Assembly (NCBI GenBank): GCA_037574385.1 | Contig: GCA_037574385.1_4529.1 | Origin: a phage | Reading direction: 5' to 3' (one strand) | Length of the DNA stretch: 64,000 nt | In this document: positions 1 to 64,000 of the stretch, in pieces | Position numbering within the stretch: the stretch's first letter is position 1 | How the letters are laid out: the number at the start of each line of letters is the position of its first letter | Made by a program: the position numbers and the translations under genes | Notes under the pieces: generated by a model | The model's input: only the letters and a program-made list of their open reading frames with translations | The model's database searches: none | What the model was told of the DNA's origin: nothing

Positions 1-210
1 TGCATCCAACCCTTGTTTAGAACGTTGACGTCCTACAAAGAATCGTGCTGCTACTTGACGCCAATCAGATGAACCTTTAACAAAGAAGTAAAAACCTTCA
101 CGAGAACGAAACTCTTTAGAAACTTCAGAACCATATTCACCATTACGAACTACTGCAACAACTTCACCGCCAACTGCCAGAAGGTCTTTACGAGTTAAAT
201 ATTTGGTCAT
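1..210 (-). CDS. hypothetical protein, 5' partial (about 70 N-terminal codons; continues past window start)
   Basis: ATG at 208-210 (minus) preceded by GAGGAA SD; frame open to window edge; early promoter upstream at 255-283. Confidence 0.45.
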   Translation of the reverse strand, partial: MTKYLTRKDLLAVGGEVVAVVRNGEYGSEVSKEFRSREGFYFFVKGSSDWRQVAARFFVGRQRSKQGLDA

Positions 211-254
211 GCTAATTTCCTCAATTGATTAATGTTTTTGTAATCCATGAGAGC

Positions 255-283
255 ATTATACTCTGCTCTCAAGAGTTTGTACA
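255..283 (-). promoter_or_regulatory. sigma70-type early promoter (TGTACA-N17-TATAAT); -10 flanked by GAGAGC/GCTCTC inverted repeat
   Basis: Minus strand TGTACAAACTCTTGAGAGCAGAGTATAATGCTCTC; near-identical copy at 44650-44678. Confidence 0.5.
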
Positions 284-286
284 ATT

Positions 287-487
287 TTATTCGGTCATAT
301 CAGAACGTTCAAAAAGCTCTTCAACAGTTAAACATTCGGTGTCATCCTCAATAAAGAATCGGGTCCAACACGTTGGGGCGATGCAGTTATGAGTTTGTCC
401 AGCTATAGAAGCTACACGAATAAGCTGCTGACCATTATTCAGGACAAATTTTTCACCAATTTCAACATCTTTAAAAAGCTTAGCCAT
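287..487 (-). CDS. hypothetical small early protein (66 aa)
   Basis: Track ORF 287-547 trimmed to internal ATG (MAKLF...) with GAGGAA SD; upstream codons are a translated promoter. Confidence 0.5.
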   Translation of the reverse strand: MAKLFKDVEIGEKFVLNNGQQLIRVASIAGQTHNCIAPTCWTRFFIEDDTECLTVEELFERSDMTE

Positions 488-515
488 TTTGTATTCCTCA
501 TGTTTAAGTAGGACT

Positions 516-545
516 ACTATACCATAATCATACCGTGATGTAAAC
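516..545 (-). promoter_or_regulatory. early promoter (GTTTACA-N17-TGnTATAGT)
   Basis: Minus strand GTTTACATCACGGTATGATTATGGTATAGT, about 30 nt upstream of ATG at 487. Confidence 0.5.
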
Positions 546-737
546 AATTAAATTACATTAAAATATGTTAAAGCCAACCATGTTCCAGTGAACGAACATG
601 CAATGTAAAAAACCGTATCACAAATTGTTTTTAGTACAATAAGAAGTGCATTTTTCATAAGTACCTCAATGCAATTGAAAATATTATACAAATCATAGGG
701 ATACTAAGCAACCATATTCCGATCCACATTTTAGAGC

Positions 738-1001
738 TCATATCTCAACTTCCGCGAGTTCCATATATCCTTTGCTGATAACCTCTTTAAGGTCTTTAGA
801 AAGAATAACATCAAAATGGTCGTTCATATGTCCATTAACCAGACGAGTTATTTCGGCTTCAGATGACATATAAGGCACGTCTGAGTCCCAATGAGATAGA
901 CCTAAATGGGTATAAATCATCCCTTCGTCGTCTGCGGTGTTGTACATTGAAACAAACTCACCTGTCACTTTATGTTTTGCGTAGAAAAATTTAAATTTCA
1001 T
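738..1001 (-). CDS. hypothetical protein (87 aa)
   Basis: ORF with AGAGGA SD; early promoter at 1028-1057. Confidence 0.5.
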   Translation of the reverse strand: MKFKFFYAKHKVTGEFVSMYNTADDEGMIYTHLGLSHWDSDVPYMSSEAEITRLVNGHMNDHFDVILSKDLKEVISKGYMELAEVEI

Positions 1002-1027
1002 GATGTTATCCTCTTTTAGATAGGACT

Positions 1028-1057
1028 ACTGTATCATAGTCCTACTTAGTTGTAAAC
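1028..1057 (-). promoter_or_regulatory. early promoter (GTTTACA-N17-TACAGT); -10 inside TAGGACTA/TAGTCCTA palindrome
   Basis: Minus strand GTTTACAACTAAGTAGGACTATGATACAGTAGTCCTA. Confidence 0.5.
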
Positions 1058-1069
1058 ACTTTTATGAAA

Positions 1070-1546
1070 TTAAAGTTGAAGATACCACCCGTTGTAGTTG
1101 CTCTTGCGGACGATTTTCTTTAGGTCTTCATGGTCTCCCACGAACTTTATAGAATAAGAGAAGACGTCAGGTGAGGTTTCTTTGACATTCAATATAATAA
1201 TACAGTCTGCAACTCGATGATTCAGGAATGGCCCTATGTTGATTCCGTTGCCACCCGGATAATCACCACTGTATCCTGTGGTAACAGAAATCCATTTAGA
1301 ATCCATCTGATGTGTCTTGACTTCTACACGAATTCCACAATATTTAGGATGGGCTAACACGTCCCATGCATATGTGTACGGGTCTTCTACGTCTTCATTA
1401 CCTTTATTAACATATCCGTCTAGCCAATTTGCTACTACATACTCTGCAAAGACTGCAACCTTACAACGTCGAACTACATCTTCTTTGTTTTGGTCTGGAT
1501 TTTGGCTCAATGAATATCGAGCAGTGTCAGCAATCTTCACCTTCAT
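1070..1546 (-). CDS. hypothetical protein (158 aa; start uncertain, alternative ATG at 1627 gives 185 aa)
   Basis: Long minus ORF; 5' part of track ORF overlaps the upstream gene in another frame, so internal ATG chosen; occupies the position of T4 denB but no recognisable motif. Confidence 0.4.
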   Translation of the reverse strand: MKVKIADTARYSLSQNPDQNKEDVVRRCKVAVFAEYVVANWLDGYVNKGNEDVEDPYTYAWDVLAHPKYCGIRVEVKTHQMDSKWISVTTGYSGDYPGGNGINIGPFLNHRVADCIIILNVKETSPDVFSYSIKFVGDHEDLKKIVRKSNYNGWYLQL

Positions 1547-1562
1547 TTCACTAGTCAAAAAC

Positions 1563-1850
1563 TCATTCGACAGGATAAATGTCGGAAGATTCTTCAGTCT
1601 CAATAGTCCCAAGTTCGTCTTTACCATAGATACCTCTGATGTGTAGTTCGCCAAAATAAATGCGGTCTCCTTCTTCAAGATAGTTAGCATCTACCGGCGG
1701 GATTTCAATAACAACTTCGTCGCATTCTAACCAGCCGTAGTGTGCATCACCAGGATGTTTTACCAATTTAGCACAATAAACTGATTTACACTTATGATGA
1801 CCACGAAGATTAGCAATTTTGGATTCTGATACGTCAAATGGATGAATCAT
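1563..1850 (-). CDS. hypothetical protein (95 aa)
   Basis: Track ORF starts with TTG overlapping rIIB; first ATG at 1850 has AGGGG SD just after the rIIB terminator hairpin. Confidence 0.45.
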   Translation of the reverse strand: MIHPFDVSESKIANLRGHHKCKSVYCAKLVKHPGDAHYGWLECDEVVIEIPPVDANYLEEGDRIYFGELHIRGIYGKDELGTIETEESSDIYPVE

Positions 1851-1860
1851 AATTACCCCT

Positions 1861-1885
1861 AAAGAAAAAGGGGACCGAAGTCCCC
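1861..1885 (-). terminator. intrinsic terminator after rIIB
   Basis: Minus strand GGGGAC-TTCG-GTCCCC hairpin followed by TTTTTCTTT. Confidence 0.6.
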
Positions 1886-1890
1886 AATTA

Positions 1891-2826
1891 TTATTCTGCA
1901 AACAATTCAGTAACGTCTGAAATTACTTCATAACGACAAGTACGCATCTTAGCATCACCATAGTCAACTGGGATGGATACAACATCACGTGGATGAACTT
2001 TAACCTTAACAACTTTATCTGAGCTTGAACCAAAGTGGCGAATATAAGATTTAGCACAAACGTGGAGACCACGAGAACAGGTTTGAGTATCATCGTCGTT
2101 AACTCGAGTACGAGGCATTGAAACAACTTTACCTGGGGAGTTATCAAATGTACCACTATAGCAGTCTAAATAGTCCTTACGAACTACTTTCCACGCGTAG
2201 AAATGCCCATCTTCAGTGATTTCAATATCATTTGCAACCAAGAAGTCGAATAAACGTTGTACAGCTTTTTCGCTCGGGTTTTCTAACAGGTTTTCAAGGA
2301 ACGGCAGATAGAATTTAAAGTCTTCGCCTTTTTCCATGGAATCAATAATACGATTAACCAGACCTGAACGAATTTCTATACCTTGATAAAATAAACTACC
2401 ACCTTCAATAGTAACATTACCGTCAACAAACTTAGTAATAGCTTTCTTGACGTTAATAAGTTCAACAGCTTTACTAAGGTTTCCTGCGACCAGATTAGCT
2501 TTAATTTCTTCAAAATTTGCATGACTTGATGGGGTCGCATTGTATGCTACGCGTCCTTCAATGATTGAAATAAATTTAGATGACGCGTTCCATACGATTT
2601 CTGGACGATGTCCGCCGATAATAGGTTCATCATTTTCTGGGATCTGTTCTTCGTCTTCAAATTCAGCTGCTTTCTCTTCAGCTTTAAAATTCTTAACAAT
2701 CTTACGAAGAGTATCTGTTGAAATGTCGAAGTAATCGGCAATTTCTTTACGAGTCCATTTGCCCGATTCAACCAGGCCGTAAGCTTCTAACTGTTCTTCT
2801 TGGGACAAGCATTTAATATTGTACAT
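1891..2826 (-). CDS. rIIB: rIIB protein (membrane-associated lysis-inhibition/Rex-exclusion protein)
   Basis: 311 aa; near-collinear with recalled T4 rIIB (MYNIKCL..., WNAS.KFISI, C-terminal PRDVVSIPVDY..AKMRTCRYEV). Confidence 0.93.
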   Translation of the reverse strand: MYNIKCLSQEEQLEAYGLVESGKWTRKEIADYFDISTDTLRKIVKNFKAEEKAAEFEDEEQIPENDEPIIGGHRPEIVWNASSKFISIIEGRVAYNATPSSHANFEEIKANLVAGNLSKAVELINVKKAITKFVDGNVTIEGGSLFYQGIEIRSGLVNRIIDSMEKGEDFKFYLPFLENLLENPSEKAVQRLFDFLVANDIEITEDGHFYAWKVVRKDYLDCYSGTFDNSPGKVVSMPRTRVNDDDTQTCSRGLHVCAKSYIRHFGSSSDKVVKVKVHPRDVVSIPVDYGDAKMRTCRYEVISDVTELFAE

Positions 2827-2835
2827 AATGTTTCC

Positions 2836-5049
2836 TTATTTGGCCGCTTCCACGGCCTTCATGAATTTAACGATTTGAGCGACTTGTTCTTTAGAAAGAG
2901 TACCACGTCGTCCCATGTATTCTGACACAATATGATAATTGGTTTCGAATTCAATAACCATTTTATCATCATTATCGTAAGCATTATCTTTAAGCTTATC
3001 GAAAATTTTAGCACACAATTCTAACTTTTTATTCAGTTCTCTGTTAGTAGCACCTGAGAATCGATTCCATCCCCAACGATTATTTACCGTTGAGAGTTTT
3101 GCAAAATCTTTACTGATTTCTTTGTTTTTAGAGCTAAAATACTTACTAAGGAAGTTAAGCTCTTCGTTACGAGTAATATGATTCAAATAAGGCTGTGCTC
3201 TACGACTTGGTGATACATACTCATCATAATCCACTTTATCAATTAGCGTAATATAGTCATTAATTGATTTTTCGAACAAGCATTCTACTTCGCCAAGTTT
3301 ACGAACTTTCTTAGCAATCTGTGGACGAACTACAGTGAACTCTTTAATACCTGACAAATCAGCAATACGGGTCAAGAAATTGGAGTCATAGTTCAACCAA
3401 CCTTTATCTGCGTCAAGACATTCAGCATTAGAACGATTACGAACTATAGCATAACCTTGGATTTCATCTGCTTCACTTGCTGGAATAAAGAGGTCTTCTG
3501 ATACCCAAACATCGTTTTCATTCTTAAAGAATCGATGAGCACTTGGCGATTTAGGACGAGGCTCATTAGTCCGTTTCCTGACTTCAATCCATGGCTTAAC
3601 GATTTGTAAAAGCTCTGAAGTCTTGTACATGTTAATGTTGTCGCCGTCAAAGATAACTTTAAGGCGTTCCAGAAGTTTCATTGCATCTTCGTCTGTAGGG
3701 TCAACGAATAGTACGCTTTTACCAAAACCGCGTGGAACTTTACCGGTTAATTTAACCTCGTCTTTAGACATTTCAATTGAATTAAGAGCTCGCATTAATG
3801 GAACGCGTCCCTTAACGTCGTCAATAACAATTTCAACGTTTTTAATGTTAATGCCAATCAGGCTGTTAATTGAAATAGTTGATGATGAGCTACCACTTTC
3901 ACGAATACGACGAAGACGAGGGGATTCAACGATATCGTATACGACGCCAAGATTACACCACTCAGGCCCCATTTTAAAACGTTTATACAACTCAGAATAA
4001 GTTAGTTGTTCTTTAGAGTATTTCAGTGATTCAATATTAGACCCAGCCTTTTCCATGTATTTACGAGCGGTATAGCCAAGAGAATCAATTTCACGGAACA
4101 CATGACGTGGGTATTTACAATCAATCCATTTCTTAGAATCTTCAGCGAACAATTTAGCATCGATTTCTGCAACGCGTTTATGGATATTTGCTACTGTACG
4201 TTTATCAAACGACAATGCTTCACGAGACGGAGCTACATCTAGTTCACCCATAGGGAATTTAATATAAGCTGTAGTGCATCGTGTCATCATCCATGTTTGT
4301 TCTTTAATAACACTTCCGATTGGATAAACAATACCACCATAAACAGCCATGATATTACCACGTTCACCCCGTGGAGCTTCCTTGGCCAAATATACATCGT
4401 CAAATTCTGGGAAGTATTTAATATCTTTAACACCACGAACTTCTGCTATATCACCTAAAGGACGCATAACATATGCAATTTCAGATGCGAACTTTTCAAA
4501 ATCTTCTGGGTTAACCGGTACGACTACTTCTACACCCGTACGGTCATCAGGACCCATCTTATCTACAAAGGTTGGCTTAATTTGAGGACCCGTGTCATCT
4601 TGGTAGATTACGTAACCACGAACTTCACCGTTGTGATAAGACGTAAGGTTAAACGTATCGGTATATGCTAGCGGAGCTTTAGAGCCGAGCCCGAATCCAC
4701 CAATGAAATCGTTGCTCGATGTTTTAGTTGAAGCAAAATATGAGTTATAGATTCCTGGCTCTTCGTCATTACCTCGAATAGTGAAATCACTCATACCAGG
4801 ACCAAAGTCTCGAACTACAAAACGTGGGTCTAAACGACCTGGAGCCTGAACAATAAACTTATCAGTGCAACCGTTAAGAATTTGTCCATCAATACAGTTT
4901 GTGATTAATTCACGTACACAAGCCAATTCTTTGTTTGTATAAAGGTCATTAGACAAAATCTTATAAACTTTGCTATTGCCTTGAATAGTGAATGCTGTAC
5001 TCTTACCGCCTGAACCAATAATCGTTTCTTTAGCCGTTTCAATAATCAT
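2836..5049 (-). CDS. rIIA: rIIA protein (GHKL-type ATPase domain)
   Basis: 737 aa directly upstream of rIIB as in T4; N-terminal GHKL ATPase-like motifs (ELITNCID, DFGPGM, GGFGLGSK). Confidence 0.9.
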   Translation of the reverse strand: MIIETAKETIIGSGGKSTAFTIQGNSKVYKILSNDLYTNKELACVRELITNCIDGQILNGCTDKFIVQAPGRLDPRFVVRDFGPGMSDFTIRGNDEEPGIYNSYFASTKTSSNDFIGGFGLGSKAPLAYTDTFNLTSYHNGEVRGYVIYQDDTGPQIKPTFVDKMGPDDRTGVEVVVPVNPEDFEKFASEIAYVMRPLGDIAEVRGVKDIKYFPEFDDVYLAKEAPRGERGNIMAVYGGIVYPIGSVIKEQTWMMTRCTTAYIKFPMGELDVAPSREALSFDKRTVANIHKRVAEIDAKLFAEDSKKWIDCKYPRHVFREIDSLGYTARKYMEKAGSNIESLKYSKEQLTYSELYKRFKMGPEWCNLGVVYDIVESPRLRRIRESGSSSSTISINSLIGINIKNVEIVIDDVKGRVPLMRALNSIEMSKDEVKLTGKVPRGFGKSVLFVDPTDEDAMKLLERLKVIFDGDNINMYKTSELLQIVKPWIEVRKRTNEPRPKSPSAHRFFKNENDVWVSEDLFIPASEADEIQGYAIVRNRSNAECLDADKGWLNYDSNFLTRIADLSGIKEFTVVRPQIAKKVRKLGEVECLFEKSINDYITLIDKVDYDEYVSPSRRAQPYLNHITRNEELNFLSKYFSSKNKEISKDFAKLSTVNNRWGWNRFSGATNRELNKKLELCAKIFDKLKDNAYDNDDKMVIEFETNYHIVSEYMGRRGTLSKEQVAQIVKFMKAVEAAK

Positions 5050-5061
5050 ATTTTTCTCTCA

Positions 5062-5262
5062 TCACAAGTTACGTTTAAAAATTTCTGCTACTTCAAGAAG
5101 TTCTTCTTTAGTAGCTGTATCGGTTTGTATTTTATATCGAATTTCTTTAAAGCGTTCTTTAAAGGACTCTGCTGACTCGATATCAAAAAATCTTTGGATA
5201 AGCCGGAATTCCCGGAGCACTGCTTTATCAAAAAGTTCCAAGTCCACGTTATATGTTCTCAT
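5062..5262 (-). CDS. rIIA.1-like small protein
   Basis: 66-aa ORF immediately upstream of rIIA with AAGAGA SD; position and size as T4 rIIA.1. Confidence 0.5.
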   Translation of the reverse strand: MRTYNVDLELFDKAVLREFRLIQRFFDIESAESFKERFKEIRYKIQTDTATKEELLEVAEIFKRNL

Positions 5263-5285
5263 AATATTCTCTTCAGTAGATTCCT

Positions 5286-5345
5286 AGGGCACTATTACTA
5301 AAGACCATATAATCTATCATCTTATGTGTAATAGTGCCTCAGGCG
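5286..5345. repeat. 11-bp inverted repeat with about 29-nt spacer
   Basis: GGCACTATTAC ... GTAATAGTGCC between the glycosyltransferase gene and rIIA.1. Confidence 0.5.
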
Positions 5346-5354
5346 ATTCAGGAT

Positions 5355-6455
5355 TTACGCTGTGAAGATTTTATCCCACATTGCAACAACTGCATCTCGG
5401 TTATACTTCTTCCATACTGCTTCAGCACGTTTAACTCGAGCTTCGTATGTGTCAGTGAATTCTAATACAGCTTTTGTGTAAAGCGCAACTACTTCTTTCT
5501 TAGGAGTAGAGGAATCAATTTCTACACGCACAGTATCTGGGTCATATTCGAATGTCGCATGCGGATAATCCTTAAAAACTAACTGAATTACAGGGACACC
5601 TTTAGAAATGGCTTCAATAGAACTATTCTCTACCGTACCTGTGTCAGGACACGTATTAATAAGTGCTTTAGCTGTTTTAAGACGTTCCATAATTTCACTG
5701 TGTGGAGCATCAATAATAACAGGATACTTAGCCGGTGGTGCCCATTTACTAGGACAGTATCCTGCGCCATTTTCGCCTAGTGCTTTAATCGCTTCAAGAG
5801 CAACATCAGTACGACGCATTTTAGTGTCATAACGTTGTGCACTAATAATCAGATCAGTCGCCGGAAGAACTTCAGGTTTCTCATTCAAACAAATAACCGG
5901 ATAATCTTCGGCTTCAAACAACGGATTTGCTCGCCAATAATCATAATCAATTTTGTCAGTCAGACCTGAAGTCATATAACAATATTTGCGTTCAAATTCA
6001 CGGAAGGCTTTAGTAGGAGCATAACTCTTACCACCGTTCTTATGAATTTGAATAGTCTGGTCCCAAATTTGAACAATGCCACGAGATACCGGCTCAAACG
6101 GTGTTGCCATAAAATTCTTATGAACTTTAGAGAGACCTGCGTCTTTAATTGCCTGAACGGTTAGTTTAGTCGGTTCCATTGTAACAACGAAATCGTACTC
6201 ATTAATGCCGGCTAGTTCAACAATCTTACGAGCCATAGTATAACTCATACCTAGACTGAATTTAGTCAGATGACCAACAGGATGATGATTAACCTTCCAA
6301 TCACCAAACGTGTCATTATCAAAGCCGATATAATCAATATCAGCACCGATGGACACAAGATATTTCAACACATTTAAATGTACTGCTTCAAGACCACCTT
6401 GTACACGTTCTGGGTTAAACGGGACTGCGCGAGATGGGATAAACATAACTTTCAT
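5355..6455 (-). CDS. GT-B fold glycosyltransferase (GT4-like), candidate DNA sugar transferase
   Basis: 366 aa; C-terminal TGTVENSSIEAISKGVPVI resembles the GT4 E-x7-E/G-PVI donor-binding motif; sits between rIIA.1 and gene 39 where T4 has gene 60/mobA. Confidence 0.65.
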   Translation of the reverse strand: MKVMFIPSRAVPFNPERVQGGLEAVHLNVLKYLVSIGADIDYIGFDNDTFGDWKVNHHPVGHLTKFSLGMSYTMARKIVELAGINEYDFVVTMEPTKLTVQAIKDAGLSKVHKNFMATPFEPVSRGIVQIWDQTIQIHKNGGKSYAPTKAFREFERKYCYMTSGLTDKIDYDYWRANPLFEAEDYPVICLNEKPEVLPATDLIISAQRYDTKMRRTDVALEAIKALGENGAGYCPSKWAPPAKYPVIIDAPHSEIMERLKTAKALINTCPDTGTVENSSIEAISKGVPVIQLVFKDYPHATFEYDPDTVRVEIDSSTPKKEVVALYTKAVLEFTDTYEARVKRAEAVWKKYNRDAVVAMWDKIFTA

Positions 6456-6465
6456 AATTAAGCCT

Positions 6466-6499
6466 TATTAAAATTAAAATGAAGCTCCCGAAGGAGCTT
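6466..6499 (-). terminator. intrinsic terminator after gene 39
   Basis: Minus strand AAGCTCC-TTCG-GGAGCTT hairpin overlapping the gp39 stop, followed by CATTTTAATTTT. Confidence 0.5.
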
Positions 6500-8315
6500 A
6501 GGACATCCATTCTTTACGAAGTTCTGAATCATCACCCAACAACATTTCAAAGAGTTCTTTCCAATTTTCAGGAAGTTTAACTACGTCGTACACAGGGTTT
6601 TGAATCATTTCACGATATTCTGACTTTTCAAGGGAGCCCAATCCCTTGATGTATCGAATACTATGCTTAGGCAGTGTATCTTTAGCTTCTTCATACTCAG
6701 CTACAGTATAAAACCATTTTTGAGTTTTGCCGATTTGTGCAATAATTACAGGTGTTTTAACAAAGCGAATACGTCCTTGTTCAAACAATTCAGGCCAATT
6801 ACTAAAGAAAGCAAGCAAAGCCGGATAGATACTTCCAAGACCGTCATGATCGGCATCGGTCATAATTGCAATATTACGATAGTTCGTATTCTCTGCCTTT
6901 TCACCAAGAATAAGACCTGTGATAGCACAGATATCAAAGAGCTCTTTGTTCTTCATCATATCGGCATATGACATACCCCAGCTATTCATCACCTTACCAC
7001 GTAATGGGAATCCGCCGTGTAGTTCACGGTCACGAACATCAATGAGATATCCAATTGCCGAATCACCTTCTGTTAAAAACAATGTCGTATCTGCATCTTT
7101 ACCGCATTGGTTAGCTTTAATATGCTTATGAACCTTAGCTTTAGTTGCCTTTTTAGCTGCTTTAGTTTCTGCAGCCTTTTCTGCTGCCAATTTACGAGCT
7201 AATGCTGCTTCAACAATAGGCATAATCAAGGCTTCGTTTTTAAGAAGTGCCTGAGCAATTTTCTTAGCATCTAATTGGATATGATTACGAATATCACCAT
7301 ACGTTGACGTTAAACGTTCTTTAGTCTGAGAATCAAAACGCATGTTGCTCATGTCTCTAATAAACATCAACATTGTGAGACATTCTTTAACACGAGCTTT
7401 AGTGACTTCAATACCCTTATATTTCTTTTTAATACCCGGCAAAAGATGTTCGCAAATATCATCCATTACACATTCAACATGATGACCACCATTTTTAGTA
7501 TGGATGTTATTCACATAAGTTAAATGACGGAAGCCATCCGGTGATGTTGTGAATGCTATAGAGACTTTATCATTTTCTTGAATGATGTTATCTTCACCAA
7601 ATTGTTTAGCAAATCGTTTAAAATTGCCATCAACCTTTTTACCATTAAATGTGAACTTGATATCAGGATAAACGACTGCCAATGTTTGAAGTCGGTCTAA
7701 AGTAATATCTAAATAAATTTGAGATAAATTATGCTCTTCAAATGAAGTGAAATCAGGAGTGAAGATTACTTTAGTGCCTTTACCTTTAGATTTCTTAGAA
7801 GACCATGATTTGTTTTCCATTCCGTTTGAACAGTTAACAGTGATTTCATTTTCGCCATCTGACGTGATGCCTGTAAACAACGTAGAGAAGATATTAGTTA
7901 AACTACTCCCGACGCCGTTCATACCACCTGTCTTGCGTTCAGAGTCGTCACCAAAGTTACCACCGGCCTTTGGAATAGTCCAGGCTGCTACAGGCCCAGG
8001 AATTTGTTCACCCGTTTGGTCGGTAACTAAACCTTGAGGAATACCACGTCCGTTATCTTCCACTGAAACTTGATTATTTTTAATTTGCACATCAATTTTA
8101 TTTGCAAACTTAAATGATGTACGAATAGCTTCATCAACCGAGTTGTCAATAATCTCATCGATTAATTTAACCAGACCAGGAACATATTCAACTTGTTGAT
8201 ATTTACCAAACAAAAAACGCTCATGTGCTTCTTTAGCTGAAGAACCAATATACATACCACTACGTTTCTTAATATGTTCTACATCTGACAGTACCTTAAT
8301 TTCATTTTTAATCAT
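6498..8315 (-). CDS. 39: DNA topoisomerase II large subunit (ATPase), unsplit gp39/gp60 form
   Basis: 605 aa; N-terminus MIKNEIKVLSDVEHIKKRSGMYIGS and GyrB-like ATPase/TOPRIM motifs match recalled T4 gp39; GAGGAG SD. Confidence 0.93.
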   Translation of the reverse strand: MIKNEIKVLSDVEHIKKRSGMYIGSSAKEAHERFLFGKYQQVEYVPGLVKLIDEIIDNSVDEAIRTSFKFANKIDVQIKNNQVSVEDNGRGIPQGLVTDQTGEQIPGPVAAWTIPKAGGNFGDDSERKTGGMNGVGSSLTNIFSTLFTGITSDGENEITVNCSNGMENKSWSSKKSKGKGTKVIFTPDFTSFEEHNLSQIYLDITLDRLQTLAVVYPDIKFTFNGKKVDGNFKRFAKQFGEDNIIQENDKVSIAFTTSPDGFRHLTYVNNIHTKNGGHHVECVMDDICEHLLPGIKKKYKGIEVTKARVKECLTMLMFIRDMSNMRFDSQTKERLTSTYGDIRNHIQLDAKKIAQALLKNEALIMPIVEAALARKLAAEKAAETKAAKKATKAKVHKHIKANQCGKDADTTLFLTEGDSAIGYLIDVRDRELHGGFPLRGKVMNSWGMSYADMMKNKELFDICAITGLILGEKAENTNYRNIAIMTDADHDGLGSIYPALLAFFSNWPELFEQGRIRFVKTPVIIAQIGKTQKWFYTVAEYEEAKDTLPKHSIRYIKGLGSLEKSEYREMIQNPVYDVVKLPENWKELFEMLLGDDSELRKEWMS

Positions 8316-8337
8316 GTTGTCTCCTCGTTATGAAGGT

Positions 8338-8364
8338 ATTCTATCATCCGAAATCTAAAGCAAA
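8338..8364 (-). promoter_or_regulatory. middle-type promoter (MotA box TTTGCTTTA, 12-nt spacer, TAGAAT) for gene 39
   Basis: Minus strand TTTGCTTTAGATTTCGGATGATAGAAT; MotA box abuts the T-run of terminator 8355-8380. Confidence 0.45.
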
Positions 8365-8380
8365 AAGGGCCGAAGCCCTT
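8355..8380 (-). terminator. intrinsic terminator
   Basis: Minus strand AAGGGC-TTCG-GCCCTT followed by TTTTGCTTT. Confidence 0.5.
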
Positions 8381-8804
8381 ATTTAAATTTAATTTTCTGA
8401 AGTGCATCAATTGCAGCCAAACGCCCTTGTTCACTTTTAACTGTAATGACCACATCGCCTGATACGATCACCGAACCATCAACAAATTCTATAGAGTCTT
8501 TTTTGAAATCGACAGCTGTATCTGGTTCCGGAACTTCTTCAAAGAATTTAAATTCTGCACCATAAATCAGAATATCACCTTGCATACTATGAATAGTTCG
8601 GCCATAATCGCCTACGGCTTCTACAGCAATCATTGAAACACCGTAACCAATCATCTCTTCCACAATAAAATCTTTAGACAATAAAGTAGTATGCAGATTA
8701 GTATTAAGACGTTTACCAGTCGTATTAAGAATTCTCAAGAAATTATCTTCCTGTCCTTTGATAATACGGTATTTCTTGCCAATTTCAAAACCTTTAAAAG
8801 CCAT
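8379..8804 (-). CDS. hypothetical protein (141 aa; goF position)
   Basis: ORF with ATG at 8804; size and position as T4 goF, no motif support. Confidence 0.45.
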   Translation of the reverse strand: MAFKGFEIGKKYRIIKGQEDNFLRILNTTGKRLNTNLHTTLLSKDFIVEEMIGYGVSMIAVEAVGDYGRTIHSMQGDILIYGAEFKFFEEVPEPDTAVDFKKDSIEFVDGSVIVSGDVVITVKSEQGRLAAIDALQKIKFK

Positions 8805-8806
8805 AA

Positions 8807-8986
8807 TTATCCCTTCTTAAGTAAGTCGTAAAAACCACCGTTCACATGTTTAGGAGCAGAAACCCGACGAGTAGACAGACGATGACATTCAGGGCAAACA
8901 TCGTTTTCTCGTTCAGAAATCCTTTTAATTTTTTCATATTCATGACCACAATCTTCAGATTGACATTTATAGTCGTATAACGGCAT
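8807..8986 (-). CDS. small zinc-ribbon protein (59 aa)
   Basis: Not in ORF track (<60 aa); CxxxxC...CxxC (MPLYDYKCQSEDCGH...VCPECHRL); AAGGA SD; packed between neighbours with 2-nt gaps. Confidence 0.5.
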   Translation of the reverse strand: MPLYDYKCQSEDCGHEYEKIKRISERENDVCPECHRLSTRRVSAPKHVNGGFYDLLKKG

Positions 8987-8988
8987 TA

Positions 8989-9399
8989 TTATTCCTTAAA
9001 ATGTGTTTTCAACATTTGATACAAAGACCATGCCTGGTCGTTATTTTCGATAGTAATCGTCATCACCGGAAATTCGGTCAATTCATCAAGTTCTTCAGAG
9101 TCTTGCTCTTCAGACGCTTGATATGGATTTCCAACTTCATCAAAAAACTCTGCTTCACTAGTAGAGAGCCAGATAAAGTTTTCATCAAGAATATCACCAC
9201 CAGTTGCGTATCCAACCATGCCAGTAGATGTCACAATTTTAGTAGGTCGACCAAGATGGTCAACATCTAATACTTTAAATGGTTCCATGCCAAGACGTCG
9301 TGCATAAATCCCATTATCAGTGTGGTTTTTAATAAACTCTTCTTGGACACGTTTATCTTTAAATTGGTACCATGAGTTAACGCGGAATTTATTAGCCAT
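8989..9399 (-). CDS. hypothetical protein (136 aa)
   Basis: Track ORF trimmed to ATG at 9399 that overlaps the upstream stop (TAATG). Confidence 0.5.
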
Positions 9400-9626
9400 T
9401 AGTAAGTTTCCTTCCAATAAGTTGTACCATTTTCAGTGATTTCACGGAAGATACCATAGATAGGCATTTCATCACCGAGTTTTTCGTAAACGTAAACCAC
9501 TTCAGTGTAGCATAAAAATTCAGTCCAGTTTTTCTGTACAACAACTAAATCAGGATTAAACAGAACATCTTCAAACTCATCGATGTTTGAATCAGTAGTT
9601 ACGTTTTTAATGATTTGACGTTTCAT
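9399..9626 (-). CDS. hypothetical protein (75 aa)
   Basis: Internal ATG (MKRQ...) with AAGAGGAG SD downstream of early promoter 9655-9683. Confidence 0.5.
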
Positions 9627-9654
9627 AATATTCTCCTCTTGTTTTGATAGGTCT

Positions 9655-9683
9655 ATAGTATCATAGACCATAGTTGTTGTACA
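9655..9683 (-). promoter_or_regulatory. early promoter (TGTACA-N17-TACTAT); GGTCTAT/ATAGACC inverted repeat around -10
   Basis: Minus strand TGTACAACAACTATGGTCTATGATACTATAGACCTATC. Confidence 0.5.
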
Positions 9684-10208
9684 TCATTTTAGCAAAATAA
9701 AATCAACTTGTTCTGCCAATGAACGTCTGAACATTAATTGACAACTTCCGAGGATGAAATCAGGTGCTTCATAGACCGCGATGTAGTATCCTTTAGCTTT
9801 CAAGAGTTCAACATCTACCTGGTCATCAAACCATGCATAAACCGCGTCAACACTTTCAAATCCAAAATAGAACCCTTGAGCCCAATCTTCACTCAATTCA
9901 AATGTGTGCTCAATTCTATAGTATCTTAAGATATTTTGTTCAAGGAGTTTATCTTCATTTACTGTAGGACGATTAGGGACATTATAGTTGTCGCCGTGAT
10001 GGTAGAAATTACCTGAGAGTATTCCATGTTTATCAAGGAACTCCCATGTTTCTTCAGAGTTGTCGGTGCCCGACCAACCGTAAGGTGAGCGAGGTTCTTT
10101 ATTCCAAGAGGTTTCCCAAATTCTGACGGCTTTACCGTCTTCGATGGCAATTCCTGGTAATGATTCACGTTGAGTACAAAAACTACGTTCTACGCGGTAA
10201 ACTAACAT
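9684..10208 (-). CDS. hypothetical protein (174 aa)
   Basis: ORF with AGAGGAGAA SD; early promoter 10235-10263. Confidence 0.55.
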   Translation of the reverse strand: MLVYRVERSFCTQRESLPGIAIEDGKAVRIWETSWNKEPRSPYGWSGTDNSEETWEFLDKHGILSGNFYHHGDNYNVPNRPTVNEDKLLEQNILRYYRIEHTFELSEDWAQGFYFGFESVDAVYAWFDDQVDVELLKAKGYYIAVYEAPDFILGSCQLMFRRSLAEQVDFILLK

Positions 10209-10234
10209 ATTATTCTCCTCTGGTTGATACGGTT

Positions 10235-10263
10235 ATAATATCAAAACCAGAGGAGAAGTAAAC
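10235..10263 (-). promoter_or_regulatory. early promoter (GTTTAC-N17-TATTAT) with spacer complementary to downstream SD
   Basis: Minus strand GTTTACTTCTCCTCTGGTTTTGATATTAT; spacer TTCTCCTCTGGTT pairs with AACCAGAGGAGAA at the RBS. Confidence 0.5.
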
Positions 10264-10267
10264 AACT

Positions 10268-10687
10268 TTATGCGAAAGCAGCCGGGCTATATTTTTTAAT
10301 TTGGAATTCAGGAACTACCATGAACTGACCAGCGAAAACGATGTTATAAAGCTTAACACCATCTTCTACCCAACGGTCGCTAATAAATCCGGCGATTTGC
10401 TTAGTTTTCCATGGCGTTCCATCGGTTGCCGCAGCAATAGTGAATTCGTGGTCTTTTTCAACAGAAACTGATCTGCATAGTCCCCATTTGAACGCTTTTT
10501 CTTCTGGTTCAATGAATTGGCTTGAGACGTAGCCAATGTTGCCATCAGCATCACGAACTTTAACTTGATGTGGACTAAAGAGTCCACAACTTACAGAAAG
10601 AACTTCAACCAACTTCCCAGCAACTTTAGAGCGAGAAGCAACAGATACATATACGTAATCACCAATAGAGAGATTTGCAATATTCAT
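10268..10687 (-). CDS. hypothetical protein, paralog family member (139 aa)
   Basis: C-terminal FISDRWVEDGVKLYNIVFAGQF shared with the two upstream genes; AAGGAA SD. Confidence 0.55.
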   Translation of the reverse strand: MNIANLSIGDYVYVSVASRSKVAGKLVEVLSVSCGLFSPHQVKVRDADGNIGYVSSQFIEPEEKAFKWGLCRSVSVEKDHEFTIAAATDGTPWKTKQIAGFISDRWVEDGVKLYNIVFAGQFMVVPEFQIKKYSPAAFA

Positions 10688-10696
10688 AATAATTCC

Positions 10697-11182
10697 TTAA
10701 GCTTTACGAGGAGACACATAACGAGTGATTTCGGATTCTTTAACAACTCTGAAGTCACCTAAGAATACGATATTGTATAACTTTTCACCATCTTCAACCC
10801 ATTGGTCACTAATGAAGCCACACATAGTATCAGTTTTGCTTGGATAACCGTATTCATCGATGAAGTCAAATTCTTTATCAGTCTGGAATTCAACGCCTTT
10901 GCAAAGGGCCCATTTGAACTGTACATTATGCTCTGTGGATTCAACTTTTTCTCTTGAAGCAAAAGCACTACTCACAGGCGTTTCCAAGAACTTTGCACGA
11001 ACATAAGCAAATTTGGTTTCCTGTGTCCCAAAACTAGGAATAATACGAACCTTTACCTCAGAATCTTCATCTTTAACGCCTTCTTTAAGTTGAATACTTA
11101 CAACTTCGACCAATTTTCCTGCGGCTTTAGAACGAGATTTGTTAGATACGCGAACGATTTCACCAATAATACCAAGATTCAT
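10697..11182 (-). CDS. hypothetical protein, paralog family member (161 aa)
   Basis: Track ORF trimmed to ATG (MNLGIIGE...); shares SRSKAAGKLVEV and FISDQWVEDGEKLYNIVF with 10268-10687. Confidence 0.55.
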   Translation of the reverse strand: MNLGIIGEIVRVSNKSRSKAAGKLVEVVSIQLKEGVKDEDSEVKVRIIPSFGTQETKFAYVRAKFLETPVSSAFASREKVESTEHNVQFKWALCKGVEFQTDKEFDFIDEYGYPSKTDTMCGFISDQWVEDGEKLYNIVFLGDFRVVKESEITRYVSPRKA

Positions 11183-11212
11183 AATTTCTCTCTCTTTGTT
11201 TAAATTGAATTC

Positions 11213-11241
11213 ATTATACTCCATCCATCCTTGGATGTACA
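11213..11241 (-). promoter_or_regulatory. early promoter (TGTACA-N17-TATAAT), CCAAGGATGG-spacer family
   Basis: Minus strand TGTACATCCAAGGATGGATGGAGTATAAT. Confidence 0.5.
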
Positions 11242-11244
11242 ACA

Positions 11245-11739
11245 TTAATTAAGGATATTAACCACAGCACTACGTGGAACTACACTAAAATCACCTGCAT
11301 GAACAACGTTCAGAAGTTCAACACCGTCTTCAATCCACTGGTCAGTTACCCATCCATTTACTGGACCTGCGAAAGGACGTCGAATTGAAACATATTTACA
11401 CAGCAAATCAGTAGGCTCAATAGGCTTAATCAGAGTACCGTACATACAAGCGATATCCATATCAATACAGATGTCTTTAACGGGTTCTACTTCTTCAATC
11501 AACAGTTCAAAGTCTGTGCTTGGAAGGGCGGTAGTGGAAATTGTACCATATGAATTTTTAATTTCTAAGAATAACCAAGGGCCTTCAGCTTGTTTGATGA
11601 AGTTAACAATAGTGAAACTATTGCCTTGAGTGGCACCTAAAATTTCACAAAACTTTTCGTAAGCTCGCACTGAAGCACTGTACCAGTTGATTTGTTTTTC
11701 GTCTTTCAGGATGTAAGTAGCCGTAGTATTGATATTCAT
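11245..11739 (-). CDS. hypothetical protein, paralog family member (164 aa)
   Basis: C-terminal WVTDQWIEDGVELLNVVHAGDF related to the two downstream genes; early promoter 11771-11799. Confidence 0.55.
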   Translation of the reverse strand: MNINTTATYILKDEKQINWYSASVRAYEKFCEILGATQGNSFTIVNFIKQAEGPWLFLEIKNSYGTISTTALPSTDFELLIEEVEPVKDICIDMDIACMYGTLIKPIEPTDLLCKYVSIRRPFAGPVNGWVTDQWIEDGVELLNVVHAGDFSVVPRSAVVNILN

Positions 11740-11770
11740 AATGTTTTTCCTGTTTGGTTAAGATAGAAAG

Positions 11771-11799
11771 ATTATACTCCAACCATCCTTGGTTGTAAA
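11771..11799 (-). promoter_or_regulatory. early promoter (GTTTACA-N17-TATAAT), CCAAGGATGG-spacer family
   Basis: Minus strand GTTTACAACCAAGGATGGTTGGAGTATAAT; identical core at 52583-52611 and 53601-53629. Confidence 0.55.
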
Positions 11800-11805
11800 C
11801 TGATT

Positions 11806-12483
11806 TTATCGCTGTTTTACACTTAACGGGTCAGGATTCTCAGGGACATCTTCAAGGCCAAGCGCATAACGCTGAGCATATTTTAACATCAAAATATCTT
11901 TAGCACAATCATGAATACTATCATGGGCAATGAATCCTTTTAGCGTACCCATAGGTAATGGACACATACTTAATCCTCGCGTCAACGAGTAAGCTTCGAT
12001 TGCCGTACGAATATCGCGTTGAGCCCAGAATTTAACCGGTTCTAATTTATCAGTATCAATATCTGGTTCAAGAACACCTTCATCACGATAGAGGTCACGA
12101 ATCAAATCGACCAAGATCGGGAAGTCAAAGCTCATACCACGGCACCACATCTGTGATTTCCATTGGTCAACTTTATTAGCTCGACAATAATCTAAAAAGA
12201 TTTTAATGCCTTCAAGCGTAGTGACATCGTCTTCAGACGGAGCCAGGTTTTTACGTGCTTCTGCTGATTGTTCTTTCCACCATTTCATAGTGGATTTAGC
12301 GAAAACTCGCTTCCCTTTTTGAGAAGCTAAATTAAATTTAATTCGCTTACCTCGTTGAACAAGTTCTTCAAATGTTTCAACAACTTCAGGGTCCGAATTA
12401 TATGCAATAACCGCAAGGTCAATAACAGCCGCTTTTGATGTATTGCCGAATGTTTCAAAATCTATAATAACATCAGTGCTCAT
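11806..12483 (-). CDS. dexA: exonuclease A (DnaQ/DEDD-family 3'-5' exonuclease)
   Basis: 225 aa; DEDD motif IIDFETFG at N-terminus; position immediately downstream of dda as in T4. Confidence 0.8.
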   Translation of the reverse strand: MSTDVIIDFETFGNTSKAAVIDLAVIAYNSDPEVVETFEELVQRGKRIKFNLASQKGKRVFAKSTMKWWKEQSAEARKNLAPSEDDVTTLEGIKIFLDYCRANKVDQWKSQMWCRGMSFDFPILVDLIRDLYRDEGVLEPDIDTDKLEPVKFWAQRDIRTAIEAYSLTRGLSMCPLPMGTLKGFIAHDSIHDCAKDILMLKYAQRYALGLEDVPENPDPLSVKQR

Positions 12484-12492
12484 AATTTTCTC

Positions 12493-13806
12493 TCAAATAA
12501 AATGGACGTCAAAACGACCACGAGTCGTGCCGACATACAATAACTGTTTAGCTAATTCTGAATCGGCATAATGGATACAAGGTGTATAAACAAAGGCTGT
12601 GTCAACAGACATACCCTGAGCCTTATGGAAGGTTGATACTGGTAGTGCCTTCACCTTAGTGAACATACGTTTAGCATCCCAGAATTCGCTCCATGGAGCT
12701 TTACCACCTTTATTCCAGAATTTGTATGTTTCTGCAGTCTTAGCCAAAAACAAATTGAATTTATAAAGCTCTTCTTCAGAAGAAATAACCTTTATATCTT
12801 CGCGGATGTATTCTTCATCATCCCCATATGTTTCTACTGTAAGATTCCAGTATCGTATCATATACTCGCCAGAAACACCACGTGCTTTAACGAATGTAGA
12901 CGTTTCTACAGCATCTCGAATACGAACGAATTGCCCGTTATTGAAAAGCATTTCGGTCATATTTTTGCCATCTAGCTTATATGTCTTAGTAAATGGCTCT
13001 TGTAGAACAATGACCTCGTCTTTAATAAATGGCTTTTCTGTTTCAAGAAGTTTTCGGCGAATAATTGAATTCAACTTATCCACCGACTTATTTGTGAATG
13101 CCATCATTCGATTTTCGAAAAGGTCTTCAGGAGTTTTAACGACGTTAAAATAGTTCATCATATACGATTTAAGGTCTGTATATCCATGAACACCGTGCCC
13201 ATCAACTACTTTATCATAAATCCATTTGCCATTACGAATATCGGTCGCAACATCAATAATTGGTGCATTGCTACGTTTAACTTCTGTAAGGTTGCATTGC
13301 ACGAAGTCTTTGTGAGTGAAGAAAGGACTTAGATACGCAGTTGATTCGCCGGGGTCCACTGGACGAATCTGACATCGGTCACCAATTCCAATTACTGTAC
13401 ACCATTTAGGGATACTAGCTAACATTATTTTAAACAGAGAACGGTCACACATTGACGCTTCATCAAATAACAGTACACGACACAAGGCTAAGTCGGGAAC
13501 CTTTTTCTGTTCAAATAATACGTTTTCTTCGTATGTAGTTGGGTTGATTTTAAGAATGCTATGAATAGTCGATGCTTCTTGTCCAGCAAGTTTGCTTAGA
13601 ACCTTTTTAGCAGCGTGTGTTGGTGCTGCTAAAATAATACCTGATTCTCCAGAAGAAATAAGGGCTTCAACGATGAATCTAGTAAGGGTTGTTTTACCTG
13701 TACCCGCAGGTCCATTAATAGTTACGTGATGTTTCTTTTCTTTAATAGCTTTCATAACAACGTTGAAGGCGTTTTTCTGGCCTTCAGTCAAGTCATCAAA
13801 TGTCAT
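12493..13806 (-). CDS. dda: Dda DNA helicase (SF1B)
   Basis: 437 aa; MTFDDLTEGQKNAFN..., Walker A GPAGTGKTT; near-identical stretches to recalled T4 Dda. Confidence 0.92.
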   Translation of the reverse strand: MTFDDLTEGQKNAFNVVMKAIKEKKHHVTINGPAGTGKTTLTRFIVEALISSGESGIILAAPTHAAKKVLSKLAGQEASTIHSILKINPTTYEENVLFEQKKVPDLALCRVLLFDEASMCDRSLFKIMLASIPKWCTVIGIGDRCQIRPVDPGESTAYLSPFFTHKDFVQCNLTEVKRSNAPIIDVATDIRNGKWIYDKVVDGHGVHGYTDLKSYMMNYFNVVKTPEDLFENRMMAFTNKSVDKLNSIIRRKLLETEKPFIKDEVIVLQEPFTKTYKLDGKNMTEMLFNNGQFVRIRDAVETSTFVKARGVSGEYMIRYWNLTVETYGDDEEYIREDIKVISSEEELYKFNLFLAKTAETYKFWNKGGKAPWSEFWDAKRMFTKVKALPVSTFHKAQGMSVDTAFVYTPCIHYADSELAKQLLYVGTTRGRFDVHFI

Positions 13807-14114
13807 CGTAAAGTCCCTGCAATTGGAATACTAACAATACGGCCAGTATCTAGAATTCGTTGATACAATCTTTGCGTCTCTGCATCTAGTTTAACGTGTT
13901 TCATTTCAAGCTTATTAAACCAGAACTTACGCGGAGTTTCGACCATTCTTAGAACTCCCATTTTTAAATCTGTTTTATACTGTGTTTTCAAAGTATCGAA
14001 AACTTTATCTGCAATATCCTTTCTAAAAAATACTGCAGGACGATATTCATCAAGAGGAACCGGGACAGTAAATCCTTCCATATCTCGATAAACTATTGCA
14101 TATACATAAACCAT
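13803..14114 (-). CDS. hypothetical protein (dda.1 position)
   Basis: 103-aa ORF with ATGA overlap onto dda. Confidence 0.5.
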   Translation of the reverse strand: MVYVYAIVYRDMEGFTVPVPLDEYRPAVFFRKDIADKVFDTLKTQYKTDLKMGVLRMVETPRKFWFNKLEMKHVKLDAETQRLYQRILDTGRIVSIPIAGTLR

Positions 14115-14116
14115 AA

Positions 14117-14863
14117 TTAACCTTTAACCAATTGGAATAATGATGCGCTAAGTGGTAAGCCACGTTTCAATTTTAATTTACCAATGAAACCAATCTTTTC
14201 AAAACGTTGCAAACCTTGGATAACTTTATCATATGTATCGAAAAGCGATTCAGCGTCAGTTAATTTAGTTTTAGTTTTCCAGTCAGAGCCTTTAAGAAGA
14301 ACGTTGAGTTTAGTAAGTTCATGGCCTTCTGCTTGGTGTGAACCATTAATGCGTGCTTTCAAAGCAACAATTCTAAGTTTAGATTCGTTAGATAAAGGTT
14401 GATTTTTCATCATGTTCGCCATATGCTTAACACGATTTTCACGTTTTGCTCGGATTTTTAAAATAGTACCATAAACCTTTTTAATTTGGGCCCATTTCTT
14501 CTCGTCGAGATTAAGTTTCTCTACTTTACGGACAGAAGGATTAGCGATACGTCTTGCAATGGCATCACGTTTCTCAATAAGTTCTTCTAATGTTAAATCA
14601 GAACGAGCCGTGTTATATTTTTTCTTAACTGGGATAACATTACCTTTAATGTAGCCGATATCGTTATCAAAACGTTCTAAGGATAATTTCTCACCTTCAA
14701 CAGAGTTATTGAAAGATTCACCTGAGTAAGCGCAGACCTTTTGATCAAGAATGTTTTTAAGGTAATTAAAGTCTAAGTTAAAATCCTTAGAGCGTCTCTT
14801 CGCAGAAGCTCTGGTGTGGTCAAGACGACGATTGATTTTGTTAATTTTATTATTTGATAACAT
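14117..14863 (-). CDS. hypothetical basic protein (248 aa; Srd position)
   Basis: ORF with AGAGGAAA SD and early promoter 14913-14940; Lys/Arg-rich; assignment by synteny only. Confidence 0.5.
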   Translation of the reverse strand: MLSNNKINKINRRLDHTRASAKRRSKDFNLDFNYLKNILDQKVCAYSGESFNNSVEGEKLSLERFDNDIGYIKGNVIPVKKKYNTARSDLTLEELIEKRDAIARRIANPSVRKVEKLNLDEKKWAQIKKVYGTILKIRAKRENRVKHMANMMKNQPLSNESKLRIVALKARINGSHQAEGHELTKLNVLLKGSDWKTKTKLTDAESLFDTYDKVIQGLQRFEKIGFIGKLKLKRGLPLSASLFQLVKG

Positions 14864-14912
14864 AATATTTTCCTCTGTCTTACGGACGTTAGGTCATTTA
14901 GCTGATAAGCTT

Positions 14913-14940
14913 ATAATATCATGCCCTCAGGTAGTGTACA
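14913..14940 (-). promoter_or_regulatory. early promoter (TGTACA-N16-TATTAT)
   Basis: Minus strand TGTACACTACCTGAGGGCATGATATTAT. Confidence 0.45.
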
Positions 14941-15016
14941 CTCTTTTTTTCGTAAAATGCTTTAATTTTTTATGTGTTATAATGGTTCTGAGTTCCATCC
15001 GGTTATTCCAATCCAG

Positions 15017-15625
15017 TCAGTAACTGACAATAGTCAGATTCCAGATTGTATAATTTCCATCTTGAATAATAGAATCTACACGCAGTGTAGTCCCTATAGG
15101 GAGCATAAATTCACATTCGTCAGATATAAGTCTAGCATTAGACCGTCTTGTCGCTTCAGGGAAAGCTCCATTGAACTCACAAGACGGCGCAGCCAGAATC
15201 ATATTAAGCATATGTTCACGGAAGTTGAAAGCAAATGGTGCATCTTTGATGCAGAACATATTAAATGTTCCATAAAAATTATATGAAGCAAAGTTACGTG
15301 CTACACCGAACACCGGGCTGAAGCTCATTACTCTGTCAAATTTAATAATACTACCAACGCCTTTATCATCAAGTGTGGCCATAGTTTTCTTAGAGATTCC
15401 ACGATACATTGTCTCAGGAACAGAAGACGACCAATTTCTACGAACAATTGCACTTAAATCTTGTTGGATGCTATCAGGCTTGTTTTCCATACACTGCCAC
15501 AGTATACTTTGTTCAATGTCGCTGAATTGACTATCAATTTCGTACTGCAATACATCTTGATATTCGGGGTTTTGAGCACGACGAACCATTTCTTCAATTT
15601 CACACTCGTTATACGGCATAAACAT
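15017..15625 (-). CDS. ADP-ribosyltransferase (ModA/ModB-like)
   Basis: 202 aa; ART triad candidates YRG, SFS and ECE; size and location as T4 modA/modB. Confidence 0.55.
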   Translation of the reverse strand: MFMPYNECEIEEMVRRAQNPEYQDVLQYEIDSQFSDIEQSILWQCMENKPDSIQQDLSAIVRRNWSSSVPETMYRGISKKTMATLDDKGVGSIIKFDRVMSFSPVFGVARNFASYNFYGTFNMFCIKDAPFAFNFREHMLNMILAAPSCEFNGAFPEATRRSNARLISDECEFMLPIGTTLRVDSIIQDGNYTIWNLTIVSY

Positions 15626-15653
15626 TTAGGTTTCTCCTGTGGTTGATAAAGGT

Positions 15654-15682
15654 ATAGTATCATCGTCGGTAGAGTTTGTACA
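15654..15682 (-). promoter_or_regulatory. early promoter (TGTACA-N17-TACTAT)
   Basis: Minus strand TGTACAAACTCTACCGACGATGATACTAT upstream of the ART gene. Confidence 0.45.
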
Positions 15683-15817
15683 CTAAAAATTCAACATTTT
15701 CAAATGAATGATTTTGTATAATCGAGATAAAGGGTCATATTCTAAGTCTTCAATTTCCACAATCTCAAATCTAGAGATACTTGAGACCATGTACTCTTGT
15801 TCAGATTGACATGTCAT
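15683..15817 (-). CDS. hypothetical small protein (44 aa)
   Basis: Not in track; ATG with GGAGG SD 8 nt upstream, downstream of early promoter 15845-15873. Confidence 0.35.
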   Translation of the reverse strand: MTCQSEQEYMVSSISRFEIVEIEDLEYDPLSRLYKIIHLKMLNF

Positions 15818-15844
15818 GATAGACCTCCATTTAAAGATAAGCCT

Positions 15845-15873
15845 ATCATAACACGAGAGGAGGGAATGTAAAC
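15845..15873 (-). promoter_or_regulatory. early promoter (GTTTAC-N17-TATGAT)
   Basis: Minus strand GTTTACATTCCCTCCTCTCGTGTTATGAT. Confidence 0.4.
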
Positions 15874-16037
15874 TACTTTTTAAGCTTTCCGACTAAAGGT
15901 CCATCAGGGCCAGGTTGTTCTAACATGAATGGTGATGCTTTAAGAAGCAATGCCAACCCTTTCACCATTCGATACCATATCTCAAAGTCCTTTTTCTTGG
16001 TTTCCACTAAGAATTGCTCTTTCAAATGCTCTTTCAT
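15873..16037 (-). CDS. hypothetical small protein (54 aa)
   Basis: Not in track; ATG overlaps the stop of the upstream gene (ATGA). Confidence 0.35.
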   Translation of the reverse strand: MKEHLKEQFLVETKKKDFEIWYRMVKGLALLLKASPFMLEQPGPDGPLVGKLKK

Positions 16038-16225
16038 TTCCAAGGACTCCACGGTGGTGGGTCGTCATAATAAGAGGCAAGGTCTTTCAGGGCTTCAACA
16101 GGTAAACTAAAGCCATGTCGTTGTATAATACTATCTAGTTCATCAACAAGTTCACTACGATGCACTTTAGGAGCCTCAACTTCAGGCTCATCAAACATAC
16201 TCATCAAGTCCATATTATTCACCAA
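16034..16225 (-). CDS. hypothetical protein (63 aa)
   Basis: ORF in tight operon context. Confidence 0.45.
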   Translation of the reverse strand: MVNNMDLMSMFDEPEVEAPKVHRSELVDELDSIIQRHGFSLPVEALKDLASYYDDPPPWSPWK

Positions 16226-16679
16226 GATAAAAACTAGCCGGTTCAGAGAATGTTTCTAGTGCTACACCTTTTGTCTTAAAAAATTTCCAAATAGCTCGTT
16301 GCAAATGGGTTAAATCTGCTAATGATGTAATAAAGTATTTTTTGGCAAAATACTTATGGTCTCGCTTTTCAAACAGGTCTAAACGCTTTTCAGGATTCAC
16401 ATAAACGGCATTTTCTGTAGATTCATACCCTAAATCCTTTATGCCTTCTTCAAGACTAAACGGAGAATTTTTAGAATGAGTAATAGCTCCAACTCGCTCT
16501 ACACGAATTTTGTAACCTTTAGGAATCTGCAATTTGCAGAATTCTTCTACGATATATTGCGGATTATTTAGACTTTTGTTAATGAGAATAGCTATTTCTA
16601 GCGGAGTCTTATCTTCTACTGGTATATGTTTAAACGACTTGGCTTCAAGCAAATACATTTTAAATAGCATAGCATCCAT
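16215..16679 (-). CDS. hypothetical protein (154 aa)
   Basis: ORF; start overlaps the upstream stop. Confidence 0.5.
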   Translation of the reverse strand: MDAMLFKMYLLEAKSFKHIPVEDKTPLEIAILINKSLNNPQYIVEEFCKLQIPKGYKIRVERVGAITHSKNSPFSLEEGIKDLGYESTENAVYVNPEKRLDLFEKRDHKYFAKKYFITSLADLTHLQRAIWKFFKTKGVALETFSEPASFYLGE

Positions 16680-16858
16680 TATAATTTCCTCAATGGTTCA
16701 CCCATATAAAGTTTTACAATACGTTCGCCTTCATCTTCGACGAGCTTTTCTTCATGTTTCTGGAATTCTTTAGCCATATTCTCTTCAAGAACATCCAGCC
16801 AATCTTCTGGACCGACTCCATCATTCAAGCTTTTAAACCATTTTACTATTCTGTTCAT
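16679..16858 (-). CDS. hypothetical protein (59 aa)
   Basis: Track ORF trimmed to ATG forming ATGA overlap with the upstream stop. Confidence 0.45.
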   Translation of the reverse strand: MNRIVKWFKSLNDGVGPEDWLDVLEENMAKEFQKHEEKLVEDEGERIVKLYMGEPLRKL

Positions 16859-17055
16859 TCGCAGCTCCCTGAGCTTGAACCACAATCAGAATAACTTGAC
16901 CCAGAATCACCAGGCCAAGACGATACGTATGAATGATTATAACTTGAAGAGCTTGAAGCATTAACCTGTTTTGTTTTTGGACGAATAACTTCTTCCATCA
17001 TTCCGTCACCGATATATTCCCAACTTTTTTCGTGTGTATCAGGAATAGGCATCAT
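16855..17055 (-). CDS. hypothetical Ser-rich small protein (66 aa)
   Basis: Track ORF trimmed to ATGATG with GAAGGT SD; C-terminal SSSSSYNHSYVSS...SGSSYSDCGSSSGSCE. Confidence 0.4.
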   Translation of the reverse strand: MMPIPDTHEKSWEYIGDGMMEEVIRPKTKQVNASSSSSYNHSYVSSWPGDSGSSYSDCGSSSGSCE

Positions 17056-17068
17056 ACCTTCGCCTGGT

Positions 17069-17296
17069 TTAACAGCAAATAACTTCTTCAGTATCGTAAG
17101 CATTAATTGTTCCTCGAACAAAACGAACACCACCATCATCCCAACGGATTTCGGCATTAAATTTGACGTCTTCACCATCCATCATGAATGAGTGTACGAC
17201 TACATCATCGTAATATCCAAGACCGTATTTCAACGAAACTTCTTGAGCAATCAAAGCACCTAATGTGTTATTAGGTTTAATCCAACGATTTAACAT
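17069..17296 (-). CDS. hypothetical protein (75 aa)
   Basis: AAGAGGAGAA SD; early promoter 17325-17355. Confidence 0.5.
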   Translation of the reverse strand: MLNRWIKPNNTLGALIAQEVSLKYGLGYYDDVVVHSFMMDGEDVKFNAEIRWDDGGVRFVRGTINAYDTEEVICC

Positions 17297-17324
17297 ATTG
17301 TTCTCCTCTTGAGTAGGTAAGAAT

Positions 17325-17355
17325 ATCTTAACACAGTTTTTAGTGGTTGTAAACT
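17325..17355 (-). promoter_or_regulatory. early promoter (GTTTACA-N17-TAAGAT)
   Basis: Minus strand GTTTACAACCACTAAAAACTGTGTTAAGAT. Confidence 0.4.
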
Positions 17356-17364
17356 CTAGAAACG

Positions 17365-17393
17365 AAAAAAAAAAGGAATCCCGAAGGATTCCT
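17365..17393 (-). terminator. intrinsic terminator after soc
   Basis: Minus strand AGGAATCC-TTCG-GGATTCCT followed by nine T. Confidence 0.65.
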
Positions 17394-17401
17394 TAAATTA
17401 T

Positions 17402-17638
17402 TTAACCGCTTACTGGTGTAGGGGTAAACATTGCGGCGTTCTTAGTTTTCCAAGTTGCTGCATCAGAAACGACATCAGAATAAGCTGCCTTTTCTGATGG
17501 AAAGATTTGGTAATGAGAATCTGCAATCCGATGTTCGTTTGAATAAATCTCAAACGGAACAGAAACTTCCATACCTTTAACTTCTTTACCTTCACCAGCT
17601 GGATGCGTGAAGGTTTTGATATTAACGAAACCACCCAT
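17402..17638 (-). CDS. soc: small outer capsid protein Soc
   Basis: 78 aa; GFVNIKTF...HYQIFPSEKAAYS matches recalled T4 Soc; own TATAAATA late promoter and downstream terminator. Confidence 0.85.
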   Translation of the reverse strand: MGGFVNIKTFTHPAGEGKEVKGMEVSVPFEIYSNEHRIADSHYQIFPSEKAAYSDVVSDAATWKTKNAAMFTPTPVSG

Positions 17639-17669
17639 AATAAACTCCTTTGTTGTTTAATTACAGGTG

Positions 17670-17677
17670 TATTTATA
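17670..17677 (-). promoter_or_regulatory. late promoter (TATAAATA) for soc
   Basis: Exact T4 late consensus TATAAATA on minus strand about 32 nt upstream of the soc ATG. Confidence 0.6.
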
Positions 17678-17679
17678 AC

Positions 17680-17961
17680 TTACAATTTAGCAGCTTGGAC
17701 TGCTTTATTGGCTTCAGTCATTTTAGCTAGATTTTCAGCAGTAGGATTAGCAATGTATTCGGCTGTAGCTTGAGCAAAAACATTATGAGTTTCGATTACA
17801 TTTTTAGCATTTTCAGTATTCATATCAATTTCTTGTTTAGATAAATTTTTTAGTTGATTGGCTAAGAGTTCTACAAAGATTTCAACATTAGCGTTTTCAA
17901 TTATAGCATTAATATGCTTCTTACGAGCTTTCTTAAGCTGACGTTTATTTAAACGAGACAT
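17680..17961 (-). CDS. hypothetical protein (93 aa)
   Basis: ORF immediately downstream of gene 56 (stop/start adjacent). Confidence 0.5.
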   Translation of the reverse strand: MSRLNKRQLKKARKKHINAIIENANVEIFVELLANQLKNLSKQEIDMNTENAKNVIETHNVFAQATAEYIANPTAENLAKMTEANKAVQAAKL

Positions 17962-18482
17962 TAATAACCTCGGTCCTGACGAGCAAAGTTCTCGGCGTTT
18001 TTCAGGTAATACAGTTTAAAGATTTCTTCTGCAGTCAGTCCAAGGCCATGGAACATATTCAGAACAAAGTGGAGGATATCAATCATTTCGAATTTAATTT
18101 CGAGCTGGTCTTCAGGAGACAACTCATCAATACGACGATTACGGAATTCAGCATGTTGTACTTTCCAAGGCTTCCATACACTGCTGGCAGCTTTTTCACC
18201 ATTGCTCATACCACCAAGTGAAGTCAGCAGTTCACGGAATTCATCATCAATATAATCTTTCTGATTACGCAGCCAATCAACAACATCGCCAGCAGTGGCC
18301 AATTCATCAGGATGTTTGTTATGTTCAGGCTTGTCATTTGCCAGACGAACCTGTAAAGATTTCTGCATATCAAGCATAACTTGCAGTGGGTCTTTATCTT
18401 CGTGAATCAGAGCATTAAAATAAGCTTCTTCTGCTTTATCAACACCAGAAATAAGTTGTGAACATTCGTTAAAGTGTGCCAT
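17961..18482 (-). CDS. 56: dCTP pyrophosphatase (dCTPase/dUTPase, MazG-like)
   Basis: Track ORF trimmed to ATG (MAHFNEC...) giving 173 aa; DPLQVMLDMQ, ETAGDVV, EIFKLYYLKN..FARQDRGY match recalled T4 gp56. Confidence 0.9.
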   Translation of the reverse strand: MAHFNECSQLISGVDKAEEAYFNALIHEDKDPLQVMLDMQKSLQVRLANDKPEHNKHPDELATAGDVVDWLRNQKDYIDDEFRELLTSLGGMSNGEKAASSVWKPWKVQHAEFRNRRIDELSPEDQLEIKFEMIDILHFVLNMFHGLGLTAEEIFKLYYLKNAENFARQDRGY

Positions 18483-18571
18483 TATTTTTCCTTTCAATTC
18501 AGTAATAAGTGAGTTAATTCTAACATTAATTTTATAAAGCGTAATAAATAATAGGTAACTAAGGAGATATT

Positions 18572-18769
18572 ATGTTTAAACTTCCATCGTTAATCAACGC
18601 TATTAAAGGCAATAAAAAGAAAACTGCTATCGCTGCAATAGTTGTAGGCGGCATTATTTCATGGAACTTCGGGATTGCACCATTGTTAGTTGCCCATGGT
18701 GTTATAGTTCCTTCTGTTCCATTGGATACTGTAGTTGATTTGGCCTTTGCTATTATAGGGCTTGTTTAA
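18572..18769 (+). CDS. small hydrophobic membrane protein (65 aa), plus strand
   Basis: Only convincing plus-strand gene: AAGGAG SD 6 nt before ATG; two predicted TM segments; convergent with gene 61. Confidence 0.5.
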   Translation: MFKLPSLINAIKGNKKKTAIAAIVVGGIISWNFGIAPLLVAHGVIVPSVPLDTVVDLAFAIIGLV

Positions 18770-19788
18770 ATCTTCGAATAACGAGATAATCTCATTTTAG
18801 CATGCAACCCACTTGAAATATTCTGTTTCATATATTCTAAAATTTCTTGTGGTGTTGCATTTTCTTTCATTACCATATCATTCACATCCTTTGATCTCCA
18901 TGGAGCTCTATCCCAGAACATAACACGTTCGCCTGCATCTACTAATCGCTTCATACGAGCTATAGTATCCGGATGCCTAGGTTCATTATCCATTACCCAT
19001 ACCCGACGTTCTTTAAATGGTACCACATCTAAATCTATTGAGCCGCCTGTAATAGCGATTGCATTGGGTATGAATAAACTATCAATAGGGCCTTCCATTA
19101 CCCAGACGTCTCCTTCCTTAACACGTTCAACACCATAAATTTTTGTTGCAGACTCAAACGCTTTAATAGTGATATATTTCTGAGGAGCATCTTTACGAAG
19201 TGCACGTCCTTGGAATGACTCGGCCTTCCCGTCTTTATTAAAAATAGGAATCACTAAACGTGGTTCAGGAATCTCTTTCTTATACGTACCAGGTTGAATT
19301 TTGTTAACCAATTTAGGCCATTCTAATGTGAACCATAATCTGTTCCACGATTCTTTAGGAATACACCGAGACTTAACATATTTCACAATAGGATGCTCTT
19401 CAGGCAGCTTGTCCAGACGAGAACAAGACGGCAAAGAATTTATAGTCTTTTTCTCCGGTTCTGGTTTATGTTCAGGAACCTTTTCAATCTTTGGTTCCAT
19501 TCTAGCTTTTTCTTTACGAACTTCCATTAGATATTCACGATAAAGATCTTCGTCATACTCTTTTAAGTATCCGGAAATTGTATTATGATATTGACAGTTA
19601 TAGCAATGCACATTACCTGGAGTACCGCCATAATACCATCCGCGAGCTTTCATTGCATCTGTCTGAGAGTCGCCACAAACTGGACAACGAAACGTTAATT
19701 TAAATGTGCTTGAATTATTGATTTGTCTAAAACGAGGTAGGTGAGAAAACGCACGATAAGCAAATTCATTATCTATCCATTCAGCCAT
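18766..19788 (-). CDS. 61: DNA primase gp61 (zinc-binding domain + TOPRIM)
   Basis: 340 aa; N-terminal CPVCGD...HCYNCQYH zinc ribbon; size and position as T4 gene 61. Confidence 0.85.
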   Translation of the reverse strand: MAEWIDNEFAYRAFSHLPRFRQINNSSTFKLTFRCPVCGDSQTDAMKARGWYYGGTPGNVHCYNCQYHNTISGYLKEYDEDLYREYLMEVRKEKARMEPKIEKVPEHKPEPEKKTINSLPSCSRLDKLPEEHPIVKYVKSRCIPKESWNRLWFTLEWPKLVNKIQPGTYKKEIPEPRLVIPIFNKDGKAESFQGRALRKDAPQKYITIKAFESATKIYGVERVKEGDVWVMEGPIDSLFIPNAIAITGGSIDLDVVPFKERRVWVMDNEPRHPDTIARMKRLVDAGERVMFWDRAPWRSKDVNDMVMKENATPQEILEYMKQNISSGLHAKMRLSRYSKI

Positions 19789-19827
19789 AGTATTCTCCAG
19801 AGGCCTTAAATTAATAAGGCCATCATA

Positions 19828-20295
19828 TCACAACTTATTGATATTTACTTTAATTCGCTTTCTTTTCTTGGAAGGAATTTGTTCTGGACCTTTATTTACG
19901 ACTGCACCTGTAGTTGTTCCTGATGCAATAGCTTGAGGACTGCCACCTGAATCACCAGCCACCATATCCTCAAATAAAGGGAGTTCTTTAAATATTTCTT
20001 TCTGCTGTTCTTCTGTAATGTTATAGCGGGATGCTACAGCACTCCAGGCAGACATCATTGAGGCCATTCCATTAAGACCCGGAACAGTGCTCATCATTCG
20101 CTTCATTGAACGAACTGAAGCATGAAAAGGTGTATAAGCCGCTTTCTCTTCAGGAGTGGAAGGACGTTTAAGAACACTTCCACGTTCGTCGATGATTTTG
20201 GCTTCATACGCTTTCCATTCGGTAAAAGGTTTTTGCATTAGACGAATAAACTTATATGCATAAACTGAATCTATTGCAGTGTTAATAATACCCAT
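19828..20295 (-). CDS. hypothetical protein (155 aa)
   Basis: Track ORF (TTG) trimmed to ATG with AGGAGG SD. Confidence 0.5.
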   Translation of the reverse strand: MGIINTAIDSVYAYKFIRLMQKPFTEWKAYEAKIIDERGSVLKRPSTPEEKAAYTPFHASVRSMKRMMSTVPGLNGMASMMSAWSAVASRYNITEEQQKEIFKELPLFEDMVAGDSGGSPQAIASGTTTGAVVNKGPEQIPSKKRKRIKVNINKL

Positions 20296-20314
20296 AGGTA
20301 CCTCCTGAGTATAT

Positions 20315-20512
20315 TTAATCAATCACAAAGATCGCTTTATCACCGTTCGCATCTGTGACTTCATATGTAGTGTCTTCATAGTGTGGAATATTCCAAATTA
20401 CACCGTCATTAGCTTTTACGCTAATATGACATTGGTGTTTTGAAACAACTTCATAATCTTCAAAACTTGTAAAAACACTAATTTTAGAACCAGTGCAAAT
20501 TGCAGTAGTCAT
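20315..20512 (-). CDS. hypothetical protein (65 aa)
   Basis: ORF with GAGG SD. Confidence 0.45.
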   Translation of the reverse strand: MTTAICTGSKISVFTSFEDYEVVSKHQCHISVKANDGVIWNIPHYEDTTYEVTDANGDKAIFVID

Positions 20513-20513
20513 T

Positions 20514-21164
20514 TTAACCTCGATTCATAAATGCATTAAATATTTGGTCATCAACAGAAATTTCTAATTCGACTTCAATTGCTTCAGCCTTTTCTTCAGG
20601 TGGTAATTCGTATCCACACACTACAATTTTTTCATCGATATCAAAATATACAGAAGCAATATGATTAATGTTATTTTCAGTTAAGTCTAAATCAACATCA
20701 ACATCTTTTTGACCTACACTTAAAGGATAACTAATACGGGTTATTTTATTATCTTTAACAAAGAGTCCACCAACATACTCTGTACTACGTTTGAAGTTTA
20801 CACGTTTCCGAATTGAAAGATATGATGCATCTTTACCGTGAGCTCGGCTCATAGGACATAATGAATAACTAGAATAAGAGATATCAAATCCTACGCCTTC
20901 AACATGTGCCAGAGTATCATGAGTAAACCAATTATAGTCGTATGCCAAATCCATTAAATTATAATATGTGAACGGAACTGGATTAACGTCATACGTTGTA
21001 CCTTTAAAATCTGCCCAGGCAACGATTTCGTTATCTTTAACAATTACAAAAATTACACCAATATGGTATCCGTTATTATTTTCATTCGGCGTTATATTAT
21101 AACATTGTGCATTAGGAAATTTACCATATTTAAATGGCGCGTTTTTGTGCATATAATAAATCAT
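20514..21164 (-). CDS. hypothetical protein (216 aa)
   Basis: Track ORF (GTG) trimmed to ATG with AGGTGA SD directly after the upstream stop. Confidence 0.5.
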   Translation of the reverse strand: MIYYMHKNAPFKYGKFPNAQCYNITPNENNNGYHIGVIFVIVKDNEIVAWADFKGTTYDVNPVPFTYYNLMDLAYDYNWFTHDTLAHVEGVGFDISYSSYSLCPMSRAHGKDASYLSIRKRVNFKRSTEYVGGLFVKDNKITRISYPLSVGQKDVDVDLDLTENNINHIASVYFDIDEKIVVCGYELPPEEKAEAIEVELEISVDDQIFNAFMNRG

Positions 21165-21165
21165 A

Positions 21166-21459
21166 TTATTCACCTGTGATTTCGGTTACGATATCTTTGT
21201 TATCGAAATTAGGGTCACAATACAAAACATAGTTGTACTGCATGATACCGCCAGACTTAAGTTGTTCAACAACTTTATTAACCATATTAGGACGGTCTCG
21301 TTTAGTGATGTTCATGATATCAGAGAAGATTTGTTGTTCAACATCTTCTTGATTTGCAGTCATTGACCACTCACAGAGGTCTTTATCATAACCTGCTGTA
21401 ACTGGAGCTGGTGCACATGATACTGCAAGTAAGATTGCTGCCAATGATAACTTTTTCAT
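21166..21459 (-). CDS. sp: Spackle-like periplasmic protein (lysozyme inhibitor / superinfection exclusion)
   Basis: 97 aa with signal peptide; mature GYDKDLCEWSMTA...GGIMQYNYVLYCD matches recalled T4 Sp (61.3); early promoter 21489-21517. Confidence 0.6.
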   Translation of the reverse strand: MKKLSLAAILLAVSCAPAPVTAGYDKDLCEWSMTANQEDVEQQIFSDIMNITKRDRPNMVNKVVEQLKSGGIMQYNYVLYCDPNFDNKDIVTEITGE

Positions 21460-21488
21460 TTTAACTCCTTAGTTGATTTGATAGGACT

Positions 21489-21517
21489 ACTATACTATAG
21501 TCCATCTATAATGTAAA
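21489..21517 (-). promoter_or_regulatory. early promoter (GTTTACA-N17-TATAGT) for sp
   Basis: Minus strand GTTTACATTATAGATGGACTATAGTATAGTAGTCC. Confidence 0.5.
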
Positions 21518-21522
21518 CAAGT

Positions 21523-21771
21523 TTATTCTTTTTCGCGAATAATAATTACTTGTTGAGGCTGCTGAGCAGATTTCTTTTCGGCAACGATAGACCAAATTAA
21601 AGTTCCAATCCAACCAACCATCGTCCAGTTAAAGAGCAAAGATACAAAGAAGATTGCTGTTGTGCTTTTTGTGCCACGAATAAGTGCGATTACCCAAGGC
21701 AACATGTAAATGATGATTGAACCAATACCTGCGATTAAAACTGCTACTGAACTAGCTACGAATAATTCCAT
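21523..21771 (-). CDS. Imm-superinfection-family small membrane protein
   Basis: 82 aa, two TM helices; YMLPWVIALIRG...WTMVGWIGTLIWSI resembles the Imm_superinfect motif; AAGAGGAAA SD. Confidence 0.45.
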   Translation of the reverse strand: MELFVASSVAVLIAGIGSIIIYMLPWVIALIRGTKSTTAIFFVSLLFNWTMVGWIGTLIWSIVAEKKSAQQPQQVIIIREKE

Positions 21772-21832
21772 GTTAATTTCCTCTTGATTTGTTATGTTTA
21801 TAGTATCTTGTTTTAACTTTGGCGTAAACCAA

Positions 21833-22201
21833 TTAATTAAATTTGTTTAAACGTTCAATACACTGGACGTAGTTATTCGCGATTTGTTTCTGGGTAGGCT
21901 CTTTACCAGTTGTTTCAATATAGCGAATGAATGCGATTTCAGTAGCCTGTAAGCAATGTTCTTTAACGCGTTGTTCTTTTGTCAATGCTACAGTATCAGA
22001 ATCACGATAACGTTGAGCATGGGCATCAGCTTGAATCATTCGATTACCTACAGTAACCGGGTCTTCCACTTCAACTTTAGGTTGGTTGTACTGTTTAACA
22101 TTCGGGTTATAAATCAATTGGCCAACATTATTAGGGATAAAGCCGTGAGCACCACATCCAGTTAATCCGAATACCATTGCTAAAGCGATTAATTTTTTCA
22201 T
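21833..22201 (-). CDS. putative lipoprotein (122 aa)
   Basis: Signal peptide with lipobox LTGC; early promoter 22230-22258. Confidence 0.5.
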   Translation of the reverse strand: MKKLIALAMVFGLTGCGAHGFIPNNVGQLIYNPNVKQYNQPKVEVEDPVTVGNRMIQADAHAQRYRDSDTVALTKEQRVKEHCLQATEIAFIRYIETTGKEPTQKQIANNYVQCIERLNKFN

Positions 22202-22229
22202 TTCAATTTCCTCTGTAGTTGATAAAAAG

Positions 22230-22258
22230 ATAGTAACACAGTATGTGGTGCTTGTAAA
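22230..22258 (-). promoter_or_regulatory. early promoter (GTTTACA-N17-TACTAT)
   Basis: Minus strand GTTTACAAGCACCACATACTGTGTTACTAT. Confidence 0.45.
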
Positions 22259-22272
22259 CAGTTATTTTAAAA

Positions 22273-22461
22273 TTATCGAAAATCAGCTTCAAAAACTTTC
22301 TCGTCATTAATAAATGCTTTAACAAGTGCACTGTTCACTTCGGCGAGTTGTACCGCAACCCACTCGATTTCTTCACGATCACCTGATAACATGATATCTT
22401 TAGTGAACATCTCACCACTTTTAAACCAGCCAATAAAAGTAATTTTAGTTAATTTGCTCAT
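22273..22461 (-). CDS. hypothetical protein (62 aa)
   Basis: Track ORF trimmed to ATG with GAGGAAAT SD. Confidence 0.4.
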   Translation of the reverse strand: MSKLTKITFIGWFKSGEMFTKDIMLSGDREEIEWVAVQLAEVNSALVKAFINDEKVFEADFR

Positions 22462-22775
22462 ATTTCCTCGCAAAATGCCCATTCAGCGTGATAAACTGTA
22501 GCACCTTTAGTATCGTTCATTTGAACTACGTCTACCGGAGAAATTACTCGATAGAGACGTGGTTCACCTCCATAAGAGCGTGCTGCTCGTCCTGCATAAA
22601 TCTTTGCTAAACCGATATCTTCAGTAAAGAATACACGATTCAAGTTTTTCTTACGTCCAGTTTCAGACAGAACTCCTGTTTCTTCAGGAGGACAAAGCAT
22701 GTTTTCGATGTTAGCTGAACTACTTGAACCGTGATAAAAAATCTTAAATTCTGCTTTACAATCGATGGTTTTCAT
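22458..22775 (-). CDS. hypothetical protein (105 aa)
   Basis: GGAGAA SD; early promoter 22802-22830. Confidence 0.5.
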   Translation of the reverse strand: MKTIDCKAEFKIFYHGSSSSANIENMLCPPEETGVLSETGRKKNLNRVFFTEDIGLAKIYAGRAARSYGGEPRLYRVISPVDVVQMNDTKGATVYHAEWAFCEEI

Positions 22776-22801
22776 TTTGTTCTCCAGTAGTTGATAGGTC
22801 T

Positions 22802-22830
22802 ATAATAACACAACTACTGGAGAAGTAAAC
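22802..22830 (-). promoter_or_regulatory. early promoter (GTTTAC-N17-TATTAT) with spacer complementary to downstream SD
   Basis: Minus strand GTTTACTTCTCCAGTAGTTGTGTTATTAT; spacer pairs with CAACTACTGGAGAA at the RBS. Confidence 0.5.
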
Positions 22831-23205
22831 TTAAAAACGTAATTTAGATATATCTGCGTTGATTTCGTTTTGGTTTGCGTCGTATGCAATTAAACGAACC
22901 GCTTTAGATGGGTCATTCAATGCATAGAAATGATGGAACATTGCTCGAACGATATCACCATTTACGAGTTCTACCTGGATAGGAGAACCTTTTTCTAGTT
23001 GGAAATGTTCATAAGCTTTGATGGTTCGCAGATAATCAAGTTTTTGATTTCCGGCTCCAACAATTTGTACGATACGTTTGCCCATGTTTTCCATACGAGA
23101 TACAATAGTTTTAGGAGCAAGAATAACGTAGGTTGCCAACGGAGAAACTACTTCAACAGTTGTGTTTTCGGTGATTGCAGTAAAAATTGCTTGAGACATA
23201 TTCAT
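22831..23205 (-). CDS. hypothetical protein (124 aa)
   Basis: AAGAGGAAAA SD; early promoter 23235-23263. Confidence 0.5.
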   Translation of the reverse strand: MNMSQAIFTAITENTTVEVVSPLATYVILAPKTIVSRMENMGKRIVQIVGAGNQKLDYLRTIKAYEHFQLEKGSPIQVELVNGDIVRAMFHHFYALNDPSKAVRLIAYDANQNEINADISKLRF

Positions 23206-23234
23206 AATGTTTTCCTCTTGGTTGGTGTAAGTAC

Positions 23235-23263
23235 ATCATATCATGCCTAGAGGAAGATGTAAA
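23235..23263 (-). promoter_or_regulatory. early promoter (GTTTACA-N17-TATGAT)
   Basis: Minus strand GTTTACATCTTCCTCTAGGCATGATATGAT, just after the gp41 terminator hairpin. Confidence 0.45.
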
Positions 23264-23288
23264 CCCCGAAAGGAGACCGAAGTCTCCT
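23260..23288 (-). terminator. terminator-like hairpin after gene 41
   Basis: AGGAGAC-TTCG-GTCTCCT stem-loop; U-rich on both strands (plus-side TTTTATTAAAATTTT), possibly bidirectional. Confidence 0.4.
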
Positions 23289-23293
23289 TTTTA

Positions 23294-24736
23294 TTAAAAT
23301 TTTAACTCATTGGCTAAGCTATCTAGGTCAGCACGTGTTGCTTTGGCTTTACCTACGCGTTCCGTACGATTCACCTCTGCCTGACGCATCTGAGCACCTG
23401 CGTTTTCATTTACTGTGTTAGGTGTGTTCATGCCTTCTTGCTCAATCTCAACCCATTTCTGATTGCCTTTACGTACACCCATCAAGAACTTGTTCCACTT
23501 ATTCTTATCACCATATCGTGATTTGATTTGTTTGATAAGTTGTTGTTCAGCTTGTGCAAGTTCTTCAGTTTCAATTACGGCCAACATGAAATCTGCCGTT
23601 GCTGGTAAACCTGCTGATTCTGCAATATCACTCATGTTCATGTCTGAAGCATCCCATGCTGCACGTCCTACTTGAGCTGCAGTCCATAGAACTGTTTCAG
23701 ATTCTACTGCTAATGCACGAAGTTCTTCTGCAATAGCTTTAACTAATGTGTAACTATTTTCAGTGTAAACTCTGATACGACAAGACCCACAAATACCTAA
23801 GTAATCGACTATAATTACAGACGGCACAAAGTTCTTCTTAAGTTTCAATTCATTAAGCAATGCACGGAATGTATTAGCATTAGCTCCACCAGTAGGATAC
23901 TGTTTGACTACTAAACGTCCTAATGTTGATTTTGAACGCCATTTTTCCATCTTGGCTTTATATTCAGCATAAGATACGTTACCATCATCGATATCATCGA
24001 GTGATACGTCAAGCATGTTTGCATCTATACGCTTAGCACAAACTTCTTCAGCCATTTCCATGGAAATATAAAGAACATTATGTCCTGTTTGAAGATAATC
24101 TGCAGCAAGTGAACAAAGGCCTAAAGATTTACCAACGTTAACACCAGCCATTAAAACGTTCAGTGTACCTGTTTCTGCGCCACCTTTGGTGATTTTATTA
24201 AGAATGTTTAATTTGAACGGGACCTTACGTGCTTTATTTAGATAAGAAAGCCAGCGTGCTTCATAGTCTTCCATCCAGTCATGTCCAACATAACTATCGA
24301 ACGAAATTGAAAGTGCTTGACGCATAATATCAGGAATAGCTCCTACGTCAGGCATTTTCTTGTTACGTTGTTCTGGAGGTAGTTCAGCATTAGACTGAAT
24401 CTCAATGATTTTGGATGTAGCATTATACATCGCTTTTTGCTGGACATATTTCTCAGTTTCTTTAACCAACCATTCGTGGTCTTCAGGAGTATCAGCCAAT
24501 TTTTCAATTAGGTCTGAAGTTCCTTTATATTCGGCTTCAGTTAAAGAACTGTTATCTAAAGCCACCTTTAATGCATTGATGGATGGCATTGCATTATATT
24601 CGTTAACGTGGCTCTTTATAATTTTAAAGACATTTTTTGCCGGTCCACGCTCAAAATACTCAGAATCCATATAAGGCCAGACCTTAGAAAAATAAGCCTG
24701 GTCGTATACGAGATGAGACAAAATAATTTCTACCAC
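23294..24736 (-). CDS. 41: replicative DNA helicase gp41 (DnaB family)
   Basis: 480 aa; RecA-like core with Walker A GVNVGKS; N-terminus matches recalled T4 gp41; order 41-40-uvsX as T4. Confidence 0.9.
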   Translation of the reverse strand: MVEIILSHLVYDQAYFSKVWPYMDSEYFERGPAKNVFKIIKSHVNEYNAMPSINALKVALDNSSLTEAEYKGTSDLIEKLADTPEDHEWLVKETEKYVQQKAMYNATSKIIEIQSNAELPPEQRNKKMPDVGAIPDIMRQALSISFDSYVGHDWMEDYEARWLSYLNKARKVPFKLNILNKITKGGAETGTLNVLMAGVNVGKSLGLCSLAADYLQTGHNVLYISMEMAEEVCAKRIDANMLDVSLDDIDDGNVSYAEYKAKMEKWRSKSTLGRLVVKQYPTGGANANTFRALLNELKLKKNFVPSVIIVDYLGICGSCRIRVYTENSYTLVKAIAEELRALAVESETVLWTAAQVGRAAWDASDMNMSDIAESAGLPATADFMLAVIETEELAQAEQQLIKQIKSRYGDKNKWNKFLMGVRKGNQKWVEIEQEGMNTPNTVNENAGAQMRQAEVNRTERVGKAKATRADLDSLANELKF

Positions 24737-24745
24737 GATAACTCC

Positions 24746-25087
24746 TTAAAAGAATTTAAATTTTTTCTTGGTTCGTTCATTAAAAGCTTGTTGTACCTGC
24801 ATTGTAACACATTTTTCAACATGCGGCGCAAGTTCTGCTTTTCTGTCCTGGTCAAGAACTGCAAAGTCCATTACGATTTTACCATCAACCCAATCTAGTT
24901 TTGTAATATAGACTATATGATGGGAGCCGTCTTCAAGTGTAATCAGAATCTCTTGAATGACATTTTCCATTGCTGAACGGATAATTTTAAGAGATTCATT
25001 AAACACTCGTTCTTTGCGAATGTCTTCCCCTTCCGAAGAAGGGGATTCATCAACGATTTCTAGATTCAAATCATCGAGATTATTCAT
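24746..25087 (-). CDS. gp40-like protein (by position)
   Basis: Track ORF trimmed to ATG with GGAAGA SD; between 41 and uvsX. Confidence 0.45.
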   Translation of the reverse strand: MNNLDDLNLEIVDESPSSEGEDIRKERVFNESLKIIRSAMENVIQEILITLEDGSHHIVYITKLDWVDGKIVMDFAVLDQDRKAELAPHVEKCVTMQVQQAFNERTKKKFKFF

Positions 25088-26252
25088 CGAAATCTTCCAT
25101 TTCGTCAAGGTCGTTTTCTATATCTGCTGCAGATGGAGCATCAGAAGCTTTAACCGGAACTTTAGTTGTTGCTTTGCAATTAATAAGGTCGTTAACAGCG
25201 TCATCAACTTCTTTAATAGAAGAGATAGCACCTAGTTTATATTTAGTTTCAATTGCATCTCGGAAAGGTTTGTGTTTAAACAACGGTCCCCAGAATTCTA
25301 CACAATCAGTAGCTTTAGCACGCCATGATTTCTCTTCACGAATCATTTCGCCTGTTTCTTCGTCAAGGAATTCGCGAGCATACCACCCAGCTTTAGGCTT
25401 AACTACAAAACCAATTTCGGTTGCCATTTCTAGCAAGCCACTGAATGGGTCGATACCGCCATCAAAATTAACCGTGATCGGGAAAGTAGATTTCTCTTTA
25501 ACTGTACGAGATTTTTCTGCTTTCAACGTGAAGTCATAACCGGTCAATTCTGTACCTTCTTTAACCTGACGTTTAGAGATAAAGAATACAGTGTTAGCAG
25601 AGTAAAGAATACCTGTACCACCGCCCATAATCTCTTTAGGATATAGTCCGCCGATTTCCATTGCGGTATGGTTGATTGCAACACACGGAATATCTTTAAT
25701 AGTCAGATAAGGAGTCACAATGCGGAAAAGAGATTTAAGTGCCTTAGCACGAGACATATCACCTACGACTTTCTCGTTCAATGCATCTTCGGTTTCTTTC
25801 TTAGATGCAGTATTACCGATTGAATCGATAAAGATAATAACTTTATCACCGCGTTCAATTGCATCAAGCTGATTAGTCATATCAACTTTAAGTTGTTCGA
25901 CAGACTGAATTGGTGTATGAACTACACGGTCTAAATCAACACCCATTGAACGAAAATAAGATTCTGAAGCACCAAATTCCGAGTCATAAAACAAACAGAT
26001 TGCATCTTTATATTTCTTCATATACGCTGCAACCATAGTCAGCCCAAACAATGTTTTAAAATGTTTAGAAGGTGCAGCAAAAATAGTCAAGCCTGATTGC
26101 AATCCTGCATTCAGAGCACCACCTAGTGCAATATTCAACATCGGAATACGAGTAGGGACTTCATCACGATTATTAAACAGCTTAGACTTAGTCAAGTCTG
26201 CAGTCATTTTAGAAGTAGAAGCTTTAATCAGACGAGATTTTAAATCAGACAT
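25080..26252 (-). CDS. uvsX: UvsX recombinase (RecA/Rad51 family)
   Basis: 390 aa; MSDLKSRLIKASTSK..., Walker A GPSKHFKT; long identical stretches to recalled T4 UvsX. Confidence 0.93.
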   Translation of the reverse strand: MSDLKSRLIKASTSKMTADLTKSKLFNNRDEVPTRIPMLNIALGGALNAGLQSGLTIFAAPSKHFKTLFGLTMVAAYMKKYKDAICLFYDSEFGASESYFRSMGVDLDRVVHTPIQSVEQLKVDMTNQLDAIERGDKVIIFIDSIGNTASKKETEDALNEKVVGDMSRAKALKSLFRIVTPYLTIKDIPCVAINHTAMEIGGLYPKEIMGGGTGILYSANTVFFISKRQVKEGTELTGYDFTLKAEKSRTVKEKSTFPITVNFDGGIDPFSGLLEMATEIGFVVKPKAGWYAREFLDEETGEMIREEKSWRAKATDCVEFWGPLFKHKPFRDAIETKYKLGAISSIKEVDDAVNDLINCKATTKVPVKASDAPSAADIENDLDEMEDFDE

Positions 26253-26351
26253 TGTATTTTTCCATAGGCATCATTATATTTTACTCATGTTTAAAAGATA
26301 AGATGATTATATACTAAGAGTTATACAGCATTTAAAACTTTAAACAGGCTC

Positions 26352-26900
26352 TTAACGAGCCCATTTGATAATTTCTGTAATCAAATTATTACGTTCGCTT
26401 GCATTAAATCCTATAACTTTGTTAGCACCATCATGATTAAGTAATTGATACGTTTGGATTTTGTTATGAATTGCAAACTCTTCAAAATGTGAAATGACTG
26501 TATTAAAACCGAATGAAGACAAAGTAATAAGGTCGTCTTCAAAACTTTCAGTCATTTCGTTACGTGTTAAAATAATTGTGAACACATCATGGTTTTGGCA
26601 AAGACGAATATAATCCTGTTCATAAACGTCAAGAACCGAGTCCGCATCTTGTCGAATACGTCCATAAACCCAGTTACTAATATATCCACGGTCTAATAGA
26701 TAAATCTTAGTAGGGTCTAAATAATTCAACATCGTTTCGAAACAGCCAACTTCATTTCGAGACTTAACATCGAAACGCCCATCAACTGTTCGTTTAGGGA
26801 AATCAATCTTTACATATCTTTCACTAATTTCCATTATGTCATTAATGAAAGTTGTTTTACCAGCATTATCCGGTCCGTCTACTAAAATAATTTTAGCCAT
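26352..26900 (-). CDS. P-loop nucleotide kinase (thymidylate/dNMP kinase-like)
   Basis: 182 aa; Walker A VDGPDNAGKTT and DRGYIS lid-like motif; at the T4 beta-gt locus between uvsX and 42. Confidence 0.6.
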   Translation of the reverse strand: MAKIILVDGPDNAGKTTFINDIMEISERYVKIDFPKRTVDGRFDVKSRNEVGCFETMLNYLDPTKIYLLDRGYISNWVYGRIRQDADSVLDVYEQDYIRLCQNHDVFTIILTRNEMTESFEDDLITLSSFGFNTVISHFEEFAIHNKIQTYQLLNHDGANKVIGFNASERNNLITEIIKWAR

Positions 26901-26901
26901 T

Positions 26902-27801
26902 TTATTCCTCGATTACGACATCTTCGTATTTAGGTATATTATACGGTGAAGAAATTAAAGCATTAAAGTAGATGAACTCACCAAGACCTGGATGGAATAC
27001 TTCTTCAGGATTTTCGAAATATTGAATCTTCGGACGTCCTTTAAGAATTTGATAGTACTCAGTTTTAGTTGGTTTAAAAATTCGAATCAGCGCTTCTTCA
27101 GGGTACTTATTTCTGTCGAAGCTAATATTTGGATCTGTTATATAAAGCGGTTGGCCTAATTGAATTGCACATTCAACCACTTGTTCAAAACGATAGCACG
27201 GGTCACTAATTCGAAATGGATGAAAAATACCATCTAGATGAATAGGAGCCAAATCACCTACAAGACGCTGCATGATGGAAGGACGTATAACTTTCTGCGT
27301 TACGATAATCTTATTACCATCTGCACCTGCGTTAACCAGCACTTCCTTTTGACGTTCATTCAACACAGTAGTTTGAAGTGAACGATTAACCGACAACATA
27401 TCGGTTTTTAAGAATTCATCAATATAAAAGCGTGGTTTATTAGGGTCTGTAGTGATATTGAAATTGAATTCCACATCAAAAGCGCCATCATATCCAGTGA
27501 TATCTGTGATTAGAAAATCACAATCATAATAAGCAATTAATGAATCAACCACAAATTCATTTTCAGACCAGAAATATTTACGAGTGTTATACGCGTTATC
27601 TTTATACCATAATGGAACAAACTTAAATTCCGGGAAAAGACGTTCACATTCTTTAATATCAGATGCATTACGTGGATATGTAATCACATCACCCGGATTA
27701 GCACGGTGCAAATGAAGTTGGAAGTTGCCATCCTTAAGGATAGCATACTGTCCAGTTTCATAAGACCGCATACTCAAGATTGGTACGCGGAAAATAGCCA
27801 T
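26902..27801 (-). CDS. hypothetical protein (299 aa) at beta-glucosyltransferase locus; candidate DNA-modification enzyme
   Basis: Translationally coupled to gene 42; no similarity to recalled T4 beta-gt; function by synteny only. Confidence 0.55.
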   Translation of the reverse strand: MAIFRVPILSMRSYETGQYAILKDGNFQLHLHRANPGDVITYPRNASDIKECERLFPEFKFVPLWYKDNAYNTRKYFWSENEFVVDSLIAYYDCDFLITDITGYDGAFDVEFNFNITTDPNKPRFYIDEFLKTDMLSVNRSLQTTVLNERQKEVLVNAGADGNKIIVTQKVIRPSIMQRLVGDLAPIHLDGIFHPFRISDPCYRFEQVVECAIQLGQPLYITDPNISFDRNKYPEEALIRIFKPTKTEYYQILKGRPKIQYFENPEEVFHPGLGEFIYFNALISSPYNIPKYEDVVIEE

Positions 27802-28517
27802 TAGTCAAGGAATCCTTTAACATAATCAAAATCACGTTCAAACACATGGGCACTTACCATGGTATGAGTATAATCACCAACTTCTACACCGCATTCGTTA
27901 GCGATATAATGAAGTAATTTTCCTTGGAGATAAAAATCCAACTGCATAACAACAGCACAGTTCTGAGAACGCATATGGCAGTGCGTATAAAGCTTACCAT
28001 CACGAATATAATAAGTAACTGAGTCAGTACATGGATATTCAAGCGTTTCGTCTGAATCAAGCAAAGCCTGATCAGAACTTTCTAGAATTTGGAACACAAC
28101 TCTTCGGGAGTTAGGCTTCTCTTTAAGTTCTTTTAGAAGAGCTGGTAATTGGGCCGCAATGCGAGGACCATAGAAAGTGTTGAAGTTCGCCGGCAAAACA
28201 TCTGATTTTGGTTTAGAAATAAATTTAGCGACATTAGGATATGCCTTAAACGCTTCTTCTGCGTTGGTACCACCAGAAATCATAAACTTCCAGAAGTCTT
28301 CGGCATATTCATAAGAGATGCGGTTAATACGTGGGTCGGTCATTTTGAATGATGATGGAGTGTCAACAACTACTGTCATAGACCCAATTTCATTACAACG
28401 TCCAATACGAGAATCAGTTACGAATTCCGGGTTTTCTAAAATTTCACGATTGACTGCTTTAAATGCGGTTTGAAAATCTGCGGCTTTGATATATTTCATT
28501 GTGTTATGTTTTCCCAT
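27801..28517 (-). CDS. 42: deoxycytidylate 5-hydroxymethyltransferase (thymidylate synthase fold)
   Basis: 238 aa; RRVVFQI...YPCTDSVTYYIRDGKLYTHCHMRSQN parallels T4 gp42 catalytic region; position between uvsX and 43. Confidence 0.8.
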   Translation of the reverse strand: MGKHNTMKYIKAADFQTAFKAVNREILENPEFVTDSRIGRCNEIGSMTVVVDTPSSFKMTDPRINRISYEYAEDFWKFMISGGTNAEEAFKAYPNVAKFISKPKSDVLPANFNTFYGPRIAAQLPALLKELKEKPNSRRVVFQILESSDQALLDSDETLEYPCTDSVTYYIRDGKLYTHCHMRSQNCAVVMQLDFYLQGKLLHYIANECGVEVGDYTHTMVSAHVFERDFDYVKGFLD

Positions 28518-28536
28518 GTTTACCTCAATACAATTT

Positions 28537-28559
28537 ATTATATACTCAATTCGTAAAGC
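28537..28559 (-). promoter_or_regulatory. possible middle-type promoter for gene 42 (imperfect MotA box GCTTTA, 11-nt spacer, TATAAT)
   Basis: Minus strand AAGCTTTACGAATTGAGTATATAAT. Confidence 0.3.
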
Positions 28560-28799
28560 TTATTTGAATTTCTTGACAATGTTGATATAACGTAAAGCTT
28601 CAGCATCGATACTTCCAAGGACACTATGAAGAAATGCATCAGCGTAGTATTCCAATTGAATAGGTTCTTTAATCACTTTAGCCGCTTTGGTTTCAAACAG
28701 GCCCATCAGGGCCTTTTTAAGAATTTGTTCGTTGCTGTTAATTTTCGTAGTCAAAATCTCTTCATTAAGTTGGTGGTTAAAAGTTTTTCTAGAAATCAT
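28560..28799 (-). CDS. hypothetical protein (79 aa)
   Basis: ATGA-coupled to upstream gene. Confidence 0.45.
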   Translation of the reverse strand: MISRKTFNHQLNEEILTTKINSNEQILKKALMGLFETKAAKVIKEPIQLEYYADAFLHSVLGSIDAEALRYINIVKKFK

Positions 28800-29956
28800 T
28801 CCGGGTACCTCAAAGCGTCATCAGAGTTAGTTATATCAATAATAGATATAGAGTTTTCTGCTAACCCATTTTTAGATAATTGACGTTTATAATATCTTTC
28901 ACAATATGTACACGTTGACCCACAGATTTCATTAGCACAATCAAAATCAGGATGTCTGAACCACCTTTTTTCTAAAAAGCCATCTAACAAAGAGGTTTCA
29001 ATATTTACTGTATGTGAAAACTCAGTCTCATTTTCAAGAGTGAAAATAGTCTCTAAAGGCTTCCACAGTTCTAACAAATTACCTTCAAACTTTTCAGAAG
29101 CGTATGCTTCAAGAACTTTCAAAATGTAGTCTGTGCTACCTGTACGTCCTGAAACTTTGAATTGAGTGATACCAATATCATTATAAAGTTTCAAATCTTG
29201 AGGACGAACAAAACGAGTTCTCAACCAGTTAAATGGGTCTGTATCACGAGCTTTAATACAGTGCTGCATTGGATATCCATTTAAGGATTTAGCATCATCA
29301 GCTGTAACATCAGTACTATGGAAAATATAGCAAGAGTCACGATAGCTACAATGTGTTGTATACCCTTTACCAGCATTAGAACAGAACTCATTTACAAGAA
29401 CTTCAAATATTATATTGTTCTTATTGCAAAACTCTGCTGCACGCTTCAGGAAAGAAACTGAACGGTTCTTATGAATTCCACAGCAGACCTTTTTGATATT
29501 ATATTGGTCATGCAAGTATTTGATTTGAGTTACGGCATCGACATGTAGAATTGTTGAAACTTCAATCTCAATATCTTTATTGACTTCACGAACAATTTCC
29601 ATAACAACAGGGTTAGCGATAGTAATACGCCATACGCCTATTGACCAAAGATACTGAACATAATCCTGAATAGCTTTCTTCTTCCACTCAACTAGTTCTC
29701 TTTTTGAACCAGGATTTATCGTGTTGAGTGTATAGTTAAAGCAAATACCTAATTCGTTACAACGTTTAACGTAGTCTTCTAACATCTTTTTGTCAACGTC
29801 AGGAAGCCTAAAATCAGGTCTGGCTGCTACAAAAGCCATTTCTCTTGTAGAGCCATATACTTCGTTTATCAAGCTATTAGGATAGGTTTTATTGAGCTCT
29901 ACGATTTTATCAAGAAGAGCTAAATCAAAATTCGTTCCGATTTTAAAAGTATTCAT
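28796..29956 (-). CDS. Cys-rich putative Fe-S protein (386 aa), unknown function
   Basis: Track ORF (GTG) trimmed to first ATG; Cys cluster VCCG...EFC...EFCSNAGKGYTTHCSYRDSC and C-terminal CGSTCTYC (CX3CX2C). Confidence 0.55.
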   Translation of the reverse strand: MNTFKIGTNFDLALLDKIVELNKTYPNSLINEVYGSTREMAFVAARPDFRLPDVDKKMLEDYVKRCNELGICFNYTLNTINPGSKRELVEWKKKAIQDYVQYLWSIGVWRITIANPVVMEIVREVNKDIEIEVSTILHVDAVTQIKYLHDQYNIKKVCCGIHKNRSVSFLKRAAEFCNKNNIIFEVLVNEFCSNAGKGYTTHCSYRDSCYIFHSTDVTADDAKSLNGYPMQHCIKARDTDPFNWLRTRFVRPQDLKLYNDIGITQFKVSGRTGSTDYILKVLEAYASEKFEGNLLELWKPLETIFTLENETEFSHTVNIETSLLDGFLEKRWFRHPDFDCANEICGSTCTYCERYYKRQLSKNGLAENSISIIDITNSDDALRYPE

Positions 29957-30012
29957 TTTTTTGCATCTCACGTTAATTGATGCGATGGTTTTTGCAGGTC
30001 TTACTTAAATTA

Positions 30013-30399
30013 TTATAGATTCGGTTTATATGATTTAAATGTTTCGAATTCGCCTTTATTCATAAGAGCTTTGAATTCGTCAGGACGCATAGCTTTGTCG
30101 TCGATAATCCAATCATATACTGGTTTATGTGTTAGCAAATTATGGTACTTCAAGCCAATGTTTGCCAAGTTCTGAATCAGACTTGGGAGAATGTCAATTG
30201 CTATACGTCCAGGACCTACTGACTTCATACCACGAGCAGTGTAAAGCGTTATGGTATGCCCTGCATCATACAGGGCATTAATGGCAGACACCATTTCGAC
30301 GTCTGGTTTGAAGTTCACGTAATCGCGATTGTTATTCCATTCTGTGATGCAATCATCGACATCAAAACAAAGATTAAGCATGTTTTCTACACGGTGCAT
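30013..30399 (-). CDS. HAD-superfamily phosphatase (small; start uncertain)
   Basis: N-terminal LCFDVDDCIT (HAD motif I-like), LYTARG, YDWIIDDKA; chosen ATG overlaps upstream stop (TAATG); alternative ATGs at 30414 and 30381. Confidence 0.55.
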   Translation of the reverse strand: MHRVENMLNLCFDVDDCITEWNNNRDYVNFKPDVEMVSAINALYDAGHTITLYTARGMKSVGPGRIAIDILPSLIQNLANIGLKYHNLLTHKPVYDWIIDDKAMRPDEFKALMNKGEFETFKSYKPNL

Positions 30400-32084
30400 T
30401 AGATTTGTTCCCATTGATGAGTGATATCGCCACCGATTGGACGATAAGAAACACCAGTTTCTTTATCAGTTAGTACCCATTTACCAGGATTTTTTGTAAT
30501 CAGAGTAGCCGTTACAGGTTCTGCTACGTCATAACTAATAGAGCCGTCTTGAAGTACACGGCCCATGTTACGTAATTGCTTAGTTAGAAGTTCCATACCT
30601 TTATAATATGCGGCTACCGCTTTAAGTGGATTATTCTTGAAATAACCACCTAATGCAATCCAGATAATTGCCACTGCCAAATGATGATACTCGTTAAACG
30701 AACTCATCTTTCCATATTTGTAAACTAATGGATTGATGTTAATAGTCACATTACAAGTTGTTTCATCAATAATAAACTGGCCCCAGGTCGGATTAGCGTT
30801 GAATTCATCATAACCTGAAACAGCATAAAGCACTTTAGCTTCATCATACAATTTTGGCCCGTAAATCTTGGTTTCACCAAAATATCCACGAGGGTCGATA
30901 AACTTGACTTCGCCGTTATCAGTAATCATAGTATTACTGAAGTTCGGGTCACCGTGAATAACAGAGTACTGTCCCTGAGAACGGTTATGATAACGAATAA
31001 GGTGTTCTAAAGCTTGTTTCAGCATTGGCTTCAGACGTCCAATCTTAGTGTAGTTCACGTGTGTGATTTTACCAAATGAATCAATCAATGGCTGAATGCT
31101 TTCACAACGATCAATAACTTTCGTATAGAACTCTTTAGTGAAATCACGACGAACAGTTTCAGGACTTACAAAATAAATGTCTGTGTTAAATTTCAGTGCA
31201 TCTAAAATTGCATCAATAATTTGTGGACGAGCAAGACTTGATTTGGATTTAATATATTCAAATGCTGGCTTACCTTTAATGCGTTCCATTTCAAAGTTAT
31301 TTTCATTAACAGAAACTAACTGAGGAACTGAATCTGATTTCACTTTCAAATACCATGAAATCTCATCTTTTTGAAGAGCTCGACCTTGTTCAGTTAATGC
31401 GAATTTAGTTACAGTTTCTTCACCAATTTCAACCGCATTAAAACTACGATTAAGTTCACGAACTTCATGAGCTTTTTCAAGTTTAGGCATATCACCAAGG
31501 TCGATGATATTCATAAGCTCTGATTTATTGAATGCGCCGCTGTAAAGGAATTCTACAAAATCACGTCCTTTGCAGTATTCGTGAATTTCCTCATCAGTAG
31601 AACCCATGTAGAATTCCCAGTCTTTGAACTGATAAATTCCTACAACATTACCGCCTGTTGCACCTACATTAGTGATATTTTCACCATCGAAATTATATCG
31701 ACATTCATCACCTTTAACATAGATTGCGTTAACATTCCAAGACCATGAACCAAAATCAGGAATAATATCACACCAGTTAACAACTACGTTATGGCCGTCT
31801 AAATCTTTGTGTAATTTAGCAAGAGCATAAGCAGAACCATACGCTTCATCAACTGTACGAATAGTCACATTGAACCCTTCTTGCTCACAATAAGCTCGAA
31901 CAGTTTCAGCAAATTTTGAATGAACTACTACAATAATTTCATCTGCGCCAAGGTCAGAATAAATTGTATACAAATTGCTCAGAATAGTGTCTTGTTTATA
32001 GTTCACAAGAACTTTTGGAATATGGTGAGTAATTGGATATAAACGAGTTGCCAATCCAGCACCAAGAATAACAGCTTTTTTCAT
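30399..32084 (-). CDS. bifunctional sugar-1-phosphate nucleotidyltransferase / APH-type sugar kinase
   Basis: 561 aa; N-terminus ILGAGLATRLYPIT (RmlA/GlmU-type G-x-G-T-R-L-x-P-x-T); C-terminal VIHGDPNFSNTMI and IDPRGYFG (APH/choline-kinase catalytic loop). Confidence 0.7.
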   Translation of the reverse strand: MKKAVILGAGLATRLYPITHHIPKVLVNYKQDTILSNLYTIYSDLGADEIIVVVHSKFAETVRAYCEQEGFNVTIRTVDEAYGSAYALAKLHKDLDGHNVVVNWCDIIPDFGSWSWNVNAIYVKGDECRYNFDGENITNVGATGGNVVGIYQFKDWEFYMGSTDEEIHEYCKGRDFVEFLYSGAFNKSELMNIIDLGDMPKLEKAHEVRELNRSFNAVEIGEETVTKFALTEQGRALQKDEISWYLKVKSDSVPQLVSVNENNFEMERIKGKPAFEYIKSKSSLARPQIIDAILDALKFNTDIYFVSPETVRRDFTKEFYTKVIDRCESIQPLIDSFGKITHVNYTKIGRLKPMLKQALEHLIRYHNRSQGQYSVIHGDPNFSNTMITDNGEVKFIDPRGYFGETKIYGPKLYDEAKVLYAVSGYDEFNANPTWGQFIIDETTCNVTININPLVYKYGKMSSFNEYHHLAVAIIWIALGGYFKNNPLKAVAAYYKGMELLTKQLRNMGRVLQDGSISYDVAEPVTATLITKNPGKWVLTDKETGVSYRPIGGDITHQWEQI

Positions 32085-32112
32085 GTTGAAGTCCTCATTG
32101 GTAAGTAGGTGT

Positions 32113-32139
32113 ATTGTACACTATTCTAGTTAAAGCATT
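32113..32139 (-). promoter_or_regulatory. middle-type promoter (MotA box ATGCTTTA, 12-nt spacer, TACAAT) upstream of the nucleotidyltransferase/kinase gene
   Basis: Minus strand ATGCTTTAACTAGAATAGTGTACAAT, 25-30 nt upstream of ATG at 32084. Confidence 0.4.
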
Positions 32140-32269
32140 CATACTTTGCCTGTAGACCAATCATAATCCATCCAATTACAAGTGTTGGAATCATTACTGG
32201 AGCCGTTAAGCTCCAGTAGATAGTCATGACAAGCATCAATAGTAAAAGTCCTATTGTTATTGCTTTCAT
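32126..32269 (-). CDS. small hydrophobic peptide (47 aa)
   Basis: Not in track; ATG overlaps the stop of the SIS gene (ATGA); predicted membrane helices. Confidence 0.35.
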   Translation of the reverse strand: MKAITIGLLLLMLVMTIYWSLTAPVMIPTLVIGWIMIGLQAKYECFN

Positions 32270-32901
32270 TGTTCGCCTCGTAACATGGCACCTAGTGCAC
32301 CGCCAGGGTGGAACTTAAGGAAATCATTAGAGGTAAATCCGCGTTCAGACGAAAGGTTGATAGCGAACGTATCGATAAGCGCTAACAACAATGTAGTGGA
32401 CATAGTCGGAGCTAAAGAGTTCTCGTCAACTTCTACCGCGATACCGGTACAGAATGTATAATCAAAAAGAGCTTCGTATTCTTGTGGAATGTCAGGGTTA
32501 CAATGTAACAGAATCTGTTTAACCTGAGGACGAATCATACGAAGATGTTTAGCAACACCTATCATTTCTTCAGTCTTACCAGAACGACTGATGTGAACTA
32601 ATACATCATTAGGTGCAATGAATCCTGCATCACCGTGAGAATAATGCCCAGTGTTCAAATACATGCTAGGAATACCTAGTGAAGCAAAAGTCTCGGAAGC
32701 TTTAGTTGCGATATTAGCGTTCTTACCAACACCTGTAATAATTACACGACTTTCATAATTACTCAGTCCTGGGCGTCGAAGAGTTTCTAGAATAGCATTA
32801 TAACGAGCAGGGTTTTGACTAATTACTTTGGCCATAGCGGCCAAAGAAGAAGCTTGTTTTATGATTGCGTCAATAGCGATAGTGATTGGTGTAGTTTTCA
32901 T
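32266..32901 (-). CDS. SIS-domain sugar-phosphate isomerase (KdsD/GutQ-like arabinose-5-phosphate isomerase, no CBS domains)
   Basis: 211 aa; ITGVGKNANIATKASETFASLGIPS, ISRSGKTEE, LAPTMSTT, FHPGGALG match KdsD SIS-domain motifs. Confidence 0.7.
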   Translation of the reverse strand: MKTTPITIAIDAIIKQASSLAAMAKVISQNPARYNAILETLRRPGLSNYESRVIITGVGKNANIATKASETFASLGIPSMYLNTGHYSHGDAGFIAPNDVLVHISRSGKTEEMIGVAKHLRMIRPQVKQILLHCNPDIPQEYEALFDYTFCTGIAVEVDENSLAPTMSTTLLLALIDTFAINLSSERGFTSNDFLKFHPGGALGAMLRGEQ

Positions 32902-32941
32902 ATTTCTCTCATTTAATTAGTTTACCGTCCTTGGCATTATA

Positions 32942-35653
32942 TCAAAAATCGAACATATCGAACAGAGATGCTTTCTTCTCGTAATCGAGTTTCGCTGCTG
33001 ATGTGAATCCTTCAAGTGGTTTAATAAATGTCTTCTCAAGGAGAACCGTGTAGTCCATCCAATGAAGTACGTCGTCTTTAATTAAATCTGTGATTTCAGT
33101 ACCAGAAGGCCATGCGATACATTTATCACCGAATGGGTTTCCTTCACGTAAAGGCAGAACATATACTTTTTCACCTTCTACAACTTGTGGTGCATCAATA
33201 TTACCTTTGATAGCCCGGTTATACGTTAGAATTCCACGAATATGGAACGGGCATTTGGGACCCGGGAATCCACCTACATCATATTTAGCAATGTTATTCG
33301 CAGAAGATACCGACGCGATGCTAATATAATTCAATTGACGGAATTCTTTTTCAAACTCTTTAAAATACTCTTGTAATGATTCTTCACCTTCCTGAAGCAT
33401 ACGACGAATACATTCCTTAAGAGCTTTCTGTACCGCTTTAGGAGTTGAAGATTTCTGTGTTTCGAGACCCATGATTTTGAGTTTAGGCTTAGCGTAACGA
33501 GTACCTTCCATATCCCACACGTTTAATGCATAACGTTTCTTACCAGTCCAAAATCCGCCAATACCTTTAGAACCGAGCGGAGGACCAGCGATAGCTTCTC
33601 GGTCCATGAACATCAAATGTTGCTTATTATTCATGTATTCGCACATTTCACGGAAACCTCTATCAATAGCAGGTTCCATACGTTCACGAGCGAACTTATC
33701 TAAGAAGTCTACCCAATGGTTGGTATCACGGAATTTAGATTCACCAACCTTATCAATAATTTTATCTGCAGATACATAAATGGAGTCTGTATCACCGTAT
33801 AGAACGAAAGCTTCACCTTCTGTACCACAAACTTCGTTCAGATATTCATTAACTTTACGTTCAATCCACTGTAAAGCCATTTGCCCGAATGTTGTGATTG
33901 CAGTAGCATTACGCAAATCATAATAACGGAACCAAACGTTGCCAAGTGCACCATAAAGTGAGTTGATAAGCAATTTACGGTTAATCTGTGCAGTCATACC
34001 TGCAACTTCAGTACGTTGAGCTCTAAACAACATTTCATTAAGAGATTTAGCAGACAACTTTTTAATCTTTTCTTTAATCTCGTCAGTGAAGTCGAAACGA
34101 TAATCAACATCTAATGGTTCGTCAACAGAAAGATTAGGATTATGCAATGCCTCTTTAATTATTTCACCATTACGTTGAGCTGCAAGCATGTAACCTTTAT
34201 GTTCTTTACGCTGATTAAAGACCTTAGTGATTTCAGTTGGAACTACACCATCACGGTCTTTATAATACATCATGCCATTAGGAGAGCAACTGTACACATC
34301 TGAAGGACGTTCAGCAACAGCGTTAATATAATCATGTAATGGAGCTACTTTAAACGTTCCTGCTATTGTTTCTGGGCTAATATTCACTTGGCGAATAATA
34401 CTTGGATACAGAGATGTAAGGTCGAAACTCATTACATATTTGTATCGATTTGGAATAGGTTCCTTAACAAAAGCGCCTGGGTAAGGTTGAACCGGGTGAG
34501 AACGACCTTGTGGAATCACCTTGTTCTGCTCTTTAAGGCTATTAAAAATAATAGCATCCCATGTTTTAATTGGGCTAAACACAGATTGAATCTGTATCTT
34601 AGCATAATAACCCATGTCCAAACTCAAGTTGATGAACTGACGCTTAGCATCAATTTGCAATACACGATACACGTCGATAATGTTATAAGAAATATATCGT
34701 TGGTGATTGCTTTCACGAAGCTTAGAAATAGGGCCGTCATATTTCAGTTTACCAACGTTCAATTCAAATTCTGAAATGTAATCCAGAGAATACGACGGTT
34801 GATTGGTAAAAGAGAATTTTTTGTAAAGGTCAATGTAATCAAGAACAGAGATACCGAACAATGTAATGATTTCACGAGAACCATACATGTTTTCGATAAC
34901 TTTAACATGAGTTTTACGATGTGGTGATAAACGTTTCGCAGTAGATTCGCCAAAAATATTCTTGATTCGGTTATACACATATGGAATATCAAATGACTCA
35001 ACGTTCCATCCGGTTAAAATGACAGGAGTTTTCTGTTGCCAGAAGTTGAGATATTCCATCAACAATTCTTTTTCGTTATCGAACGGCATATAAATGATTT
35101 TATCAATAATTTCGGATGGAACTTCATCACCACCTTGTTCTTGAAGCTTAGCAGCGATTTCAATAGACCATTCTTCTACATTACCATATGGAGAATTCAA
35201 TAGATCAAATACGTAAAACCTGTCGTCAATTGAGTCATAATGAGTGATAGCATCAATCGGATGTTTTGCTTGTGACGGCTCAGGGAACCCATCCGGAGAT
35301 GTTACTTCGATGTCGAAGTTAGCCACACGAATTTTTGTATGGTCGTATTTGATTTCATAGTTATAAGTGTCAGACAAATACGCCAATTTGAAATCGTCCA
35401 TGCCAAGTGCTTCAAGTCCGATATCTTCCATGCGTTTAATCCATTGGGAGGCATCACGCATATTAGCGAACAACTTACGAGTACACGACTTACCGTAGAT
35501 ATCGAAATATTTCGTAGCCTGACTTTCTGGACAATGAGCAAACAGTGATGGTTTATATTCTACTTCACGAGTACGTTCACGGCCATTAGAATCGATGTAA
35601 CGTTCAAAAATTGAATCACCGATCTGTTCAACCGTTAAGTAAAATTCTTTCAT
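32942..35653 (-). CDS. 43: DNA polymerase (family B, gp43)
   Basis: 903 aa; exonuclease FDIEVTS and polymerase YGDTDS motifs; length and N-terminus match recalled RB69 gp43. Confidence 0.95.
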   Translation of the reverse strand: MKEFYLTVEQIGDSIFERYIDSNGRERTREVEYKPSLFAHCPESQATKYFDIYGKSCTRKLFANMRDASQWIKRMEDIGLEALGMDDFKLAYLSDTYNYEIKYDHTKIRVANFDIEVTSPDGFPEPSQAKHPIDAITHYDSIDDRFYVFDLLNSPYGNVEEWSIEIAAKLQEQGGDEVPSEIIDKIIYMPFDNEKELLMEYLNFWQQKTPVILTGWNVESFDIPYVYNRIKNIFGESTAKRLSPHRKTHVKVIENMYGSREIITLFGISVLDYIDLYKKFSFTNQPSYSLDYISEFELNVGKLKYDGPISKLRESNHQRYISYNIIDVYRVLQIDAKRQFINLSLDMGYYAKIQIQSVFSPIKTWDAIIFNSLKEQNKVIPQGRSHPVQPYPGAFVKEPIPNRYKYVMSFDLTSLYPSIIRQVNISPETIAGTFKVAPLHDYINAVAERPSDVYSCSPNGMMYYKDRDGVVPTEITKVFNQRKEHKGYMLAAQRNGEIIKEALHNPNLSVDEPLDVDYRFDFTDEIKEKIKKLSAKSLNEMLFRAQRTEVAGMTAQINRKLLINSLYGALGNVWFRYYDLRNATAITTFGQMALQWIERKVNEYLNEVCGTEGEAFVLYGDTDSIYVSADKIIDKVGESKFRDTNHWVDFLDKFARERMEPAIDRGFREMCEYMNNKQHLMFMDREAIAGPPLGSKGIGGFWTGKKRYALNVWDMEGTRYAKPKLKIMGLETQKSSTPKAVQKALKECIRRMLQEGEESLQEYFKEFEKEFRQLNYISIASVSSANNIAKYDVGGFPGPKCPFHIRGILTYNRAIKGNIDAPQVVEGEKVYVLPLREGNPFGDKCIAWPSGTEITDLIKDDVLHWMDYTVLLEKTFIKPLEGFTSAAKLDYEKKASLFDMFDF

Positions 35654-35712
35654 TTAATTTCCTTTAGACGAGTTATTGTCTTTTGTTTGTTGATGAACTT
35701 ATTATACTCCAA

Positions 35713-35730
35713 ATGGGACCGAAGTCCCAT
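35713..35730 (-). other. stem-loop in regA-43 intergenic region (candidate RNA operator/attenuator)
   Basis: ATGGGAC-TTCG-GTCCCAT perfect 7-bp stem just after regA stop and just upstream of a TATAAT element; no U-run. Confidence 0.4.
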
Positions 35731-35734
35731 TGCT

Positions 35735-36103
35735 TTAATTACCAATTGTATATTTTGCTTTCAAAGTCCAGTCATCTTTCTGTTTAAAAGAGATAACTCG
35801 GAAGTTATTAGTCAGGCTAAATAGATCTTCACGAGCAGAGTCTTCAATAACAATCAATCCCCAGTCTTCAAGCAACTGAGCAATCGAATCACGTCGCTGA
35901 TAGTCTTCGCCGTCAATATCAACCTGGCGTCCATCCATACGCAACATTTCTTTAAAGTGGACAATATAGTACTTACCTTGCTTTTGGAGGATATGACAAG
36001 ACTGGTAAAGGACTTTATCTTTGTTATTAGCGATGCCCATACGGGTCAAAGTCTCTTTGACTTTCAGAAAATCTTCAGGGTTCTTCAATTTAATTTCAAT
36101 CAT
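35735..36103 (-). CDS. regA: RegA translational repressor
   Basis: Track ORF trimmed to ATG (MIEIKLK...) giving 122 aa; near-identical to recalled T4 RegA. Confidence 0.9.
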   Translation of the reverse strand: MIEIKLKNPEDFLKVKETLTRMGIANNKDKVLYQSCHILQKQGKYYIVHFKEMLRMDGRQVDIDGEDYQRRDSIAQLLEDWGLIVIEDSAREDLFSLTNNFRVISFKQKDDWTLKAKYTIGN

Positions 36104-36105
36104 TT

Positions 36106-36669
36106 TTACCATTCCAATGCTAATTTTTTAAATTGTTTTTGTTCTTTCACGTTTTTGGTAACTTCTTTGAGAAATTCATCAGTGACCATGGCCTTCAGTT
36201 CTTTAAGGACTATTGGCAACTTGTTATTTTTTTCAAGGAGCCGCTTATACTCGGTAGCATCATTCATGTTGATTGTGTAATGTTTCATCAACAGTTTGAT
36301 AACTAGTAACTCTGAAGTGTCTTCGACTAGTTTAGCCCATTTAGAGAATCGACGACCACGCGGAATTGCCGCCATCATATAGTTGAAGTGCGCTTCATCA
36401 CTTAATTCAGAACCGACTAAGTTCATCATGTAAACGGCTGGCATACATTCTGGGAACTGGGATAATGAGTTCTCAACCATAAATTTTGAGTAGTCGACCT
36501 GAGCAATTGACATAGATTTCTTTTCGTTAATAGCATTAATGATTTTAAAGAATTCATTCTCAGGTTTTTCTTTAAACATATCAGCACATTTTTGAATCGC
36601 ATCAGCGTCATTAGACTTCCATGCAATTTGGTGCTCGTTAAGCTGGACGTCATCATCGAATAAGTTCAT
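36106..36669 (-). CDS. 62: clamp loader small subunit gp62
   Basis: 187 aa; N-terminal and C-terminal stretches ([14 protein letters not shown]) match recalled T4 gp62. Confidence 0.9.
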
Positions 36670-36670
36670 A

Positions 36671-37633
36671 TTATTTCCAAGTCAGTTCGCAGGTCAGCTG
36701 AAGAAGCATATACATAACATGTAATTCAATATTACTTGCTAGTCCATGAAACTTATTATTTTCGCCTGCAATTTCGTAAAGCGAAATAATACTTTTACCA
36801 GGTGCAACTTGGTCATAACATTCTGAAACTAATTTATCGATGAACCACGAATAATCTGCAGCATATTTTGGAGCTAATGCACGAAGCTGTTTGATATCTT
36901 TGTTCTTCATTGCTTCGATAACATCAGAGACTGTGCCACGGTCATTAGTTACGATAGACAGAATACCTGCATCAAGAACACCTTTAGACGAGTACTGGTC
37001 TAATTGGCCGATTGTGCGACGAAAGTCTGGGAAGTTCTTTTTAACCAGAGCTGCAACAACTTTCATATCAGCGATTTCGATATTTTCGTTCTTACAGATT
37101 TCAACCATACGATGAATCATTTTCTTCATCATCGAGATTTTATCTTCTTCGGTTGGACGACCGAATTCGATAACTCGACAACGGCTACGTAATGGTTCAA
37201 TAATTCCGTCAATATTGTTAGCAGTGATAATAATAGAGCAGTTACTAGAGAATTCTTCCATAAACGTACGAAGGTGACGTTGTGATTCGGCGAGGCCACT
37301 ACGGTCAAATTCATCAATAACAATAACTTTAGGCTTGCCTTCCATTGAGACTGAACGAGCGAATGCAGTTAACGGACCACGAACAAAATCAATCTTACAA
37401 TCAGAACCGTTGACGAACATCATTTCGGCATTGATATCGTTACATAATGCTTTTGCTACAGTTGTTTTACCTGTACCAGGAGAAGGAGAGTGCAAAATAA
37501 TATGAGGAAGTTTTCCTTTAGATACTAAAGACTTGAATGTTTCATGGTCATACGCAGGCAGAATACATTCGTCAATGGAAGAAGGACGATATTTCTGTTC
37601 TAGAATGTGTTCTTTAGAATTGATAGTAATCAT
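36671..37633 (-). CDS. 44: clamp loader large subunit gp44 (AAA+ ATPase)
   Basis: 320 aa; Walker [11 protein letters not shown], Walker B VIVIDEFD; matches recalled T4 gp44. Confidence 0.9.
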
Positions 37634-37708
37634 GTAATTTTCCTCATTATCATTAAACTGGAGGATTTCTCCTCCATAATCGTATCACATTAAACTTAAA
37701 GCTTTGAC

Positions 37709-38395
37709 TTAGAAGTCGTGAGTAGAATCGGCTTCCATTGCAATAACATAACTTACTTGAGAGCTTTCAAACTTGGCTGCAACTTTATCACCAGCTCCCC
37801 ACAACATTACTTTATAGTTACCTGGCTGGATTTTCATATTAGCCATATTGATTACGAAGTTAAAGTTATTAGAACCATCATAATCGGTAAGAGTCAAAGA
37901 ATACTTAGGACGAGTTAGTCCAGAATCTTCAACTTTATTATAACCGTTGATAACAATTTTACCATCTTTATTTGTAATAGCAATTGTATCAATCTGAAGA
38001 CCACGTGAAACTCGAAGCAATTGTTGAAGGTCCTCAGCTTTAATTTCAGTAATCACCGAAGCCACCGGGAATTGAATTGGCTTATTAGGAAAAACAATGG
38101 TGCTCTTGTCGGCAGCAGGCCAATAAACTGTGGAACGTGTATCTGCAATTTTAATATTGCCATCGGTGTGCATTGAAATTTCAGCATCATCAGACACTAG
38201 ACTCAAAATGCTTAAGAAGCTATTCAAATCATAAAGTGCTACGTCAAAATCAATTTCATCAGAGATATTTGCTTCCGCATAAGTGGTGCCATTAACTGCA
38301 CGAGTCATAATAAATTTACCTTGACTCAGCAGAATGCCTGAGTTAATAGAGGCAAAGTTTTTCAGAATAGCGATAGTATCTTTAGACAGTTTCAT
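37709..38395 (-). CDS. 45: sliding clamp gp45
   Basis: Track ORF (TTG) trimmed to ATG giving 228 aa; MKLSKDTIAILKNFASINSG... matches recalled T4 gp45. Confidence 0.9.
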   Translation of the reverse strand: MKLSKDTIAILKNFASINSGILLSQGKFIMTRAVNGTTYAEANISDEIDFDVALYDLNSFLSILSLVSDDAEISMHTDGNIKIADTRSTVYWPAADKSTIVFPNKPIQFPVASVITEIKAEDLQQLLRVSRGLQIDTIAITNKDGKIVINGYNKVEDSGLTRPKYSLTLTDYDGSNNFNFVINMANMKIQPGNYKVMLWGAGDKVAAKFESSQVSYVIAMEADSTHDF

Positions 38396-38435
38396 TTTAT
38401 TTCCTTTCAAGACAATTCAAAGTTTAACAAATTTA

Positions 38436-38852
38436 TTATGCAGCAACCATTTGCTTTTTAATAGCTTCAGGCAGTGATTCAATATATTCTGGAATTTTAG
38501 AAGCAACAATTTCGCCGGCTGCAATTAGTTGTTCGTCGGCATCAACACAATAGAAATCTTCCAGGCGCTCAGAACCATCTTTATCAAGAACGATTTTTCC
38601 ACCAGCTTCAATAGAATCTTTATAGTGCTTACGCATCAGATGAATCCACATATCAGATACATCGTTATCAATAAAACCATAAATCATAAAACGAGTTTCT
38701 TGTGGCAAAGATTGAAGCTTTTTAGCACTTGCGTCATCACAATGCAGGACCCATGCTTTACGAACACGATTATGGTTATGCGGGTTAGCGTCAGTACGGA
38801 TAGAAGTAACTTTCAGATCAGCAGCAGTGAAACCTTTAGCAGTAGTAAACAT
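38436..38852 (-). CDS. RpbA-like protein (by position)
   Basis: 138-aa ORF directly downstream of gene 45 as T4 rpbA; no motif support. Confidence 0.45.
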   Translation of the reverse strand: MFTTAKGFTAADLKVTSIRTDANPHNHNRVRKAWVLHCDDASAKKLQSLPQETRFMIYGFIDNDVSDMWIHLMRKHYKDSIEAGGKIVLDKDGSERLEDFYCVDADEQLIAAGEIVASKIPEYIESLPEAIKKQMVAA

Positions 38853-38864
38853 ATTATTTCTCTC

Positions 38865-39065
38865 TTATTCGTAGAAGTCGGTAACTGTCCATGCGGAATT
38901 GCGATTAGACATTATTTTATTATACTCATCTTTAAAAGCAGATTTGAGCATTTGTTCAGTAACAATATGTTCTTCACCTGAAAACGTATTGGTCAAAACA
39001 TATTTTTTAATTTCAGGGACAACGAGAAGATGATGTCCGGTTGAATACTCCATGTTGTTCTCCAT
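38865..39065 (-). CDS. hypothetical protein (66 aa)
   Basis: ORF between rpbA-like gene and gene 46. Confidence 0.45.
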   Translation of the reverse strand: MENNMEYSTGHHLLVVPEIKKYVLTNTFSGEEHIVTEQMLKSAFKDEYNKIMSNRNSAWTVTDFYE

Positions 39066-39107
39066 TTAATTTGATGTGGTCATTATAACCACATCGTGTT
39101 AAAGCGT

Positions 39108-40796
39108 TTATGAAACAGTCATTACAGTAAATCGTCCAACTTTGCTCATCTGAAGATGTTGTCCATAAGCTTGTGGGTCATGGTCTCTGTGACTAATTAT
39201 AAACACGTTTGCATCGGTTAGAGAGTTAAGAATCGTTGAAATAGCTTTAATACCTTCAGAATCAGTCGCGGAATCCATGACTTCGTCCATAATTAATGTA
39301 TTGATTCTAACACCAGAGACCTTTTCAGCAATATCTCGCCATGTAAACAACAACGCGATATCAATGCGTGCTTTTTCACCTTGACTAAATGAAGCATAAC
39401 TAAAATCTTCACGGCCGCGTGATTTTATAGATTCATTGAATTCTTCGTCAATAGAAAACACATAATCAGCTTCCATGATTTTAAGATAATGGTTAATCTG
39501 CTTGTTGAACAGAGGCACATATTTTTTAATGATAGCACCTTTAATACCAGAATCTTTTAACATATCTGTGATAATACCACGATGGTATTTTTCAAGAACG
39601 ATATCCGATTTTGTTTTAATGATTTTATCAAGTTCTTTTTGAAGCAAAGCTATCTCATCGGCATGGTCGATAAATTCCGCCGAGGCTTGTTCTATTGCAG
39701 CTTTAACTTTCTTAGCTTTATCAATAGTAGCAATCATTGCTTGTTTCTTTGTACGAATATCGGATGCAAGGTCCTGTTTAGTCTTAACATTAGCTCTATA
39801 TTCGTCCACTAGGACACTCAGATTATCTCTGTGACAGGTAAGTTGCTCGAATGAGTGATTACATTCATGAAGCTTATCGGTAATCTTAGAGACAATAGGA
39901 TCGCCCTGGTGCAACTGTGATGCACAAGTAGGACATGTACCGCCATCGTGATACATCTTAATAACTTTGTTATATGAGTCAATTTTAGATTTAATCAAGA
40001 ATGCTTCTTGTCCTATCTTGTTGAATGCCTCAGTAGGGTCTTCATCAAGAACGATATTAAGTAGTCGCTCATTAGCTTCTTCGATTTCTGCTTTTAATGA
40101 ACGAGCTTCTTTGGCTAGGTCGTCATACATATTCTGTAGACGTGCTACATTATCGCCAGATAATTTCTTTTGGCGTTCGATATTCTCGTTATAAATCTTA
40201 ATTTGTTGGATAATACCATCTTTCTTGGCATCGAGAACTTGTCCCTGGGAATTAAGTTCTCGAACTTGAGACTTATTGATTTTATCCATTTCAGCGAGTG
40301 TGCCGACTTCTAAAAGGTCTTCGACAAGTTTTCTACGAGCAGGGGTGCTAAGAGCCATGAAAGGGGTATACCCTGCCGTCCCAAGCACAACGATCTGTTT
40401 AAAAGACGCGTATGACATTCCGATGCTACGTTCAAATTCTTCTTGGAAGTCGCGACTGCTGGCAGATTCATCAAGACGAACACCGTTAACGGAGATTTCG
40501 AAAATATTGGGCTTTTGGCCACGTTTAATGAAGTATTTTTTATCATCGAATTCCATCCAAAGCTCAACTAAGAGCTCTTTCTTGTTCGTGCTATTAATGA
40601 TTTGTCCTTTCTTAACATCACGAAATGGTTTACCGAAAAGTCCGAAAGTAATGGCTTCTAACATCGTAGATTTACCACCGCCATTTTTACCAGTGATTAA
40701 TGTCTTTTGGACTTTATCTAATTGGATATCAATAGGATTCCCACCTACCGACATGATGTTTTGATAACGAACACGATTTAATTTAAATGATTTCAT
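39108..40796 (-). CDS. 46: recombination endonuclease subunit gp46 (SbcC/Rad50-like ATPase)
   Basis: 562 aa; Walker A GKNGGGKST, central coiled coil with CPTC zinc hook, C-terminal ABC signature region. Confidence 0.88.
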   Translation of the reverse strand: MKSFKLNRVRYQNIMSVGGNPIDIQLDKVQKTLITGKNGGGKSTMLEAITFGLFGKPFRDVKKGQIINSTNKKELLVELWMEFDDKKYFIKRGQKPNIFEISVNGVRLDESASSRDFQEEFERSIGMSYASFKQIVVLGTAGYTPFMALSTPARRKLVEDLLEVGTLAEMDKINKSQVRELNSQGQVLDAKKDGIIQQIKIYNENIERQKKLSGDNVARLQNMYDDLAKEARSLKAEIEEANERLLNIVLDEDPTEAFNKIGQEAFLIKSKIDSYNKVIKMYHDGGTCPTCASQLHQGDPIVSKITDKLHECNHSFEQLTCHRDNLSVLVDEYRANVKTKQDLASDIRTKKQAMIATIDKAKKVKAAIEQASAEFIDHADEIALLQKELDKIIKTKSDIVLEKYHRGIITDMLKDSGIKGAIIKKYVPLFNKQINHYLKIMEADYVFSIDEEFNESIKSRGREDFSYASFSQGEKARIDIALLFTWRDIAEKVSGVRINTLIMDEVMDSATDSEGIKAISTILNSLTDANVFIISHRDHDPQAYGQHLQMSKVGRFTVMTVS

Positions 40797-41041
40797 ATGT
40801 ATTCTCTTCGAATGAAGTCCTCTACATATTTTAACATGTCATCCCTATCAGCAAAATATTCATCTAGTTCTGCATACATAACAACACCCGGTGCGTACTC
40901 ACAGGTAACATACATTGTTCCAAAGAAACGAGGAGTTGATTCCTCGCAATTCTCAGTCCATTCAACGATACCAATATAACCGTCACCAATACTAAATTCA
41001 TGACGATGGATTTCATAATCAGTCTTCGTCATTATACGCAT
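40793..41041 (-). CDS. hypothetical protein (82 aa)
   Basis: ATGA-coupled to gene 46. Confidence 0.45.
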   Translation of the reverse strand: MRIMTKTDYEIHRHEFSIGDGYIGIVEWTENCEESTPRFFGTMYVTCEYAPGVVMYAELDEYFADRDDMLKYVEDFIRREYI

Positions 41042-41276
41042 CCTCGATACATGCTTCAGCCATTTTAAGAATAGAGCCAGGAGTATCGTTGTCCATTATA
41101 TTAAAGCTAAATTCAATAGCCCAGTCGGTGCAGACATGAACTGCTTTAACTTCATTGCCTTCAACGCGTAATGGCTCAATCCAATACTTGATGGTGTTCT
41201 CGAATCCATCATCATCTTTAACGTCTATTTCAACTTCAAGCCCGAGCCCAGCATTGTTAAATTCATCTAAAGTCAT
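41019..41276 (-). CDS. hypothetical protein (85 aa)
   Basis: ATGA-coupled to gene 47. Confidence 0.45.
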   Translation of the reverse strand: MTLDEFNNAGLGLEVEIDVKDDDGFENTIKYWIEPLRVEGNEVKAVHVCTDWAIEFSFNIMDNDTPGSILKMAEACIEDAYNDED

Positions 41277-42292
41277 TGTGTTGCCTCAATATAAAGTTCG
41301 TTGGAATATTTGACCAGCGCTTCTCTGTCTTCGTCTGAGATATCTGGAATCGCGTCAATATATTCTTTAATGATATCTTGAAGTGATTTAATCTCGATTT
41401 CCTGGTCGTCATCAGATTCAACACTGTTATCAACTTTAGAAACCATACGAAGAGAGTGAACTACTTTTTCAAGTTCAGATTCAAACTTAGTCAACTCTGA
41501 ATCAATTTCTGATACTATAACACGTACGGCTAGATTAGTATAATCAGAATAATTGATTTTGCCTTTAAACGGATAAGTGATTCGTCGATGCCATGTCGTT
41601 TCATTGGGAATAAATTCCATACGTTCAACGTCGGTGTCAAATACCCAGAATCCGCGAGGATCATTCTCGTCACCTGCAGTAAGGGTCCATGGTGTCCCAA
41701 TATATTTGACGTTAGCAGCTTCAGAGATTGTGTGGAAGTGGCCGGACCAGACTTGTTTATAGGTCTTTAAGAAATCAGGTTCAAGCCCATGAGACTTCAT
41801 TCCTTTATAGAAATAAAAGCCGTTCAGTTCCCAGTGCCCAACACAATACGCAGCAGAAGAAGTCTTGATATGCTCTAAGATTTCACCTGTATTTTCTTCA
41901 CACATCCATGGAACGATATCAATCAGACATCCGTCAAAATCTACAGTAGTTGGATGTTCATAAATAGTAAAGTTTTCAAATTGAGTTAACAATTCAGAAA
42001 CAGTGTTAGGTGTTATTGTATTCTTAAACGCCATGTCATGGTTTCCTATCGTGACATGAACGTGAATGCCTGCCTTAGAAATCATATCAACTATTTCACG
42101 ATTGAATTCCATCGTACGATGTGTAATTGCTTTACGGACGTCGAACCAATCACCGTACTGAATCCAAGTTTTAATCCCGTGTTTCTTAGAGTATTCAATT
42201 GCTTGACGAATACCATCACGTTGAATATCTTGGACCCATGGGTCGTCCTGTTTAACGCCGATATGGAAGTCACCTAAATGTAAAATTTTCAT
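41273..42292 (-). CDS. 47: recombination endonuclease subunit gp47 (Mre11/SbcD-like phosphoesterase)
   Basis: Track ORF (TTG) trimmed to ATG giving 339 aa; MKILHLGDFH, GNHD, GHWE phosphoesterase motifs; matches recalled T4 gp47. Confidence 0.9.
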   Translation of the reverse strand: MKILHLGDFHIGVKQDDPWVQDIQRDGIRQAIEYSKKHGIKTWIQYGDWFDVRKAITHRTMEFNREIVDMISKAGIHVHVTIGNHDMAFKNTITPNTVSELLTQFENFTIYEHPTTVDFDGCLIDIVPWMCEENTGEILEHIKTSSAAYCVGHWELNGFYFYKGMKSHGLEPDFLKTYKQVWSGHFHTISEAANVKYIGTPWTLTAGDENDPRGFWVFDTDVERMEFIPNETTWHRRITYPFKGKINYSDYTNLAVRVIVSEIDSELTKFESELEKVVHSLRMVSKVDNSVESDDDQEIEIKSLQDIIKEYIDAIPDISDEDREALVKYSNELYIEATQ

Positions 42293-42480
42293 AAGTCTAA
42301 CGCCGTTATCGCAATGCAAAATAAAACCACAGAAATTAATCCATCTGGGGTACTAAAGAAACCTATCCAACACGCCCTAGTGAATAGATAGAAGGCTAAT
42401 ATCAATATAGTCACACCTAAAAATATAATCATATGTTTTCCTCATTAGTTGGTTCATTTTATCATCCAGAATATAAAGCA

Positions 42481-42508
42481 AAAAAAAAGGAAGCACTAGG
42501 CTTCCTTT
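42481..42508 (-). terminator. intrinsic terminator upstream of gene 47
   Basis: Minus strand AGGAAGC-loop-GCTTCCT followed by nine T. Confidence 0.55.
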
Positions 42509-42669
42509 CCAATTAACACACCGTACAGAGGTTCGCGATTAGACGTGAACTTGATAGGCTTATACGTAATAGTACCTTCATTTTCTGCTTTAATACGAGC
42601 GGCTTCAAATTGAAGTATCATCTCATTTTTGTCAGATTTAATCTTATCAAAATCCATCGAATTCGTCAT
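42496..42669 (-). CDS. hypothetical small protein (57 aa)
   Basis: Not in track; AAGAGG SD; stop lies within terminator hairpin 42481-42508. Confidence 0.35.
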   Translation of the reverse strand: MTNSMDFDKIKSDKNEMILQFEAARIKAENEGTITYKPIKFTSNREPLYGVLIGKEA

Positions 42670-42818
42670 TCATAAAACCTCTTAAACTTTTTCGTATTCG
42701 TAATTCATAAGCTTAAAAATCTGGGTGTTCGTCTTTCATTAGCCACCTGTCCACGTTATCATCGTTTCCACCATTTCTTAACTTGAAATGAATCAACCCT
42801 GCGTTCAGCTTCAGACGT

Positions 42819-43142
42819 TTAAACTTTGTTTGAACTAGCGCCATTAATGATGTCCTCAATAGCCTGACGAGTAGTAACCCACTGGATTTTAATTAACTTG
42901 TCATTATACGGTTGTCGTAGAATATCCCGAGATTTCTTAATAGCATATTCATAAGCTTCGAAGTTGTTTTGAATTGCTGCTTCTTGAGCATGAGCATAAA
43001 GTCGATTTAGTTCGAAACGATTCTTTTTAAGAATCTTTTCGGATTTTTTACGTGCTTCAGCTTCATTTTTCTTTTGTATTTCTTGTAGCATTTTAGCTAC
43101 TGCATCTTCTGCTTCTTTATTTTCAATAATCTCGGTAGTCAT
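42819..43142 (-). CDS. hypothetical protein (107 aa), at the T4 alpha-gt locus
   Basis: ORF between 47 and 55 where T4 has alpha-glucosyltransferase. Confidence 0.45.
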   Translation of the reverse strand: MTTEIIENKEAEDAVAKMLQEIQKKNEAEARKKSEKILKKNRFELNRLYAHAQEAAIQNNFEAYEYAIKKSRDILRQPYNDKLIKIQWVTTRQAIEDIINGASSNKV

Positions 43143-43143
43143 A

Positions 43144-43353
43144 TTATCTCATTAAATTAAAATAAAAACGTCCGTCCTCTTCAATACAGAACTCGTACTC
43201 AACTGGAGTCCCATTTATTGAAAATGACACGTCATGTGGGTTCAAAGGGTCGATGTCAAAATTAATTTTAAATTCTCGACCCAACAGTTTTACCAAATAA
43301 GGGATTGCTTCGTCAAAAGGTTCTTCTAAGTAGTTAGAGATGTCAATTGTCAT
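43144..43353 (-). CDS. hypothetical protein (69 aa)
   Basis: Track ORF trimmed to ATG just past the gene 55 stop; weak SD. Confidence 0.35.
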
Positions 43354-43900
43354 CCTCATATAAAAAATCCAAACTAGGCGAATCGCTAACAACTTCCTTC
43401 TTTTCAGCCCCAGGAGCTTTATAAGCGGATTCTTCATAATGCGTCATTTTATCGTAGATGTCTTGAATAAACGTTTCATCTACCAACGCTACCATATCAT
43501 CGTCATGACTGTCGTAGACATTATGAACGAAGTAACTATATTTCTTTGCAACTTCCTTACGTTCTTTTTTGATACGTTGGACAAAAGCATTAAAACAAGC
43601 TCGAGTTATGTATGCATGTGGGTTATTGTACTTAGTTTCGTCGAAATTATGAAGTCCCTTAATAGAGGCTTCAATCCCATCTGCAATCATCTCCTGCTTC
43701 CAAGACTGGGTATACCCTGAAAAGTTGAAACGTTTGGACAGGCCTTCGGCGATAAGCATAATTGCTAAACCGATGGTATCATTCTGACGAATAATTTTGT
43801 TTGGGTCTTTATTATTTAAGAGCTCCTTTTTCCACTCGATTATAGCAGCGAGAAGCTCTTTATTATTCACATAGTTATTTTTAGGTTTTTGTTCAGTCAT
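43343..43900 (-). CDS. 55: late-transcription sigma factor gp55
   Basis: Track ORF (TTG) trimmed to ATG giving 185 aa; NYVNNKELL...[47 protein letters not shown] near-identical to recalled T4 gp55. Confidence 0.92.
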
Positions 43901-44055
43901 AAGTACCTCTTGGCTCAATTCATAGGTCTATTATATCATAATATTTAGAGACCTATCTTAAAGCACGAGATACTATCAAAGATACGTAACTTTCATAAAG
44001 TTGACGACTTAAAATTCACCAAACTTTTCTTCGGTTATAGCAATTCTAGATAGTT

Positions 44056-44283
44056 TCATTCTAATTCCTTCGCTGCAAATAAGGCAGCATCCAACGAATC
44101 AAATTGGTCAACGAAATCAATATTCAACGCATCGTCAACCGTAGCATATAACCACCATTGTTTGAATTCGTATTCTAGAATAAATCCAGGACCTTCAATC
44201 TGAGGAAGACCTAGGCTATTTGTACCAACTTCGTAACCAGCTAGACGCAGGTCATTAATCAAAGTTTCTGTTAATACGCTCAT
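44056..44283 (-). CDS. hypothetical protein (75 aa)
   Basis: ATGA-coupled ORF. Confidence 0.45.
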   Translation of the reverse strand: MSVLTETLINDLRLAGYEVGTNSLGLPQIEGPGFILEYEFKQWWLYATVDDALNIDFVDQFDSLDAALFAAKELE

Positions 44284-44612
44284 TTTGCCGCCTTAACAAT
44301 TTTCAGGTCAATGAATTTTTTCTTACGTTGATTTTTCATACGACGGATAGTCTTTTCAGAGATTTCATGTTTCTGATAAGCTTTAGATTCAACACCAAAT
44401 GCAGCAACGTCAAATTCAGAAAGAATATATTGTACTAGAATTTCACGAATAGAATTACGTCCAATTTTCTGGTCGTGTTTTTGCATGATTTCATAAAGAC
44501 GGAATTCCCACGCGTCAAGAACTTGAGGAGTAACAATATTGCCGGATTCCAGAAGAGCAACAACTTTATCGAAAGCGAAAGAATTAACTACGTTTTTGAT
44601 TTTAGTAGACAT
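44280..44612 (-). CDS. hypothetical protein (110 aa)
   Basis: Track ORF trimmed to ATG with GAGGAAAA SD; early promoter 44650-44678. Confidence 0.5.
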   Translation of the reverse strand: MSTKIKNVVNSFAFDKVVALLESGNIVTPQVLDAWEFRLYEIMQKHDQKIGRNSIREILVQYILSEFDVAAFGVESKAYQKHEISEKTIRRMKNQRKKKFIDLKIVKAAK

Positions 44613-44649
44613 ATTATTTTCCTCGGTTATTTTATTATCCAACGAGAGC

Positions 44650-44678
44650 ATTATACTCTGCTCTCAAGAGTCTGTACA
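44650..44678 (-). promoter_or_regulatory. early promoter (TGTACA-N17-TATAAT), copy of the 255-283 element
   Basis: Minus strand TGTACAGACTCTTGAGAGCAGAGTATAATGCTCTC. Confidence 0.5.
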
Positions 44679-44918
44679 CTATTTTTTAAGCATGAAAAGC
44701 AAGTAATTTGTATCACGTGGAGTAATATCAACACCCATATCAAAGATGCCTTTATAGATTGGGTATTTGTTTTCGGTTGTATCGAAGCTGAAACTATTTC
44801 CATCACATCTAACAGTAATGGCATCTGTTAAAATGTCATACTCAATCCTAACAATTGAATCCCCAATTTTAACGTCGAGGTGTTTTTTGAATTTGATAAA
44901 ATCTAATTCTTCGGCCAT
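44679..44918 (-). CDS. hypothetical protein (79 aa)
   Basis: GAGGAAAA SD. Confidence 0.5.
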   Translation of the reverse strand: MAEELDFIKFKKHLDVKIGDSIVRIEYDILTDAITVRCDGNSFSFDTTENKYPIYKGIFDMGVDITPRDTNYLLFMLKK

Positions 44919-44978
44919 GATATTTTCCTCATTTTAAGACGATAGGAAGAAGTGTTATCTTCCTACTATCGTAAACTA

Positions 44979-45179
44979 TTAACCGAACTTTTTAGCACCT
45001 TTCCAGCCTTCGTACATAACTGCACAAGTCAATAGTACAGCATGTTGGCATTCTTTGTATTTGTAAACCCAGAACCAGCGTAAGAAGTCTTCATCCTCAA
45101 CGCCGTTGAGTTTCATGTTGGCAAAGAATTCTGCACGTTCTTCACGAAGTTGCCATGACACAATATTTTCAGGATTCAT
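44979..45179 (-). CDS. hypothetical protein (66 aa)
   Basis: Trimmed to ATG forming ATGA overlap. Confidence 0.45.
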   Translation of the reverse strand: MNPENIVSWQLREERAEFFANMKLNGVEDEDFLRWFWVYKYKECQHAVLLTCAVMYEGWKGAKKFG

Positions 45180-45310
45180 TTTATATTCCATGCCCCATTT
45201 TCATCGATGAACTTAATCCAGTCATTTACAGACCATTTAGTTGTATCACCCTTTGGATTAACATTTAAAGTATATAATCCCTGCTTAAAAAGCATTCGTT
45301 TGATATTCAT
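45176..45310 (-). CDS. hypothetical small protein (44 aa)
   Basis: Trimmed to ATG with GAGGAAATT SD. Confidence 0.35.
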   Translation of the reverse strand: MNIKRMLFKQGLYTLNVNPKGDTTKWSVNDWIKFIDENGAWNIK

Positions 45311-45317
45311 AATTTCC

Positions 45318-45611
45318 TCAACTGTAACGATAACATTCGTTAGCTTTACGTTTGGCTTCAGTATGAGAAGTATTATAATCATAATCTTCTTTACTGTAAA
45401 CATCCTTTTTCAACTTACGAACTTCTTTGCGGAGTTGTCGATTCATTTCGTTCTTGACTTCAGAATCAACACCTTTCGTACGTTTCCATTTATCTGAGCG
45501 GAAGATGTTTTCAACCATGTCTTTGTGGCTAACACCATCAGGAGCTTTACGCTTACCAAAATAGTCGTAATCGCGAACTTTCAAATCTTTACGACGATAT
45601 GTTTTACCCAT
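45318..45611 (-). CDS. hypothetical basic protein (97 aa)
   Basis: Trimmed to ATG with GAGGTA SD; Lys/Arg-rich. Confidence 0.45.
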   Translation of the reverse strand: MGKTYRRKDLKVRDYDYFGKRKAPDGVSHKDMVENIFRSDKWKRTKGVDSEVKNEMNRQLRKEVRKLKKDVYSKEDYDYNTSHTEAKRKANECYRYS

Positions 45612-45618
45612 AAGTACC

Positions 45619-45867
45619 TCAGAGGTTGATTGATACAATGCGTTTGATAAAATTCACTTCACTTACTGAAAGGTCTTTAAGGCCAATTGCTTCTAAACGC
45701 TGAGTAAGCGTCAACATCGGGATATAATCCCATTGAGTTTTATTTGCTTGATAAGTACGAACGCCATTAGCAATTTCAACATGCAAATCTGAAATGGTAA
45801 CGAATACCGGTCGCTCATCATTAACTTTAAGGGTTAGAACAACTTTCTTTGAATCTAAACTAATCAT
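45619..45867 (-). CDS. hypothetical protein (82 aa)
   Basis: GAAGGAAA SD. Confidence 0.45.
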   Translation of the reverse strand: MISLDSKKVVLTLKVNDERPVFVTISDLHVEIANGVRTYQANKTQWDYIPMLTLTQRLEAIGLKDLSVSEVNFIKRIVSINL

Positions 45868-46046
45868 AGTTTAATTTCCTTCGCGATTGAACAGAAGATA
45901 CCACGGTCACAAAGCATTTCACCGATTTCTGGATATTTGATTGAACGATACCAAACATCCAGGCTTGAAATTCTGGTTATCCGTACTGCATTACCATTGA
46001 CAGAATAGTACTGGTCAACCTTAATTTCTTTATCTTCAATTGTCAT
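45864..46046 (-). CDS. hypothetical protein (60 aa)
   Basis: Trimmed to ATG with AGAGGAAAA SD; early promoter 46075-46104. Confidence 0.45.
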   Translation of the reverse strand: MTIEDKEIKVDQYYSVNGNAVRITRISSLDVWYRSIKYPEIGEMLCDRGIFCSIAKEIKL

Positions 46047-46074
46047 TTTGTTTTCCTCTGTGGTAGATGGTGTT

Positions 46075-46104
46075 AATCTTAACATATCTATCGAGGATGT
46101 AAAC
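46075..46104 (-). promoter_or_regulatory. early promoter (GTTTAC-N17/18-TAAGAT)
   Basis: Minus strand GTTTACATCCTCGATAGATATGTTAAGAT. Confidence 0.4.
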
Positions 46105-46212
46105 TGGTTTATGAAAATATTTTCGATTTGAGAGGGGCACAAGGAGATAGCGAAGTGAAGATTCCAATGGATTATATTAGAAATGAGATAAAGAAGACCA
46201 GGCGGCACCTGG

Positions 46213-46536
46213 TCAATCTTCTATGATATCAGAGTCGTATCCTAATGAAATCAAGGACTTTTTAAACTCTGCAATATTCTTTTGTTTCTTATCATTTAAA
46301 AATATGACAGGATAACGAATATTAAGTGAAGTGAATCCTGCACGTTTAGCAAGAGATACGATTAAAGGACGGTCATATTCAATCTTACCATTATTAGTGA
46401 GGACTTTATAAAATGTATAAGGAGCATTGAGCTCCTTTAAAAGTTTTGTAACGGTATAACATCCTGGACAACGTCCTACTTCTTCAGGGATGCCATAGAT
46501 TTCAATCTTATTCTTTAAGTTCGAGTTTTGTTCCAC
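46213..46536 (-). CDS. glutaredoxin/NrdH-like redoxin (about 107 aa; start uncertain, possibly GTG)
   Basis: Thioredoxin-fold signature IEIYGIPEEVGRCPGCY (CxxC); no in-frame ATG after the upstream stop, so GTG with AAGGAA SD proposed; T4 nrdH position. Confidence 0.45.
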   Translation of the reverse strand: MEQNSNLKNKIEIYGIPEEVGRCPGCYTVTKLLKELNAPYTFYKVLTNNGKIEYDRPLIVSLAKRAGFTSLNIRYPVIFLNDKKQKNIAEFKKSLISLGYDSDIIED

Positions 46537-46819
46537 GAGAAATAATTCCTTGATACGCCCAGTATGGCGGGTTAACAGAATCCTCACCAGAGTTTTCTTC
46601 AGGAAAATAAACCTGGATAACGAAGCCGGATTCATCAAAGGTGAAATAAGTAGTAGGCAGTTCACCTAACAAATCGGCACGAGCGTTGATTTCTTCGAGG
46701 TCTTGTTCACGTCCAGCCCAGAAGCTTGGGTTCAGACTACATTCATAGAAATAATAGTCATTACCGAACATATCAAACCCCTTCCAACTCTCTACCACGT
46801 ACCGCTCAAAACTAATCAT
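46508..46819 (-). CDS. hypothetical protein (103 aa)
   Basis: ORF with AAAGG SD. Confidence 0.45.
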   Translation of the reverse strand: MISFERYVVESWKGFDMFGNDYYFYECSLNPSFWAGREQDLEEINARADLLGELPTTYFTFDESGFVIQVYFPEENSGEDSVNPPYWAYQGIISRGTKLELKE

Positions 46820-46821
46820 AA

Positions 46822-47037
46822 TTAAGCCTTTTTATCAAGAACAGAATTCAGTTTATTAGTAATTTTGTCCAAACGTTCATTGAATTCGCTGGAGGATAAA
46901 CCCTTTTCCGGAGAAATTAAACTAATCACGAAAAATACACCAGTAAAAGGAATAAGAAAAATAGCTCCAACTGCCATAAACAGAAAGAATGTTACAGTTG
47001 TAAGAAAATCAGCTAAACCTTTACGAAATTTATACAT
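46822..47037 (-). CDS. small membrane protein (71 aa)
   Basis: AAGGG SD; hydrophobic TM segments. Confidence 0.5.
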   Translation of the reverse strand: MYKFRKGLADFLTTVTFFLFMAVGAIFLIPFTGVFFVISLISPEKGLSSSEFNERLDKITNKLNSVLDKKA

Positions 47038-47151
47038 ATTTACCCTTAATTAATTAACCAAGCATTGATAAGCACTAAACTATATTGCGAATAAAATTCT
47101 GGACCAAAATGAAAAATCATATCATTTATAGTATCCATAATATAATTCAAT

Positions 47152-47622
47152 TTAATCATGTTTCCACACCCCATCGGTATTTGACCAAAGTCGCTGATTA
47201 TCTGATCCTCGCCACAGCTTTTTAGTCGGAAGATTTTTCTCATACTTCCCATCAATAATAACATCAACATATTTAAGCATTTCTAGCTGTTTAATATCTT
47301 CAAACTTATATCCTGTCCACAACCAAATGCTTTTATTGGGATAAAGATTTTTAATAGTTTGAACCACAGAGTGAATAACATCTCGGTTATCAGGATAGAG
47401 AGGGTCGCCTCCAGTTATAGTCAATCCTTCTATATAATCATTATTCAAACATTGAATTAATTGTTCTAGTGTTTCACCAGTGAATGGAGCACCATTTCTA
47501 GCATTCCATGTTGATTTATTATAACACCCTTCGCATTTATGCAAACAACCTGTAACGAAAAGAACGACCCTACAACCAGGGCCATTAACAAAATCGCAAG
47601 GATAAAATCTATCATAATTCAT
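47152..47622 (-). CDS. nrdG: anaerobic ribonucleotide reductase activating protein (radical SAM)
   Basis: 156 aa; CLHKCEGC (CX3CX2C) radical-SAM motif; ATGA-coupled to nrdD. Confidence 0.88.
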   Translation of the reverse strand: MNYDRFYPCDFVNGPGCRVVLFVTGCLHKCEGCYNKSTWNARNGAPFTGETLEQLIQCLNNDYIEGLTITGGDPLYPDNRDVIHSVVQTIKNLYPNKSIWLWTGYKFEDIKQLEMLKYVDVIIDGKYEKNLPTKKLWRGSDNQRLWSNTDGVWKHD

Positions 47623-49436
47623 TGGTGTTTAACCCTATGCATGATTTCTTTATTTTTACCGAGATTAAATCCGCGTTCGTTCGGATTTCCCAAATAACCG
47701 CACGTTCTTCTTATTGTGTTCATCTTTTTAGGATCAGTTTCTCCGCAAACTGAACAAACAAATCCGTTTTCAGTAGGAGTCATTTCATGGGTACTTCCGC
47801 ATGTAAAACATTTATCCACTGGCATATTAACACCAAAATAATCTAAATGTTGTGCAGCATAATCCCAGACGGCCTCAAGTCCTTTTAAGTTATTTTTCAT
47901 ATCAGGAAGTTCAACATAAGAAATGTGACCACCTGTCGCAATGAAATGATATGGCGCTTCACGAGAAATCTTTTCAAACGGAGTAATATTTTCTTCTACT
48001 GAAACGTGGAAACTATTAGTGTACCAGCCTTTATCGGTAACATCTTTTACACTTCCGTATTTTTCTGTATCAAGTTTACAGAAGCGATAACAAAGGTTTT
48101 CAGCAGGAGTCGAATATAAACTAAAAGCAAATCCAGTTCTTTCAGTCCACTGTTTAAGATGAGCATTCATTTTAGTTAAAATTTCTTGCCCAATATCACG
48201 ACCGACAAGAATATTCAATTCGTGAATACCAATGTATCCCAAAGACACTGAACTTCTACCGTTTTTAAATAACTCAATTATGTCGTCATCAGGTTTAAGA
48301 CGAACACCGAATGCACCTTCTTGGTAAAGAATAGGAGCAACAGTCGCTTTAACTCCTTTTAAGGAACTAATTCTACACATCAAGGCTTCAAAACACAGAT
48401 CCATTCGTTCATTGAATAATTCAACAAATTTCTGTTCATTGAACTGTGTTCCAATATAAGAATCTAATGCGATACGAGGAAGATTCAGCGTTACAACACC
48501 TAGATTATTACGCCCATCAAGAATTTCATTACCGGTTGAATCTTTCCACACACTCAAGAAACTACGGCAACCCATTGGAGAAACTGGAACTGAAGAACCG
48601 GTAATAACTTTGTTATTCTTAACCGAAATGATGTCAGGATACATTCTTTTGCTTGCACATTCTAAAGCAAGCTGCTTAATATCATAGTTCGGGTCGTCTT
48701 TATAAAGATTAACACCTTCTTCAATGAACATAACAAGTTTAGGGAAAATAGGAGTTATCCCATCACGTCCAAGACCTTTAATCCGATTTTTCAGAATTGC
48801 TTTCTGAATCATTCGTTCAGTCCAATCGGTTCCCATGCCAAATGTAATTGTTACAAAAGGCGTTTGTCCATTTGAACTAAAGAGAGTATTTACTTCATAT
48901 TCATAAGCTTGGAATGCATCGTATACGTCTTTTTCTGTTTTAGATTGAGCATAATTCAACGCATCAGCGATTTGCCATTTTTCTGCATCTTCAACATGTT
49001 TAGCGTATGTGCGTTTAACATAAGGAGAAAGAACTTTATCGACATTCGCAAATGTAGTTCCGCCATACTGATGTGAAGCAACTTGTGCGGTAATTTGTGC
49101 CATAATTGCAGTAGCAACACCAATTGATTTAGGCGTTTCAATTTGAGCATTGCCTAATTTAAATCCATTCTCAAGCATCCCCTTTAAATCGACTAAACAG
49201 CAATTAGTAAATGGAAGAGCAGGAGAATAATCAATATCATGCATGTGGATAATTCCACTTTCATGCGCATTCATAATAAAAGACGGGACCATATTTTTGG
49301 CAATGTGCTTAGACACAATACCAGCCATAAGGTCCCGTTGAGTTGGAAAAACACGAGAATCTTTATTAGCATTCTCGTTCAAAAGATCTTTATTAGTTTT
49401 ATGAATTAATCCTTCAATTTCTTTTTCAATTTTCAT
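47619..49436 (-). CDS. nrdD: anaerobic ribonucleoside-triphosphate reductase (glycyl radical enzyme), uninterrupted
   Basis: 605 aa; C-terminal zinc ribbon CFTCGS...CSVCG and glycyl-radical motif RRTCGYLG. Confidence 0.9.
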   Translation of the reverse strand: MKIEKEIEGLIHKTNKDLLNENANKDSRVFPTQRDLMAGIVSKHIAKNMVPSFIMNAHESGIIHMHDIDYSPALPFTNCCLVDLKGMLENGFKLGNAQIETPKSIGVATAIMAQITAQVASHQYGGTTFANVDKVLSPYVKRTYAKHVEDAEKWQIADALNYAQSKTEKDVYDAFQAYEYEVNTLFSSNGQTPFVTITFGMGTDWTERMIQKAILKNRIKGLGRDGITPIFPKLVMFIEEGVNLYKDDPNYDIKQLALECASKRMYPDIISVKNNKVITGSSVPVSPMGCRSFLSVWKDSTGNEILDGRNNLGVVTLNLPRIALDSYIGTQFNEQKFVELFNERMDLCFEALMCRISSLKGVKATVAPILYQEGAFGVRLKPDDDIIELFKNGRSSVSLGYIGIHELNILVGRDIGQEILTKMNAHLKQWTERTGFAFSLYSTPAENLCYRFCKLDTEKYGSVKDVTDKGWYTNSFHVSVEENITPFEKISREAPYHFIATGGHISYVELPDMKNNLKGLEAVWDYAAQHLDYFGVNMPVDKCFTCGSTHEMTPTENGFVCSVCGETDPKKMNTIRRTCGYLGNPNERGFNLGKNKEIMHRVKHQ

Positions 49437-49906
49437 TTTAAACTCTTTCTAAGCTGCTTTTTGAATGAAGATATTAATTGTGTTTTAGTATCAGATTCAT
49501 TATATTCAAATCCTCTTTGAAGCATCTCAGCCATCATTTCCTCTTTACCTAGTCTTGAGAACTCTTTAGTTTTGTCTGGAACAAAATTAGGATGGATATT
49601 ATTATCAGAATAATCTTGTTTCAAATAAGCAAGAAGAGCTTCAAGCCATTCGAGGTAATCAACGTTTTGACCTTTCAAACCGGAACGGTTGAACTTATGC
49701 TTCATTTGACCTTCTGCTGCGTTGCACAGATTACAGAGTAATCCACGAACTCTACCGGCTTTTGGCCCGTTTAATTCATGGTCGTGGTCAAGATGGTTAC
49801 CTTGAACATCAGAGTCTAATTCACGGCGGCAAATAGGACACTTACCGTTCTGTGCATCATAAAATTTTTGTTTTTCTTCTTTATATTTTGCGCCTGATAA
49901 TAACAT
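49433..49906 (-). CDS. 49: endonuclease VII (Holliday junction resolvase)
   Basis: 157 aa; MLLSGAKYKEEKQKFYDAQNGKCPIC...HLDHDHELNGPKAGRVRGLLCNLCNAAEG near-identical to recalled T4 gp49. Confidence 0.92.
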   Translation of the reverse strand: MLLSGAKYKEEKQKFYDAQNGKCPICRRELDSDVQGNHLDHDHELNGPKAGRVRGLLCNLCNAAEGQMKHKFNRSGLKGQNVDYLEWLEALLAYLKQDYSDNNIHPNFVPDKTKEFSRLGKEEMMAEMLQRGFEYNESDTKTQLISSFKKQLRKSLK

Positions 49907-49945
49907 GATAAACCCTTACCTTAAATAGATAAGGGTATTTATAAT

Positions 49946-50116
49946 TTAGTAAACTTTATAAAAGTTACGATGAGAACGTTTAGCTTTGCGAAGCTGACGT
50001 TTAGTAGGACGAACTGTAAATGGTTGTCCAGAGAAAAAATTCGGATCGGTTTTAATAAGCAAATACCAATCATGCTTGCCATTTTTTAATAAACGGTACA
50101 ATAATTTAACTTGCAT
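49946..50116 (-). CDS. hypothetical protein (56 aa)
   Basis: Trimmed to ATG with GGGAAGAG SD. Confidence 0.4.
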   Translation of the reverse strand: MQVKLLYRLLKNGKHDWYLLIKTDPNFFSGQPFTVRPTKRQLRKAKRSHRNFYKVY

Positions 50117-50244
50117 AATAATCTCTTCCCATTTCCATATCAATTAATTCATTTATTGAAGGTTCATCATAACATGGTTCTTCGTCGTTGTAAACTGTTT
50201 CGACGTCTGGCTCGACTGTCTCCCATCGAGCAGAATACCACGGT

Positions 50245-50415
50245 TTAACCCCGGAGTTTATTGAGCTCTTCATAATCAATCCAGGATTCTAGCCCAGATG
50301 GCAAATCAGATTCAATTTCCCAAAGAAGCTCTTCAATTTTCTGAAGACGATCTAATTCTTCAACAGGAATAGTAACCATTGATGGAGCTCTTGCTGCACT
50401 AATATCGTATATCAT
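50245..50415 (-). CDS. hypothetical protein (56 aa; start uncertain)
   Basis: Trimmed to ATG with GGGGTAAAT SD just past the upstream stop. Confidence 0.35.
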   Translation of the reverse strand: MIYDISAARAPSMVTIPVEELDRLQKIEELLWEIESDLPSGLESWIDYEELNKLRG

Positions 50416-50417
50416 AT

Positions 50418-50633
50418 TTACCCCAGTTTGACCATACAATCGCCGTATTTCCACTTAGAAATAGACTTTTCGCCATTAGAATAATAAACTTCTAGTTTAG
50501 CACGATTATTTTTAATTTGAATAATCTTTGCTGTCATCAAAGTTCCATACCCATAATAAACTGCAACTTCGTCACCTACATATACTGCGTTTCCACGGTA
50601 GTCATGGATATAATCAGTTCCTTCAAGCATCAT
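50418..50633 (-). CDS. hypothetical protein (71 aa)
   Basis: ATGA-coupled to nrdC. Confidence 0.45.
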   Translation of the reverse strand: MMLEGTDYIHDYRGNAVYVGDEVAVYYGYGTLMTAKIIQIKNNRAKLEVYYSNGEKSISKWKYGDCMVKLG

Positions 50634-50893
50634 TTAAAATATTCTCGCAGTTGGTCAAATCCACCAATGTGACTTCCGTCAGGAGCAAATACTTGAGGCA
50701 TAGTCAATCCAACTTGTGATTCACGTCCAAGCTTAACCAAAAGCTCAGTAATTTTCTCATCGTCGAACACACCTTTTTCCGGCATAACATTAATGAATTC
50801 GAACGGCTGTTTCTTAACAGTCAACAATCGTTTCGCATTATCACAATAAATGCATTTATGAATAGTAGAGTCATACCCGTACACTTTAAACAT
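50630..50893 (-). CDS. nrdC: thioredoxin/glutaredoxin NrdC
   Basis: Trimmed to ATG giving 87 aa; MFKVYGYDS.IHKCIYCDNAKRLL... near-identical to recalled T4 NrdC. Confidence 0.9.
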   Translation of the reverse strand: MFKVYGYDSTIHKCIYCDNAKRLLTVKKQPFEFINVMPEKGVFDDEKITELLVKLGRESQVGLTMPQVFAPDGSHIGGFDQLREYFK

Positions 50894-51299
50894 TATTTTT
50901 CCTTTCGTCAATTAAGCAATTAACACCCAATACAATACATGTAATAAAACCTGTGATACAGATAGAAACTAACAACACTGTACCAAAGAACCAAATCAGG
51001 TTATCTTTACTATTTTGTTGAATATCCATCTCGCGAATTTCTATAGCTATCGTATCACCTTTATTCAGAAGCGTATAAAACGATGGTGATACATGCCTGT
51101 CAAAAACTCGTCCTTGCTCATCTTTATAGACTGCAATAAATTCTAATTTAGAATATTTTCCTGTAGATTGGCCTGAGATTAATTCCACTACCTCCACAGG
51201 AATTACTTTAGTTTCCATATAAGTATTCTGGCTGTTCCAAATGAATGGAATAATGGCAAAAACTAAAGCTGCAATAAAACAACGAAGACTATATCTCAT
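50886..51299 (-). CDS. membrane protein (137 aa)
   Basis: N-terminal and C-terminal TM segments. Confidence 0.5.
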   Translation of the reverse strand: MRYSLRCFIAALVFAIIPFIWNSQNTYMETKVIPVEVVELISGQSTGKYSKLEFIAVYKDEQGRVFDRHVSPSFYTLLNKGDTIAIEIREMDIQQNSKDNLIWFFGTVLLVSICITGFITCIVLGVNCLIDERKNNV

Positions 51300-51604
51300 T
51301 ATAATGTTCTCTCAAATTTGTGGAAGCATTTACGGCATTTCAATTTCAGGTTATCAGTGGTCCAGTTAACCAATTGAACCTGAATAGTTCCACATTCCGG
51401 ACACGGATGTTTTGCTGCCGATTTGGCAGCATTTTCACGTCGTTCAACCATTTTCATTATTTCGTTCCATGCCGGAGGAACGAACTCTTCTTTACCATGA
51501 ATTTTATCTCGCTGAACAAATTCAATCTTTGAACTATCGTCAATAAACTTAACTAAGCTGTGATTAGTGTTCATATCAATATCCTCTAAAAGACGTAGTT
51601 TCAT
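51299..51604 (-). CDS. zinc-finger protein (101 aa)
   Basis: CPECG...CRKC zinc-ribbon pattern. Confidence 0.5.
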   Translation of the reverse strand: MKLRLLEDIDMNTNHSLVKFIDDSSKIEFVQRDKIHGKEEFVPPAWNEIMKMVERRENAAKSAAKHPCPECGTIQVQLVNWTTDNLKLKCRKCFHKFERTL

Positions 51605-52554
51605 TATAACACCTCAATGGCATTTCGTAAACCATCCGCTTTCGCATTCAGAGCTTTTAACGATTTAGTTTGTTCTTTAATCTGGGCTTCGACTTCTTTC
51701 AGACGAGATTTGAGATATTCACGTTCTTCTCTTAAGTTATCAACTTTTTCTGCTTTAGGCTCTTTAATAGGCTTAGGCTTATACTCGTTAGGGTTCTTCA
51801 GTTTAATTTTAATTCGAGAACTGAATAACATTGAACCGTTATCTTCGGTTTCGTCGAACATTTCAACAACATCCATAGTCTGTAACATCATGCGAAGTTT
51901 ATAAGACAGAGAACGAACGGTTTTATTGTGCTTCTTAATTTCTTCAGCTTTCATGGTACCGAGATTACGTGAGTAGTAATAAGGAACCTGGATATCAATT
52001 GATAACGACGCGGTGCCATTACCAGTTGGTTTGAATACTGCAGTAACCCAATCTTTAACATGAACTTTATTTGTACGATCATCGCCGCCTGTGAATAATT
52101 TACATGAATGTTTAAAAAGCATATTCACTTGGTTATTGAATTCACAAGCAAATTTATCAGCAAATTTAGTTTCAGGAATGGTAGATAACCAATCAGCCAA
52201 ATGAGTCTTTTTAACATCATTAACAATAGTGAATTCAACCAAATCGGTTTTAGATGTCACAGATTTAATAAAGCTCGGCTTCATAAAGTTTTTAATGTTA
52301 TCGCGAGCTACAGTAGAAGATAATAAACGAGAACGTTTGAACCATTGAAGCAGTGTCCCTAATGAATGAGAATACGCATTCTGAGTATCTTTACAGATAT
52401 GATTTTCTTGGCCTGTGTATGTACCAAAATCGCGAAGAATACCACTTACTACATCTCGGTGTGGAACATCAAATCCTAGTGCACCAGTAGCGCGCTGAGC
52501 ATGAACGTTAGCGATAAGACCGGCAAAGTATTCAATGTAATGTGAACGTGTCAT
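51604..52554 (-). CDS. hypothetical protein with C-terminal coiled coil (316 aa)
   Basis: Early promoter 52583-52611; C-terminal heptad-rich segment. Confidence 0.55.
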   Translation of the reverse strand: MTRSHYIEYFAGLIANVHAQRATGALGFDVPHRDVVSGILRDFGTYTGQENHICKDTQNAYSHSLGTLLQWFKRSRLLSSTVARDNIKNFMKPSFIKSVTSKTDLVEFTIVNDVKKTHLADWLSTIPETKFADKFACEFNNQVNMLFKHSCKLFTGGDDRTNKVHVKDWVTAVFKPTGNGTASLSIDIQVPYYYSRNLGTMKAEEIKKHNKTVRSLSYKLRMMLQTMDVVEMFDETEDNGSMLFSSRIKIKLKNPNEYKPKPIKEPKAEKVDNLREEREYLKSRLKEVEAQIKEQTKSLKALNAKADGLRNAIEVL

Positions 52555-52582
52555 AATATTTTCCTCTCGTTAAGATAGATTC

Positions 52583-52611
52583 ATTATACTCCAACCATCC
52601 TTGGTTGTAAA
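52583..52611 (-). promoter_or_regulatory. early promoter (GTTTACA-N17-TATAAT), CCAAGGATGG-spacer family
   Basis: Minus strand GTTTACAACCAAGGATGGTTGGAGTATAAT. Confidence 0.55.
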
Positions 52612-52616
52612 CTGAT

Positions 52617-53573
52617 TTATGATTTTAATGCATTCATTGCGTTAAAAAGTTTAGAGTACTGCAACTGGAGATTGGTCACCACCTGTTGAGCATCACGAAG
52701 CTTAGCTTGTGCCTTATCAAGTTCAACAGACAGTTGGTCTACAGTAGCCTTGATTTGATTGTAATGATAATCTTCAGCCGGAAGAAGGTCATTAGAAACA
52801 TTTAGTTTTGCTGCCGACAGTTTGCACACATTTGGCAAACCTTTAAACATACCAGATTGTGCTGGAGAATATGCGCCTAGAACCTCTGCATTACCGACTG
52901 GTGTTGATGTAATATTGCCTTCGAACGTTGCATTTTCCTTTTTAAGATTTTTATAATATTCAGAGTCTTTGTGCCACCATGGTGCAGGAACCTTTTTACC
53001 AATAGATACACGAGCCTGGATAGCGATATGGCCCTTATTCTTGATAGGGTCGATAATATTAAGCTCACGAGAATAAATTGCTTTAATCTGGTGGATATTA
53101 TCACCTAAAACTTCCAACGCTTGGTGGAATACACGAGCAACGTTATCATTCTTAGGTTTATACGTAAGAGTGAACTCGTTCTCACTGATAACCATGGTTT
53201 CTAACTTATCGTAAGTATATTTCAAATGCTTCATGTTAATTGCTTGAGGACGAATACGAGAAGCAATGGCCATCAGATTGTTAAGGTTATTTCTGAACTG
53301 TTTAGCAAAATATTGTCCATAACCGCCAATACAAAAATTACGAAGTTTCTGTTTGGCCAGTAAACGACTGAACTCACCGTTTTTAATGAACTCTTTAACG
53401 GGTGTGTTAGTAACACATTCAAATTGAGTAAACTTACGAGAAGTAATCCCATAATATGAACAGATTTCCTCAATCTCTTCAGGAGTCTTTACAGGCATAC
53501 GGATAGGATTAGGTCCTGGAGTATATGCGTTCGAGGTAAATTCTTTGATAAGTTCTCTACGTGTAATAGCCAT
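52617..53573 (-). CDS. hypothetical protein with C-terminal coiled coil (318 aa)
   Basis: Track ORF trimmed to ATG (MAITRREL...) with GAGGAA SD; early promoter 53601-53629. Confidence 0.55.
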   Translation of the reverse strand: MAITRRELIKEFTSNAYTPGPNPIRMPVKTPEEIEEICSYYGITSRKFTQFECVTNTPVKEFIKNGEFSRLLAKQKLRNFCIGGYGQYFAKQFRNNLNNLMAIASRIRPQAINMKHLKYTYDKLETMVISENEFTLTYKPKNDNVARVFHQALEVLGDNIHQIKAIYSRELNIIDPIKNKGHIAIQARVSIGKKVPAPWWHKDSEYYKNLKKENATFEGNITSTPVGNAEVLGAYSPAQSGMFKGLPNVCKLSAAKLNVSNDLLPAEDYHYNQIKATVDQLSVELDKAQAKLRDAQQVVTNLQLQYSKLFNAMNALKS

Positions 53574-53600
53574 TTTATATTCCTCATGTTGAAAAAAATT

Positions 53601-53629
53601 ATTATACTCCAACCATCCTTGGTTGTACA
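53601..53629 (-). promoter_or_regulatory. early promoter (TGTACA-N17-TATAAT), CCAAGGATGG-spacer family
   Basis: Minus strand TGTACAACCAAGGATGGTTGGAGTATAAT. Confidence 0.55.
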
Positions 53630-54625
53630 TCATTCCTTAAGAAGTTTTACTACCTGAATAAGATTAGCTCGTTCTGTTTTATTTTTACCGTTCAGTCCGG
53701 CCAATCGCGAGATTTCATCGTCAGTTTGTTGAATAGTTACATTAAGTTCATTAATCAAAGCTTCAAAGTATTTGATTTGCTCAGCATGTTTTGATTCAAA
53801 TTTCTGAACCGGAATAACGTCTTGGTTCAGTTCATCAATAAGGTCTTTAAGAGCATCTTCTTGGTTGATATCATATTCAACTTCTTTTATTTCTTCAACG
53901 AGCTCGTCTTTATATCTAACGTCTTTTAGTCCTGGTGCTGGTCCTGAAATCTCTTCTTTAAGAGTACAAACATATCCAATACGGTATCCAGTTCCGTCTC
54001 GCTTGATATCAACTTCGTCGATAAATCCACAATGTTTAAGTCCAGAGCCGATTATGTCAAAATATCCTTGACGTCGTCCTTCAAACGTTACACGAACTAC
54101 TAAGACAGTTTTGCCACCAACCTTTTGAAGCTCACATTTATAAAAGTCTGTTGAACCTGAATAACGTGGATGAGTTTTAAAGTTCATCTGACGATCTAAG
54201 CCCATTTGTAAACGTGCTGTTACGGCCATAAAACGTGTTTGGTTCTCGTTAAGATGAGCAACGATCCATTTCAAAGGCATTTTACACTGTTCACGTCCGA
54301 ACAAATCAGTACGTCCTAGATTACGCAGGATGTTGTTAGAGTTAATCATCGACAGAACGTTAAGTTTATTCAGCGCGCTGAAGATTCCATCAGCCATTGA
54401 TTTTCCATAACCTTTACACGCTTTAATAAGTGCTCGCGGCAGATTAGCATAGATTTCGGACGGCATATGAAAATCAAATTTACTAGTCAGTAATTGATGA
54501 ACTTGGATAGCAATTTGCTCATAATTAAGTGCTCTGCGATCGTTATGGTCTTTAAACCACACTTTAATCTGTGAAGCACATAAACCGTTAATTTCATGTT
54601 TTACCGCATCAGATGTAATGCTCAT
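53630..54625 (-). CDS. hypothetical protein with C-terminal coiled coil (331 aa)
   Basis: GAGGAAATAG SD; promoter-like element 54661-54689. Confidence 0.55.
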   Translation of the reverse strand: MSITSDAVKHEINGLCASQIKVWFKDHNDRRALNYEQIAIQVHQLLTSKFDFHMPSEIYANLPRALIKACKGYGKSMADGIFSALNKLNVLSMINSNNILRNLGRTDLFGREQCKMPLKWIVAHLNENQTRFMAVTARLQMGLDRQMNFKTHPRYSGSTDFYKCELQKVGGKTVLVVRVTFEGRRQGYFDIIGSGLKHCGFIDEVDIKRDGTGYRIGYVCTLKEEISGPAPGLKDVRYKDELVEEIKEVEYDINQEDALKDLIDELNQDVIPVQKFESKHAEQIKYFEALINELNVTIQQTDDEISRLAGLNGKNKTERANLIQVVKLLKE

Positions 54626-54687
54626 AACTATTTCCTCAGATTGAATTGGAACTCAAAACCATTATAACCCGTCCTTGGGTAAAGCGT

Positions 54688-55215
54688 TTATGCGTGAACC
54701 GTCTTTAAACGTTCTTCAAATTTCCGAAGAGTACTAATACGTTCTGATTTCTGTTTTGTGTAGTTTGCAATACGTTCTGAAGTGAGAGCGTATCGTTCGT
54801 TTACTGTTTCTTTCATGAAGTCAGGGATTTCACGAGAAGCTTTAATTTCATCAAACTTATCGATTACTGCCTGGTCTTCAGCGATTAAATTTTCGTACAT
54901 CTCGATATCTTTCTTGATAAACTCGATATCTTCCTGGGTTACTTTGGATAAACGAGATGCTTTATCCTTTTTGTACTGCTCGTTAGTTTCACGAGACCAG
55001 AATAATGTACGTTTTTTATTAGTGTTTTTGTAGACTTCCACAATTCCAACCGAATCGATGATAACAATCCAATTCCAGCGAGATTTGAAAATCTGACCTC
55101 CGTCCACGGTAATCTCGTTACCATAAGCAACGTCATTAAAGAACTTGCTTTGTGCTTCAGATTTAAATTTACCGTCGTTATAATTTACCAGGTTGAAAAT
55201 ATCTTTAGCGTTCAT
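54688..55215 (-). CDS. hypothetical protein (175 aa)
   Basis: GGAGG SD; early promoter 55243-55270. Confidence 0.5.
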   Translation of the reverse strand: MNAKDIFNLVNYNDGKFKSEAQSKFFNDVAYGNEITVDGGQIFKSRWNWIVIIDSVGIVEVYKNTNKKRTLFWSRETNEQYKKDKASRLSKVTQEDIEFIKKDIEMYENLIAEDQAVIDKFDEIKASREIPDFMKETVNERYALTSERIANYTKQKSERISTLRKFEERLKTVHA

Positions 55216-55242
55216 GTTTTACCTCCAGTAGTTGATAGGTCT

Positions 55243-55270
55243 ATAATAACATAACCATAGACCTTGTAAA
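55243..55270 (-). promoter_or_regulatory. early promoter (GTTTACA-N16-TATTAT); AGGTCTAT/ATAGACCT inverted repeat around -10
   Basis: Minus strand GTTTACAAGGTCTATGGTTATGTTATTATAGACCT. Confidence 0.45.
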
Positions 55271-55273
55271 CAA

Positions 55274-55561
55274 CTAAAAGAAACTTTTTTCGGTATTTTT
55301 TCCACTGAACCAAACAGACTTCGGGATTTTTTGTAATTTTTCAGATTTAAGTTTCTCTTCCTGTTCTTTCTTATATACACCCTTGTCGTACTGGAGCATC
55401 TCTATGGCATTCTTTTGCAAACGATCTAAGGTAATTAAGGCTTTAGTTTTTCCTTTCAAGGAAGAGTCCTGGCGAACCTCCTCGCTATATTGCATCGTAG
55501 AACTAACCATACGATGAGCATAGAGTTCGACTGCGGCTTTAATTTTTTGCATAAAATCCAT
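55274..55561 (-). CDS. hypothetical protein (95 aa)
   Basis: AAAGAGGA SD; preferred over the overlapping alternative frame 55456-55662. Confidence 0.45.
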   Translation of the reverse strand: MDFMQKIKAAVELYAHRMVSSTMQYSEEVRQDSSLKGKTKALITLDRLQKNAIEMLQYDKGVYKKEQEEKLKSEKLQKIPKSVWFSGKNTEKSFF

Positions 55562-55699
55562 AACATATCCTCTTTGATTTGTACATCATTATTTTTAAAT
55601 ATTTCTATGCCCTCAGTAGGTTCCTGGTGTCCTTCTTTGAGGTAAGCCATATGATTATCCATCTTTATGGCTTTTGTTACCTCAGGACTTCCTATAAGC

Positions 55700-56692
55700 T
55701 TATTTCAGTAAAGTAACTTCCGAGATTTCTTCCCAACCATCTTTATCAGTTGAAATAAAATCTGCTACATAAAGAGCCGTACGTAATGATACATTGCGAA
55801 GACGAGATACGTTAGCCTTCATCCAGGACAATGCTTTATACGTTTCAGCATCAGTCAGACCACGTTTCTGCATCATGTCAGTAGATAATATTACATCTTC
55901 AACTCGAACCATAATCTCTTCATTAGAGTGTACTCCAAGGTCGAGATACACTGAACGAGATACTAAAGCTTGAAGGTGTGGAGCAAGTTTCGAACCCCGT
56001 TCTAACTCTTTATCGATATCAACGTTTGTAATGAAAACGATAGTACCTTCAAACTCAAATTCTTTATCAATACCCTTATCCTCGAGATAAGATGACGCAG
56101 TGCTCCAACAAACTTTGCGTTTATCGCCGGTATCTAATGCTGCTTTAAGAAGGTTCAAGATGTCCATATCTGAGAATACGTCAACGTCGTCGATTAAGAG
56201 AACGCTGTCTGCATCACGGTTGAGCCAAAGTTGTTCGTAAAGGCCAATACCAGAGATTTTACCATTAATGCTTTTGTATTTGATGAAACCATTATCATTA
56301 GCATTATTAAGTGCTTTATCCAGAGAATACGTCTTACCAATACCAGCTGCACCTGAAATAATGAGTGAACGAATTTTGCCATCGATAATACCATTCGTCA
56401 TCATGTTCATTACTTTAAAGCGTTTGTTGATACGAGTTTTCATATCTTCAGTGCTTTCAACAACTGCAACCGGTGACGTCTCAACTCCTTCCATTACGAT
56501 GTCTGATTTGAAGACCCATACTCCACGTTCAGAACCATCAATCATAACGAAAATTTTACCATCACCTAAGTGAGAACATTCAGGATTAAGCTTTGCTGGG
56601 AACCATGTCTTTGTGGCAACATAAGAACCAGAGATTTCGTTATTACGATAGATACCTTTTTTGATTTGAACGTTGAACATTTTATTCTCCAA
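55700..56692 (-). CDS. P-loop NTPase (AAA-like ATPase), unknown function
   Basis: 330 aa; Walker A ISGAAGIGKT and Walker B LLIDDVD; early promoter 56720-56748. Confidence 0.6.
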   Translation of the reverse strand: MENKMFNVQIKKGIYRNNEISGSYVATKTWFPAKLNPECSHLGDGKIFVMIDGSERGVWVFKSDIVMEGVETSPVAVVESTEDMKTRINKRFKVMNMMTNGIIDGKIRSLIISGAAGIGKTYSLDKALNNANDNGFIKYKSINGKISGIGLYEQLWLNRDADSVLLIDDVDVFSDMDILNLLKAALDTGDKRKVCWSTASSYLEDKGIDKEFEFEGTIVFITNVDIDKELERGSKLAPHLQALVSRSVYLDLGVHSNEEIMVRVEDVILSTDMMQKRGLTDAETYKALSWMKANVSRLRNVSLRTALYVADFISTDKDGWEEISEVTLLK

Positions 56693-56719
56693 ATTTACTC
56701 ATTTCGTTTCGATAGGTCT

Positions 56720-56748
56720 ATAATAACATGTTTAAAGCAAAAGTAAAC
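56720..56748 (-). promoter_or_regulatory. early promoter (GTTTACT-N16-TATTAT)
   Basis: Minus strand GTTTACTTTTGCTTTAAACATGTTATTATAGACCTATC. Confidence 0.45.
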
Positions 56749-56750
56749 AA

Positions 56751-56969
56751 TTATTTGCGACGAGATTTTTTGGTAAGAGGTTGAAAGAACACTGCTTTAC
56801 CAGCAGGAGTCAAAGTGACTCGTAATGCATTACCGATTCCTAAGGATGCTTTAACAAGACCTTTAGATTTCAGTTCACCGAATGCTTGGCGTTGGTCTGC
56901 ATCACGAGTGTTAACCATAAGACCTTTATCACCAGCTTCACGAATCATTTCTAACATTTTGGTTTTCAT
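56751..56969 (-). CDS. hypothetical basic protein (72 aa)
   Basis: AAGAGGAGAAA SD; early promoter 56999-57026. Confidence 0.5.
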   Translation of the reverse strand: MKTKMLEMIREAGDKGLMVNTRDADQRQAFGELKSKGLVKASLGIGNALRVTLTPAGKAVFFQPLTKKSRRK

Positions 56970-56998
56970 TTTGTTTTCTCCTCTTGTTTTGATAGGTC

Positions 56999-57026
56999 TA
57001 TAATAACATATCCTAAAAGCATGTAC
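56999..57026 (-). promoter_or_regulatory. early promoter (TGTACA-N16-TATTAT)
   Basis: Minus strand TGTACATGCTTTTAGGATATGTTATTATAGACCTATC. Confidence 0.45.
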
Positions 57027-57075
57027 ACTACTTTTTAAAAATATTTTGACCCCCTAAAGGGCCCGAAGGCCCTTA

Positions 57076-58065
57076 TCATTTATAGTACGAATTGTGGTTT
57101 TCTAAGTAGACTTGTTCAAGGAAGTCATCCCAGAAACTCATATCTACTTTTTGTTGCATACCGTTCTTAGCAGCTTGTTCTGCTGCATGTTCAACTTGGT
57201 CGACGATATCTTCTAGGAATTCTTGTACAGTTTTAAACGTATGTTTACCAAGCTTAACATCGAGAATAAATGGAGCATCCTGAAGTGGGTAAACCAGGTC
57301 GCCGGTTTTGTAAATTTCTAAGAGCTGAAGCCCACCACGGCATGCATGACTCAATGCTTTCCAGTCAATACCTTCGTTGGCTTCCGCCTTACGAGCACGT
57401 TCGCCATAGTTCTCTTCCAGTTTAACCAGGATGGCATTGAACTCTTTATTGGTTAACGTATCTTGGAATTTACGGTCTAACAGATTATAGAATGTTTGCT
57501 TACCTGTTTTCTCGTTTTCGGTTTCAACCCACGAAGCAAATTCACCTACAGGCAGAACATTCTTCATATGTGATAAACGAATTACTGCACCATTATCAAA
57601 GTATTGTCCCCATTCATTAGAACGTTTAAGGGCTTGACGAAGAACAGCCAGTCGAGAACCCTTGACGCCATATTTAGAAGCTTGCTTACGGACATACCCT
57701 AAATAAGATTTCATGTTAGTGGTATAGAAACGAGACCTGTTATCTTGAATATACTTCCATACATCAGGCAAATCAGATTTAACTACTAGACTTTGTGGAG
57801 TGTGAAGCATATCTAATGCGACGGTTTCACCATCCGCAGCTAGTTTAAAGAAATATTTGAGACTATACAACTCATGGTCCACGTCGTCTTTTGTGTTCTT
57901 AGAAGATGTGTTATTTGTGTTCTTGCTCATGTGTTCTTTAACGTTACCGGTCAAGATATCACGAGCATGAGGGACATAAATTTCTTTAAAATCGACGTCA
58001 GATTCAGGAGTAGACGTTCCATAAAGGTGGCTACCAAAGTAGCCTTTCATAATTGTTTTCATCAT
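57076..58065 (-). CDS. Pol-beta superfamily nucleotidyltransferase
   Basis: 329 aa; N-terminal GSHLYGTSTPESDVDF (G[SG]-x(9-13)-D-x-[DE] NTase signature); ATGA-coupled to upstream membrane-protein gene. Confidence 0.55.
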   Translation of the reverse strand: MMKTIMKGYFGSHLYGTSTPESDVDFKEIYVPHARDILTGNVKEHMSKNTNNTSSKNTKDDVDHELYSLKYFFKLAADGETVALDMLHTPQSLVVKSDLPDVWKYIQDNRSRFYTTNMKSYLGYVRKQASKYGVKGSRLAVLRQALKRSNEWGQYFDNGAVIRLSHMKNVLPVGEFASWVETENEKTGKQTFYNLLDRKFQDTLTNKEFNAILVKLEENYGERARKAEANEGIDWKALSHACRGGLQLLEIYKTGDLVYPLQDAPFILDVKLGKHTFKTVQEFLEDIVDQVEHAAEQAAKNGMQQKVDMSFWDDFLEQVYLENHNSYYK

Positions 58066-58535
58066 TTAGCCTTATATTCAAGAGTAGGACAGACTTTTTC
58101 TTTACGAGCTTTAAGGTATTCACCTATTAATGATTTCTTACGTTCAATAGGCTCAAGTCCATTTTTAATTCGTTCTTGGTTTTGTGCAATGAGCTCAATT
58201 TCTTTATAATATTTTCTGTCATTATATTTGTCTAACAACCAAGACGGACCAATTATCAATCCGGCAGAAATAAAAGCCATGACTGATACCATTAAAATGC
58301 CTACACCAATTGAGGCCGGAACTAATGTCCATAGACTGCTAAAAACAAAGAATTTAGTTAAAATTTCCTGGCCAATGATTGTGACTGCTGCTAAAATCGC
58401 AAATCCAATAATTGAAACAGCCAATACAGGGATTAACGTTTTCCAAAAATAAGCACACAACGTTTTCGGACGATTCCATGTACTATTGAACGCGGCATAA
58501 ATTTTAAAGTGCCAAGAGTTTTCATTGATAATCAT
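58062..58535 (-). CDS. integral membrane protein (157 aa)
   Basis: Several predicted TM helices; AGGAAT SD. Confidence 0.5.
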   Translation of the reverse strand: MIINENSWHFKIYAAFNSTWNRPKTLCAYFWKTLIPVLAVSIIGFAILAAVTIIGQEILTKFFVFSSLWTLVPASIGVGILMVSVMAFISAGLIIGPSWLLDKYNDRKYYKEIELIAQNQERIKNGLEPIERKKSLIGEYLKARKEKVCPTLEYKAK

Positions 58536-58544
58536 AATAATTCC

Positions 58545-59075
58545 TTATTTCAAAGTTGGGATAATGGAATCGAGATAAGCTTTAAGAGCTACAGCTTCGT
58601 CTTTGGTAAATGTAGTAACATGTGAACGTAAATCATCATTTTGGCGAATAGTTACGACATCACCATCTTCATAAGAATTCATGACAGCCAAAGTCGTGGT
58701 ATAGTTTGGAGCTATTGGATTAATAATGTAAGCACCACGACTGATACCCCATTTAAGTTTAGCCTTTTCAGGTGGTTCGGATTCCAAGAATTCTTTCACC
58801 TTAGCAACGAATGTTTTCCAGTTATCGATAGAAAGGCATTTGTCTTCAGTTTCGATATTAGCACCGTTATAAAGCCCATGATAAAAACGAGCCTGAAGGT
58901 CTCCACCAATATTAATTGCCGATGCATGACCAGGCGGATTGAGTTTCAAAATCTCGTCTAGTTCCATAGGACAAATAGTAATACCATCATCTTCCTGAGT
59001 CAGAACGTATACATTACCACTTTTTTCGATAGTCAAATCACCGAACAGTTCGGTTGTTTCAATTACAGTTTTCAT
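58545..59075 (-). CDS. hypothetical protein (176 aa)
   Basis: Track ORF (TTG) trimmed to ATG. Confidence 0.5.
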   Translation of the reverse strand: MKTVIETTELFGDLTIEKSGNVYVLTQEDDGITICPMELDEILKLNPPGHASAINIGGDLQARFYHGLYNGANIETEDKCLSIDNWKTFVAKVKEFLESEPPEKAKLKWGISRGAYIINPIAPNYTTTLAVMNSYEDGDVVTIRQNDDLRSHVTTFTKDEAVALKAYLDSIIPTLK

Positions 59076-59076
59076 A

Positions 59077-59256
59077 TTATTCACCAATTAAAGTTTCAAC
59101 AAAATTCACCAAATCATTCTGACGAGCATCAACTTGTTTTTCATAAAAGTCTCCACAGTCATTTACTGCATGATAAGCTACATCATTTAAATCTGAATCA
59201 GCTTCACGTAAGTCATGGATAAGGTCCATCAATTTATTAGCTTGTTCGCGTGTCAT
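59077..59256 (-). CDS. hypothetical small acidic protein (about 59 aa)
   Basis: Not in track; ATGA-coupled to a second small ORF upstream. Confidence 0.3.
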   Translation of the reverse strand: MTREQANKLMDLIHDLREADSDLNDVAYHAVNDCGDFYEKQVDARQNDLVNFVETLIGE

Positions 59257-59363
59257 TTTACCATACTCGCTTCAATAAGATTCACTATGCCGTTTACCAT
59301 GTTATAAGTAAACATCGGATAATTGTATTGTACTACAACATAAGCGATAAGCAAAAGTTTCAT
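59253..59363 (-). CDS. hypothetical hydrophobic peptide (about 36 aa)
   Basis: Not in track; ATG with GGAGAACAAA SD directly downstream of early promoter 59392-59420. Confidence 0.3.
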   Translation of the reverse strand: MKLLLIAYVVVQYNYPMFTYNMVNGIVNLIEASMVK

Positions 59364-59391
59364 TTTGTTCTCCGTTCGTTTTGGTAGGACT

Positions 59392-59420
59392 ACTATAACA
59401 TAATCCTACCAAGATGTAAA
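59392..59420 (-). promoter_or_regulatory. early promoter (GTTTACA-N17-TATAGT); TTGGTAGGA/TCCTACCAA inverted repeat around -10
   Basis: Minus strand GTTTACATCTTGGTAGGATTATGTTATAGTAGTCCTACCAA. Confidence 0.45.
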
Positions 59421-59630
59421 CTACCGATTGTGTTTTAAATGTTGATAAAGTTCTTCAACTTGTTTAGGGTCCAAAACAATTAGGTCATTTTCTTGACGAA
59501 GATAAATCCATCCCTTATCCCCAGGGCCATTTTTACAAAACATCACCGTCGTCATATCATCATCTTCAGCGCTTTCAGGTAAAAGTTCAAGTACGCCGTC
59601 TTCAGATTTTCCAGTATAATCGTAAAGCAT
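59421..59630 (-). CDS. hypothetical protein (69 aa)
   Basis: Trimmed to ATG with GAGGATATT SD. Confidence 0.4.
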   Translation of the reverse strand: MLYDYTGKSEDGVLELLPESAEDDDMTTVMFCKNGPGDKGWIYLRQENDLIVLDPKQVEELYQHLKHNR

Positions 59631-59637
59631 AATATCC

Positions 59638-59817
59638 TCACATAATCTCGTTAACATACATTTGCAATTCGGTGTGGGAGTCGGCCATCTTTTTCATTGC
59701 CTTATTGATATCGATATCACCGTCTTCACACCCATGGGCATTTTCCCAATCAGATACAGCATTAGCATACTCTTCAATCAAAAACATTAACTTAGAAATC
59801 TTTTCTTTACGTGACAT
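59638..59817 (-). CDS. hypothetical protein (59 aa)
   Basis: Trimmed to ATG with AGAGGAGAA SD; early promoter 59845-59873. Confidence 0.45.
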   Translation of the reverse strand: MSRKEKISKLMFLIEEYANAVSDWENAHGCEDGDIDINKAMKKMADSHTELQMYVNEIM

Positions 59818-59844
59818 AACGTTCTCCTCTAGTAAGTAAGGTCT

Positions 59845-59873
59845 ACTATAACACAACCTGAGGAGAAGTAAAC
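59845..59873 (-). promoter_or_regulatory. early promoter (GTTTAC-N17-TATAGT) with spacer partly complementary to SD
   Basis: Minus strand GTTTACTTCTCCTCAGGTTGTGTTATAGT. Confidence 0.45.
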
Positions 59874-59885
59874 TGATAGATACAA

Positions 59886-59916
59886 AAAAGCCCCAACCTT
59901 TCGGAAGGGGCTAGTG
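59886..59916 (-). terminator. intrinsic terminator
   Basis: Minus strand AGCCCC..CC-GAAA-GG..GGGGCT hairpin followed by TTTTTTG. Confidence 0.55.
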
Positions 59917-59918
59917 AA

Positions 59919-60221
59919 TTAGATAGATGTAGGCTCTAATTTTATTTTCATGAACTCGGCAAATTGTCTGGCAGTTTTTATGCCTTGTTCCTGGCATTCA
60001 AATGCATCATCACAGGGGCTATTTTTGTAATGCTTTGCCATATACTTATAAAATTTTTCAGAATTCTCAACATTTTGAATTTCGAACAAAGTATATACGT
60101 TTTTAATCCCTGATTCCATAAAGTTATCAAAGTACGGGTCAACATATGCAGTACCAACAATAGGAGTCGTTGCTGCAAAAAACCCCAGCATCGCCACAAT
60201 GGCTATCGCTCTTAAGGCCAT
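59919..60221 (-). CDS. secreted/periplasmic protein (100 aa)
   Basis: N-terminal signal peptide MALRAIAIVAMLGFFAATTPIVGTA; followed by terminator 59886-59916. Confidence 0.5.
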   Translation of the reverse strand: MALRAIAIVAMLGFFAATTPIVGTAYVDPYFDNFMESGIKNVYTLFEIQNVENSEKFYKYMAKHYKNSPCDDAFECQEQGIKTARQFAEFMKIKLEPTSI

Positions 60222-60233
60222 ATAGGCCTCCTG

Positions 60234-60446
60234 TTAATTTTGGCCAGTATTTATTTTTCGCCTTTGAACGGCCTTAACATCTGCGAGGTATTTTTCCAGC
60301 TTGCGCTTGCGTGTATAATCAGCTTTAGAACCAGTTTGACGGATATCCTCGTTTAAATGAGAAATAGAATGTCCTAATTCTCTTCGGATTTCATCCAATT
60401 GGGTTACAGTAAGATTACGAAGTTGTCTTTCGTTTAATTGCTGCAT
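60234..60446 (-). CDS. hypothetical protein (70 aa), probably late-expressed
   Basis: AAGAGGT SD; TATAAATA late-promoter consensus at 60473-60480. Confidence 0.5.
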
Positions 60447-60472
60447 ATATACCTCTTGGTTAGATATTAGTA

Positions 60473-60480
60473 TTTATAAC
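60473..60480 (-). promoter_or_regulatory. late promoter (TATAAATA)
   Basis: Exact TATAAATA on minus strand about 27 nt upstream of ATG at 60446, overlapping the tk 3' end. Confidence 0.5.
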
Positions 60481-61055
60481 AACCCTGTCAAATCATTCCA
60501 ATGCTTCCGGCATAATGACACATATCTATCGGTATCACCAATTTCAATTTGTCCACCGTCTGTAATTGGAAGTCCATCTTCCGTGACTCTAGCTACCATA
60601 GTGGCCTTTTTACCACAATGACAGACACCTTTAAGTTCAACAAGCTTGTCGGCAATAGCCATTAATGCTTGAGAACCTTCAAATAGATTACCTTTAAAAT
60701 CTGTTCGTAGTCCATATGCCATTACTGGCACATTGTATACGTCAACAATACGACTAAGTTGATACACCTTTTCAGTAGTTAAGAACTGAGCTTCGTCAAC
60801 AAATACACAGTGAATATCCTTTTGTGCTGCAGCCCATTTATAGAATTCAAAGATATCCATGTCTTTTGTAATTATATTGGCATCCTGACGAATACCAATA
60901 CGAGAGACTATTTCACCTTTTGAATCACGAGTATCAATAGCCGGTTTAAGAACTAATACACTCATGCCACGTTCTTTATAGTTATGTGCGGCAGTAAGTA
61001 ATGAAGCAGACTTACCAGCATTCATGGCGGCATAGGTAAAAATTAAACTAGCCAT
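60474..61055 (-). CDS. tk: thymidine kinase
   Basis: 193 aa; P-loop YAAMNAGKS, VDEAQF and C-terminal CHCGKKA zinc motif; matches recalled T4 Tk. Confidence 0.9.
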   Translation of the reverse strand: MASLIFTYAAMNAGKSASLLTAAHNYKERGMSVLVLKPAIDTRDSKGEIVSRIGIRQDANIITKDMDIFEFYKWAAAQKDIHCVFVDEAQFLTTEKVYQLSRIVDVYNVPVMAYGLRTDFKGNLFEGSQALMAIADKLVELKGVCHCGKKATMVARVTEDGLPITDGGQIEIGDTDRYVSLCRKHWNDLTGLL

Positions 61056-61063
61056 AAGAGTCC

Positions 61064-61249
61064 TTATTCGGTAATTCGTTCTAGATAATCATCTAATGCC
61101 CTTTGGGCATCTTCCAGTTCTTGTGTTGCGAGCTGTTTTGCCAGTTTAGACGAGAAATACGATGAATGTTCCCATTCATAAGCTTGTTCAGCCAAACGTA
61201 TTTCATTAGACAAATAAATTATCTCTTCTTTCTGTTGACGAGTAATCAT
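61064..61249 (-). CDS. hypothetical protein (61 aa)
   Basis: ATGA-coupled. Confidence 0.45.
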   Translation of the reverse strand: MITRQQKEEIIYLSNEIRLAEQAYEWEHSSYFSSKLAKQLATQELEDAQRALDDYLERITE

Positions 61250-61428
61250 AATGAGTTCACATAATTAATGAGTTCTTGTTCTTTCCTGTCAAATGATTCC
61301 AACAATGCTTGATATTCTTCATCTGTTAAAGGAGCATATTCATCGTACGCATTGGTGGCTGCTTGCTCATCCAATAGGTCATGGATAAGTTCGAACAGTT
61401 TAGCTTTCTCTTCTTTAGTCAATTTCAT
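61246..61428 (-). CDS. hypothetical acidic protein (60 aa)
   Basis: ATGA-coupled. Confidence 0.45.
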   Translation of the reverse strand: MKLTKEEKAKLFELIHDLLDEQAATNAYDEYAPLTDEEYQALLESFDRKEQELINYVNSL

Positions 61429-61919
61429 TTAGGTTCCCAATCAACAATCACAATTTCTAGTTTAGTGGAATACGTATCTAAAATCTCTTCGATGACATCC
61501 CAGTTTCCACCACCTATACCTGCACCAATTCTTGGCATATAAATTACAGGCTTTGTTATCTTATTCTTTCCGAATTCATTTAATTCTATTATACAATTCA
61601 TTAAAGCAGAGTACTCAAAATTAGGTCCCGGCTCAAACTGTGTATAAAGATTAAAGCAATAAGCTTTATGGGTCTTAAAATATTTTTCATAAACTGAATA
61701 AGTCCCGAGTTTAGACTCGTCTCCGAATTCGGTTTGAAGTTTATCAGCTTCCAGAATTTTTGGATAAGCCTTTGCTAATTGTCCTGCTACACCAGCGCCC
61801 ATTGTATGAAAACAATTGCACCCATGAGCAATATTATTACCTTTAGAAAACAGGGCGACAATATCGCCCTTGATATAGTTTTTAATCACTTGCTGCAAGT
61901 CCTCTAGTATAAGAGTCAA
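61425..61919 (-). CDS. macro-domain protein (putative ADP-ribose binding/hydrolase)
   Basis: 164 aa; macro-domain glycine-rich motifs HTMGAGVAG and RIGAGIGGGNW. Confidence 0.6.
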   Translation of the reverse strand: MTLILEDLQQVIKNYIKGDIVALFSKGNNIAHGCNCFHTMGAGVAGQLAKAYPKILEADKLQTEFGDESKLGTYSVYEKYFKTHKAYCFNLYTQFEPGPNFEYSALMNCIIELNEFGKNKITKPVIYMPRIGAGIGGGNWDVIEEILDTYSTKLEIVIVDWEPK

Positions 61920-62229
61920 CTAGACGGTCCACCATAGAATTGCATGCTGCCTTATCTTTAGGTTCCGCCACCGAGCATTCTAATATTTGCCATTTTTTAT
62001 GATATCGTTTAATTAAGGTAGACGCCTTGAACCTACTAGACGCCCCATCTTTTTCTCCGTCTTTATATGCGTATAACAATTTTTGTGAAAAATCTACTTT
62101 ACACTCTTGACTTTTACCACAATAATCAGACGCCGTTCTGTTTGTATACTCCGTTACATCAGTATATGTAGTATTAGCAAGAGCGTTAAATGAAACCAAG
62201 CCAACTATTAAAGCCAACATTTTGGTCAT
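61882..62229 (-). CDS. secreted protein (115 aa)
   Basis: Signal peptide MTKMLALIVGLVSFNALA; ATGA-coupled to upstream gene. Confidence 0.45.
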   Translation of the reverse strand: MTKMLALIVGLVSFNALANTTYTDVTEYTNRTASDYCGKSQECKVDFSQKLLYAYKDGEKDGASSRFKASTLIKRYHKKWQILECSVAEPKDKAACNSMVDRLVDSYTRGLAASD

Positions 62230-62768
62230 TCTTTTACTTCCAGTAGTTTATTTGATTTAAGGTAATTAGCCTTTTCTAGGACTTCAGAAGCATATTTACT
62301 TCCAGCACTTGTCTTCCATCCCGCATTATATGAGGATATAGCTTTTCTTATATCCCCGTTATGTATATTTAACCAATAAGAAAATTCGATATAAGCCCAT
62401 CTGGCTGAATTAGACCGCTTAGATAGCATTTTCTTAATTTGGGCATCAGTCATATTATAACCAAGCTGGTTAATTCTTGCCCTCATTGTTGGTAGATAGT
62501 TTTGGAACATTCCATACGCATGGTGACCTTTCTTATCTTTAAGATTAACACCGGCAGATGATTCCTGCCATAGTATTGCGGCCATTATGTATCCAAGTCC
62601 TTTCTTATGCATATTTTCATGCGTTTTAAATTTTCCGTCCTTAGAAAACTGTTCCCCAAACTGATAAGCATAATTCAAGTTATCGAGTTGGACATTACTA
62701 AAAGTATGCTCGGAGCTATGTGCTGATAACGAAAGAGCAAATAGACCAGCGAGTAGTGCTTTTCTCAT
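62226..62768 (-). CDS. secreted lytic transglycosylase-like protein (SLT domain)
   Basis: 180 aa; signal peptide; SLT motifs LWQESS, AYGMFQ, YNAG. Confidence 0.55.
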   Translation of the reverse strand: MRKALLAGLFALSLSAHSSEHTFSNVQLDNLNYAYQFGEQFSKDGKFKTHENMHKKGLGYIMAAILWQESSAGVNLKDKKGHHAYGMFQNYLPTMRARINQLGYNMTDAQIKKMLSKRSNSARWAYIEFSYWLNIHNGDIRKAISSYNAGWKTSAGSKYASEVLEKANYLKSNKLLEVKE

Positions 62769-62776
62769 GTTTACCT

Positions 62777-63235
62777 CTAGATTTTAATCACTGCTTTAGA
62801 AGCTTTTCCTGGTAGTCGTTTACTGTTAATAATAGCCATTCTACATTGAAGAGTCTTCATTTTGAATGCCGGATTTTCGCGACAAACTGTAAGGCCTAAC
62901 CAAAGATTTCCATCAGTTATTTCTAAACGGCCTGGGCGGTATTCGACACCTTCGACAAAATCTTCATCAACATCTGGACGTGCCGGCATTGATAAAAATT
63001 CTGCAACTTCTTTAACGTGATTTTTTACTTTACGAAATAATTCAAAAACATAATTCTCATCTATTTCTCTCTGGATGGCACGATCTAAGAGATGTTGAGA
63101 ATACTTGATATGAAAGCCCGGTAGTCCAAGAGACTTTGCAGCATCTTTTATACCGGCATTTATTTTGCGGAACTCCGTTTCAAAGATTCGACGGAGTTTA
63201 TTACGGCGGATAAAAACTTCCGAATTGATAGTCAT
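62777..63235 (-). CDS. regB: RegB endoribonuclease
   Basis: 152 aa; MTINSEVFIRRNKLRR..., FHIKYSQHLLDRAIQREIDE..., RLPGKASKAVIK match recalled T4 RegB; early promoter 63264-63292. Confidence 0.9.
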   Translation of the reverse strand: MTINSEVFIRRNKLRRIFETEFRKINAGIKDAAKSLGLPGFHIKYSQHLLDRAIQREIDENYVFELFRKVKNHVKEVAEFLSMPARPDVDEDFVEGVEYRPGRLEITDGNLWLGLTVCRENPAFKMKTLQCRMAIINSKRLPGKASKAVIKI

Positions 63236-63263
63236 TTTGATTTCTCCTCTAGTTTACAGGTCT

Positions 63264-63292
63264 ATAGTAACACAACTAGAGGAGAAGTAAAC
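63264..63292 (-). promoter_or_regulatory. early promoter for regB (GTTTAC-N17-TACTAT) with spacer complementary to SD
   Basis: Minus strand GTTTACTTCTCCTCTAGTTGTGTTACTAT; 13-bp perfect complement AACTAGAGGAGAA at the regB RBS. Confidence 0.55.
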
Positions 63293-63296
63293 TACT

Positions 63297-63512
63297 TTAT
63301 TGATAAAATGGAGTTAAAGCCCAAGATTCTTTAGATACCATATCGGCGAAATGCCTCATCTCTTCGATTTGGCGACGACGCTGGTCAGCATAGTCTTCTT
63401 CGCCTTCTTCTTTACAATCTTCAAGGTCTTCTTCAAGATACTTTAAGTATTCACTACAAATTTTGTTGACCTTTTCCTGGAAGTCCAATAACCCAGTAAT
63501 AGTAGAAGCCAT
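63297..63512 (-). CDS. hypothetical acidic protein (71 aa)
   Basis: ORF abutting the upstream stop. Confidence 0.45.
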   Translation of the reverse strand: MASTITGLLDFQEKVNKICSEYLKYLEEDLEDCKEEGEEDYADQRRRQIEEMRHFADMVSKESWALTPFYQ

Positions 63513-63778
63513 TAGTATTTTTCCTCAGGTCGAAATACTGCGCGGCATGCCCACATGCTGGCTTCTTTTAGATGTTGCTTAGCATACTTAAGAGCCTGCA
63601 CTGCATCCATATCTTCTTTGGTTTGTTGCTCTGTTTCATTTTCTTTCAAGATATATGCTTCTTCAATCAGAGCATCAAACAACAATCCAAGACGGACTTC
63701 AGCATCTTTAATAGCGTTCACTTTACCAATTTTATCATCGGTATGCGGCTTGTAGCCTTTGATGTCTTCAATCGACAT
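63512..63778 (-). CDS. hypothetical protein (88 aa)
   Basis: Track ORF trimmed to ATG with GAGGAAATT SD. Confidence 0.45.
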   Translation of the reverse strand: MSIEDIKGYKPHTDDKIGKVNAIKDAEVRLGLLFDALIEEAYILKENETEQQTKEDMDAVQALKYAKQHLKEASMWACRAVFRPEEKY

Positions 63779-63992
63779 AAGGAATTTCCTCATCGGTGGC
63801 AAGGTCATATTCGACCAATTGGATAGGCTCATTAATACCGTATCCACGTACAGTGATATCAGTTGTCGGATAGTTTCCAGTAATATCACCCATTCTAAAT
63901 GCTTCAATGAATGATTGCTCGCCTGAGCAACTAAACCAGGCGGCAAAACATTTTAAAACATCTTCAGACCCTTCTATAATCAATTTAGCCAT
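63768..63992 (-). CDS. hypothetical protein (74 aa)
   Basis: ORF ending 10 nt inside the downstream gene; start at window edge region. Confidence 0.4.
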   Translation of the reverse strand: MAKLIIEGSEDVLKCFAAWFSCSGEQSFIEAFRMGDITGNYPTTDITVRGYGINEPIQLVEYDLATDEEIPYVD

Positions 63993-64000
63993 TATAGACT

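Follow-up and report, generated by a model that had tools for sequence, protein, structure and literature searches.

A GT-B glycosyltransferase gene between rIIA.1 and gene 39 of an RB69-like phage and its probable place in DNA arabinosylation

The window analyzed here is a stretch of 64,000 nucleotides of phage DNA (GenBank assembly GCA_037574385.1). It belongs to a Mosigvirus (RB69-like phage), and the DNA of the region considered below is 98–98.6% identical to that of many Mosigvirus genomes. Between rIIA.1 and gene 39, where the T4 reference order is rIIA, rIIA.1, 60, 60.1, mobA, 39, the window has an ORF for a 366-aa protein. A first-pass annotation of the DNA had rightly noted gene 60 and mobA at this position in T4, and had proposed that the ORF encodes the best candidate for an enzyme that transfers a sugar to hydroxymethylcytosine (hmC) in the phage DNA. 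The locus raises the question of what kind of transferase this protein is, which base and sugar it serves, and at which step it acts.

The locus between rIIA.1 and gene 39

The ORF list of the window gives the 366-aa ORF an ATG start, and residues 272–290 of its product are TGTVENSSIEAISKGVPVI. The coordinates and the Pfam and phrog matches agreed with the first-pass description of the locus, including the motif quoted there and an unsplit gene 39 as neighbor (Table 1). The gene 39 product matched phrog_543 over its full length and phrog_7229 over residues 452–605, and we consider the gene unsplit because these profile matches extend over the gp39-like part as well as the gp60-like part. The order of rIIA.1, the glycosyltransferase (GT) gene and an unsplit gene 39 is common to phages Bas47, HY126 and WFbE185.

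The GT gene had also been described as having a terminator of its own, and this was not borne out. A consensus scan called no terminator downstream of the ORF, and the one canonical hairpin followed by a T-run sits upstream, between the stop codon of gene 39 and the start of the GT gene. A hairpin matching it is annotated as a terminator (ARNOLD) in phage WFbE185, which is 98.6% identical. The strong stem-loop on the other side of the GT gene had an MFE of -28.5 kcal/mol (z -4.12), and none of 200 shuffled sequences folded as well. As no T-tract follows this stem-loop, it is not a canonical intrinsic terminator. Motif scans upstream of the GT gene found no late TATAAATA, MotA-box or sigma-70 motifs, and a MotA-box-like TTTTGCTTTA was present at 8365, upstream of gene 39. 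Gene 39 is the probable co-transcription partner of the GT gene.

Table 1. Features of the window at the GT locus and in the arabinosylation cassette.
Feature	Position	Strand	Size, matches and assignment
rIIA	2836..5049		Beyond rIIA.1, on the downstream side of the 366-aa ORF
rIIA.1	5062..5262	-	66 aa; downstream neighbor; Pfam PF24210 T4_RIIA1, E 2.1e-30
Stem-loop	5283..5343	-	11-bp outer arms GGCACTATTAC/GTAATAGTGCC; within the 92-nt spacer from GT stop to rIIA.1 start
366-aa ORF	5355..6455	-	GT-B glycosyltransferase orthologous to RB69 ORF003c/gp3 and the HY126 glycosyltransferase (PDB 9iqz/9ir0); putative DNA arabinofuranosyltransferase for the second, chain-extending step
Terminator-like hairpin and T-run	6482..6499	-	AAGCTCCTTCGGGAGCTT CATTTTAATTTT; overlaps the stop codon of gene 39; 26 nt before the start codon of the GT gene; consensus scan
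Gene 39	6498..8315	-	605 aa; upstream neighbor; unsplit topoisomerase II large subunit; DNA_gyraseB, HATPase_c, TOPRIM_C; phrog_543, E 7.7e-287
Thymidylate-kinase-like nucleotide kinase	26352..26900	-	Equivalent to RB69 gp45; phrog_761, E 2.6e-45; 98.4% to RB69p045, 43% to Maestro gp79; immediately downstream of the cassette GT
Cassette GT	26902..27801	-	299 aa; GT-B fold; equivalent to RB69 gp46:47; probably adds the first (alpha) arabinose to 5-hydroxycytosine
Thymidylate-synthase homolog, 5-hydroxy-dCMP synthase	27801..28517	-	Equivalent to RB69 gp48 (RB69p048, 99.2%); PF00303; PDB 9iqc/9ir2, E 7.9e-161
U32-peptidase-like protein	28796..29971	-	Lies within the cassette; equivalent to RB69 gp50; PF01136, E 7e-11; phrog_5757
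HAD-type phosphatase	30013..30414	-	Equivalent to RB69 gp51, HY126 AfhF-like; Araf-1,5-bisphosphate to Araf-1-P (PMC13326640); PDB 9iqw, E 7.8e-88
Bifunctional NTP-transferase and kinase	30399..32084	-	561 aa; equivalent to RB69 gp52:53, AfhE-like; makes UDP-arabinofuranose (PMC13326640); NTP_transferase N-terminus, APH/kinase-like C-terminus; 97–98% to RB69p053 and p052
Arabinose-5-phosphate isomerase	32266..32901	-	Equivalent to RB69 gp55; SIS domain; phrog_5670, E 2.6e-116

Relatives of the 366-aa protein, its fold and its class

The 366-aa protein was 99.2% identical in amino acid sequence to RB69 ORF003c (gp3, NP_861693.1) over all of its residues, and 97.5% identical to its ortholog in Bas47, which is annotated as a “putative hmC-arabinosyltransferase”. 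It fell into phrog_8302 (E 1.6e-222 over residues 1–366). Two PDB entries released on 2025-07-16, named as the phage HY126 glycosyltransferase in apo form (9iqz, E 2.6e-248) and with UDP (9ir0), were 98% identical to it over the full length. Only seven substitutions separated it from 9iqz (E16D, N56T, N85H, Y160H, G164A, A231V and S315F), none of them in the conserved TGTVENSSIEAISKGVPV segment. The ORF in the HY126 genome (XAN60436.1) differed from the 9iqz sequence at two residues, and strain-specific residues were common to both. The same deposition series includes the HY126 hydroxylase (9iqc/9iqu/9ir2) and phosphatase (9iqw), which match proteins of the cassette in the window. The HY126 authors crystallized the ortholog of the 366-aa protein and not the cassette GT, which could mean that they regard it as the principal transferase.

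Full-length similarity, Mosigvirus synteny and co-occurrence with the cassette for arabinosylation of 5-hydroxycytosine (5hoC) all placed the protein in the family of RB69 ORF003c and the HY126 glycosyltransferase, both of which resemble it in their position between rIIA.1 and gene 39 and in the cassette that accompanies them (97–99.7% identity). The gene is already known. RB69 DNA carries arabinose, and ORF003c was proposed as its arabinosyltransferase through custom HMMs and HHpred, the latter giving a remote match to T4 alpha-gt (Thomas et al. 2018, PMC6024577); the ortholog was crystallized with UDP in 2025, and papers of 2025–2026 assigned it the second transfer. We infer that the “Aat” arabinosyltransferase of Bas46 and Bas47 is probably the counterpart of the same gene.

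Based on the 98%-identical HY126 crystal entry, it is established that the protein has a GT-B fold, with two Rossmann-like domains and nucleotide-sugar binding in the C-terminal domain, and UDP binding is established for the HY126 protein (9ir0). The fold search that the first-pass annotation had put forward as a check had thus already been answered by crystallography of an ortholog. Its reading of the product as a GT-B glycosyltransferase of a phage DNA-modification pathway agreed both with these apo and UDP-bound structures and with the location of Acinetobacter homologs inside the arabinosylation cassette. We took the fold from the crystal entry instead of from an AlphaFold model built on a 6-sequence alignment, which had a pLDDT of 62, values below 50 for residues 115–188 and a poor N-domain.

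The description of the protein as “GT4-like” was appropriate at the level of fold but not of sequence. Its nearest structural neighbors were retaining GT4-type enzymes that act on LPS, lipids or small molecules (WaaG, PimA, BshA and BGluT), and bacterial retaining GT-B enzymes of this type (PimA 2gej, BshA 3mbo/6n1x, WaaG, BGluT and GtfA) had 8–14% sequence identity to it. No Pfam family matched the ORF at E values up to 1, no Pfam GT family matched any of six family members at E values up to 10, and a search of PDB sequences with the family profile found 9iqz as the sole glycosyltransferase. The C-terminal domain motif of GT4, EX7E, was not kept: E281 fits the second glutamate (EAISKGVPV), but the residue eight positions upstream is the invariant G273, and the invariant E276 lies five positions upstream. 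Membership of GT4 at the sequence level (PF00534 Glycos_transf_1, PF13439 Glyco_transf_4) was rejected on these two grounds, the missing profile match and the lost motif, and on present evidence the protein should not be filed in that family.

The T4 alpha-glucosyltransferase (GT72, PDB 1xv5/1y6f) and beta-glucosyltransferase (GT63) share with the protein a GT-B fold, a UDP-sugar donor and cytosines of phage DNA as the site of action. However, their acceptor is hmC, whereas the phage studied here makes 5hoC. HMMER found no sequence similarity between the protein and either T4 enzyme, and they were not its closest relatives in fold.

The arabinosylation cassette and the acceptor base

The NDP-sugar cassette that the first-pass annotation had noted about 25 kb away is present, at 26352..32901 and 20–27 kb from the GT gene; what had been overlooked is that it holds a second GT-B glycosyltransferase of its own (Table 1). 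The whole cassette was 97–99.7% identical to RB69 gp44–55, and 46:47 and 52:53, two genes whose split form in RB69 has been put down to sequencing errors, were intact single ORFs in the window. The cassette genes of the Acinetobacter phage Maestro mapped one-to-one onto those of the window, and a counterpart of the U32-peptidase-like protein was not found in the Maestro cassette. In agreement with the earlier statement that the window lacks a T4-type alpha-gt or beta-gt, none of the other ORFs scanned gave a Pfam glycosyltransferase match. A scan of the other large ORFs for a third GT likewise gave no match, leaving four ORFs of 316–338 aa without an assigned function. The argument that the 366-aa protein is the best candidate as the only transferase present nevertheless overlooks the cassette GT, which is the one conserved across all arabinosylating phages.

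Analysis of the cassette also indicated that hmC is the wrong acceptor for this phage, since its thymidylate-synthase homolog is a 5-hydroxy-dCMP synthase of the RB69 gp48 type. The base in RB69 is 5hoC, made as 5-hydroxy-dCMP by gp48 (Lee et al. 2026, PMC13326640), and PDB 9iqc, to which the homolog in the window is nearly identical, is likewise a 5-hydroxy-dCMP synthase (PMC13326640). The RB69 modification is beta-D-Araf-(1-3)-alpha-D-Araf-O5-cytosine (PMC13326640), and later work has retracted the former assignment of ara-hmC to this phage (PMC13326640, PMC13390438).

Which arabinose is transferred

The two glycosyltransferases of the window (299 and 366 aa) had no detectable sequence similarity to one another (BLASTP E 2.1), and their distributions differed greatly. 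Among 5.8 billion proteins, the family of the 366-aa protein formed 5 clusters and that of the cassette GT more than 139; the corresponding phage records numbered 212 and 349. Members of the former were found in about 156 Mosigvirus phages (at least 95% identity), in 55 Acinetobacter T4-like phages (about 42%, two copies each) and in one Tegunavirus. The cassette GT was spread over many genera, including Shewanella phage Thanatos-1, Serratia phage LC53, Dhakavirus, and Klebsiella, Yersinia and Proteus phages, and no homolog of the 366-aa protein was found in these. When 1.84 billion representatives were searched exhaustively with HMMER, relatives of the 366-aa protein made up only about 10 clusters, and no bacterial relatives turned up other than one weak C-terminal match (E 5e-5).

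Copy number in this family paralleled the length of the arabinose chain, from none in mono-arabinosylated phages to one in di-arabinosylated and two in tri-arabinosylated phages. Thanatos is mono-arabinosylated and has a single ara-GT (PMC13326640). RB69, NicPhage, Bas46 and Bas47 have one copy and carry mono- and di-arabinose: NicPhage, a Mosigvirus whose DNA is 98.6% identical to that of the window, has 5-ara-dC and 5-ara-ara-dC (PMC13390438), and Bas46 and Bas47 are doubly arabinosylated (PMC12923530). In the DLP3-type Acinetobacter phages, two copies go with tri-arabinose. In Maestro, the two homologs lie inside the cassette, directly after the genes for the kinase, the cassette GT and the thymidylate-synthase homolog; over the full length, the 366-aa protein was 43% identical to gp78 and 41% to gp77, which were 56% identical to one another. 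Orthology to one of these paralogs, and with it to one specific step, was rejected as the protein is nearly equidistant from both. The equivalent DLP3 proteins, gp76 and gp77 (arabinosyltransferases 2/3), belong to the same family (41–43%) with the same GT-B fold, and together they use UDP-Araf to put a third arabinose on RB69 DNA (PMC13326640). They differ from the Mosigvirus gene in being two in-cassette paralogs, reportedly both needed for that third arabinose, whereas the latter is a single gene located about 21 kb away from the cassette.

That the 366-aa protein is a transferase of the cytosine-arabinosylation pathway is almost certain. Based on comparative data and secondary citations, it is probably the second, chain-extending arabinofuranosyltransferase, which would transfer arabinofuranose from UDP-Araf onto mono-arabinosylated 5hoC in DNA. 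We favor this assignment because the cassette GT is present in all arabinosylating phages and is enough on its own in a mono-arabinosylated one, whereas the family of the 366-aa protein is accessory, its copy number follows chain length, and its Acinetobacter members extend chains. The catalyzed step, DNA as the acceptor and the stereochemical course are each inferred for this protein, and we found no direct assay of it or of its RB69 or HY126 ortholog in the accessible literature. The published assignments point in the same direction: gp46:47 has been proposed as the first transferase, with gp3 (ORF003c) listed as “beta-arabinosyltransferase 2” (PMC13326640), and Mosigviruses were described as having two putative arabinosyltransferases that act consecutively, of which one belongs to the cassette and the other is encoded between rIIA and the gene for the topoisomerase (PMC13390438). 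In a further report, a Bas46 mutant lacking Aat was viable and sensitized to a defense system, and was discussed beside secondary glucosyltransferases (PMC13216743).

In the pathway that we propose, dC is replaced by 5-hydroxy-dC, made as the mononucleotide by the thymidylate-synthase homolog, and the isomerase, the bifunctional kinase/pyrophosphorylase and the HAD phosphatase of the cassette supply UDP-D-arabinofuranose. The cassette GT, the wider-spread protein represented by RB69 gp46:47, DLP3 gp79 and Thanatos TH1_063, most likely joins the first, alpha-linked arabinofuranose to O5 of the base. The 366-aa protein would then act on mono-arabinosylated DNA, most likely transferring a second arabinofuranose from UDP-Araf to O3 of the first, and the product would be the beta-Araf-(1-3)-alpha-Araf-O5-cytosine of RB69-type DNA. 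The second arabinose may in turn give the phage a broader escape from host nucleases and glycosylases. A functional parallel is the beta-1,6-glucosyl-alpha-glucose transferase of T2 and T6, which makes gentiobiosyl-hmC and is also cited in PMC13390438. It too is a second, non-universal phage enzyme that adds a sugar to a DNA-borne sugar and leaves a mixture of mono- and di-glycosylated bases. The likeness is one of function, as the T2/T6 enzyme transfers glucose from UDP-Glc in an hmC context, and the 366-aa protein would transfer arabinofuranose from UDP-Araf in a 5hoC context.

Some observations count against a chain-extending role. Single DLP3 glycosyltransferases, the cassette type included, had no activity on 5hoC-DNA in vitro (PMC13326640), and the structural neighbors of the 366-aa protein are retaining enzymes, whereas the second linkage is reported to be beta. 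The inactivity of the DLP3 cassette GT on its own would suit a different division of labor, in which the 366-aa protein is the initiating transferase that places the first arabinose on 5hoC in replicated DNA and the cassette GT works elsewhere, for example on the mononucleotide or at the second step. Such a role would be consistent with the original proposal of ORF003c as “the” arabinosyltransferase (Thomas et al. 2018, PMC6024577), with the annotation of the Bas47 ortholog, with the choice of this GT for crystallization with UDP in the HY126 pathway study, and with the translational coupling of the cassette GT to the 5hodCMP synthase and the nucleotide kinase, which suits a role at the nucleotide level. 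We consider it unlikely, however, as phages with arabinosylated cytosine that lack the family exist (Thanatos-1, LC53 and many others), and the family is therefore not needed for the first transfer. In addition, 0, 1 and 2 copies track 1, 2 and 3 arabinoses, the DLP3 paralogs lengthen arabinose chains that the DNA already carries (PMC13326640), and two recent papers give the protein the second step (PMC13326640, PMC13390438). The authors of PMC13326640 cannot tell whether the first arabinosylation takes place on DNA or on the mononucleotide. We regard it as rather improbable that either the protein is a GT4-like scaffold making the beta-(1-3)-Araf linkage by inversion from alpha-UDP-D-Araf, or it is the only true DNA-level GT of Mosigviruses, with the cassette GT arabinosylating the mononucleotide before replication. 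If true, inversion or arabinosylation at the mononucleotide level would break with the T4 paradigm that every sugar is attached to the DNA after replication.

The acceptor could also be something other than DNA, such as a nucleotide, a host envelope glycan or a protein, with the link to DNA modification being indirect. The LPS, lipid and small-molecule substrates of the nearest structures (WaaG, PimA, BshA and BGluT) and the location of the Mosigvirus gene outside the cassette would fit such an acceptor. We think this very unlikely, as the cassette of Acinetobacter phages includes the homologs, DNA is the substrate of the DLP3 paralogs (PMC13326640), and the family is confined to arabinosylating T4-like phages, with its roughly 10 clusters among 1.84 billion representatives. 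A T4-style transferase that places glucose or another sugar on hmC is the most improbable of the readings, close to dismissed in our view. Its appeal comes from the genome position in a T4-like phage, from older annotations as “DNA alpha-glucosyltransferase” (HX01 and Acinetobacter phages), and from the remote HHpred similarity to T4 alpha-gt (PMC6024577). Against these stand the 99.2% identity of the thymidylate-synthase homolog to RB69 gp48, which was shown experimentally to be a 5-hydroxy-dCMP synthase, the retraction of ara-hmC for RB69, and a sugar cassette that yields UDP-arabinofuranose and not UDP-glucose.

Returning to the chain-extending arabinofuranosyltransferase, its gene most likely sets the number of arabinoses on the base, one versus two. 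Mosigviruses are common candidates for phage therapy, and arabinosylated 5hoC, a recently defined hypermodification of phage DNA, shields them from restriction enzymes, CRISPR-Cas and DNA glycosylases. The number of arabinoses alters which defenses are evaded or triggered. For the window itself, our findings represent annotation and not discovery. They do provide three useful corrections for genome scans: the acceptor chemistry is 5hoC and not hmC; the cassette contains a second GT whose sequence has no detectable GT signature; and the labels “hypothetical protein” and “alpha-glucosyltransferase”, which the family of the 366-aa protein bears in about 200 phage records, should be updated. The first-pass annotation had correctly recognized a DNA-modifying glycosyltransferase from the raw sequence.

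Expression of gene 39 and the glycosyltransferase

Analysis of the DNA on either side of the putative second DNA arabinosyltransferase of this phage (the target GT, the ortholog of RB69 ORF003c) identified several sequence and structural elements, whose positions are listed with those of other features in the table. A hairpin of canonical terminator-like form that carries a T-run was found to overlap the stop codon of gene 39, only 26 nt upstream of the GT start codon, and no promoter motif was identified between the hairpin and that start codon. Expression of the target GT must depend either on read-through of the hairpin or on a promoter within gene 39. Upstream of gene 39 there is a MotA-box-like sequence, TTTTGCTTTA, followed by TAGAAT, an arrangement that fits a middle promoter of the T4 type serving gene 39 and the GT as a unit. 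The spacer between the GT and rIIA.1 contains a stem-loop of unusual stability (-28.5 kcal/mol, z -4.1), which has outer arms of 11 bp and no T-tract.

Features of the window (all on the minus strand)
Feature	Position	Size	Match or context
DenB-like DNA endonuclease IV	1070-1690		phrog_1360, E 8e-90
Stem-loop	5283-5343		GT to rIIA.1 spacer
Terminator-like hairpin	6482-6499		overlaps gene 39 stop codon
MotA-box-like sequence and TAGAAT	8336-8365		upstream of gene 39
Srd-like anti-sigma factor	within 14117-15625	248 aa	host-takeover gene
Alt/ModA-like RNA polymerase ADP-ribosylase fragment	within 14117-15625	202 aa	host-takeover gene
AdfA, anti-DarT factor A	20514-21173		PF23813, E 6e-120
5hodCMP synthase, cassette GT and thymidylate-kinase-like genes	26352-28517		closely spaced
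Cassette GT	26902-27801	299 aa	RB69 46/47
U32-peptidase-like gene	28796-29971		RB69 gp50; within arabinosylation cassette
Intact ORF	30399-32084	561 aa	RB69 52/53
Four ORFs	51604-56692	316-338 aa	only unknown-function PHROG or DUF7235

Organization of the arabinosylation cassette

The stop and start codons of the 5hodCMP synthase and the cassette GT (the GT-B enzyme encoded within the arabinosylation cassette) overlap by 1 nt at 27801, and a gap of 1 nt, at 26901, separates the latter from the thymidylate-kinase-like gene. The same gene order is present in Acinetobacter phage Maestro (gp81-80-79). This tight packing, in an order common to both phages, could hint that the first arabinosylation takes place at the nucleotide level. 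The U32-peptidase-like gene of the window's cassette has no counterpart in that of Maestro. In the RB69 reference, 46/47 and 52/53 are each annotated as two genes, whereas the window has a single intact ORF for each pair, which supports the published view that sequencing errors lie behind the RB69 splits.

The target GT in other phages

The GT ORF in the deposited genome of Mosigvirus HY126 (L003 1744-2844, minus strand) has L288 and G289 within the conserved GVPV motif, in contrast to P288 and V289 in the HY126 GT structure (PDB 9iqz) and in all other Mosigviruses; the genome residues are probably a sequencing error. In two Mosigviruses, MK962757.1 (JK45) and PP434429.1 (LH01), the GT gene matched in two pieces, annotated as two hypothetical proteins, with a span of 1601 bp in JK45, compared to the usual 1098 bp, and 1097 bp in LH01. 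Natural disruption and assembly error are both possible explanations; if the disruptions are real, such phages are predicted to carry mono-arabinose only. Outside the Mosigvirus and Acinetobacter phage groups, a distant target-GT homolog was present in one Tegunavirus record.

Other genes of the window

None of the four ORFs at 51604-56692 had a glycosyltransferase signal in Pfam. AdfA is a counter-defence gene directed at the DarTG toxin-antitoxin system. The DenB-like endonuclease is to be expected in phages of the kind that replace cytosine and degrade C-containing DNA.

Follow-up and report, generated by a model that had tools for sequence, protein, structure and literature searches.

Promoters that lie within RNA hairpins are known from a few genes of phage T4. 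At e, soc, 49 and I-TevI, and also at mobE of Aeh1, the Shine-Dalgarno (SD) sequence and/or the AUG is held in a helix in RNA coming from upstream promoters, while the inner promoter gives rise to a shorter, translated RNA without the 5' strand (PMC3014915). The four T4 genes are the only promoter-in-hairpin examples from that phage in a 2010 review of T4 post-transcriptional control; repression at e is about 100-fold, and the embedded promoters of e and I-TevI are described as late (PMC3014915). A second kind of related element, the PeSL cassette, is a repeated intergenic unit of about 60-100 bp found in T4-type phages (Arbiol 2010, Comeau 2014). PeSL stem-loops have been interpreted as terminators or attenuators, and the cassettes as modules of recombination. 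For T4 and PST the published drawings place the stem-loops just upstream of the promoter, and in RB49 and phi1 they lie between or overlap the -35 and -10 boxes (Arbiol et al., PMC2839356), where one of them reduced the expression of a downstream lacZ to the same extent as the rrnB T1 terminator (PMC2839356). The endoribonuclease RegB, for its part, recognizes a single-stranded 11-nt target, GGAGRAYARAA, and is inhibited by secondary structure (PMC1702504, PMC3014915). Finally, the extra conservation of T4 early promoters has been credited to contacts with RNA polymerase (prereplicative transcription review, PMC2988021).

The DNA analysed here, referred to as the window, is a stretch of 64,000 nt from a Mosigvirus-like T-even phage with 98% identity to phiC120 and Shf125875. 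The genes of interest belong to T4-like early regions (dda-dexA-motB-cef, gene 41 and tk-vs-regB) and are read from the minus strand. Four sites on this strand share one layout: a GTTTAC -35 box, a 17-nt spacer, a TAnnAT -10 box, 8-9 nt, an SD ending in GGAGAA, 4-6 nt and the ATG. All four agree with the sigma-70 early promoter pattern GTTTAC-17 nt-TA(T/C)(T/A)(A/G)T, and sites 2-4 carry a TGn ahead of the -10 box. AT-rich DNA is found upstream of sites 1, 2 and 4, and the T-run of a terminator precedes site 3. At sites 1, 2 and 4 the spacer opens with a 5' arm of 13-14 nt, which 3-4 nt separate from the -10 box, and the SD region about 19 nt downstream is the perfect complement of this arm. 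The arm of the original prediction is real, but its 13 nt had been equated with the whole interval between the two boxes, of which the arm occupies only the first part.

At site 1, the early promoter of a motB.2 homologue, the -35 hexamer GTTTAC (10258-10263, minus strand, as for all features below) is recognized by its consensus match only. The 5' arm TTCTCCTCTGGTT (10245-10257), an anti-SD sequence taking up the first 13 nt of the spacer, pairs at 13/13 positions with the 3' arm AACCAGAGGAGAA (10213-10225). The latter includes the SD GGAGAAUAAUA, which is close to the RegB/S1 consensus, and the -10 hexamer TATTAT (10235-10240) falls within the hairpin loop. The gene (9684-10208) encodes a 174-aa homologue of T4 MotB.2 (phrog_1106, no assigned function). 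At site 2 the -35 box GTTTAC (22825-22830) directly abuts the stop codon of the upstream ORF. The 14-nt 5' arm TTCTCCAGTAGTTG (22811-22824) is paired throughout (14/14) with the 3' arm CAACTACTGGAGAA (22780-22793), whose SD GGAGAACAAAA is an exact RegB/S1 consensus GGAGRAYARAA. The -10 box TATTAT (22802-22807) is again in the loop, and the gene (22458-22775) encodes a 105-aa protein (phrog_2110, no assigned function). Site 4 is the early promoter of regB, with its -35 box GTTTAC at 63287-63292, its 5' arm TTCTCCTCTAGTT at 63274-63286 (13/13 paired), its -10 box TACTAT at 63264-63269 within the loop, and its 3' arm AACTAGAGGAGAA, which includes the regB SD, at 63242-63254. The identity of the gene (62777-63235) as regB, already proposed, was confirmed by a match to Pfam REGB_T4 (E = 6e-69); the repeat ends at 63286 and not at 63288 as first given. 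The orthologous promoter of T4 regB is on record as typical of the early class (PMC3014915).

Site 3 (59822-59873; -35 box 59873-59868, -10 box 59850-59845) is an early promoter with a degraded hairpin, located in front of a 60-aa DUF7438 ORF whose ATG is at 59817. The residual pairing of TTCTCCTC (59867-59860) with GAGGAGAA (59829-59822) amounts to 8 bp only, beside which a short alternative inner helix can form. An intrinsic terminator, GCCCCTTCCGAAAGGTTGGGGC followed by TTTTTT (59884-59911), lies immediately upstream of the promoter. Of at least four promoters originally credited with a near-perfect repeat of the SD, three are thus perfect, and the fourth (59822-59867), flagged as partial from the start, retains 8 bp. 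In the window as a whole, about 24 early promoters are credible, of which three show full SD pairing and 2-4 more contain 5-8 bp of anti-SD sequence. The description of these elements as a repeated module holds insofar as the cassettes are repeated and PeSL-like, but an SD-pairing arm is present in only 3-5 of the approximately 24.

The SD-complementary repeats in the promoter spacers are real and non-random. An exhaustive scan of the 64 kb for perfect inverted repeats with arms of at least 13 bp and loops of 3-30 nt returned three, exactly those of sites 1, 2 and 4, compared to a mean of 0.05 and a maximum of 1 in 200 dinucleotide-preserving shuffles. The 81-nt RNA folds of the same sites have predicted energies of -24.9, -25.0 and -21.3 kcal/mol (z = -5.4, -6.1 and -3.8), whereas the 81-nt fold of site 3 is no better than shuffled sequence (-15.1 kcal/mol, z = +0.3, not significant). 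When SD-sequestering duplexes were computed upstream of every ORF start in the window, sites 1, 2 and 4 were the strongest (-21 to -23.5 kcal/mol, the next best being -15.5). An Rfam search of the whole window gave no match at gathering score. Chance, or plain copying of a cassette, is ruled out by the shuffles together with the site-specific compensatory changes described below.

The four cassettes are paralogous repeats, joined by the direct-repeat families D4-D7 (out of D1-D7 in the window), so that sequence identity alone proves little about selection. The informative part is the inner stem. The inner 5 nt are TCTGG/CCAGA, AGTAG/CTACT and TCTAG/CTAGA at sites 1, 2 and 4 respectively, both arms changing together. 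Further variants came from a pattern scan of IMG/VR and a scan of the whole T4 genome (TTCTCCGGTTTGACAT/ATGTCAAACCGGAGAA, TTCTCCTCTTTTCT/AGAAAAGAGGAGAA and TTCTCCTGTAGATG/CATCTACAGGAGAA are examples). Inward pairing of at least 5 bp beyond the TCC...GGA anchor was observed at 16 of 46 distinct promoters, compared to about 3% when arms were cross-paired between promoters. A gapless alignment with the SD as its anchor was preferred to a MAFFT alignment of the regB leaders, in which the stems fell out of register. For 34 distinct T-even stems the covariation score was 0.476, against 0.170 ± 0.017 after shuffling (reached in 0 of 500 shuffles) and only 0.08-0.16 in slid registers. These stems were picked for being paired, which makes the percentage of paired positions circular but not the diversity of pair types, and the inner pairs are mixtures of UA, AU, GC and CG.

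The regB gene carries an SD-pairing hairpin in five lineages, with a different stem in each: the window, T4 (with T4-like contigs), Salmonella phage STML-198, Citrobacter phage CF1 and Klebsiella phage KPV15. Since the inner stems differ with compensating changes, covary, and are accompanied by a hairpin that regB keeps across lineages, these comparisons indicate selection for the pairing rather than copying. In T4, seven of about 41 candidate promoters are of this kind (motB.2, nrdC.8, regB, denV, alt.-3, alc and ndd.4), and the six hairpins that were folded reach -18 to -24 kcal/mol (z = -4.2 to -5.8). A 1986 sequence paper on the 58-65 kb region of T4 reportedly noted potential stem-loops before ipIII, ipII, denV and orf61.9 (regB). 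T4 and the window phage both have the motB.2 hairpin, despite a protein identity of only 34% and different upstream neighbours, which ties it to the downstream gene. The nrdC.8 orthologues (window 54688-55271, T4 L052 3358-3943) are 83% identical but differ in hairpin class. In T4 the SD takes part in a 12-bp hairpin that includes two G·U pairs, and the counterpart in the window has only an 8-bp repeat around the -10 box, which leaves the SD free. Judging from this pair, the type of hairpin turns over between genera. As a separate observation, the annotated ATG of T4 ndd.4 (166764; L171, record about 166749-166807) lies inside the 3' arm, upstream of GGAGGAA, and an in-frame ATG 15 nt downstream, at normal SD spacing, may be the real start.

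The geometry of the sites suggests how the hairpin may act. The 5' arm is in the spacer, and the -10 box and the putative start site are in the loop, so that RNA started at the promoter cannot contain the 5' arm. With a start about 7 nt past the -10 box, the usual spacing as derived from the consensus, this RNA is predicted to begin 1-3 nt before the 3' arm. On the other hand, the upstream ORFs of sites 1, 2 and 4 end 0-4 nt before the -35 box with no terminator, and read-through is therefore expected. In T4, middle RNA arises partly by extension of early transcripts (PMC2988021). The two kinds of leader were compared by partition-function folding. In read-through RNA including 120 nt of upstream sequence, the probability that the SD is unpaired is 0.05, 0.03 and 0.05 at sites 1, 2 and 4, compared to 0.35, 0.68 and 0.42 in promoter-started RNA and to about 0.4 for other early promoters in the long form. 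Thus the SD is predicted to be about 95% paired in read-through RNA and to be much more open in RNA started at the promoter, as originally proposed.

We consider that the SD-pairing hairpin probably, if by a modest measure, serves as a translational insulator against read-through transcripts. Each element would be a T4-type sigma-70 early promoter set in an intergenic space of near-zero length, the first 13-14 nt of its spacer being an anti-SD sequence. A polymerase starting at the embedded promoter would produce a leader of about 20 nt in which the SD is free and can be cleaved by RegB, and from this short mRNA the gene would be translated in the immediate-early burst. A polymerase arriving from the upstream gene would transcribe both arms, and the resulting helix of 13-14 bp, of about -20 kcal/mol, would bury the SD and leave the gene untranslated on read-through (delayed-early or middle) transcripts. 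The hairpin would in this way act on translation to insulate the gene from transcription that comes from upstream, a task that falls to an intrinsic terminator elsewhere. Two corollaries may follow: the buried GGAG would be shielded from RegB, which needs single-stranded RNA, and the ORF, left untranslated, may be exposed to Rho-dependent termination and to decay. In this scheme the start sites, the occurrence of read-through RNA in the phage and any effect on translation are inferred. Whatever its other role, a helix of a predicted -20 kcal/mol over the SD must depress initiation.

The distribution of terminators is consistent with such an insulator. An intrinsic terminator within 70 nt upstream was found at none of 40 distinct strong SD-pairing hairpins, compared to 48 of 235 other promoters (p = 4e-4), and in 47% of cases where the SD hairpin is degraded. 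When promoters were grouped into orthologue-like clusters, the counts were 0/19 for SD-pairing hairpins and 25/153 for the others (p = 0.08). The window and 100 kb of T4 taken by themselves give 0/7 and 7/49, too few for statistical power. Orthologues of the site-2 gene are instructive. In all 16 of one set (L174-L189) a terminator precedes the promoter, about 110 nt upstream of each match, and only 5-6 bp of anti-SD pairing are left; in three of them (L180, L184 and L185) the -35 box and the 5' arm have given way to the terminator, and the 3' arm CAACTACTGGAGAA survives. The perfect 14-bp stem exists only in the lineage of the window, which has no terminator there. Site 3 and one distant regB orthologue follow the same pattern, a terminator being present and the hairpin degraded or lost. 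A terminator before the early promoter and an SD hairpin occupy the same junction, and they appear to be alternative solutions at orthologous junctions. They differ in their parts and probably in their effect. An intrinsic terminator is a GC-rich hairpin with a U-tract that stops transcription, while the hairpin described here has no U-tract and would stop translation. The stems of the SD hairpins are followed by A-rich sequence (GGAGAAUAAUAUG, GGAGAACAAAAUG), and the terminator scan makes no call at these sites. As there is no U-tract after the 3' arm, a canonical intrinsic terminator is ruled out.

A second class of hairpin complicates this picture. Inverted repeats of 7-13 bp, such as TTGGTAGGATT/AGTCCTACCAA, enclose the -10 box and end about 13 nt past it, before the SD, on which they have little predicted effect. 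In the window they accompany minus-strand promoters with -35 boxes at 59421, 1057, 44679, about 285, 55271 and about 9690, and in T4 (L051, L052 and L170) they occur at 57990, 73939, 20612, 133331 and 129918. Neither strand asymmetry nor a G·U bias was detected in this class. Upstream terminators are absent next to these repeats too (0/27, compared to 32/174), and with both classes combined and clustered the count is 0/36 (p = 0.005). Since the second class avoids terminators equally, there is some selection on a hairpin at the junction that is independent of the SD, and a function common to both classes, other than SD masking, could be what is selected. Such repeats could be an RNA 3' barrier, an attenuator or a DNA-level feature. 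The contrast drawn in the original prediction, with an SD exposed in promoter-started RNA and hidden in read-through RNA, is supported in silico by the geometry, by the folding probabilities (0.35-0.68 and 0.03-0.05), by covariation, by conservation with regB and motB.2 in several genera and by the exclusion of terminators, but part of the selection may act elsewhere.

The strongest rival explanation is in line with the PeSL literature. In this reading the stem-loop acts on the upstream transcript, as an attenuator or terminator or as a barrier to 3'-end exonucleases, and its overlap with the SD is a by-product of fitting a hairpin into a promoter and a 25-nt leader. We regard this as a serious possibility, though an unlikely one. 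All the parts of a PeSL (AT-rich stretch, strong early promoter, stem-loop, SD and ATG) are found at each of the four sites, the cassettes are repeated in the window, the RB49/phi1 stem-loop matched rrnB T1 in its effect on lacZ, hairpins that leave the SD alone avoid terminators just as strictly, and nrdC.8 switches class between T4 and the window. Orthologous junctions with swapped 5' halves (L042, L046 and L174-L179) also hint at PeSL-like recombination. However, the A-rich sequence that takes the place of a U-tract after the 3' arm is not that of a canonical intrinsic terminator, and the motB.2 hairpin follows the downstream gene rather than the upstream one. Moreover, the 34 distinct stems register their 3' arm exactly on GGAG(A)A despite the costlier loop of 17-19 nt that this entails, and the depression of initiation by a helix over the SD would be expected in any case. 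The hairpins described here differ from PeSL stem-loops in that the 3' arm is the SD itself; none of the five stem-loop positions in the PeSL papers pairs with an SD, and translation is not mentioned there. The insulator and PeSL readings could nevertheless be joined through Rho: read-through RNA with an ORF that is not translated is a natural substrate for Rho, and SD masking could therefore itself attenuate transcription.

Other repeated elements of the window deserve mention beside these cassettes. Two early promoters (11771-11800 and 52583-52612, minus strand) have an identical 30-nt core, GTTTACAACCAAGGATGGTTGGAGTATAAT (family D3), which holds a small hairpin lying wholly within the spacer (AACCA-AGGA-TGGTT), and degenerate copies are found near 11240 and 53630. 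A perfect 11-bp inverted repeat, GGCACTATTAC and GTAATAGTGCC separated by 29 nt (5288-5338, minus strand), is located about 25 nt upstream of an ATG near 5261, with no early-promoter consensus at this repeat. The initial transcribed region AGACCTATCAAC(TAC) is conserved in many early promoters of the window, with or without a hairpin (for example 22801-22785, 55242-55226 and 57000-56985), and its T4 counterpart is ACAACTATCAACTAC. This conservation suggests either concerted evolution of the cassettes or some function of the leader.

The relation of the hairpins to RegB leads to another explanation, in which the primary role of the helix is to hide the GGAG of the SD so that long polycistronic RNA stays uncut while the short promoter-started mRNA remains sensitive to RegB. 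With their terminal GGAGAA and the A-rich tail after it, the 3' arms resemble GGAGRAYARAA, and the fit is 11/11 at site 2 and 10/11 at site 1. The SDs of T4 motB.2 and regB are documented RegB targets (PMC1702504, PMC3014915), and GGAG sites of middle and late RNA are resistant (PMC3014915, PMC1702504). Because a RegB target must be single-stranded, which at these sites depends on the transcript, the helix should also shield long transcripts and would make the same site resistant in them; no description of such hairpin-based resistance was found in the papers covered. As the primary role, however, this is improbable. Sites 3 and 4 fit the consensus poorly, T4 denV has the hairpin even though its SD is a poor RegB substrate for reasons of sequence, and a RegB shield would coexist with translational masking, not replace it. 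The listing of RegB as an early protein in time-resolved omics of T4 (PMC9697503) is consistent, but not decisive.

Translational coupling seems slightly less probable still. On read-through mRNA only ribosomes finishing the upstream ORF would then open the SD, and translation of the gene would not be silenced but would follow that of its upstream neighbour in proportion. The upstream stop codons are only 6-10 nt before the 5' arm, and a ribosome terminating there could melt the base of the stem, with some coupled translation as a result. Given the usual ribosome footprint, such a ribosome would reach only the outer 0-4 bp, and the CUCC:GGAG pairing would stay closed.

Which nucleic acid is folded can be approached from the non-Watson-Crick pairs. 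In an unbiased census of the whole T4 genome, the stems contain 12 G·U and 2 A·C pairs (p = 0.013; alt.-3 and alc share an arm), and for 6 of 7 T4 hairpins the sense RNA is predicted to be 5-10 kcal/mol more stable than the antisense. Both observations indicate the sense transcript, and the T4 stems thus point to sense RNA as the folded strand. The pooled test, with 15 G·U and 7 A·C pairs, is not significant (p = 0.13); the pooled IMG/VR counts are 14 and 6, those of SD-pairing stems alone being 5 and 3. The stems of the window are purely Watson-Crick and therefore uninformative on RNA versus DNA. A DNA-level palindrome (operator for a dimeric protein, cruciform aiding promoter melting, or recombination site) is the least credible explanation: the stems of the window are indeed perfect palindromes enclosing the -10 box and PeSL cassettes do recombine in RB49 and phi1, but the arms differ in sequence between sites and yet remain complementary, as expected of a folded strand and not of a protein operator, which is thereby ruled out, the G·U pairs of T4 stems would be A·C mismatches on the opposite strand, and loops of 17-19 nt are poor for cruciform extrusion.

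With regard to the T4 precedents, the SD-pairing early-promoter hairpin looks like a variant of a known logic. It has in common with e, soc, 49 and I-TevI the predicted pairing of the SD in the longer RNA, here over 13-14 bp, and a promoter inside the structure. The likening of these elements to the T4 promoter-in-hairpin genes, made in the original prediction, was thus apt in its logic, but the late promoter of e and I-TevI delays translation (PMC3014915), whereas here a sigma-70 early promoter contributes its own spacer as the 5' strand. The late promoter sequence TATAAATA is absent at the sites. The predicted effect differs accordingly from that at e and I-TevI, as translation would be restricted to the immediate-early burst. 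In the reviews of T4 post-transcriptional control and prereplicative transcription and in the PeSL papers, we found no earlier translational reading of the T4 early-promoter hairpins. On the whole, the sequence comparisons argue well for a conserved structure, and an insulator role for it is plausible.

A broader and more tentative proposal, for which we have rather less confidence than for the insulator itself, is that these elements make up a Tevenvirinae-wide "immediate-early pulse" cassette combining an anti-SD spacer with a RegB-type SD. The short mRNA would be translatable and RegB-sensitive, the read-through RNA would be silent, RegB-resistant and probably Rho-prone, and the cassette would replace an intrinsic terminator at junctions that leave no space between the genes. 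It would account for part of the unexplained extra conservation in the spacers of T4 early promoters and would have a share in the shut-off of early protein synthesis, itself incompletely understood. The insulator role can be put to a direct test in T4, for which all the genetic tools are at hand. If it holds, its practical outcome would be a simple annotation rule, with a terminator or an SD-masking hairpin as the two options at a junction, and it would link early promoters, the targeting of SDs by RegB and PeSL cassettes, which have so far been studied separately. A class documented for four late-expressed T4 genes would gain about seven more from T4, regB, alc, denV and motB.2 among them, together with relatives of these from several genera. 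The promoter spacer, usually treated as nearly free sequence, would then double as a translational silencer, a compact way for these phages to tie the translation of a gene to one promoter only.

Follow-up and report, generated by a model that had tools for sequence, protein, structure and literature searches.

The three adjacent genes at positions 10,268-11,739 of the window (the whole 64,000-nt stretch of phage DNA analysed here) most probably represent the motB.1 - motB - motB-like cluster of an RB69-type (Mosigvirus) T-even phage, and we assign a probability of approximately 0.8 to this reading in full, i.e. including a MotB-like role of the two motB products. The cluster is already known, and what was encountered here is a correct rediscovery of the published MotB/MotB.1 family in its RB69-type arrangement. 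The genes, their neighbours and the associated elements are as follows:

12493-13806, minus strand: dda
11806-12483, minus strand: dexA
11771-11799, minus strand: predicted early-type sigma-70 promoter ahead of w164, TTTACA-17-TATAAT, 11/12 consensus matches
11245-11739, minus strand: w164, 164 aa, full-length MotB.1 homologue with LSm-like N-terminal barrel, low-confidence linker and MotB-family C-terminal domain
11248-11424, minus strand: shared C-terminal domain in w164 (residues ~106-164), core GWVTDQWIEDGVELLNVVHAGDFSVVPRS, domain HMM E 3.5e-35
11213-11241, minus strand: predicted early-type sigma-70 promoter ahead of w161, TGTACA-17-TATAAT, 10/12 consensus matches
10697-11182, minus strand: w161, 161 aa, MotB orthologue; its start is an internal ATG of a 182-aa ORF
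10700-10906, minus strand: shared C-terminal domain in w161 (residues ~93-161), domain HMM E 1.8e-24
10694-10698, minus strand: w139 Shine-Dalgarno sequence AAGGA, read from the sequence, overlapping the w161 stop codon
10268-10687, minus strand: w139, 139 aa, second, shorter MotB paralogue with the same two domains as w161
10271-10492, minus strand: shared C-terminal domain in w139 (residues ~66-139), domain HMM E 1.1e-27
9684-10208, minus strand: w174, 174 aa, MotB.2 homologue, 34% identical to T4 MotB.2, PHROG 1106
9399-9671, minus strand: cef

Judged by its sequence, the window belongs to Mosigvirus, the RB69-like group of T-even phages, and the 3.3-kb region was 98% identical to Escherichia phage phiE142, Shigella phages ESh27 and Shf125875 and their relatives. 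The cluster occupies the non-essential early region between dexA and cef, with the w164 gene located immediately 5' of motB (w161). The first-pass annotation had reported three adjacent ORFs of 139, 161 and 164 aa, which are present with these sizes and at these positions, and it was also correct in describing an early, non-essential region with a local paralogous family. However, it placed the array upstream of dexA; since the minus strand encodes every gene in this region, the array is in fact transcriptionally downstream of it.

The gene order (dexA, motB.1, motB, 139-aa MotB-like, motB.2, cef) is identical to that of RB69, where the corresponding genes RB69p010-p013 include those annotated as motB.1, motB and MotB-like. 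w139 is 93% identical to its RB69 counterpart, whereas the motB allele of the window is only 76% identical. The local expansion is therefore not an unrecognised one, having been named as a motB.1/motB/motB-like cluster in RB69 and catalogued for Shf125875. T4 has the order dexA, motB.2, motB.1, motB, cef, without a second motB. In T4, RB10 and Sf23, motB.2 stands beside dexA, while its homologue in the window lies between the second motB and cef, the order of the genes having been rearranged locally between Mosigvirus and Tequatrovirus. It should be added that MotB.2 is unrelated to MotB in sequence, its name reflecting position only, and that w174 had no Pfam match.

Each of the three genes had been thought to have its own early promoter or Shine-Dalgarno sequence, and this holds, with promoters before w164 and w161 and a Shine-Dalgarno sequence only for w139. 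No promoter-like site was found between w161 and w139 on the minus strand, and the intergenic gap comprises 9 nt. As w139 is thus without a promoter of its own, has its Shine-Dalgarno sequence overlapping the w161 stop codon and follows after 9 nt, it is probably co-transcribed with w161; it is possibly also translationally coupled to it.

The similarity between the three proteins, examined by pairwise alignment and profile comparison as the first-pass annotation had advised, was far beyond chance. In BLASTP searches against a tiny local database, w139 aligned with w161 over the whole length (44% identity over 154 aa, E 2e-29), while the matches of w164 were confined to the C-terminal end, with 55% identity over 29 aa to w139 (E 1e-9) and 44% over 36 aa to w161 (E 2e-9). 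All three proteins exceeded the gathering threshold of 25 bits for the Pfam family PF17613 (motB), scoring 182 bits (w161, full length), 78.9 bits (w139) and 35.3 bits (w164, residues 84-159, C-terminal part only). Matches to the MotB-like PHROG 1671 had E-values of 3e-70 for w161, 9.5e-51 for w139 and 7e-15 for w164, the latter matching PHROG 2333 with E 1.3e-82. Profile-profile comparison with hhalign related the C-terminal domains of MotB and MotB.1 with a probability of 99.3% (E 1.3e-20), whereas their N-terminal domains were unrelated (probability 0.3%). The local family is therefore real, but an expansion by full-length paralogues applies to w161 and w139 only, w164 sharing just the C-terminal ~55-60 aa.

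The sequence motifs follow the same division. SRSK[A/V]AGKLVEV, noted at first pass in two of the three proteins, occurs in w161 and w139 only. The C-terminal motif given for all three is exact in w161 and w139, but w164 reads NVVHAGDF, with H in place of F, and fits only when V[F/H] is allowed instead of VF. What is common to all three is the core DQW[VI]EDGxxLxN[IV]V, situated within a barrel of ~55-60 aa, and the alignment of this shared domain contains invariant or near-invariant columns. With the domain HMM, only these three ORFs were matched in the six-frame translation of the 64-kb window; a weak match to ORF 41276-42352 (E 0.01) was judged to be due to chance. Sequence-detectable duplication of the two N-terminal domains, or of the two halves of each protein, was also considered and rejected (hhalign N vs N and each N vs C-terminal domains, probability ≤2.8%).

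AF2 models of w164 and w161, built on alignments of 61 and 67 sequences, had mean pLDDT values of 78.7 and 78.4, respectively, and each comprised two beta-rich domains and a low-confidence linker (residues 86-104 in w164; residues 70-85, pLDDT <50, in w161). w161 is thus modelled with a basic KOW/SH3-like N-terminal domain that carries SRSKAAGKLVEV and, after a disordered linker, a C-terminal barrel that is acidic. The N-terminal domain of w164 was modelled as a helix followed by five strands. Isoelectric points were 9.45 for the N-terminal and 4.53 for the C-terminal domain of w161, 4.65 for the C-terminal domain of w164, 4.5 for w164 overall and 6.5 for the N-terminal domain of w139, which is therefore not basic. 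Searches of PDB sequences returned no meaningful match for w161 (best E 0.91) or w164 (best E 0.04). An OB-fold (cold-shock-like) was proposed for the C-terminal domain in 2021. SH3-like small beta-barrels (Tudor/BAH/PWWP 'Royal' domains, KOW, EF-P domain I) may also be counted among the nearest known relatives in structure.

Patterson-West et al. (2021) sorted 102 MotB homologues into four categories and described the shared C-terminal domain: Category 1 is MotB, Categories 2 and 4 carry the MotB.1-type C-terminal domain with different N-terminal domains, and Category 3 is a 29-aa peptide of RB69 (PMC7827196). In the same work, an origin of motB and motB.1 by duplication was proposed, two motB copies, one motB.1 and the peptide were recorded for RB69, and the MotB of Shf125875 was listed together with its 139-aa neighbour (Table S4; PMC7827196). 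The combination characteristic of Category 1, a KOW-like N-terminal domain with SRSKxAGK and the conserved C-terminal domain, is seen by sequence in w161 and w139, and not in w164. The latter has a distinct LSm-like N-terminal domain and a MotB-type C-terminal domain and adjoins motB, and is hence a MotB.1 (Category 2) protein. Kim et al. (2025) modelled the MotB.1 N-terminal domain as a barrel of the LSm-like type and related it to GoF and Frd.2 (PMC12152347), and the helix and five strands of w164 are as described there.

As compared with the T4 proteins, w161 falls in the same length class as MotB, is 58% identical to it, shares with it the N-terminal motif SRSKAAGKLVEV and the C-terminal core, and lies in the same dexA...cef neighbourhood, likewise with an early promoter. 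At 38% identity, w139 repeats the two-domain layout of T4 MotB but is missing ~22 linker residues (the greater part of the linker) and some of an N-terminal hairpin; its N-terminal domain is also not basic. w164 shares 37% identity with T4 MotB.1 over residues 3-136, and its sequence agrees fully (100% identity) with that of the Shf125875 protein.

Purifying selection acts on all three genes. Pairwise Nei-Gojobori dN/dS values against orthologues of RB69, RB10, JK45, APCEc01, Sf23, phi25-307, ESh27 and three IMG/VR contigs were 0.09-0.12 for w164, 0.06-0.28 for w161 and 0.14-0.28 for w139; the locus search of viral contigs gave three loci, and the comparative loci were taken from GenBank phage records. 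Orthologues of the w139 type with at least 80% identity were found in ~207 of the 771 MotB-containing phage records, separated by a sharp gap from ordinary MotB at <60%. This 139-aa type was monophyletic in a neighbour-joining tree, with within-group identity of 84-99% (mean 91%) and 40-50% identity to typical MotB, and in all ten loci checked its gene begins 9 nt after the motB stop. As this copy is present in Mosigvirus and also in some Tequatrovirus genomes (RB10, Sf23, JK45), w139 is the product of an old tandem duplication, or of one exchanged between the genera.

The gene content of the region is mosaic, motB.1 being absent from JK45 and phi25-307 and motB.2 also from phi25-307. In addition, the motB allele of the window was 73-78% identical to motB of other Mosigvirus/Tequatrovirus relatives (RB69, APCEc01, JK45; dS 0.6-1.0), whereas the flanking w164 and w139 were 84-98% identical to their counterparts in those same phages, a difference that points to mosaic allele replacement within the cluster.

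An exhaustive HMMER search with the combined profile across 1.84 billion representatives yielded only 32 clusters at E ≤0.001, and the domain was not seen beyond a handful of small, phage-like proteins. One of these clusters, P0258, an 842-aa Ig-like repeat protein, was judged spurious. The most distant members were small and paired an N-terminal domain of classical KOW-like type with a recognisable W-x-E-[DE]-G...N-V-V-F core. Since identity was 72-86% between MotB.1-type C-terminal domains of proteins whose N-terminal domains, of 145-250 aa, are unrelated, the domains have evidently been shuffled between proteins. Among individual cases, a MotB-type N-terminal domain is linked to a MotB.1-type C-terminal domain in P0245, and P0155 and P0175, both from Logan contigs, combine a MotB N-terminal domain with a 139-aa-type C-terminal domain, the switch occurring before or inside the DQWVEDG core. 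Such junctions are those expected from unequal recombination between tandem copies; P0155 and P0175 could also be assembly chimeras.

Furthermore, irregularities were noted in motB.1 of two reference records. In T4 NC_000866 (2143-2400, minus strand; cf. window 11245-11345) the gene has one extra G, reading ATTGGAAGATGG where ATTGAAGATGG is expected (context CAATGGATTGGAAGATGG), which terminates MotB.1 after 119 aa, midway through the conserved C-terminal core; the next frame continues with ...EDGVELLNVVHAGEYSVVPRSAVVAILN. The 13 other near-identical records listed (11 named T4 or T4T, including KJ477684-6 and MT984581, plus RB55 and RB59) are shorter by one base, and MotB.1 is annotated as 143 aa long in T4T. 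In RB69 NC_004928 (3877-4373, minus strand; cf. window 11245-11739), two 1-nt insertions relative to the window, cgtccGtttcg and gacggTtgttg, split motB.1 into a 132-aa ORF and the 29-aa ORF RB69p012, which is the Category 3 peptide. As this split accounts for the peptide, RB69p012 is probably a sequencing error or a pseudogene fragment and not a separate gene. Published work on the 119-aa (13.8 kDa) T4 MotB.1 and on the Category 3 peptide may thus rest on annotation artefacts, and experiments with the 13.8 kDa MotB.1 may have used a truncated form. In the phage studied here all three genes are intact; unlike the 119-aa T4 reference protein, the 143-aa product of other T4 records and the split gene of RB69, w164 has 164 aa with a complete C-terminal domain and so offers an example of complete MotB.1.

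As to function, T4 MotB is toxic on expression, shows no sequence specificity in its binding to DNA, whether modified or unmodified, co-purifies with both H-NS and StpA and doubles the burst size, and its knockdown barely alters the T4 transcriptome (PMC6070864). It also changes the DNase I footprint of H-NS and up-regulates host genes, about a third of which are H-NS-repressed (PMC7827196). By homology, w161 would most likely be a phage nucleoid-associated protein that coats DNA without sequence specificity, associates with H-NS/StpA-bound DNA and alters the H-NS footprint, and that may thereby relieve H-NS silencing and lead to a modestly higher burst size. Compaction of the nucleoid by T4 MotB has reportedly also been proposed (Son et al. 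2021, NAR 49:9229). That w161 shares the biochemical activity of T4 MotB is, given the 58% identity, a reasonably probable assumption. w139 may be regarded as a sub- or neo-functionalised copy within the same activity class, its activity being probably related but diverged, and its DNA binding may differ from that of MotB because its N-terminal domain is not basic.

The isoelectric points (9.45 vs 4.5-4.65) suggest a division of labour, in which the basic N-terminal domain would be the DNA-binding part and the acidic shared C-terminal domain would serve in protein interaction or oligomerisation. Charge and fold data taken together suggest a protein-interaction barrel rather than a DNA binder for the shared domain. 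One may go further and suppose, although we consider it rather unlikely, that this acidic and highly conserved barrel is a common docking or oligomerisation module (e.g. for H-NS/StpA or for one another) that gathers the three N-terminal nucleic-acid-binding barrels into one mixed nucleoprotein complex. If so, the cluster would constitute a phage 'chromatin toolkit', in which recombination at the conserved 3' core reshuffles both the N-terminal domains and the number of copies, and the chimeras P0155, P0175 and P0245 would be traces of this shuffling.

Barrels of the KOW, LSm-like and EF-P/eIF5A-like types typically bind RNA and ribosomes, which raises the question of whether the proteins, especially the MotB.1-like w164, act on RNA or translation and not on the nucleoid. 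We hold this to be improbable: T4 MotB is demonstrably DNA-binding and co-purifies with H-NS, wild-type MotB.1 was without effect when assayed with an RNA reporter (PMC12152347), and w164 is acidic overall. The first-pass annotation had in turn suggested host takeover or anti-defence. The former fits the published properties of T4 MotB (PMC6070864, PMC7827196), while no evidence was found for the latter, and T4 deleted for motB.1 showed no phenotype (PMC12152347). An anti-defence locus, whose copies diversify to inhibit particular bacterial immune systems, would agree with the early, non-essential and variable location and with the mosaic gene content of relatives (motB.1 missing in JK45 and phi25-307, motB.2 moved), and the silencing of foreign DNA by H-NS may be regarded as a form of defence in its own right (discussed in PMC7827196). 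Nevertheless, the papers on the MotB family cited here give no link to a defence system, and dN/dS of 0.1-0.25 together with the 84-99% identity of w139 orthologues is unlike an arms-race gene, which makes this explanation very improbable.

The loss of motB.1 in some relatives, its apparent frameshift in the T4 and RB69 reference records and the lack of a phenotype in the T4 motB.1 deletion could also be taken to mean that one or both of w139 and w164 are non-functional duplicates in decay. The dN/dS values of the two genes (0.09-0.28) contradict this; moreover, both are intact here and conserved in ~150-200 genomes, and the T4 frameshift is absent from the 13 other records. We find such decay hardly credible.

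Several features of the non-coding sequence should also be mentioned. A 48-nt direct repeat with 77% identity (11192-11239 and 11750-11797) spans both early promoters and the leaders of w161 and w164, its copies having a common CCAAGGATGG(A/T)TGGAGTATAAT block. Just 5' of the motB.2 homologue, whose start lies at 10208, positions 10213-10257 of the minus strand contain a perfect inverted repeat of 13 bp that encloses a 19-nt loop. As RNA it has a folding energy of -24.2 kcal/mol (z -5.9), and its 3' arm holds the GAGGAG Shine-Dalgarno sequence of the downstream gene; a promoter-like TTTACT-16-TATTAT (10262->10235) has its -10 element in the hairpin loop. Transcripts reading through from upstream would hide the ribosome-binding site in this hairpin, and those begun inside it would expose the site, an arrangement that resembles known translational control in T4. 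Finally, the cef ORF comprises 90 aa from the ATG at 9671, but as the RB69 cef has 75 aa and a GAGGAG Shine-Dalgarno sequence precedes the ATG at 9626, the true start of cef is probably at 9626.

Follow-up and report, generated by a model that had tools for sequence, protein, structure and literature searches.

The repeats analysed here find their closest described counterparts in the early-promoter/stem-loop repeats (PeSLs) reported in RB49/phi1, T4/PST, and KVP40/nt-1 (Arbiol et al. 2010, PMC2839356; Comeau et al. 2014, PMC4122927). In the model proposed for PeSLs, repeats of this kind lying in hyperplastic regions recombine with one another, deleting or inserting the ORF that they flank, possibly via mini-circles (PMC2839356, PMC4122927). 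Related repeats have been described at the IP loci of T-even phages (Repoila et al. 1994, summarised in PMC2839356); according to that summary, they share with the cassettes described below T4 early promoters, weak AT-rich stem-loops devoid of polyG/polyC, and a cassette-like replacement of genes, but they sit at other loci, namely, the IP genes. A more distant parallel is offered by morons and integron cassettes, in which, as here, the mobile unit consists of one gene and its promoter; however, no integrase or attC-type site accompanies the present modules, the mobility of which would stem from homology between the promoters, acted upon by general phage recombination. As to the promoters themselves, those of the T4 early class have been described as being of the UP/-35/TGn/-10 type, and 58 early promoters have been predicted in RB69 (Nolan et al. 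2006, PMC1524935), the 2006 list consisting of coordinates and scores alone.

The window, that is, the whole stretch of 64,000 nucleotides under analysis, is judged from its sequence to be part of a Mosigvirus, an RB69-like T-even phage, and both regions of interest are 97–98% identical to Mosigvirus genomes such as ESh27, Shf125875, and phiE142. In the first region, the minus-strand genes run dda, dexA, motB.1, motB, ORF010, motB.2, cef; the second lies within the nrdC.x cluster, where genes and motif are likewise all on the minus strand. A 30-mer, GTTTACAACCAAGGATGGTTGGAGTATAAT, occurs on this strand with 0 mismatches at 11800–11771 and 52612–52583 and with 2 mismatches (ATGTACA...) at 53630–53601, and a variant, TGTACATCCAAGGATGGATGGAGTATAAT, is found at 11241–11213. 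The positions given in the initial annotation were correct within 1 nt; the motif, however, is a minus-strand sequence. No match to GTTTACAACCAAGGATGGTTGGAGTATAAT was obtained in 100 dinucleotide shuffles. The four copies, designated cassettes A to D, and the genes that they precede are as follows, the Pe numbers and scores being those of the RB69 orthologues.

11771 to 11800, minus strand: cassette A, predicted early promoter of motB.1 (Pe:8947, score 27.2).
11799 to 11794, minus strand: -35 box TTTACA of cassette A, followed by a 17-bp spacer and by the -10 box TATAAT at 11776 to 11771.
11795 to 11780, minus strand: dyad CAACCA-AGGA-TGGTTG in the spacer of cassette A.
11213 to 11241, minus strand: cassette D, predicted early promoter of motB, with -35 TGTACA and -10 TATAAT (Pe:8387, score 6.2); its spacer variant, CATCCA-AGGA-TGGATG, differs by a symmetric double change from A:T to T:A.
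52583 to 52612, minus strand: cassette B, predicted early promoter of nrdC.3, its 30-mer being that of cassette A (Pe:51019, score 27.8).
53601 to 53630, minus strand: cassette C, predicted early promoter of nrdC.5, with -35 TGTACA (Pe:52042, score 18.2).
11245 to 11739, minus strand: motB.1, 164 aa, between the direct-repeat cassettes A and D, which are 558 bp apart.
10697 to 11182, minus strand: motB, 161 aa, from the SD-proximal ATG at 11182.
52617 to 53573, minus strand: nrdC.5, 318 aa, with its ATG at 53573 after the SD GAGGAA, between cassettes C and B, which are 1018 bp apart.
51604 to 52554, minus strand: nrdC.3, 316 aa, predicted to be driven by cassette B.

Cassette C has the same spacer and -10 box as A and B. 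The similarity between A and B extends over about 75 nt, from the UP-like region through the cassette and TCTATCTTAAC to the ATG (11739 and 52554, respectively), whereas C and D have only the core of about 29 nt in common, with the stop codon of the upstream gene abutting it. Such likeness is exceptional for the window: 23 plausible early promoters on its minus strand agree on average at 6.3 of 16 spacer positions (sd 2.7), but the focal spacers agree at 15–16 of 16, and just one other pair among the 23 (284/44679) is equally close.

Each copy is a predicted T4-type sigma-70 early promoter. All four combine a 17-bp spacer with a perfect -10 box TATAAT, match the sigma-70 consensus at 11/12 or 10/12 positions, rank at the top of both scanned regions, and are followed 27–31 nt downstream, in the correct orientation, by an SD and the ATG of motB.1 (11739), motB (11182), nrdC.3 (52554), or nrdC.5 (53573). 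The -35 box is preceded by G in A and B (GTTTACA) and reads (A/T)TGTACA in C and D, a variant also present in at least four further early promoters of the window. Phased A-tracts resembling an UP element lie upstream of copy A (GTAAAACAGCGATAAAATCA, to about 11822) and of copy B (TTAAAATCATAAATCA); the corresponding region in C and D is the end of the preceding coding sequence. Unlike typical T4 early promoters, none of the four copies has the extended -10 TGn, the bases before the -10 box being GAG; most other early promoters of the window, in turn, have tgT before an imperfect -10 box. A perfect -10 box without TGn as against an imperfect one with it is ordinary sigma-70 compensation. A MotA-dependent middle promoter is ruled out, as no GCTT (Mot box) occurs in any of the four copies; the MotA box, with the consensus (a/t)(a/t)(a/t)TGCTTtA, is centred at -30 and replaces the -35 box.

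Copies A, D, B, and C have their RB69 orthologues in the published predictions Pe:8947, Pe:8387, Pe:51019, and Pe:52042, respectively (PMC1524935), which resemble them in the orthologous position, the GTTTAC-type -35 box, the -10 box, and the A-rich upstream tract. The early-promoter text and coordinate lists of that paper do not describe the near-identity of the four spacers or a role at indel junctions, and a full-text literature search for the spacer sequence and for RB69 or Mosigvirus transcript maps found nothing. One GenBank record, that of phage SA79RD, annotates cassette A as 'promoter'. The view of the initial annotation that these repeats are promoters is thus borne out by the consensus scores, the SD and ATG spacing, and the published RB69 orthologues. 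Promoter activity is inferred from sequence features and from the T4 and RB69 precedent: host sigma-70 RNA polymerase would fire all four copies immediately after infection, transcription would start about 7 nt past TATAAT (predicted +1 near 11764, 11206, 52576, and 53594), and motB.1, motB, nrdC.3, and nrdC.5 would each gain an early transcript of their own.

Compared with PeSLs, the focal cassettes are alike in having an AT-rich tract, a sigma-70-type early promoter, and a 3' SD and ATG, as well as in lying in hyperplastic regions, where single genes are present or absent between close relatives and one chimeric cassette marks the junction. They also fit the promoter consensus of the T4/PST PeSLs, TTTACW-N17-TAYWAT (PMC2839356, PMC4122927), and the dyad occupies the same place, between -35 and -10, as the stem-loop of one published subclass. 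The difference lies in the stem-loop itself: described PeSL stems are stable and often GGGG/CCCC, one of them with measured terminator activity, whereas the stem here is of 6 bp, AT-rich, without a U-tract, and not significant in its context; other promoters of the window, with fold z-scores of -4 to -7, fit the PeSL definition better than the focal copies do. Of the features that define a PeSL, the focal family has the promoter, the SD and ATG, the hyperplastic region, and the indel junction, its stem-loop being at best weak. We conclude that the family works like PeSLs and is most aptly classed as a stem-poor representative of them, a clear instance of a type of element known from earlier work and one that is ordinary for T-even phages.

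The cassette is found in 222 phage records with a 48-nt query. Mosigvirus genomes have 2–4 copies each, all within the region spanned by the window, and Dhakavirus genomes have 1–2; in the Dhakavirus genomes read, a D-type spacer lies before nrdC.4, the product of which has an N-terminus resembling that of Mosigvirus NrdC.3. The spacer is conserved across the two genera while the leaders diverge. Upstream of T4 motB, a different promoter is followed by a remnant, GTGGAGTATAAAATC, that can be aligned with the RB69-type cassette. An identity of the spacers this extreme, extending to Dhakavirus, goes beyond what a promoter needs and may be due to recent spread or conversion or, alternatively, to an additional constraint.

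The presence and absence of the intervening genes bear directly on the use of the repeats in recombination. At least 21 Mosigvirus records (21 of 156) have a cassette junction in place of nrdC.5, which is present in 133 records. AV109, which lacks nrdC.5, joins the left flank of C through one cassette to the leader of B, and the same succession, from the end of nrdC.6 through one cassette to the nrdC.3 leader, is read in AV109, p000v, G2469, ESCO47, and a metagenome contig (L024). The junction expected for a deletion of motB.1 was constructed in silico and then found in natural genomes: at least 20 single-piece junction records (18 phages) among the top 60 matches lack motB.1, and in AV118 and another metagenome contig (L020) the end of dexA is followed by an A-type spacer and by a D-type leader with motB. 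Every junction read (AV109, L024, p000v, G2469, ESCO47, AV118, L020) has one hybrid cassette at the join. Because the ESCO47 spacer is itself a hybrid, AACC...GGAT, the crossover in this case lay within the spacer. A swapped leader was suspected at first in genomes of the JS09 type, but reading of the sequence showed the normal arrangement. All four combinations of the two indels occur across Mosigvirus: nrdC.5 alone is missing from F2, motB.1 alone from S143_2 and VIPECOMC06, and both from AV118, AV115, and G2285, while the window has both. The nrdC.5 and motB.1 indels assort independently.

The copies are direct repeats of about 30–75 bp in two hyperplastic regions, 558 bp and 1018 bp apart, the identical runs being of 27 bp between C and B and of 10–11 bp between A and D; since these runs are short, recombination would be inefficient per infection. 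Phage homologous recombination would use the repeats as short homology patches, and recombination between copies would delete or insert the intervening promoter-plus-gene module, as proposed for PeSLs. The suggestion in the initial annotation that the duplicated promoters could be recombination substrates has held up well, in that natural Mosigviruses lack exactly the gene between the cassettes and have one hybrid cassette at the junction.

Could the repeats instead be leftovers of a tandem duplication of gene plus promoter, with no role in recombination, the missing genes being due to unrelated events? MotB and ORF010 are paralogues, and MotB.1 shares a C-terminal stretch of 36 aa with MotB, so that a duplication did occur in the motB region. 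Beyond that stretch, however, MotB.1 and MotB have nothing in common by BLASTP, and all-against-all BLASTP of the four served genes detected no full-length similarity (E>1 for most pairs); nor was any similarity detectable by BLASTP among nrdC.3, nrdC.5, and nrdC.6 or between genes of the motB and nrdC regions. The repeated unit is therefore the promoter and not a duplicated gene, and tandem gene duplication was rejected as the origin of the repeats. As all seven junctions read also fall inside a cassette, we consider the duplication account very unlikely. A promoter repeat of about 30 bp bounds the single-gene modules motB.1 and nrdC.5, the presence of which varies in all four combinations across more than 150 sequenced Mosigviruses, and this lends population-scale support to the modular-shuffling model of PeSLs in a genus that lies outside the phages analysed in the PeSL papers (PMC2839356, PMC4122927).

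Several details of the gene neighbourhood may be added here. T4 has the order dexA, motB.2, motB.1, motB, whereas Mosigvirus has dexA, motB.1, motB, ORF010, motB.2 (9684–11739 in the window), ORF010 being a MotB paralogue with 43% identity. The promoter cassette of motB.2 is kept in T4 and Mosigvirus alike, a pattern that would be consistent with promoter-plus-gene modules moving as units. In RB69 (record 8249–8489), cassette D is degenerate, with the -10 box TATAAA and GGACGG in the spacer, and motB.1 is apparently split or truncated, into a 133-aa CDS and the 29-aa ORF012, as against 164 aa in the window.

The cassettes also affect the prediction of gene starts. Two mechanical ORFs cross a cassette in frame: ORF 10697–11245 (182 aa) begins MLYIQGWMEYNEFNLNKEREI-M... 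and crosses cassette D, and ORF 52617–53633 (338 aa) begins MMYNQGWLEYNNFFQHEEYK-M... and crosses cassette C, both opening at ATGs inside the -35 region. At copy A, upstream of motB.1, the promoter DNA is out of frame and runs into stop codons, and the nrdC.3 ORF behind copy B opens at the SD-proximal ATG. The claim of the initial annotation that translation of the promoters creates false N-termini is accordingly supported at C and D, where the frame is broken in relatives, but the extension exists in only two of the four copies.

If the upstream ATGs were real starts, the promoter would also encode a genuine N-terminal extension (…YNQGWLEYN…), as might be supposed from the ORFs being open in the window and from the extended MotB annotated in some GenBank records; MotB has 175 aa in the record of Shf125875, where an 'alternative initiation codon at Met15' is noted, and 172 aa in that of SA79RD, both starts lying inside the cassette. 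The frame across the promoter is not conserved, however. Alignment with orthologues, proposed earlier as a check, shows it to be broken by indels: a 1-nt indel in the T-run that follows cassette C is seen in Shf125875, phiE142, and metagenome contigs, and indeed in most nrdC.5 loci, and the distance from cassette D to the motB ATG is 5 nt shorter in RB69. Because the T-run indel shifts the frame, the 338-aa ORF is aligned by tblastn only from residue 13/14 onwards in 39 of the 40 genomes sampled. The upstream ATGs, moreover, have no SD and overlap the preceding stop codon (the motB.1 stop codon at 11247–11245 overlaps the spurious ATG at 11245–11243, and the nrdC.6 stop TGA at 53632–53630 overlaps the spurious ATGATG start), whereas the downstream ATG lies behind a strong SD; at motB.1, the putative extension would be out of frame with stops. 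MotB of T4 (162 aa), RB69, and AV118 all start at the SD-proximal ATG. We give almost no credence to a genuine extension. The in-frame translation of the promoter at C and D is supported as an ORF-calling artefact, the proteins being predicted to start at the SD-proximal ATGs. Starts of motB and nrdC.5 homologues are sometimes placed inside the promoter in Mosigvirus records, and the same motB gene is annotated at 151, 161, 172, 175, and 182 aa, an inconsistency that can be corrected systematically. Taken as a whole, the explanation by promoter cassettes that serve as recombination patches and give rise to ORF-calling artefacts appears to us quite probable.

There remains the dyad within the spacer, CAACCA-AGGA-TGGTTG with GGAG directly after it. 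As an isolated 30-mer RNA, it folds with -6.9 kcal/mol (z = -2.3), and the stem pair that varies in nature, A:T, T:A, G:T, or T:G, is always pairable on the sense RNA, the natural single variants being G:T and T:G. These observations would fit a second role of the promoter at the RNA level, in which a read-through hairpin, CAACCA-AGGA-UGGUUG followed by GGAG, serves to attenuate transcription, to stabilise 3' ends, or, as a RegB-type site, to separate cistrons. Stem-loops between -35 and -10 are, besides, the commonest published PeSL subclass, and one has been shown to terminate (PMC2839356, PMC4122927). RegB cleaves GGAG in intergenic regions of early mRNAs, its strong site being GG*AGRAYARAA in unstructured RNA, and GGAGUAUAAU(C/G/A) partly fits this consensus (GGAGRAYARAA) but departs from it at position 5 (U, not R) and position 10 (U, not A). 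In the native context, from -35 to ATG, the fold of the four copies is no more stable than that of shuffled sequences (z = -0.4 to -1.4), with other promoters of the window reaching z = -4 to -7. The stem is not followed by a U-tract, and a terminator scan was blank at the cassettes, so that intrinsic terminator function was rejected; a search of the whole window against Rfam was likewise without a match. Natural variants repeatedly lose the loop-closing pair through a T-to-C change (GGACGG in RB69, IME281, NC-G, and the locus L006), the ESCO47 spacer has an A:A mismatch in the stem, and only one type of double substitution is known, the symmetric change to CATCCA...TGGATG shared by cassette D and the Dhakavirus copies. 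Scans of IMG/VR and of metagenomes for covariation, with a pattern that left the stem positions free (TNTACANNNNAGGANNNNTGGAGTATAAT in the metagenomes), gave 6 and 11 loci, nearly all of them Mosigvirus with the standard spacer, plus a chance match (L023), a variation too small to be informative. An RNA-level role is, on these grounds, unlikely.

The symmetry of the dyad may also be viewed at the level of DNA, as the target of a phage protein that would shut off a subset of early promoters (early shut-off, or autoregulation in the motB family) or direct recombination. In cassette D and in Dhakavirus, the change in one half-site is matched in the other, the spacer is conserved in two genera with diverging leaders, and motB and motB.1 are among the four genes predicted to be driven by the copies; the mechanism of T4 early-promoter shut-off is still unexplained in the literature, and the authors of the PeSL work speculated on a recombination protein that binds the stem-loop (PMC2839356). 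Against such a target stand the asymmetric natural variants (GGACGG, CAGCCA, and the ESCO47 hybrid) and the fact that spread by recombination suffices for the identity of the spacers; no candidate regulator was found. MotB was rejected as a specific operator-binding autoregulator, since T4 MotB is reported to bind DNA non-specifically and its knockdown to alter the T4 transcriptome barely (PMC7827196). We therefore regard a protein target in the dyad as distinctly unlikely. That the dyad and GGAG form a second selected signal, be it a RegB-type hairpin site on read-through RNA or an operator or recombination target of a phage protein, possibly connected with the shut-off of T-even early promoters, has in our estimation a small chance, and an extra function of the dyad of whatever kind may be given a similarly small chance in total. 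Should it be true, the cassette family would combine regulation and recombination in one module and be more than a copied promoter; a new question is opened only if the spacer dyad has a function of its own.

Other elements of the window touch on the same theme. Upstream of nrdC.6, at 54690–54626 on the minus strand, aaacGCTTTACCCAAGGACGGGTTATAAT resembles a MotA-box middle promoter (GCTTTA, 13 nt, TATAAT) and shares CCAAGGACGG in its spacer with the focal cassette; it is absent from the published RB69 middle-promoter list and may be a shortened relative of the cassette. At 32945–32920 on the minus strand, upstream of a gene starting at 32900, TGATATAATGCCAAGGACGGTAAAC contains the CCAAGGACGG core after a -10-like box and before the reverse complement of GTTTA, which may be a chance occurrence or a scrambled remnant.

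A second near-identical promoter family, (A/G)ACTCTTGAGAGCAGAGTATAATGCTCTC, is found at 284–255 and 44679–44650 (minus strand), with a GAGAGC/GCTCTC stem that encloses the -10 box; the T4 motB promoter (locus L005) is a cassette of this second family, its stem fully compensated as GGGACC/GGTCCC. In a third family, with minus-strand starts at 59421, 21518, 1057, and 545, the stem likewise encloses the -10 hexamer, as in TTGGTAGGA...TATAGT..TCCTACCAA, the fold z-score at 59421 being -4.4. Finally, a group of promoters at 10263–10206, 22830–22773, 59873–59815, 46104–46044, and 23264–23203 (minus strand) has anti-SD tracts in the spacers (TTCTCCTCTGGTT, TTCTCCAGTAGTTG, TCTCCTC, TCCTC, and TCTTCCTCT) that are complementary to the SD region of the next gene (AACCAGAGGAGAA, CAACTACTGGAGAA, and others), with compensatory differences between loci and fold z-scores to -6.9, -6.0, and -4.1. 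A similar anti-SD arrangement is found at the T4 motB.2 promoter. Read-through RNA would bury the SD in these structures, whereas transcripts from the proximal promoter would start inside the loop and leave the SD free.
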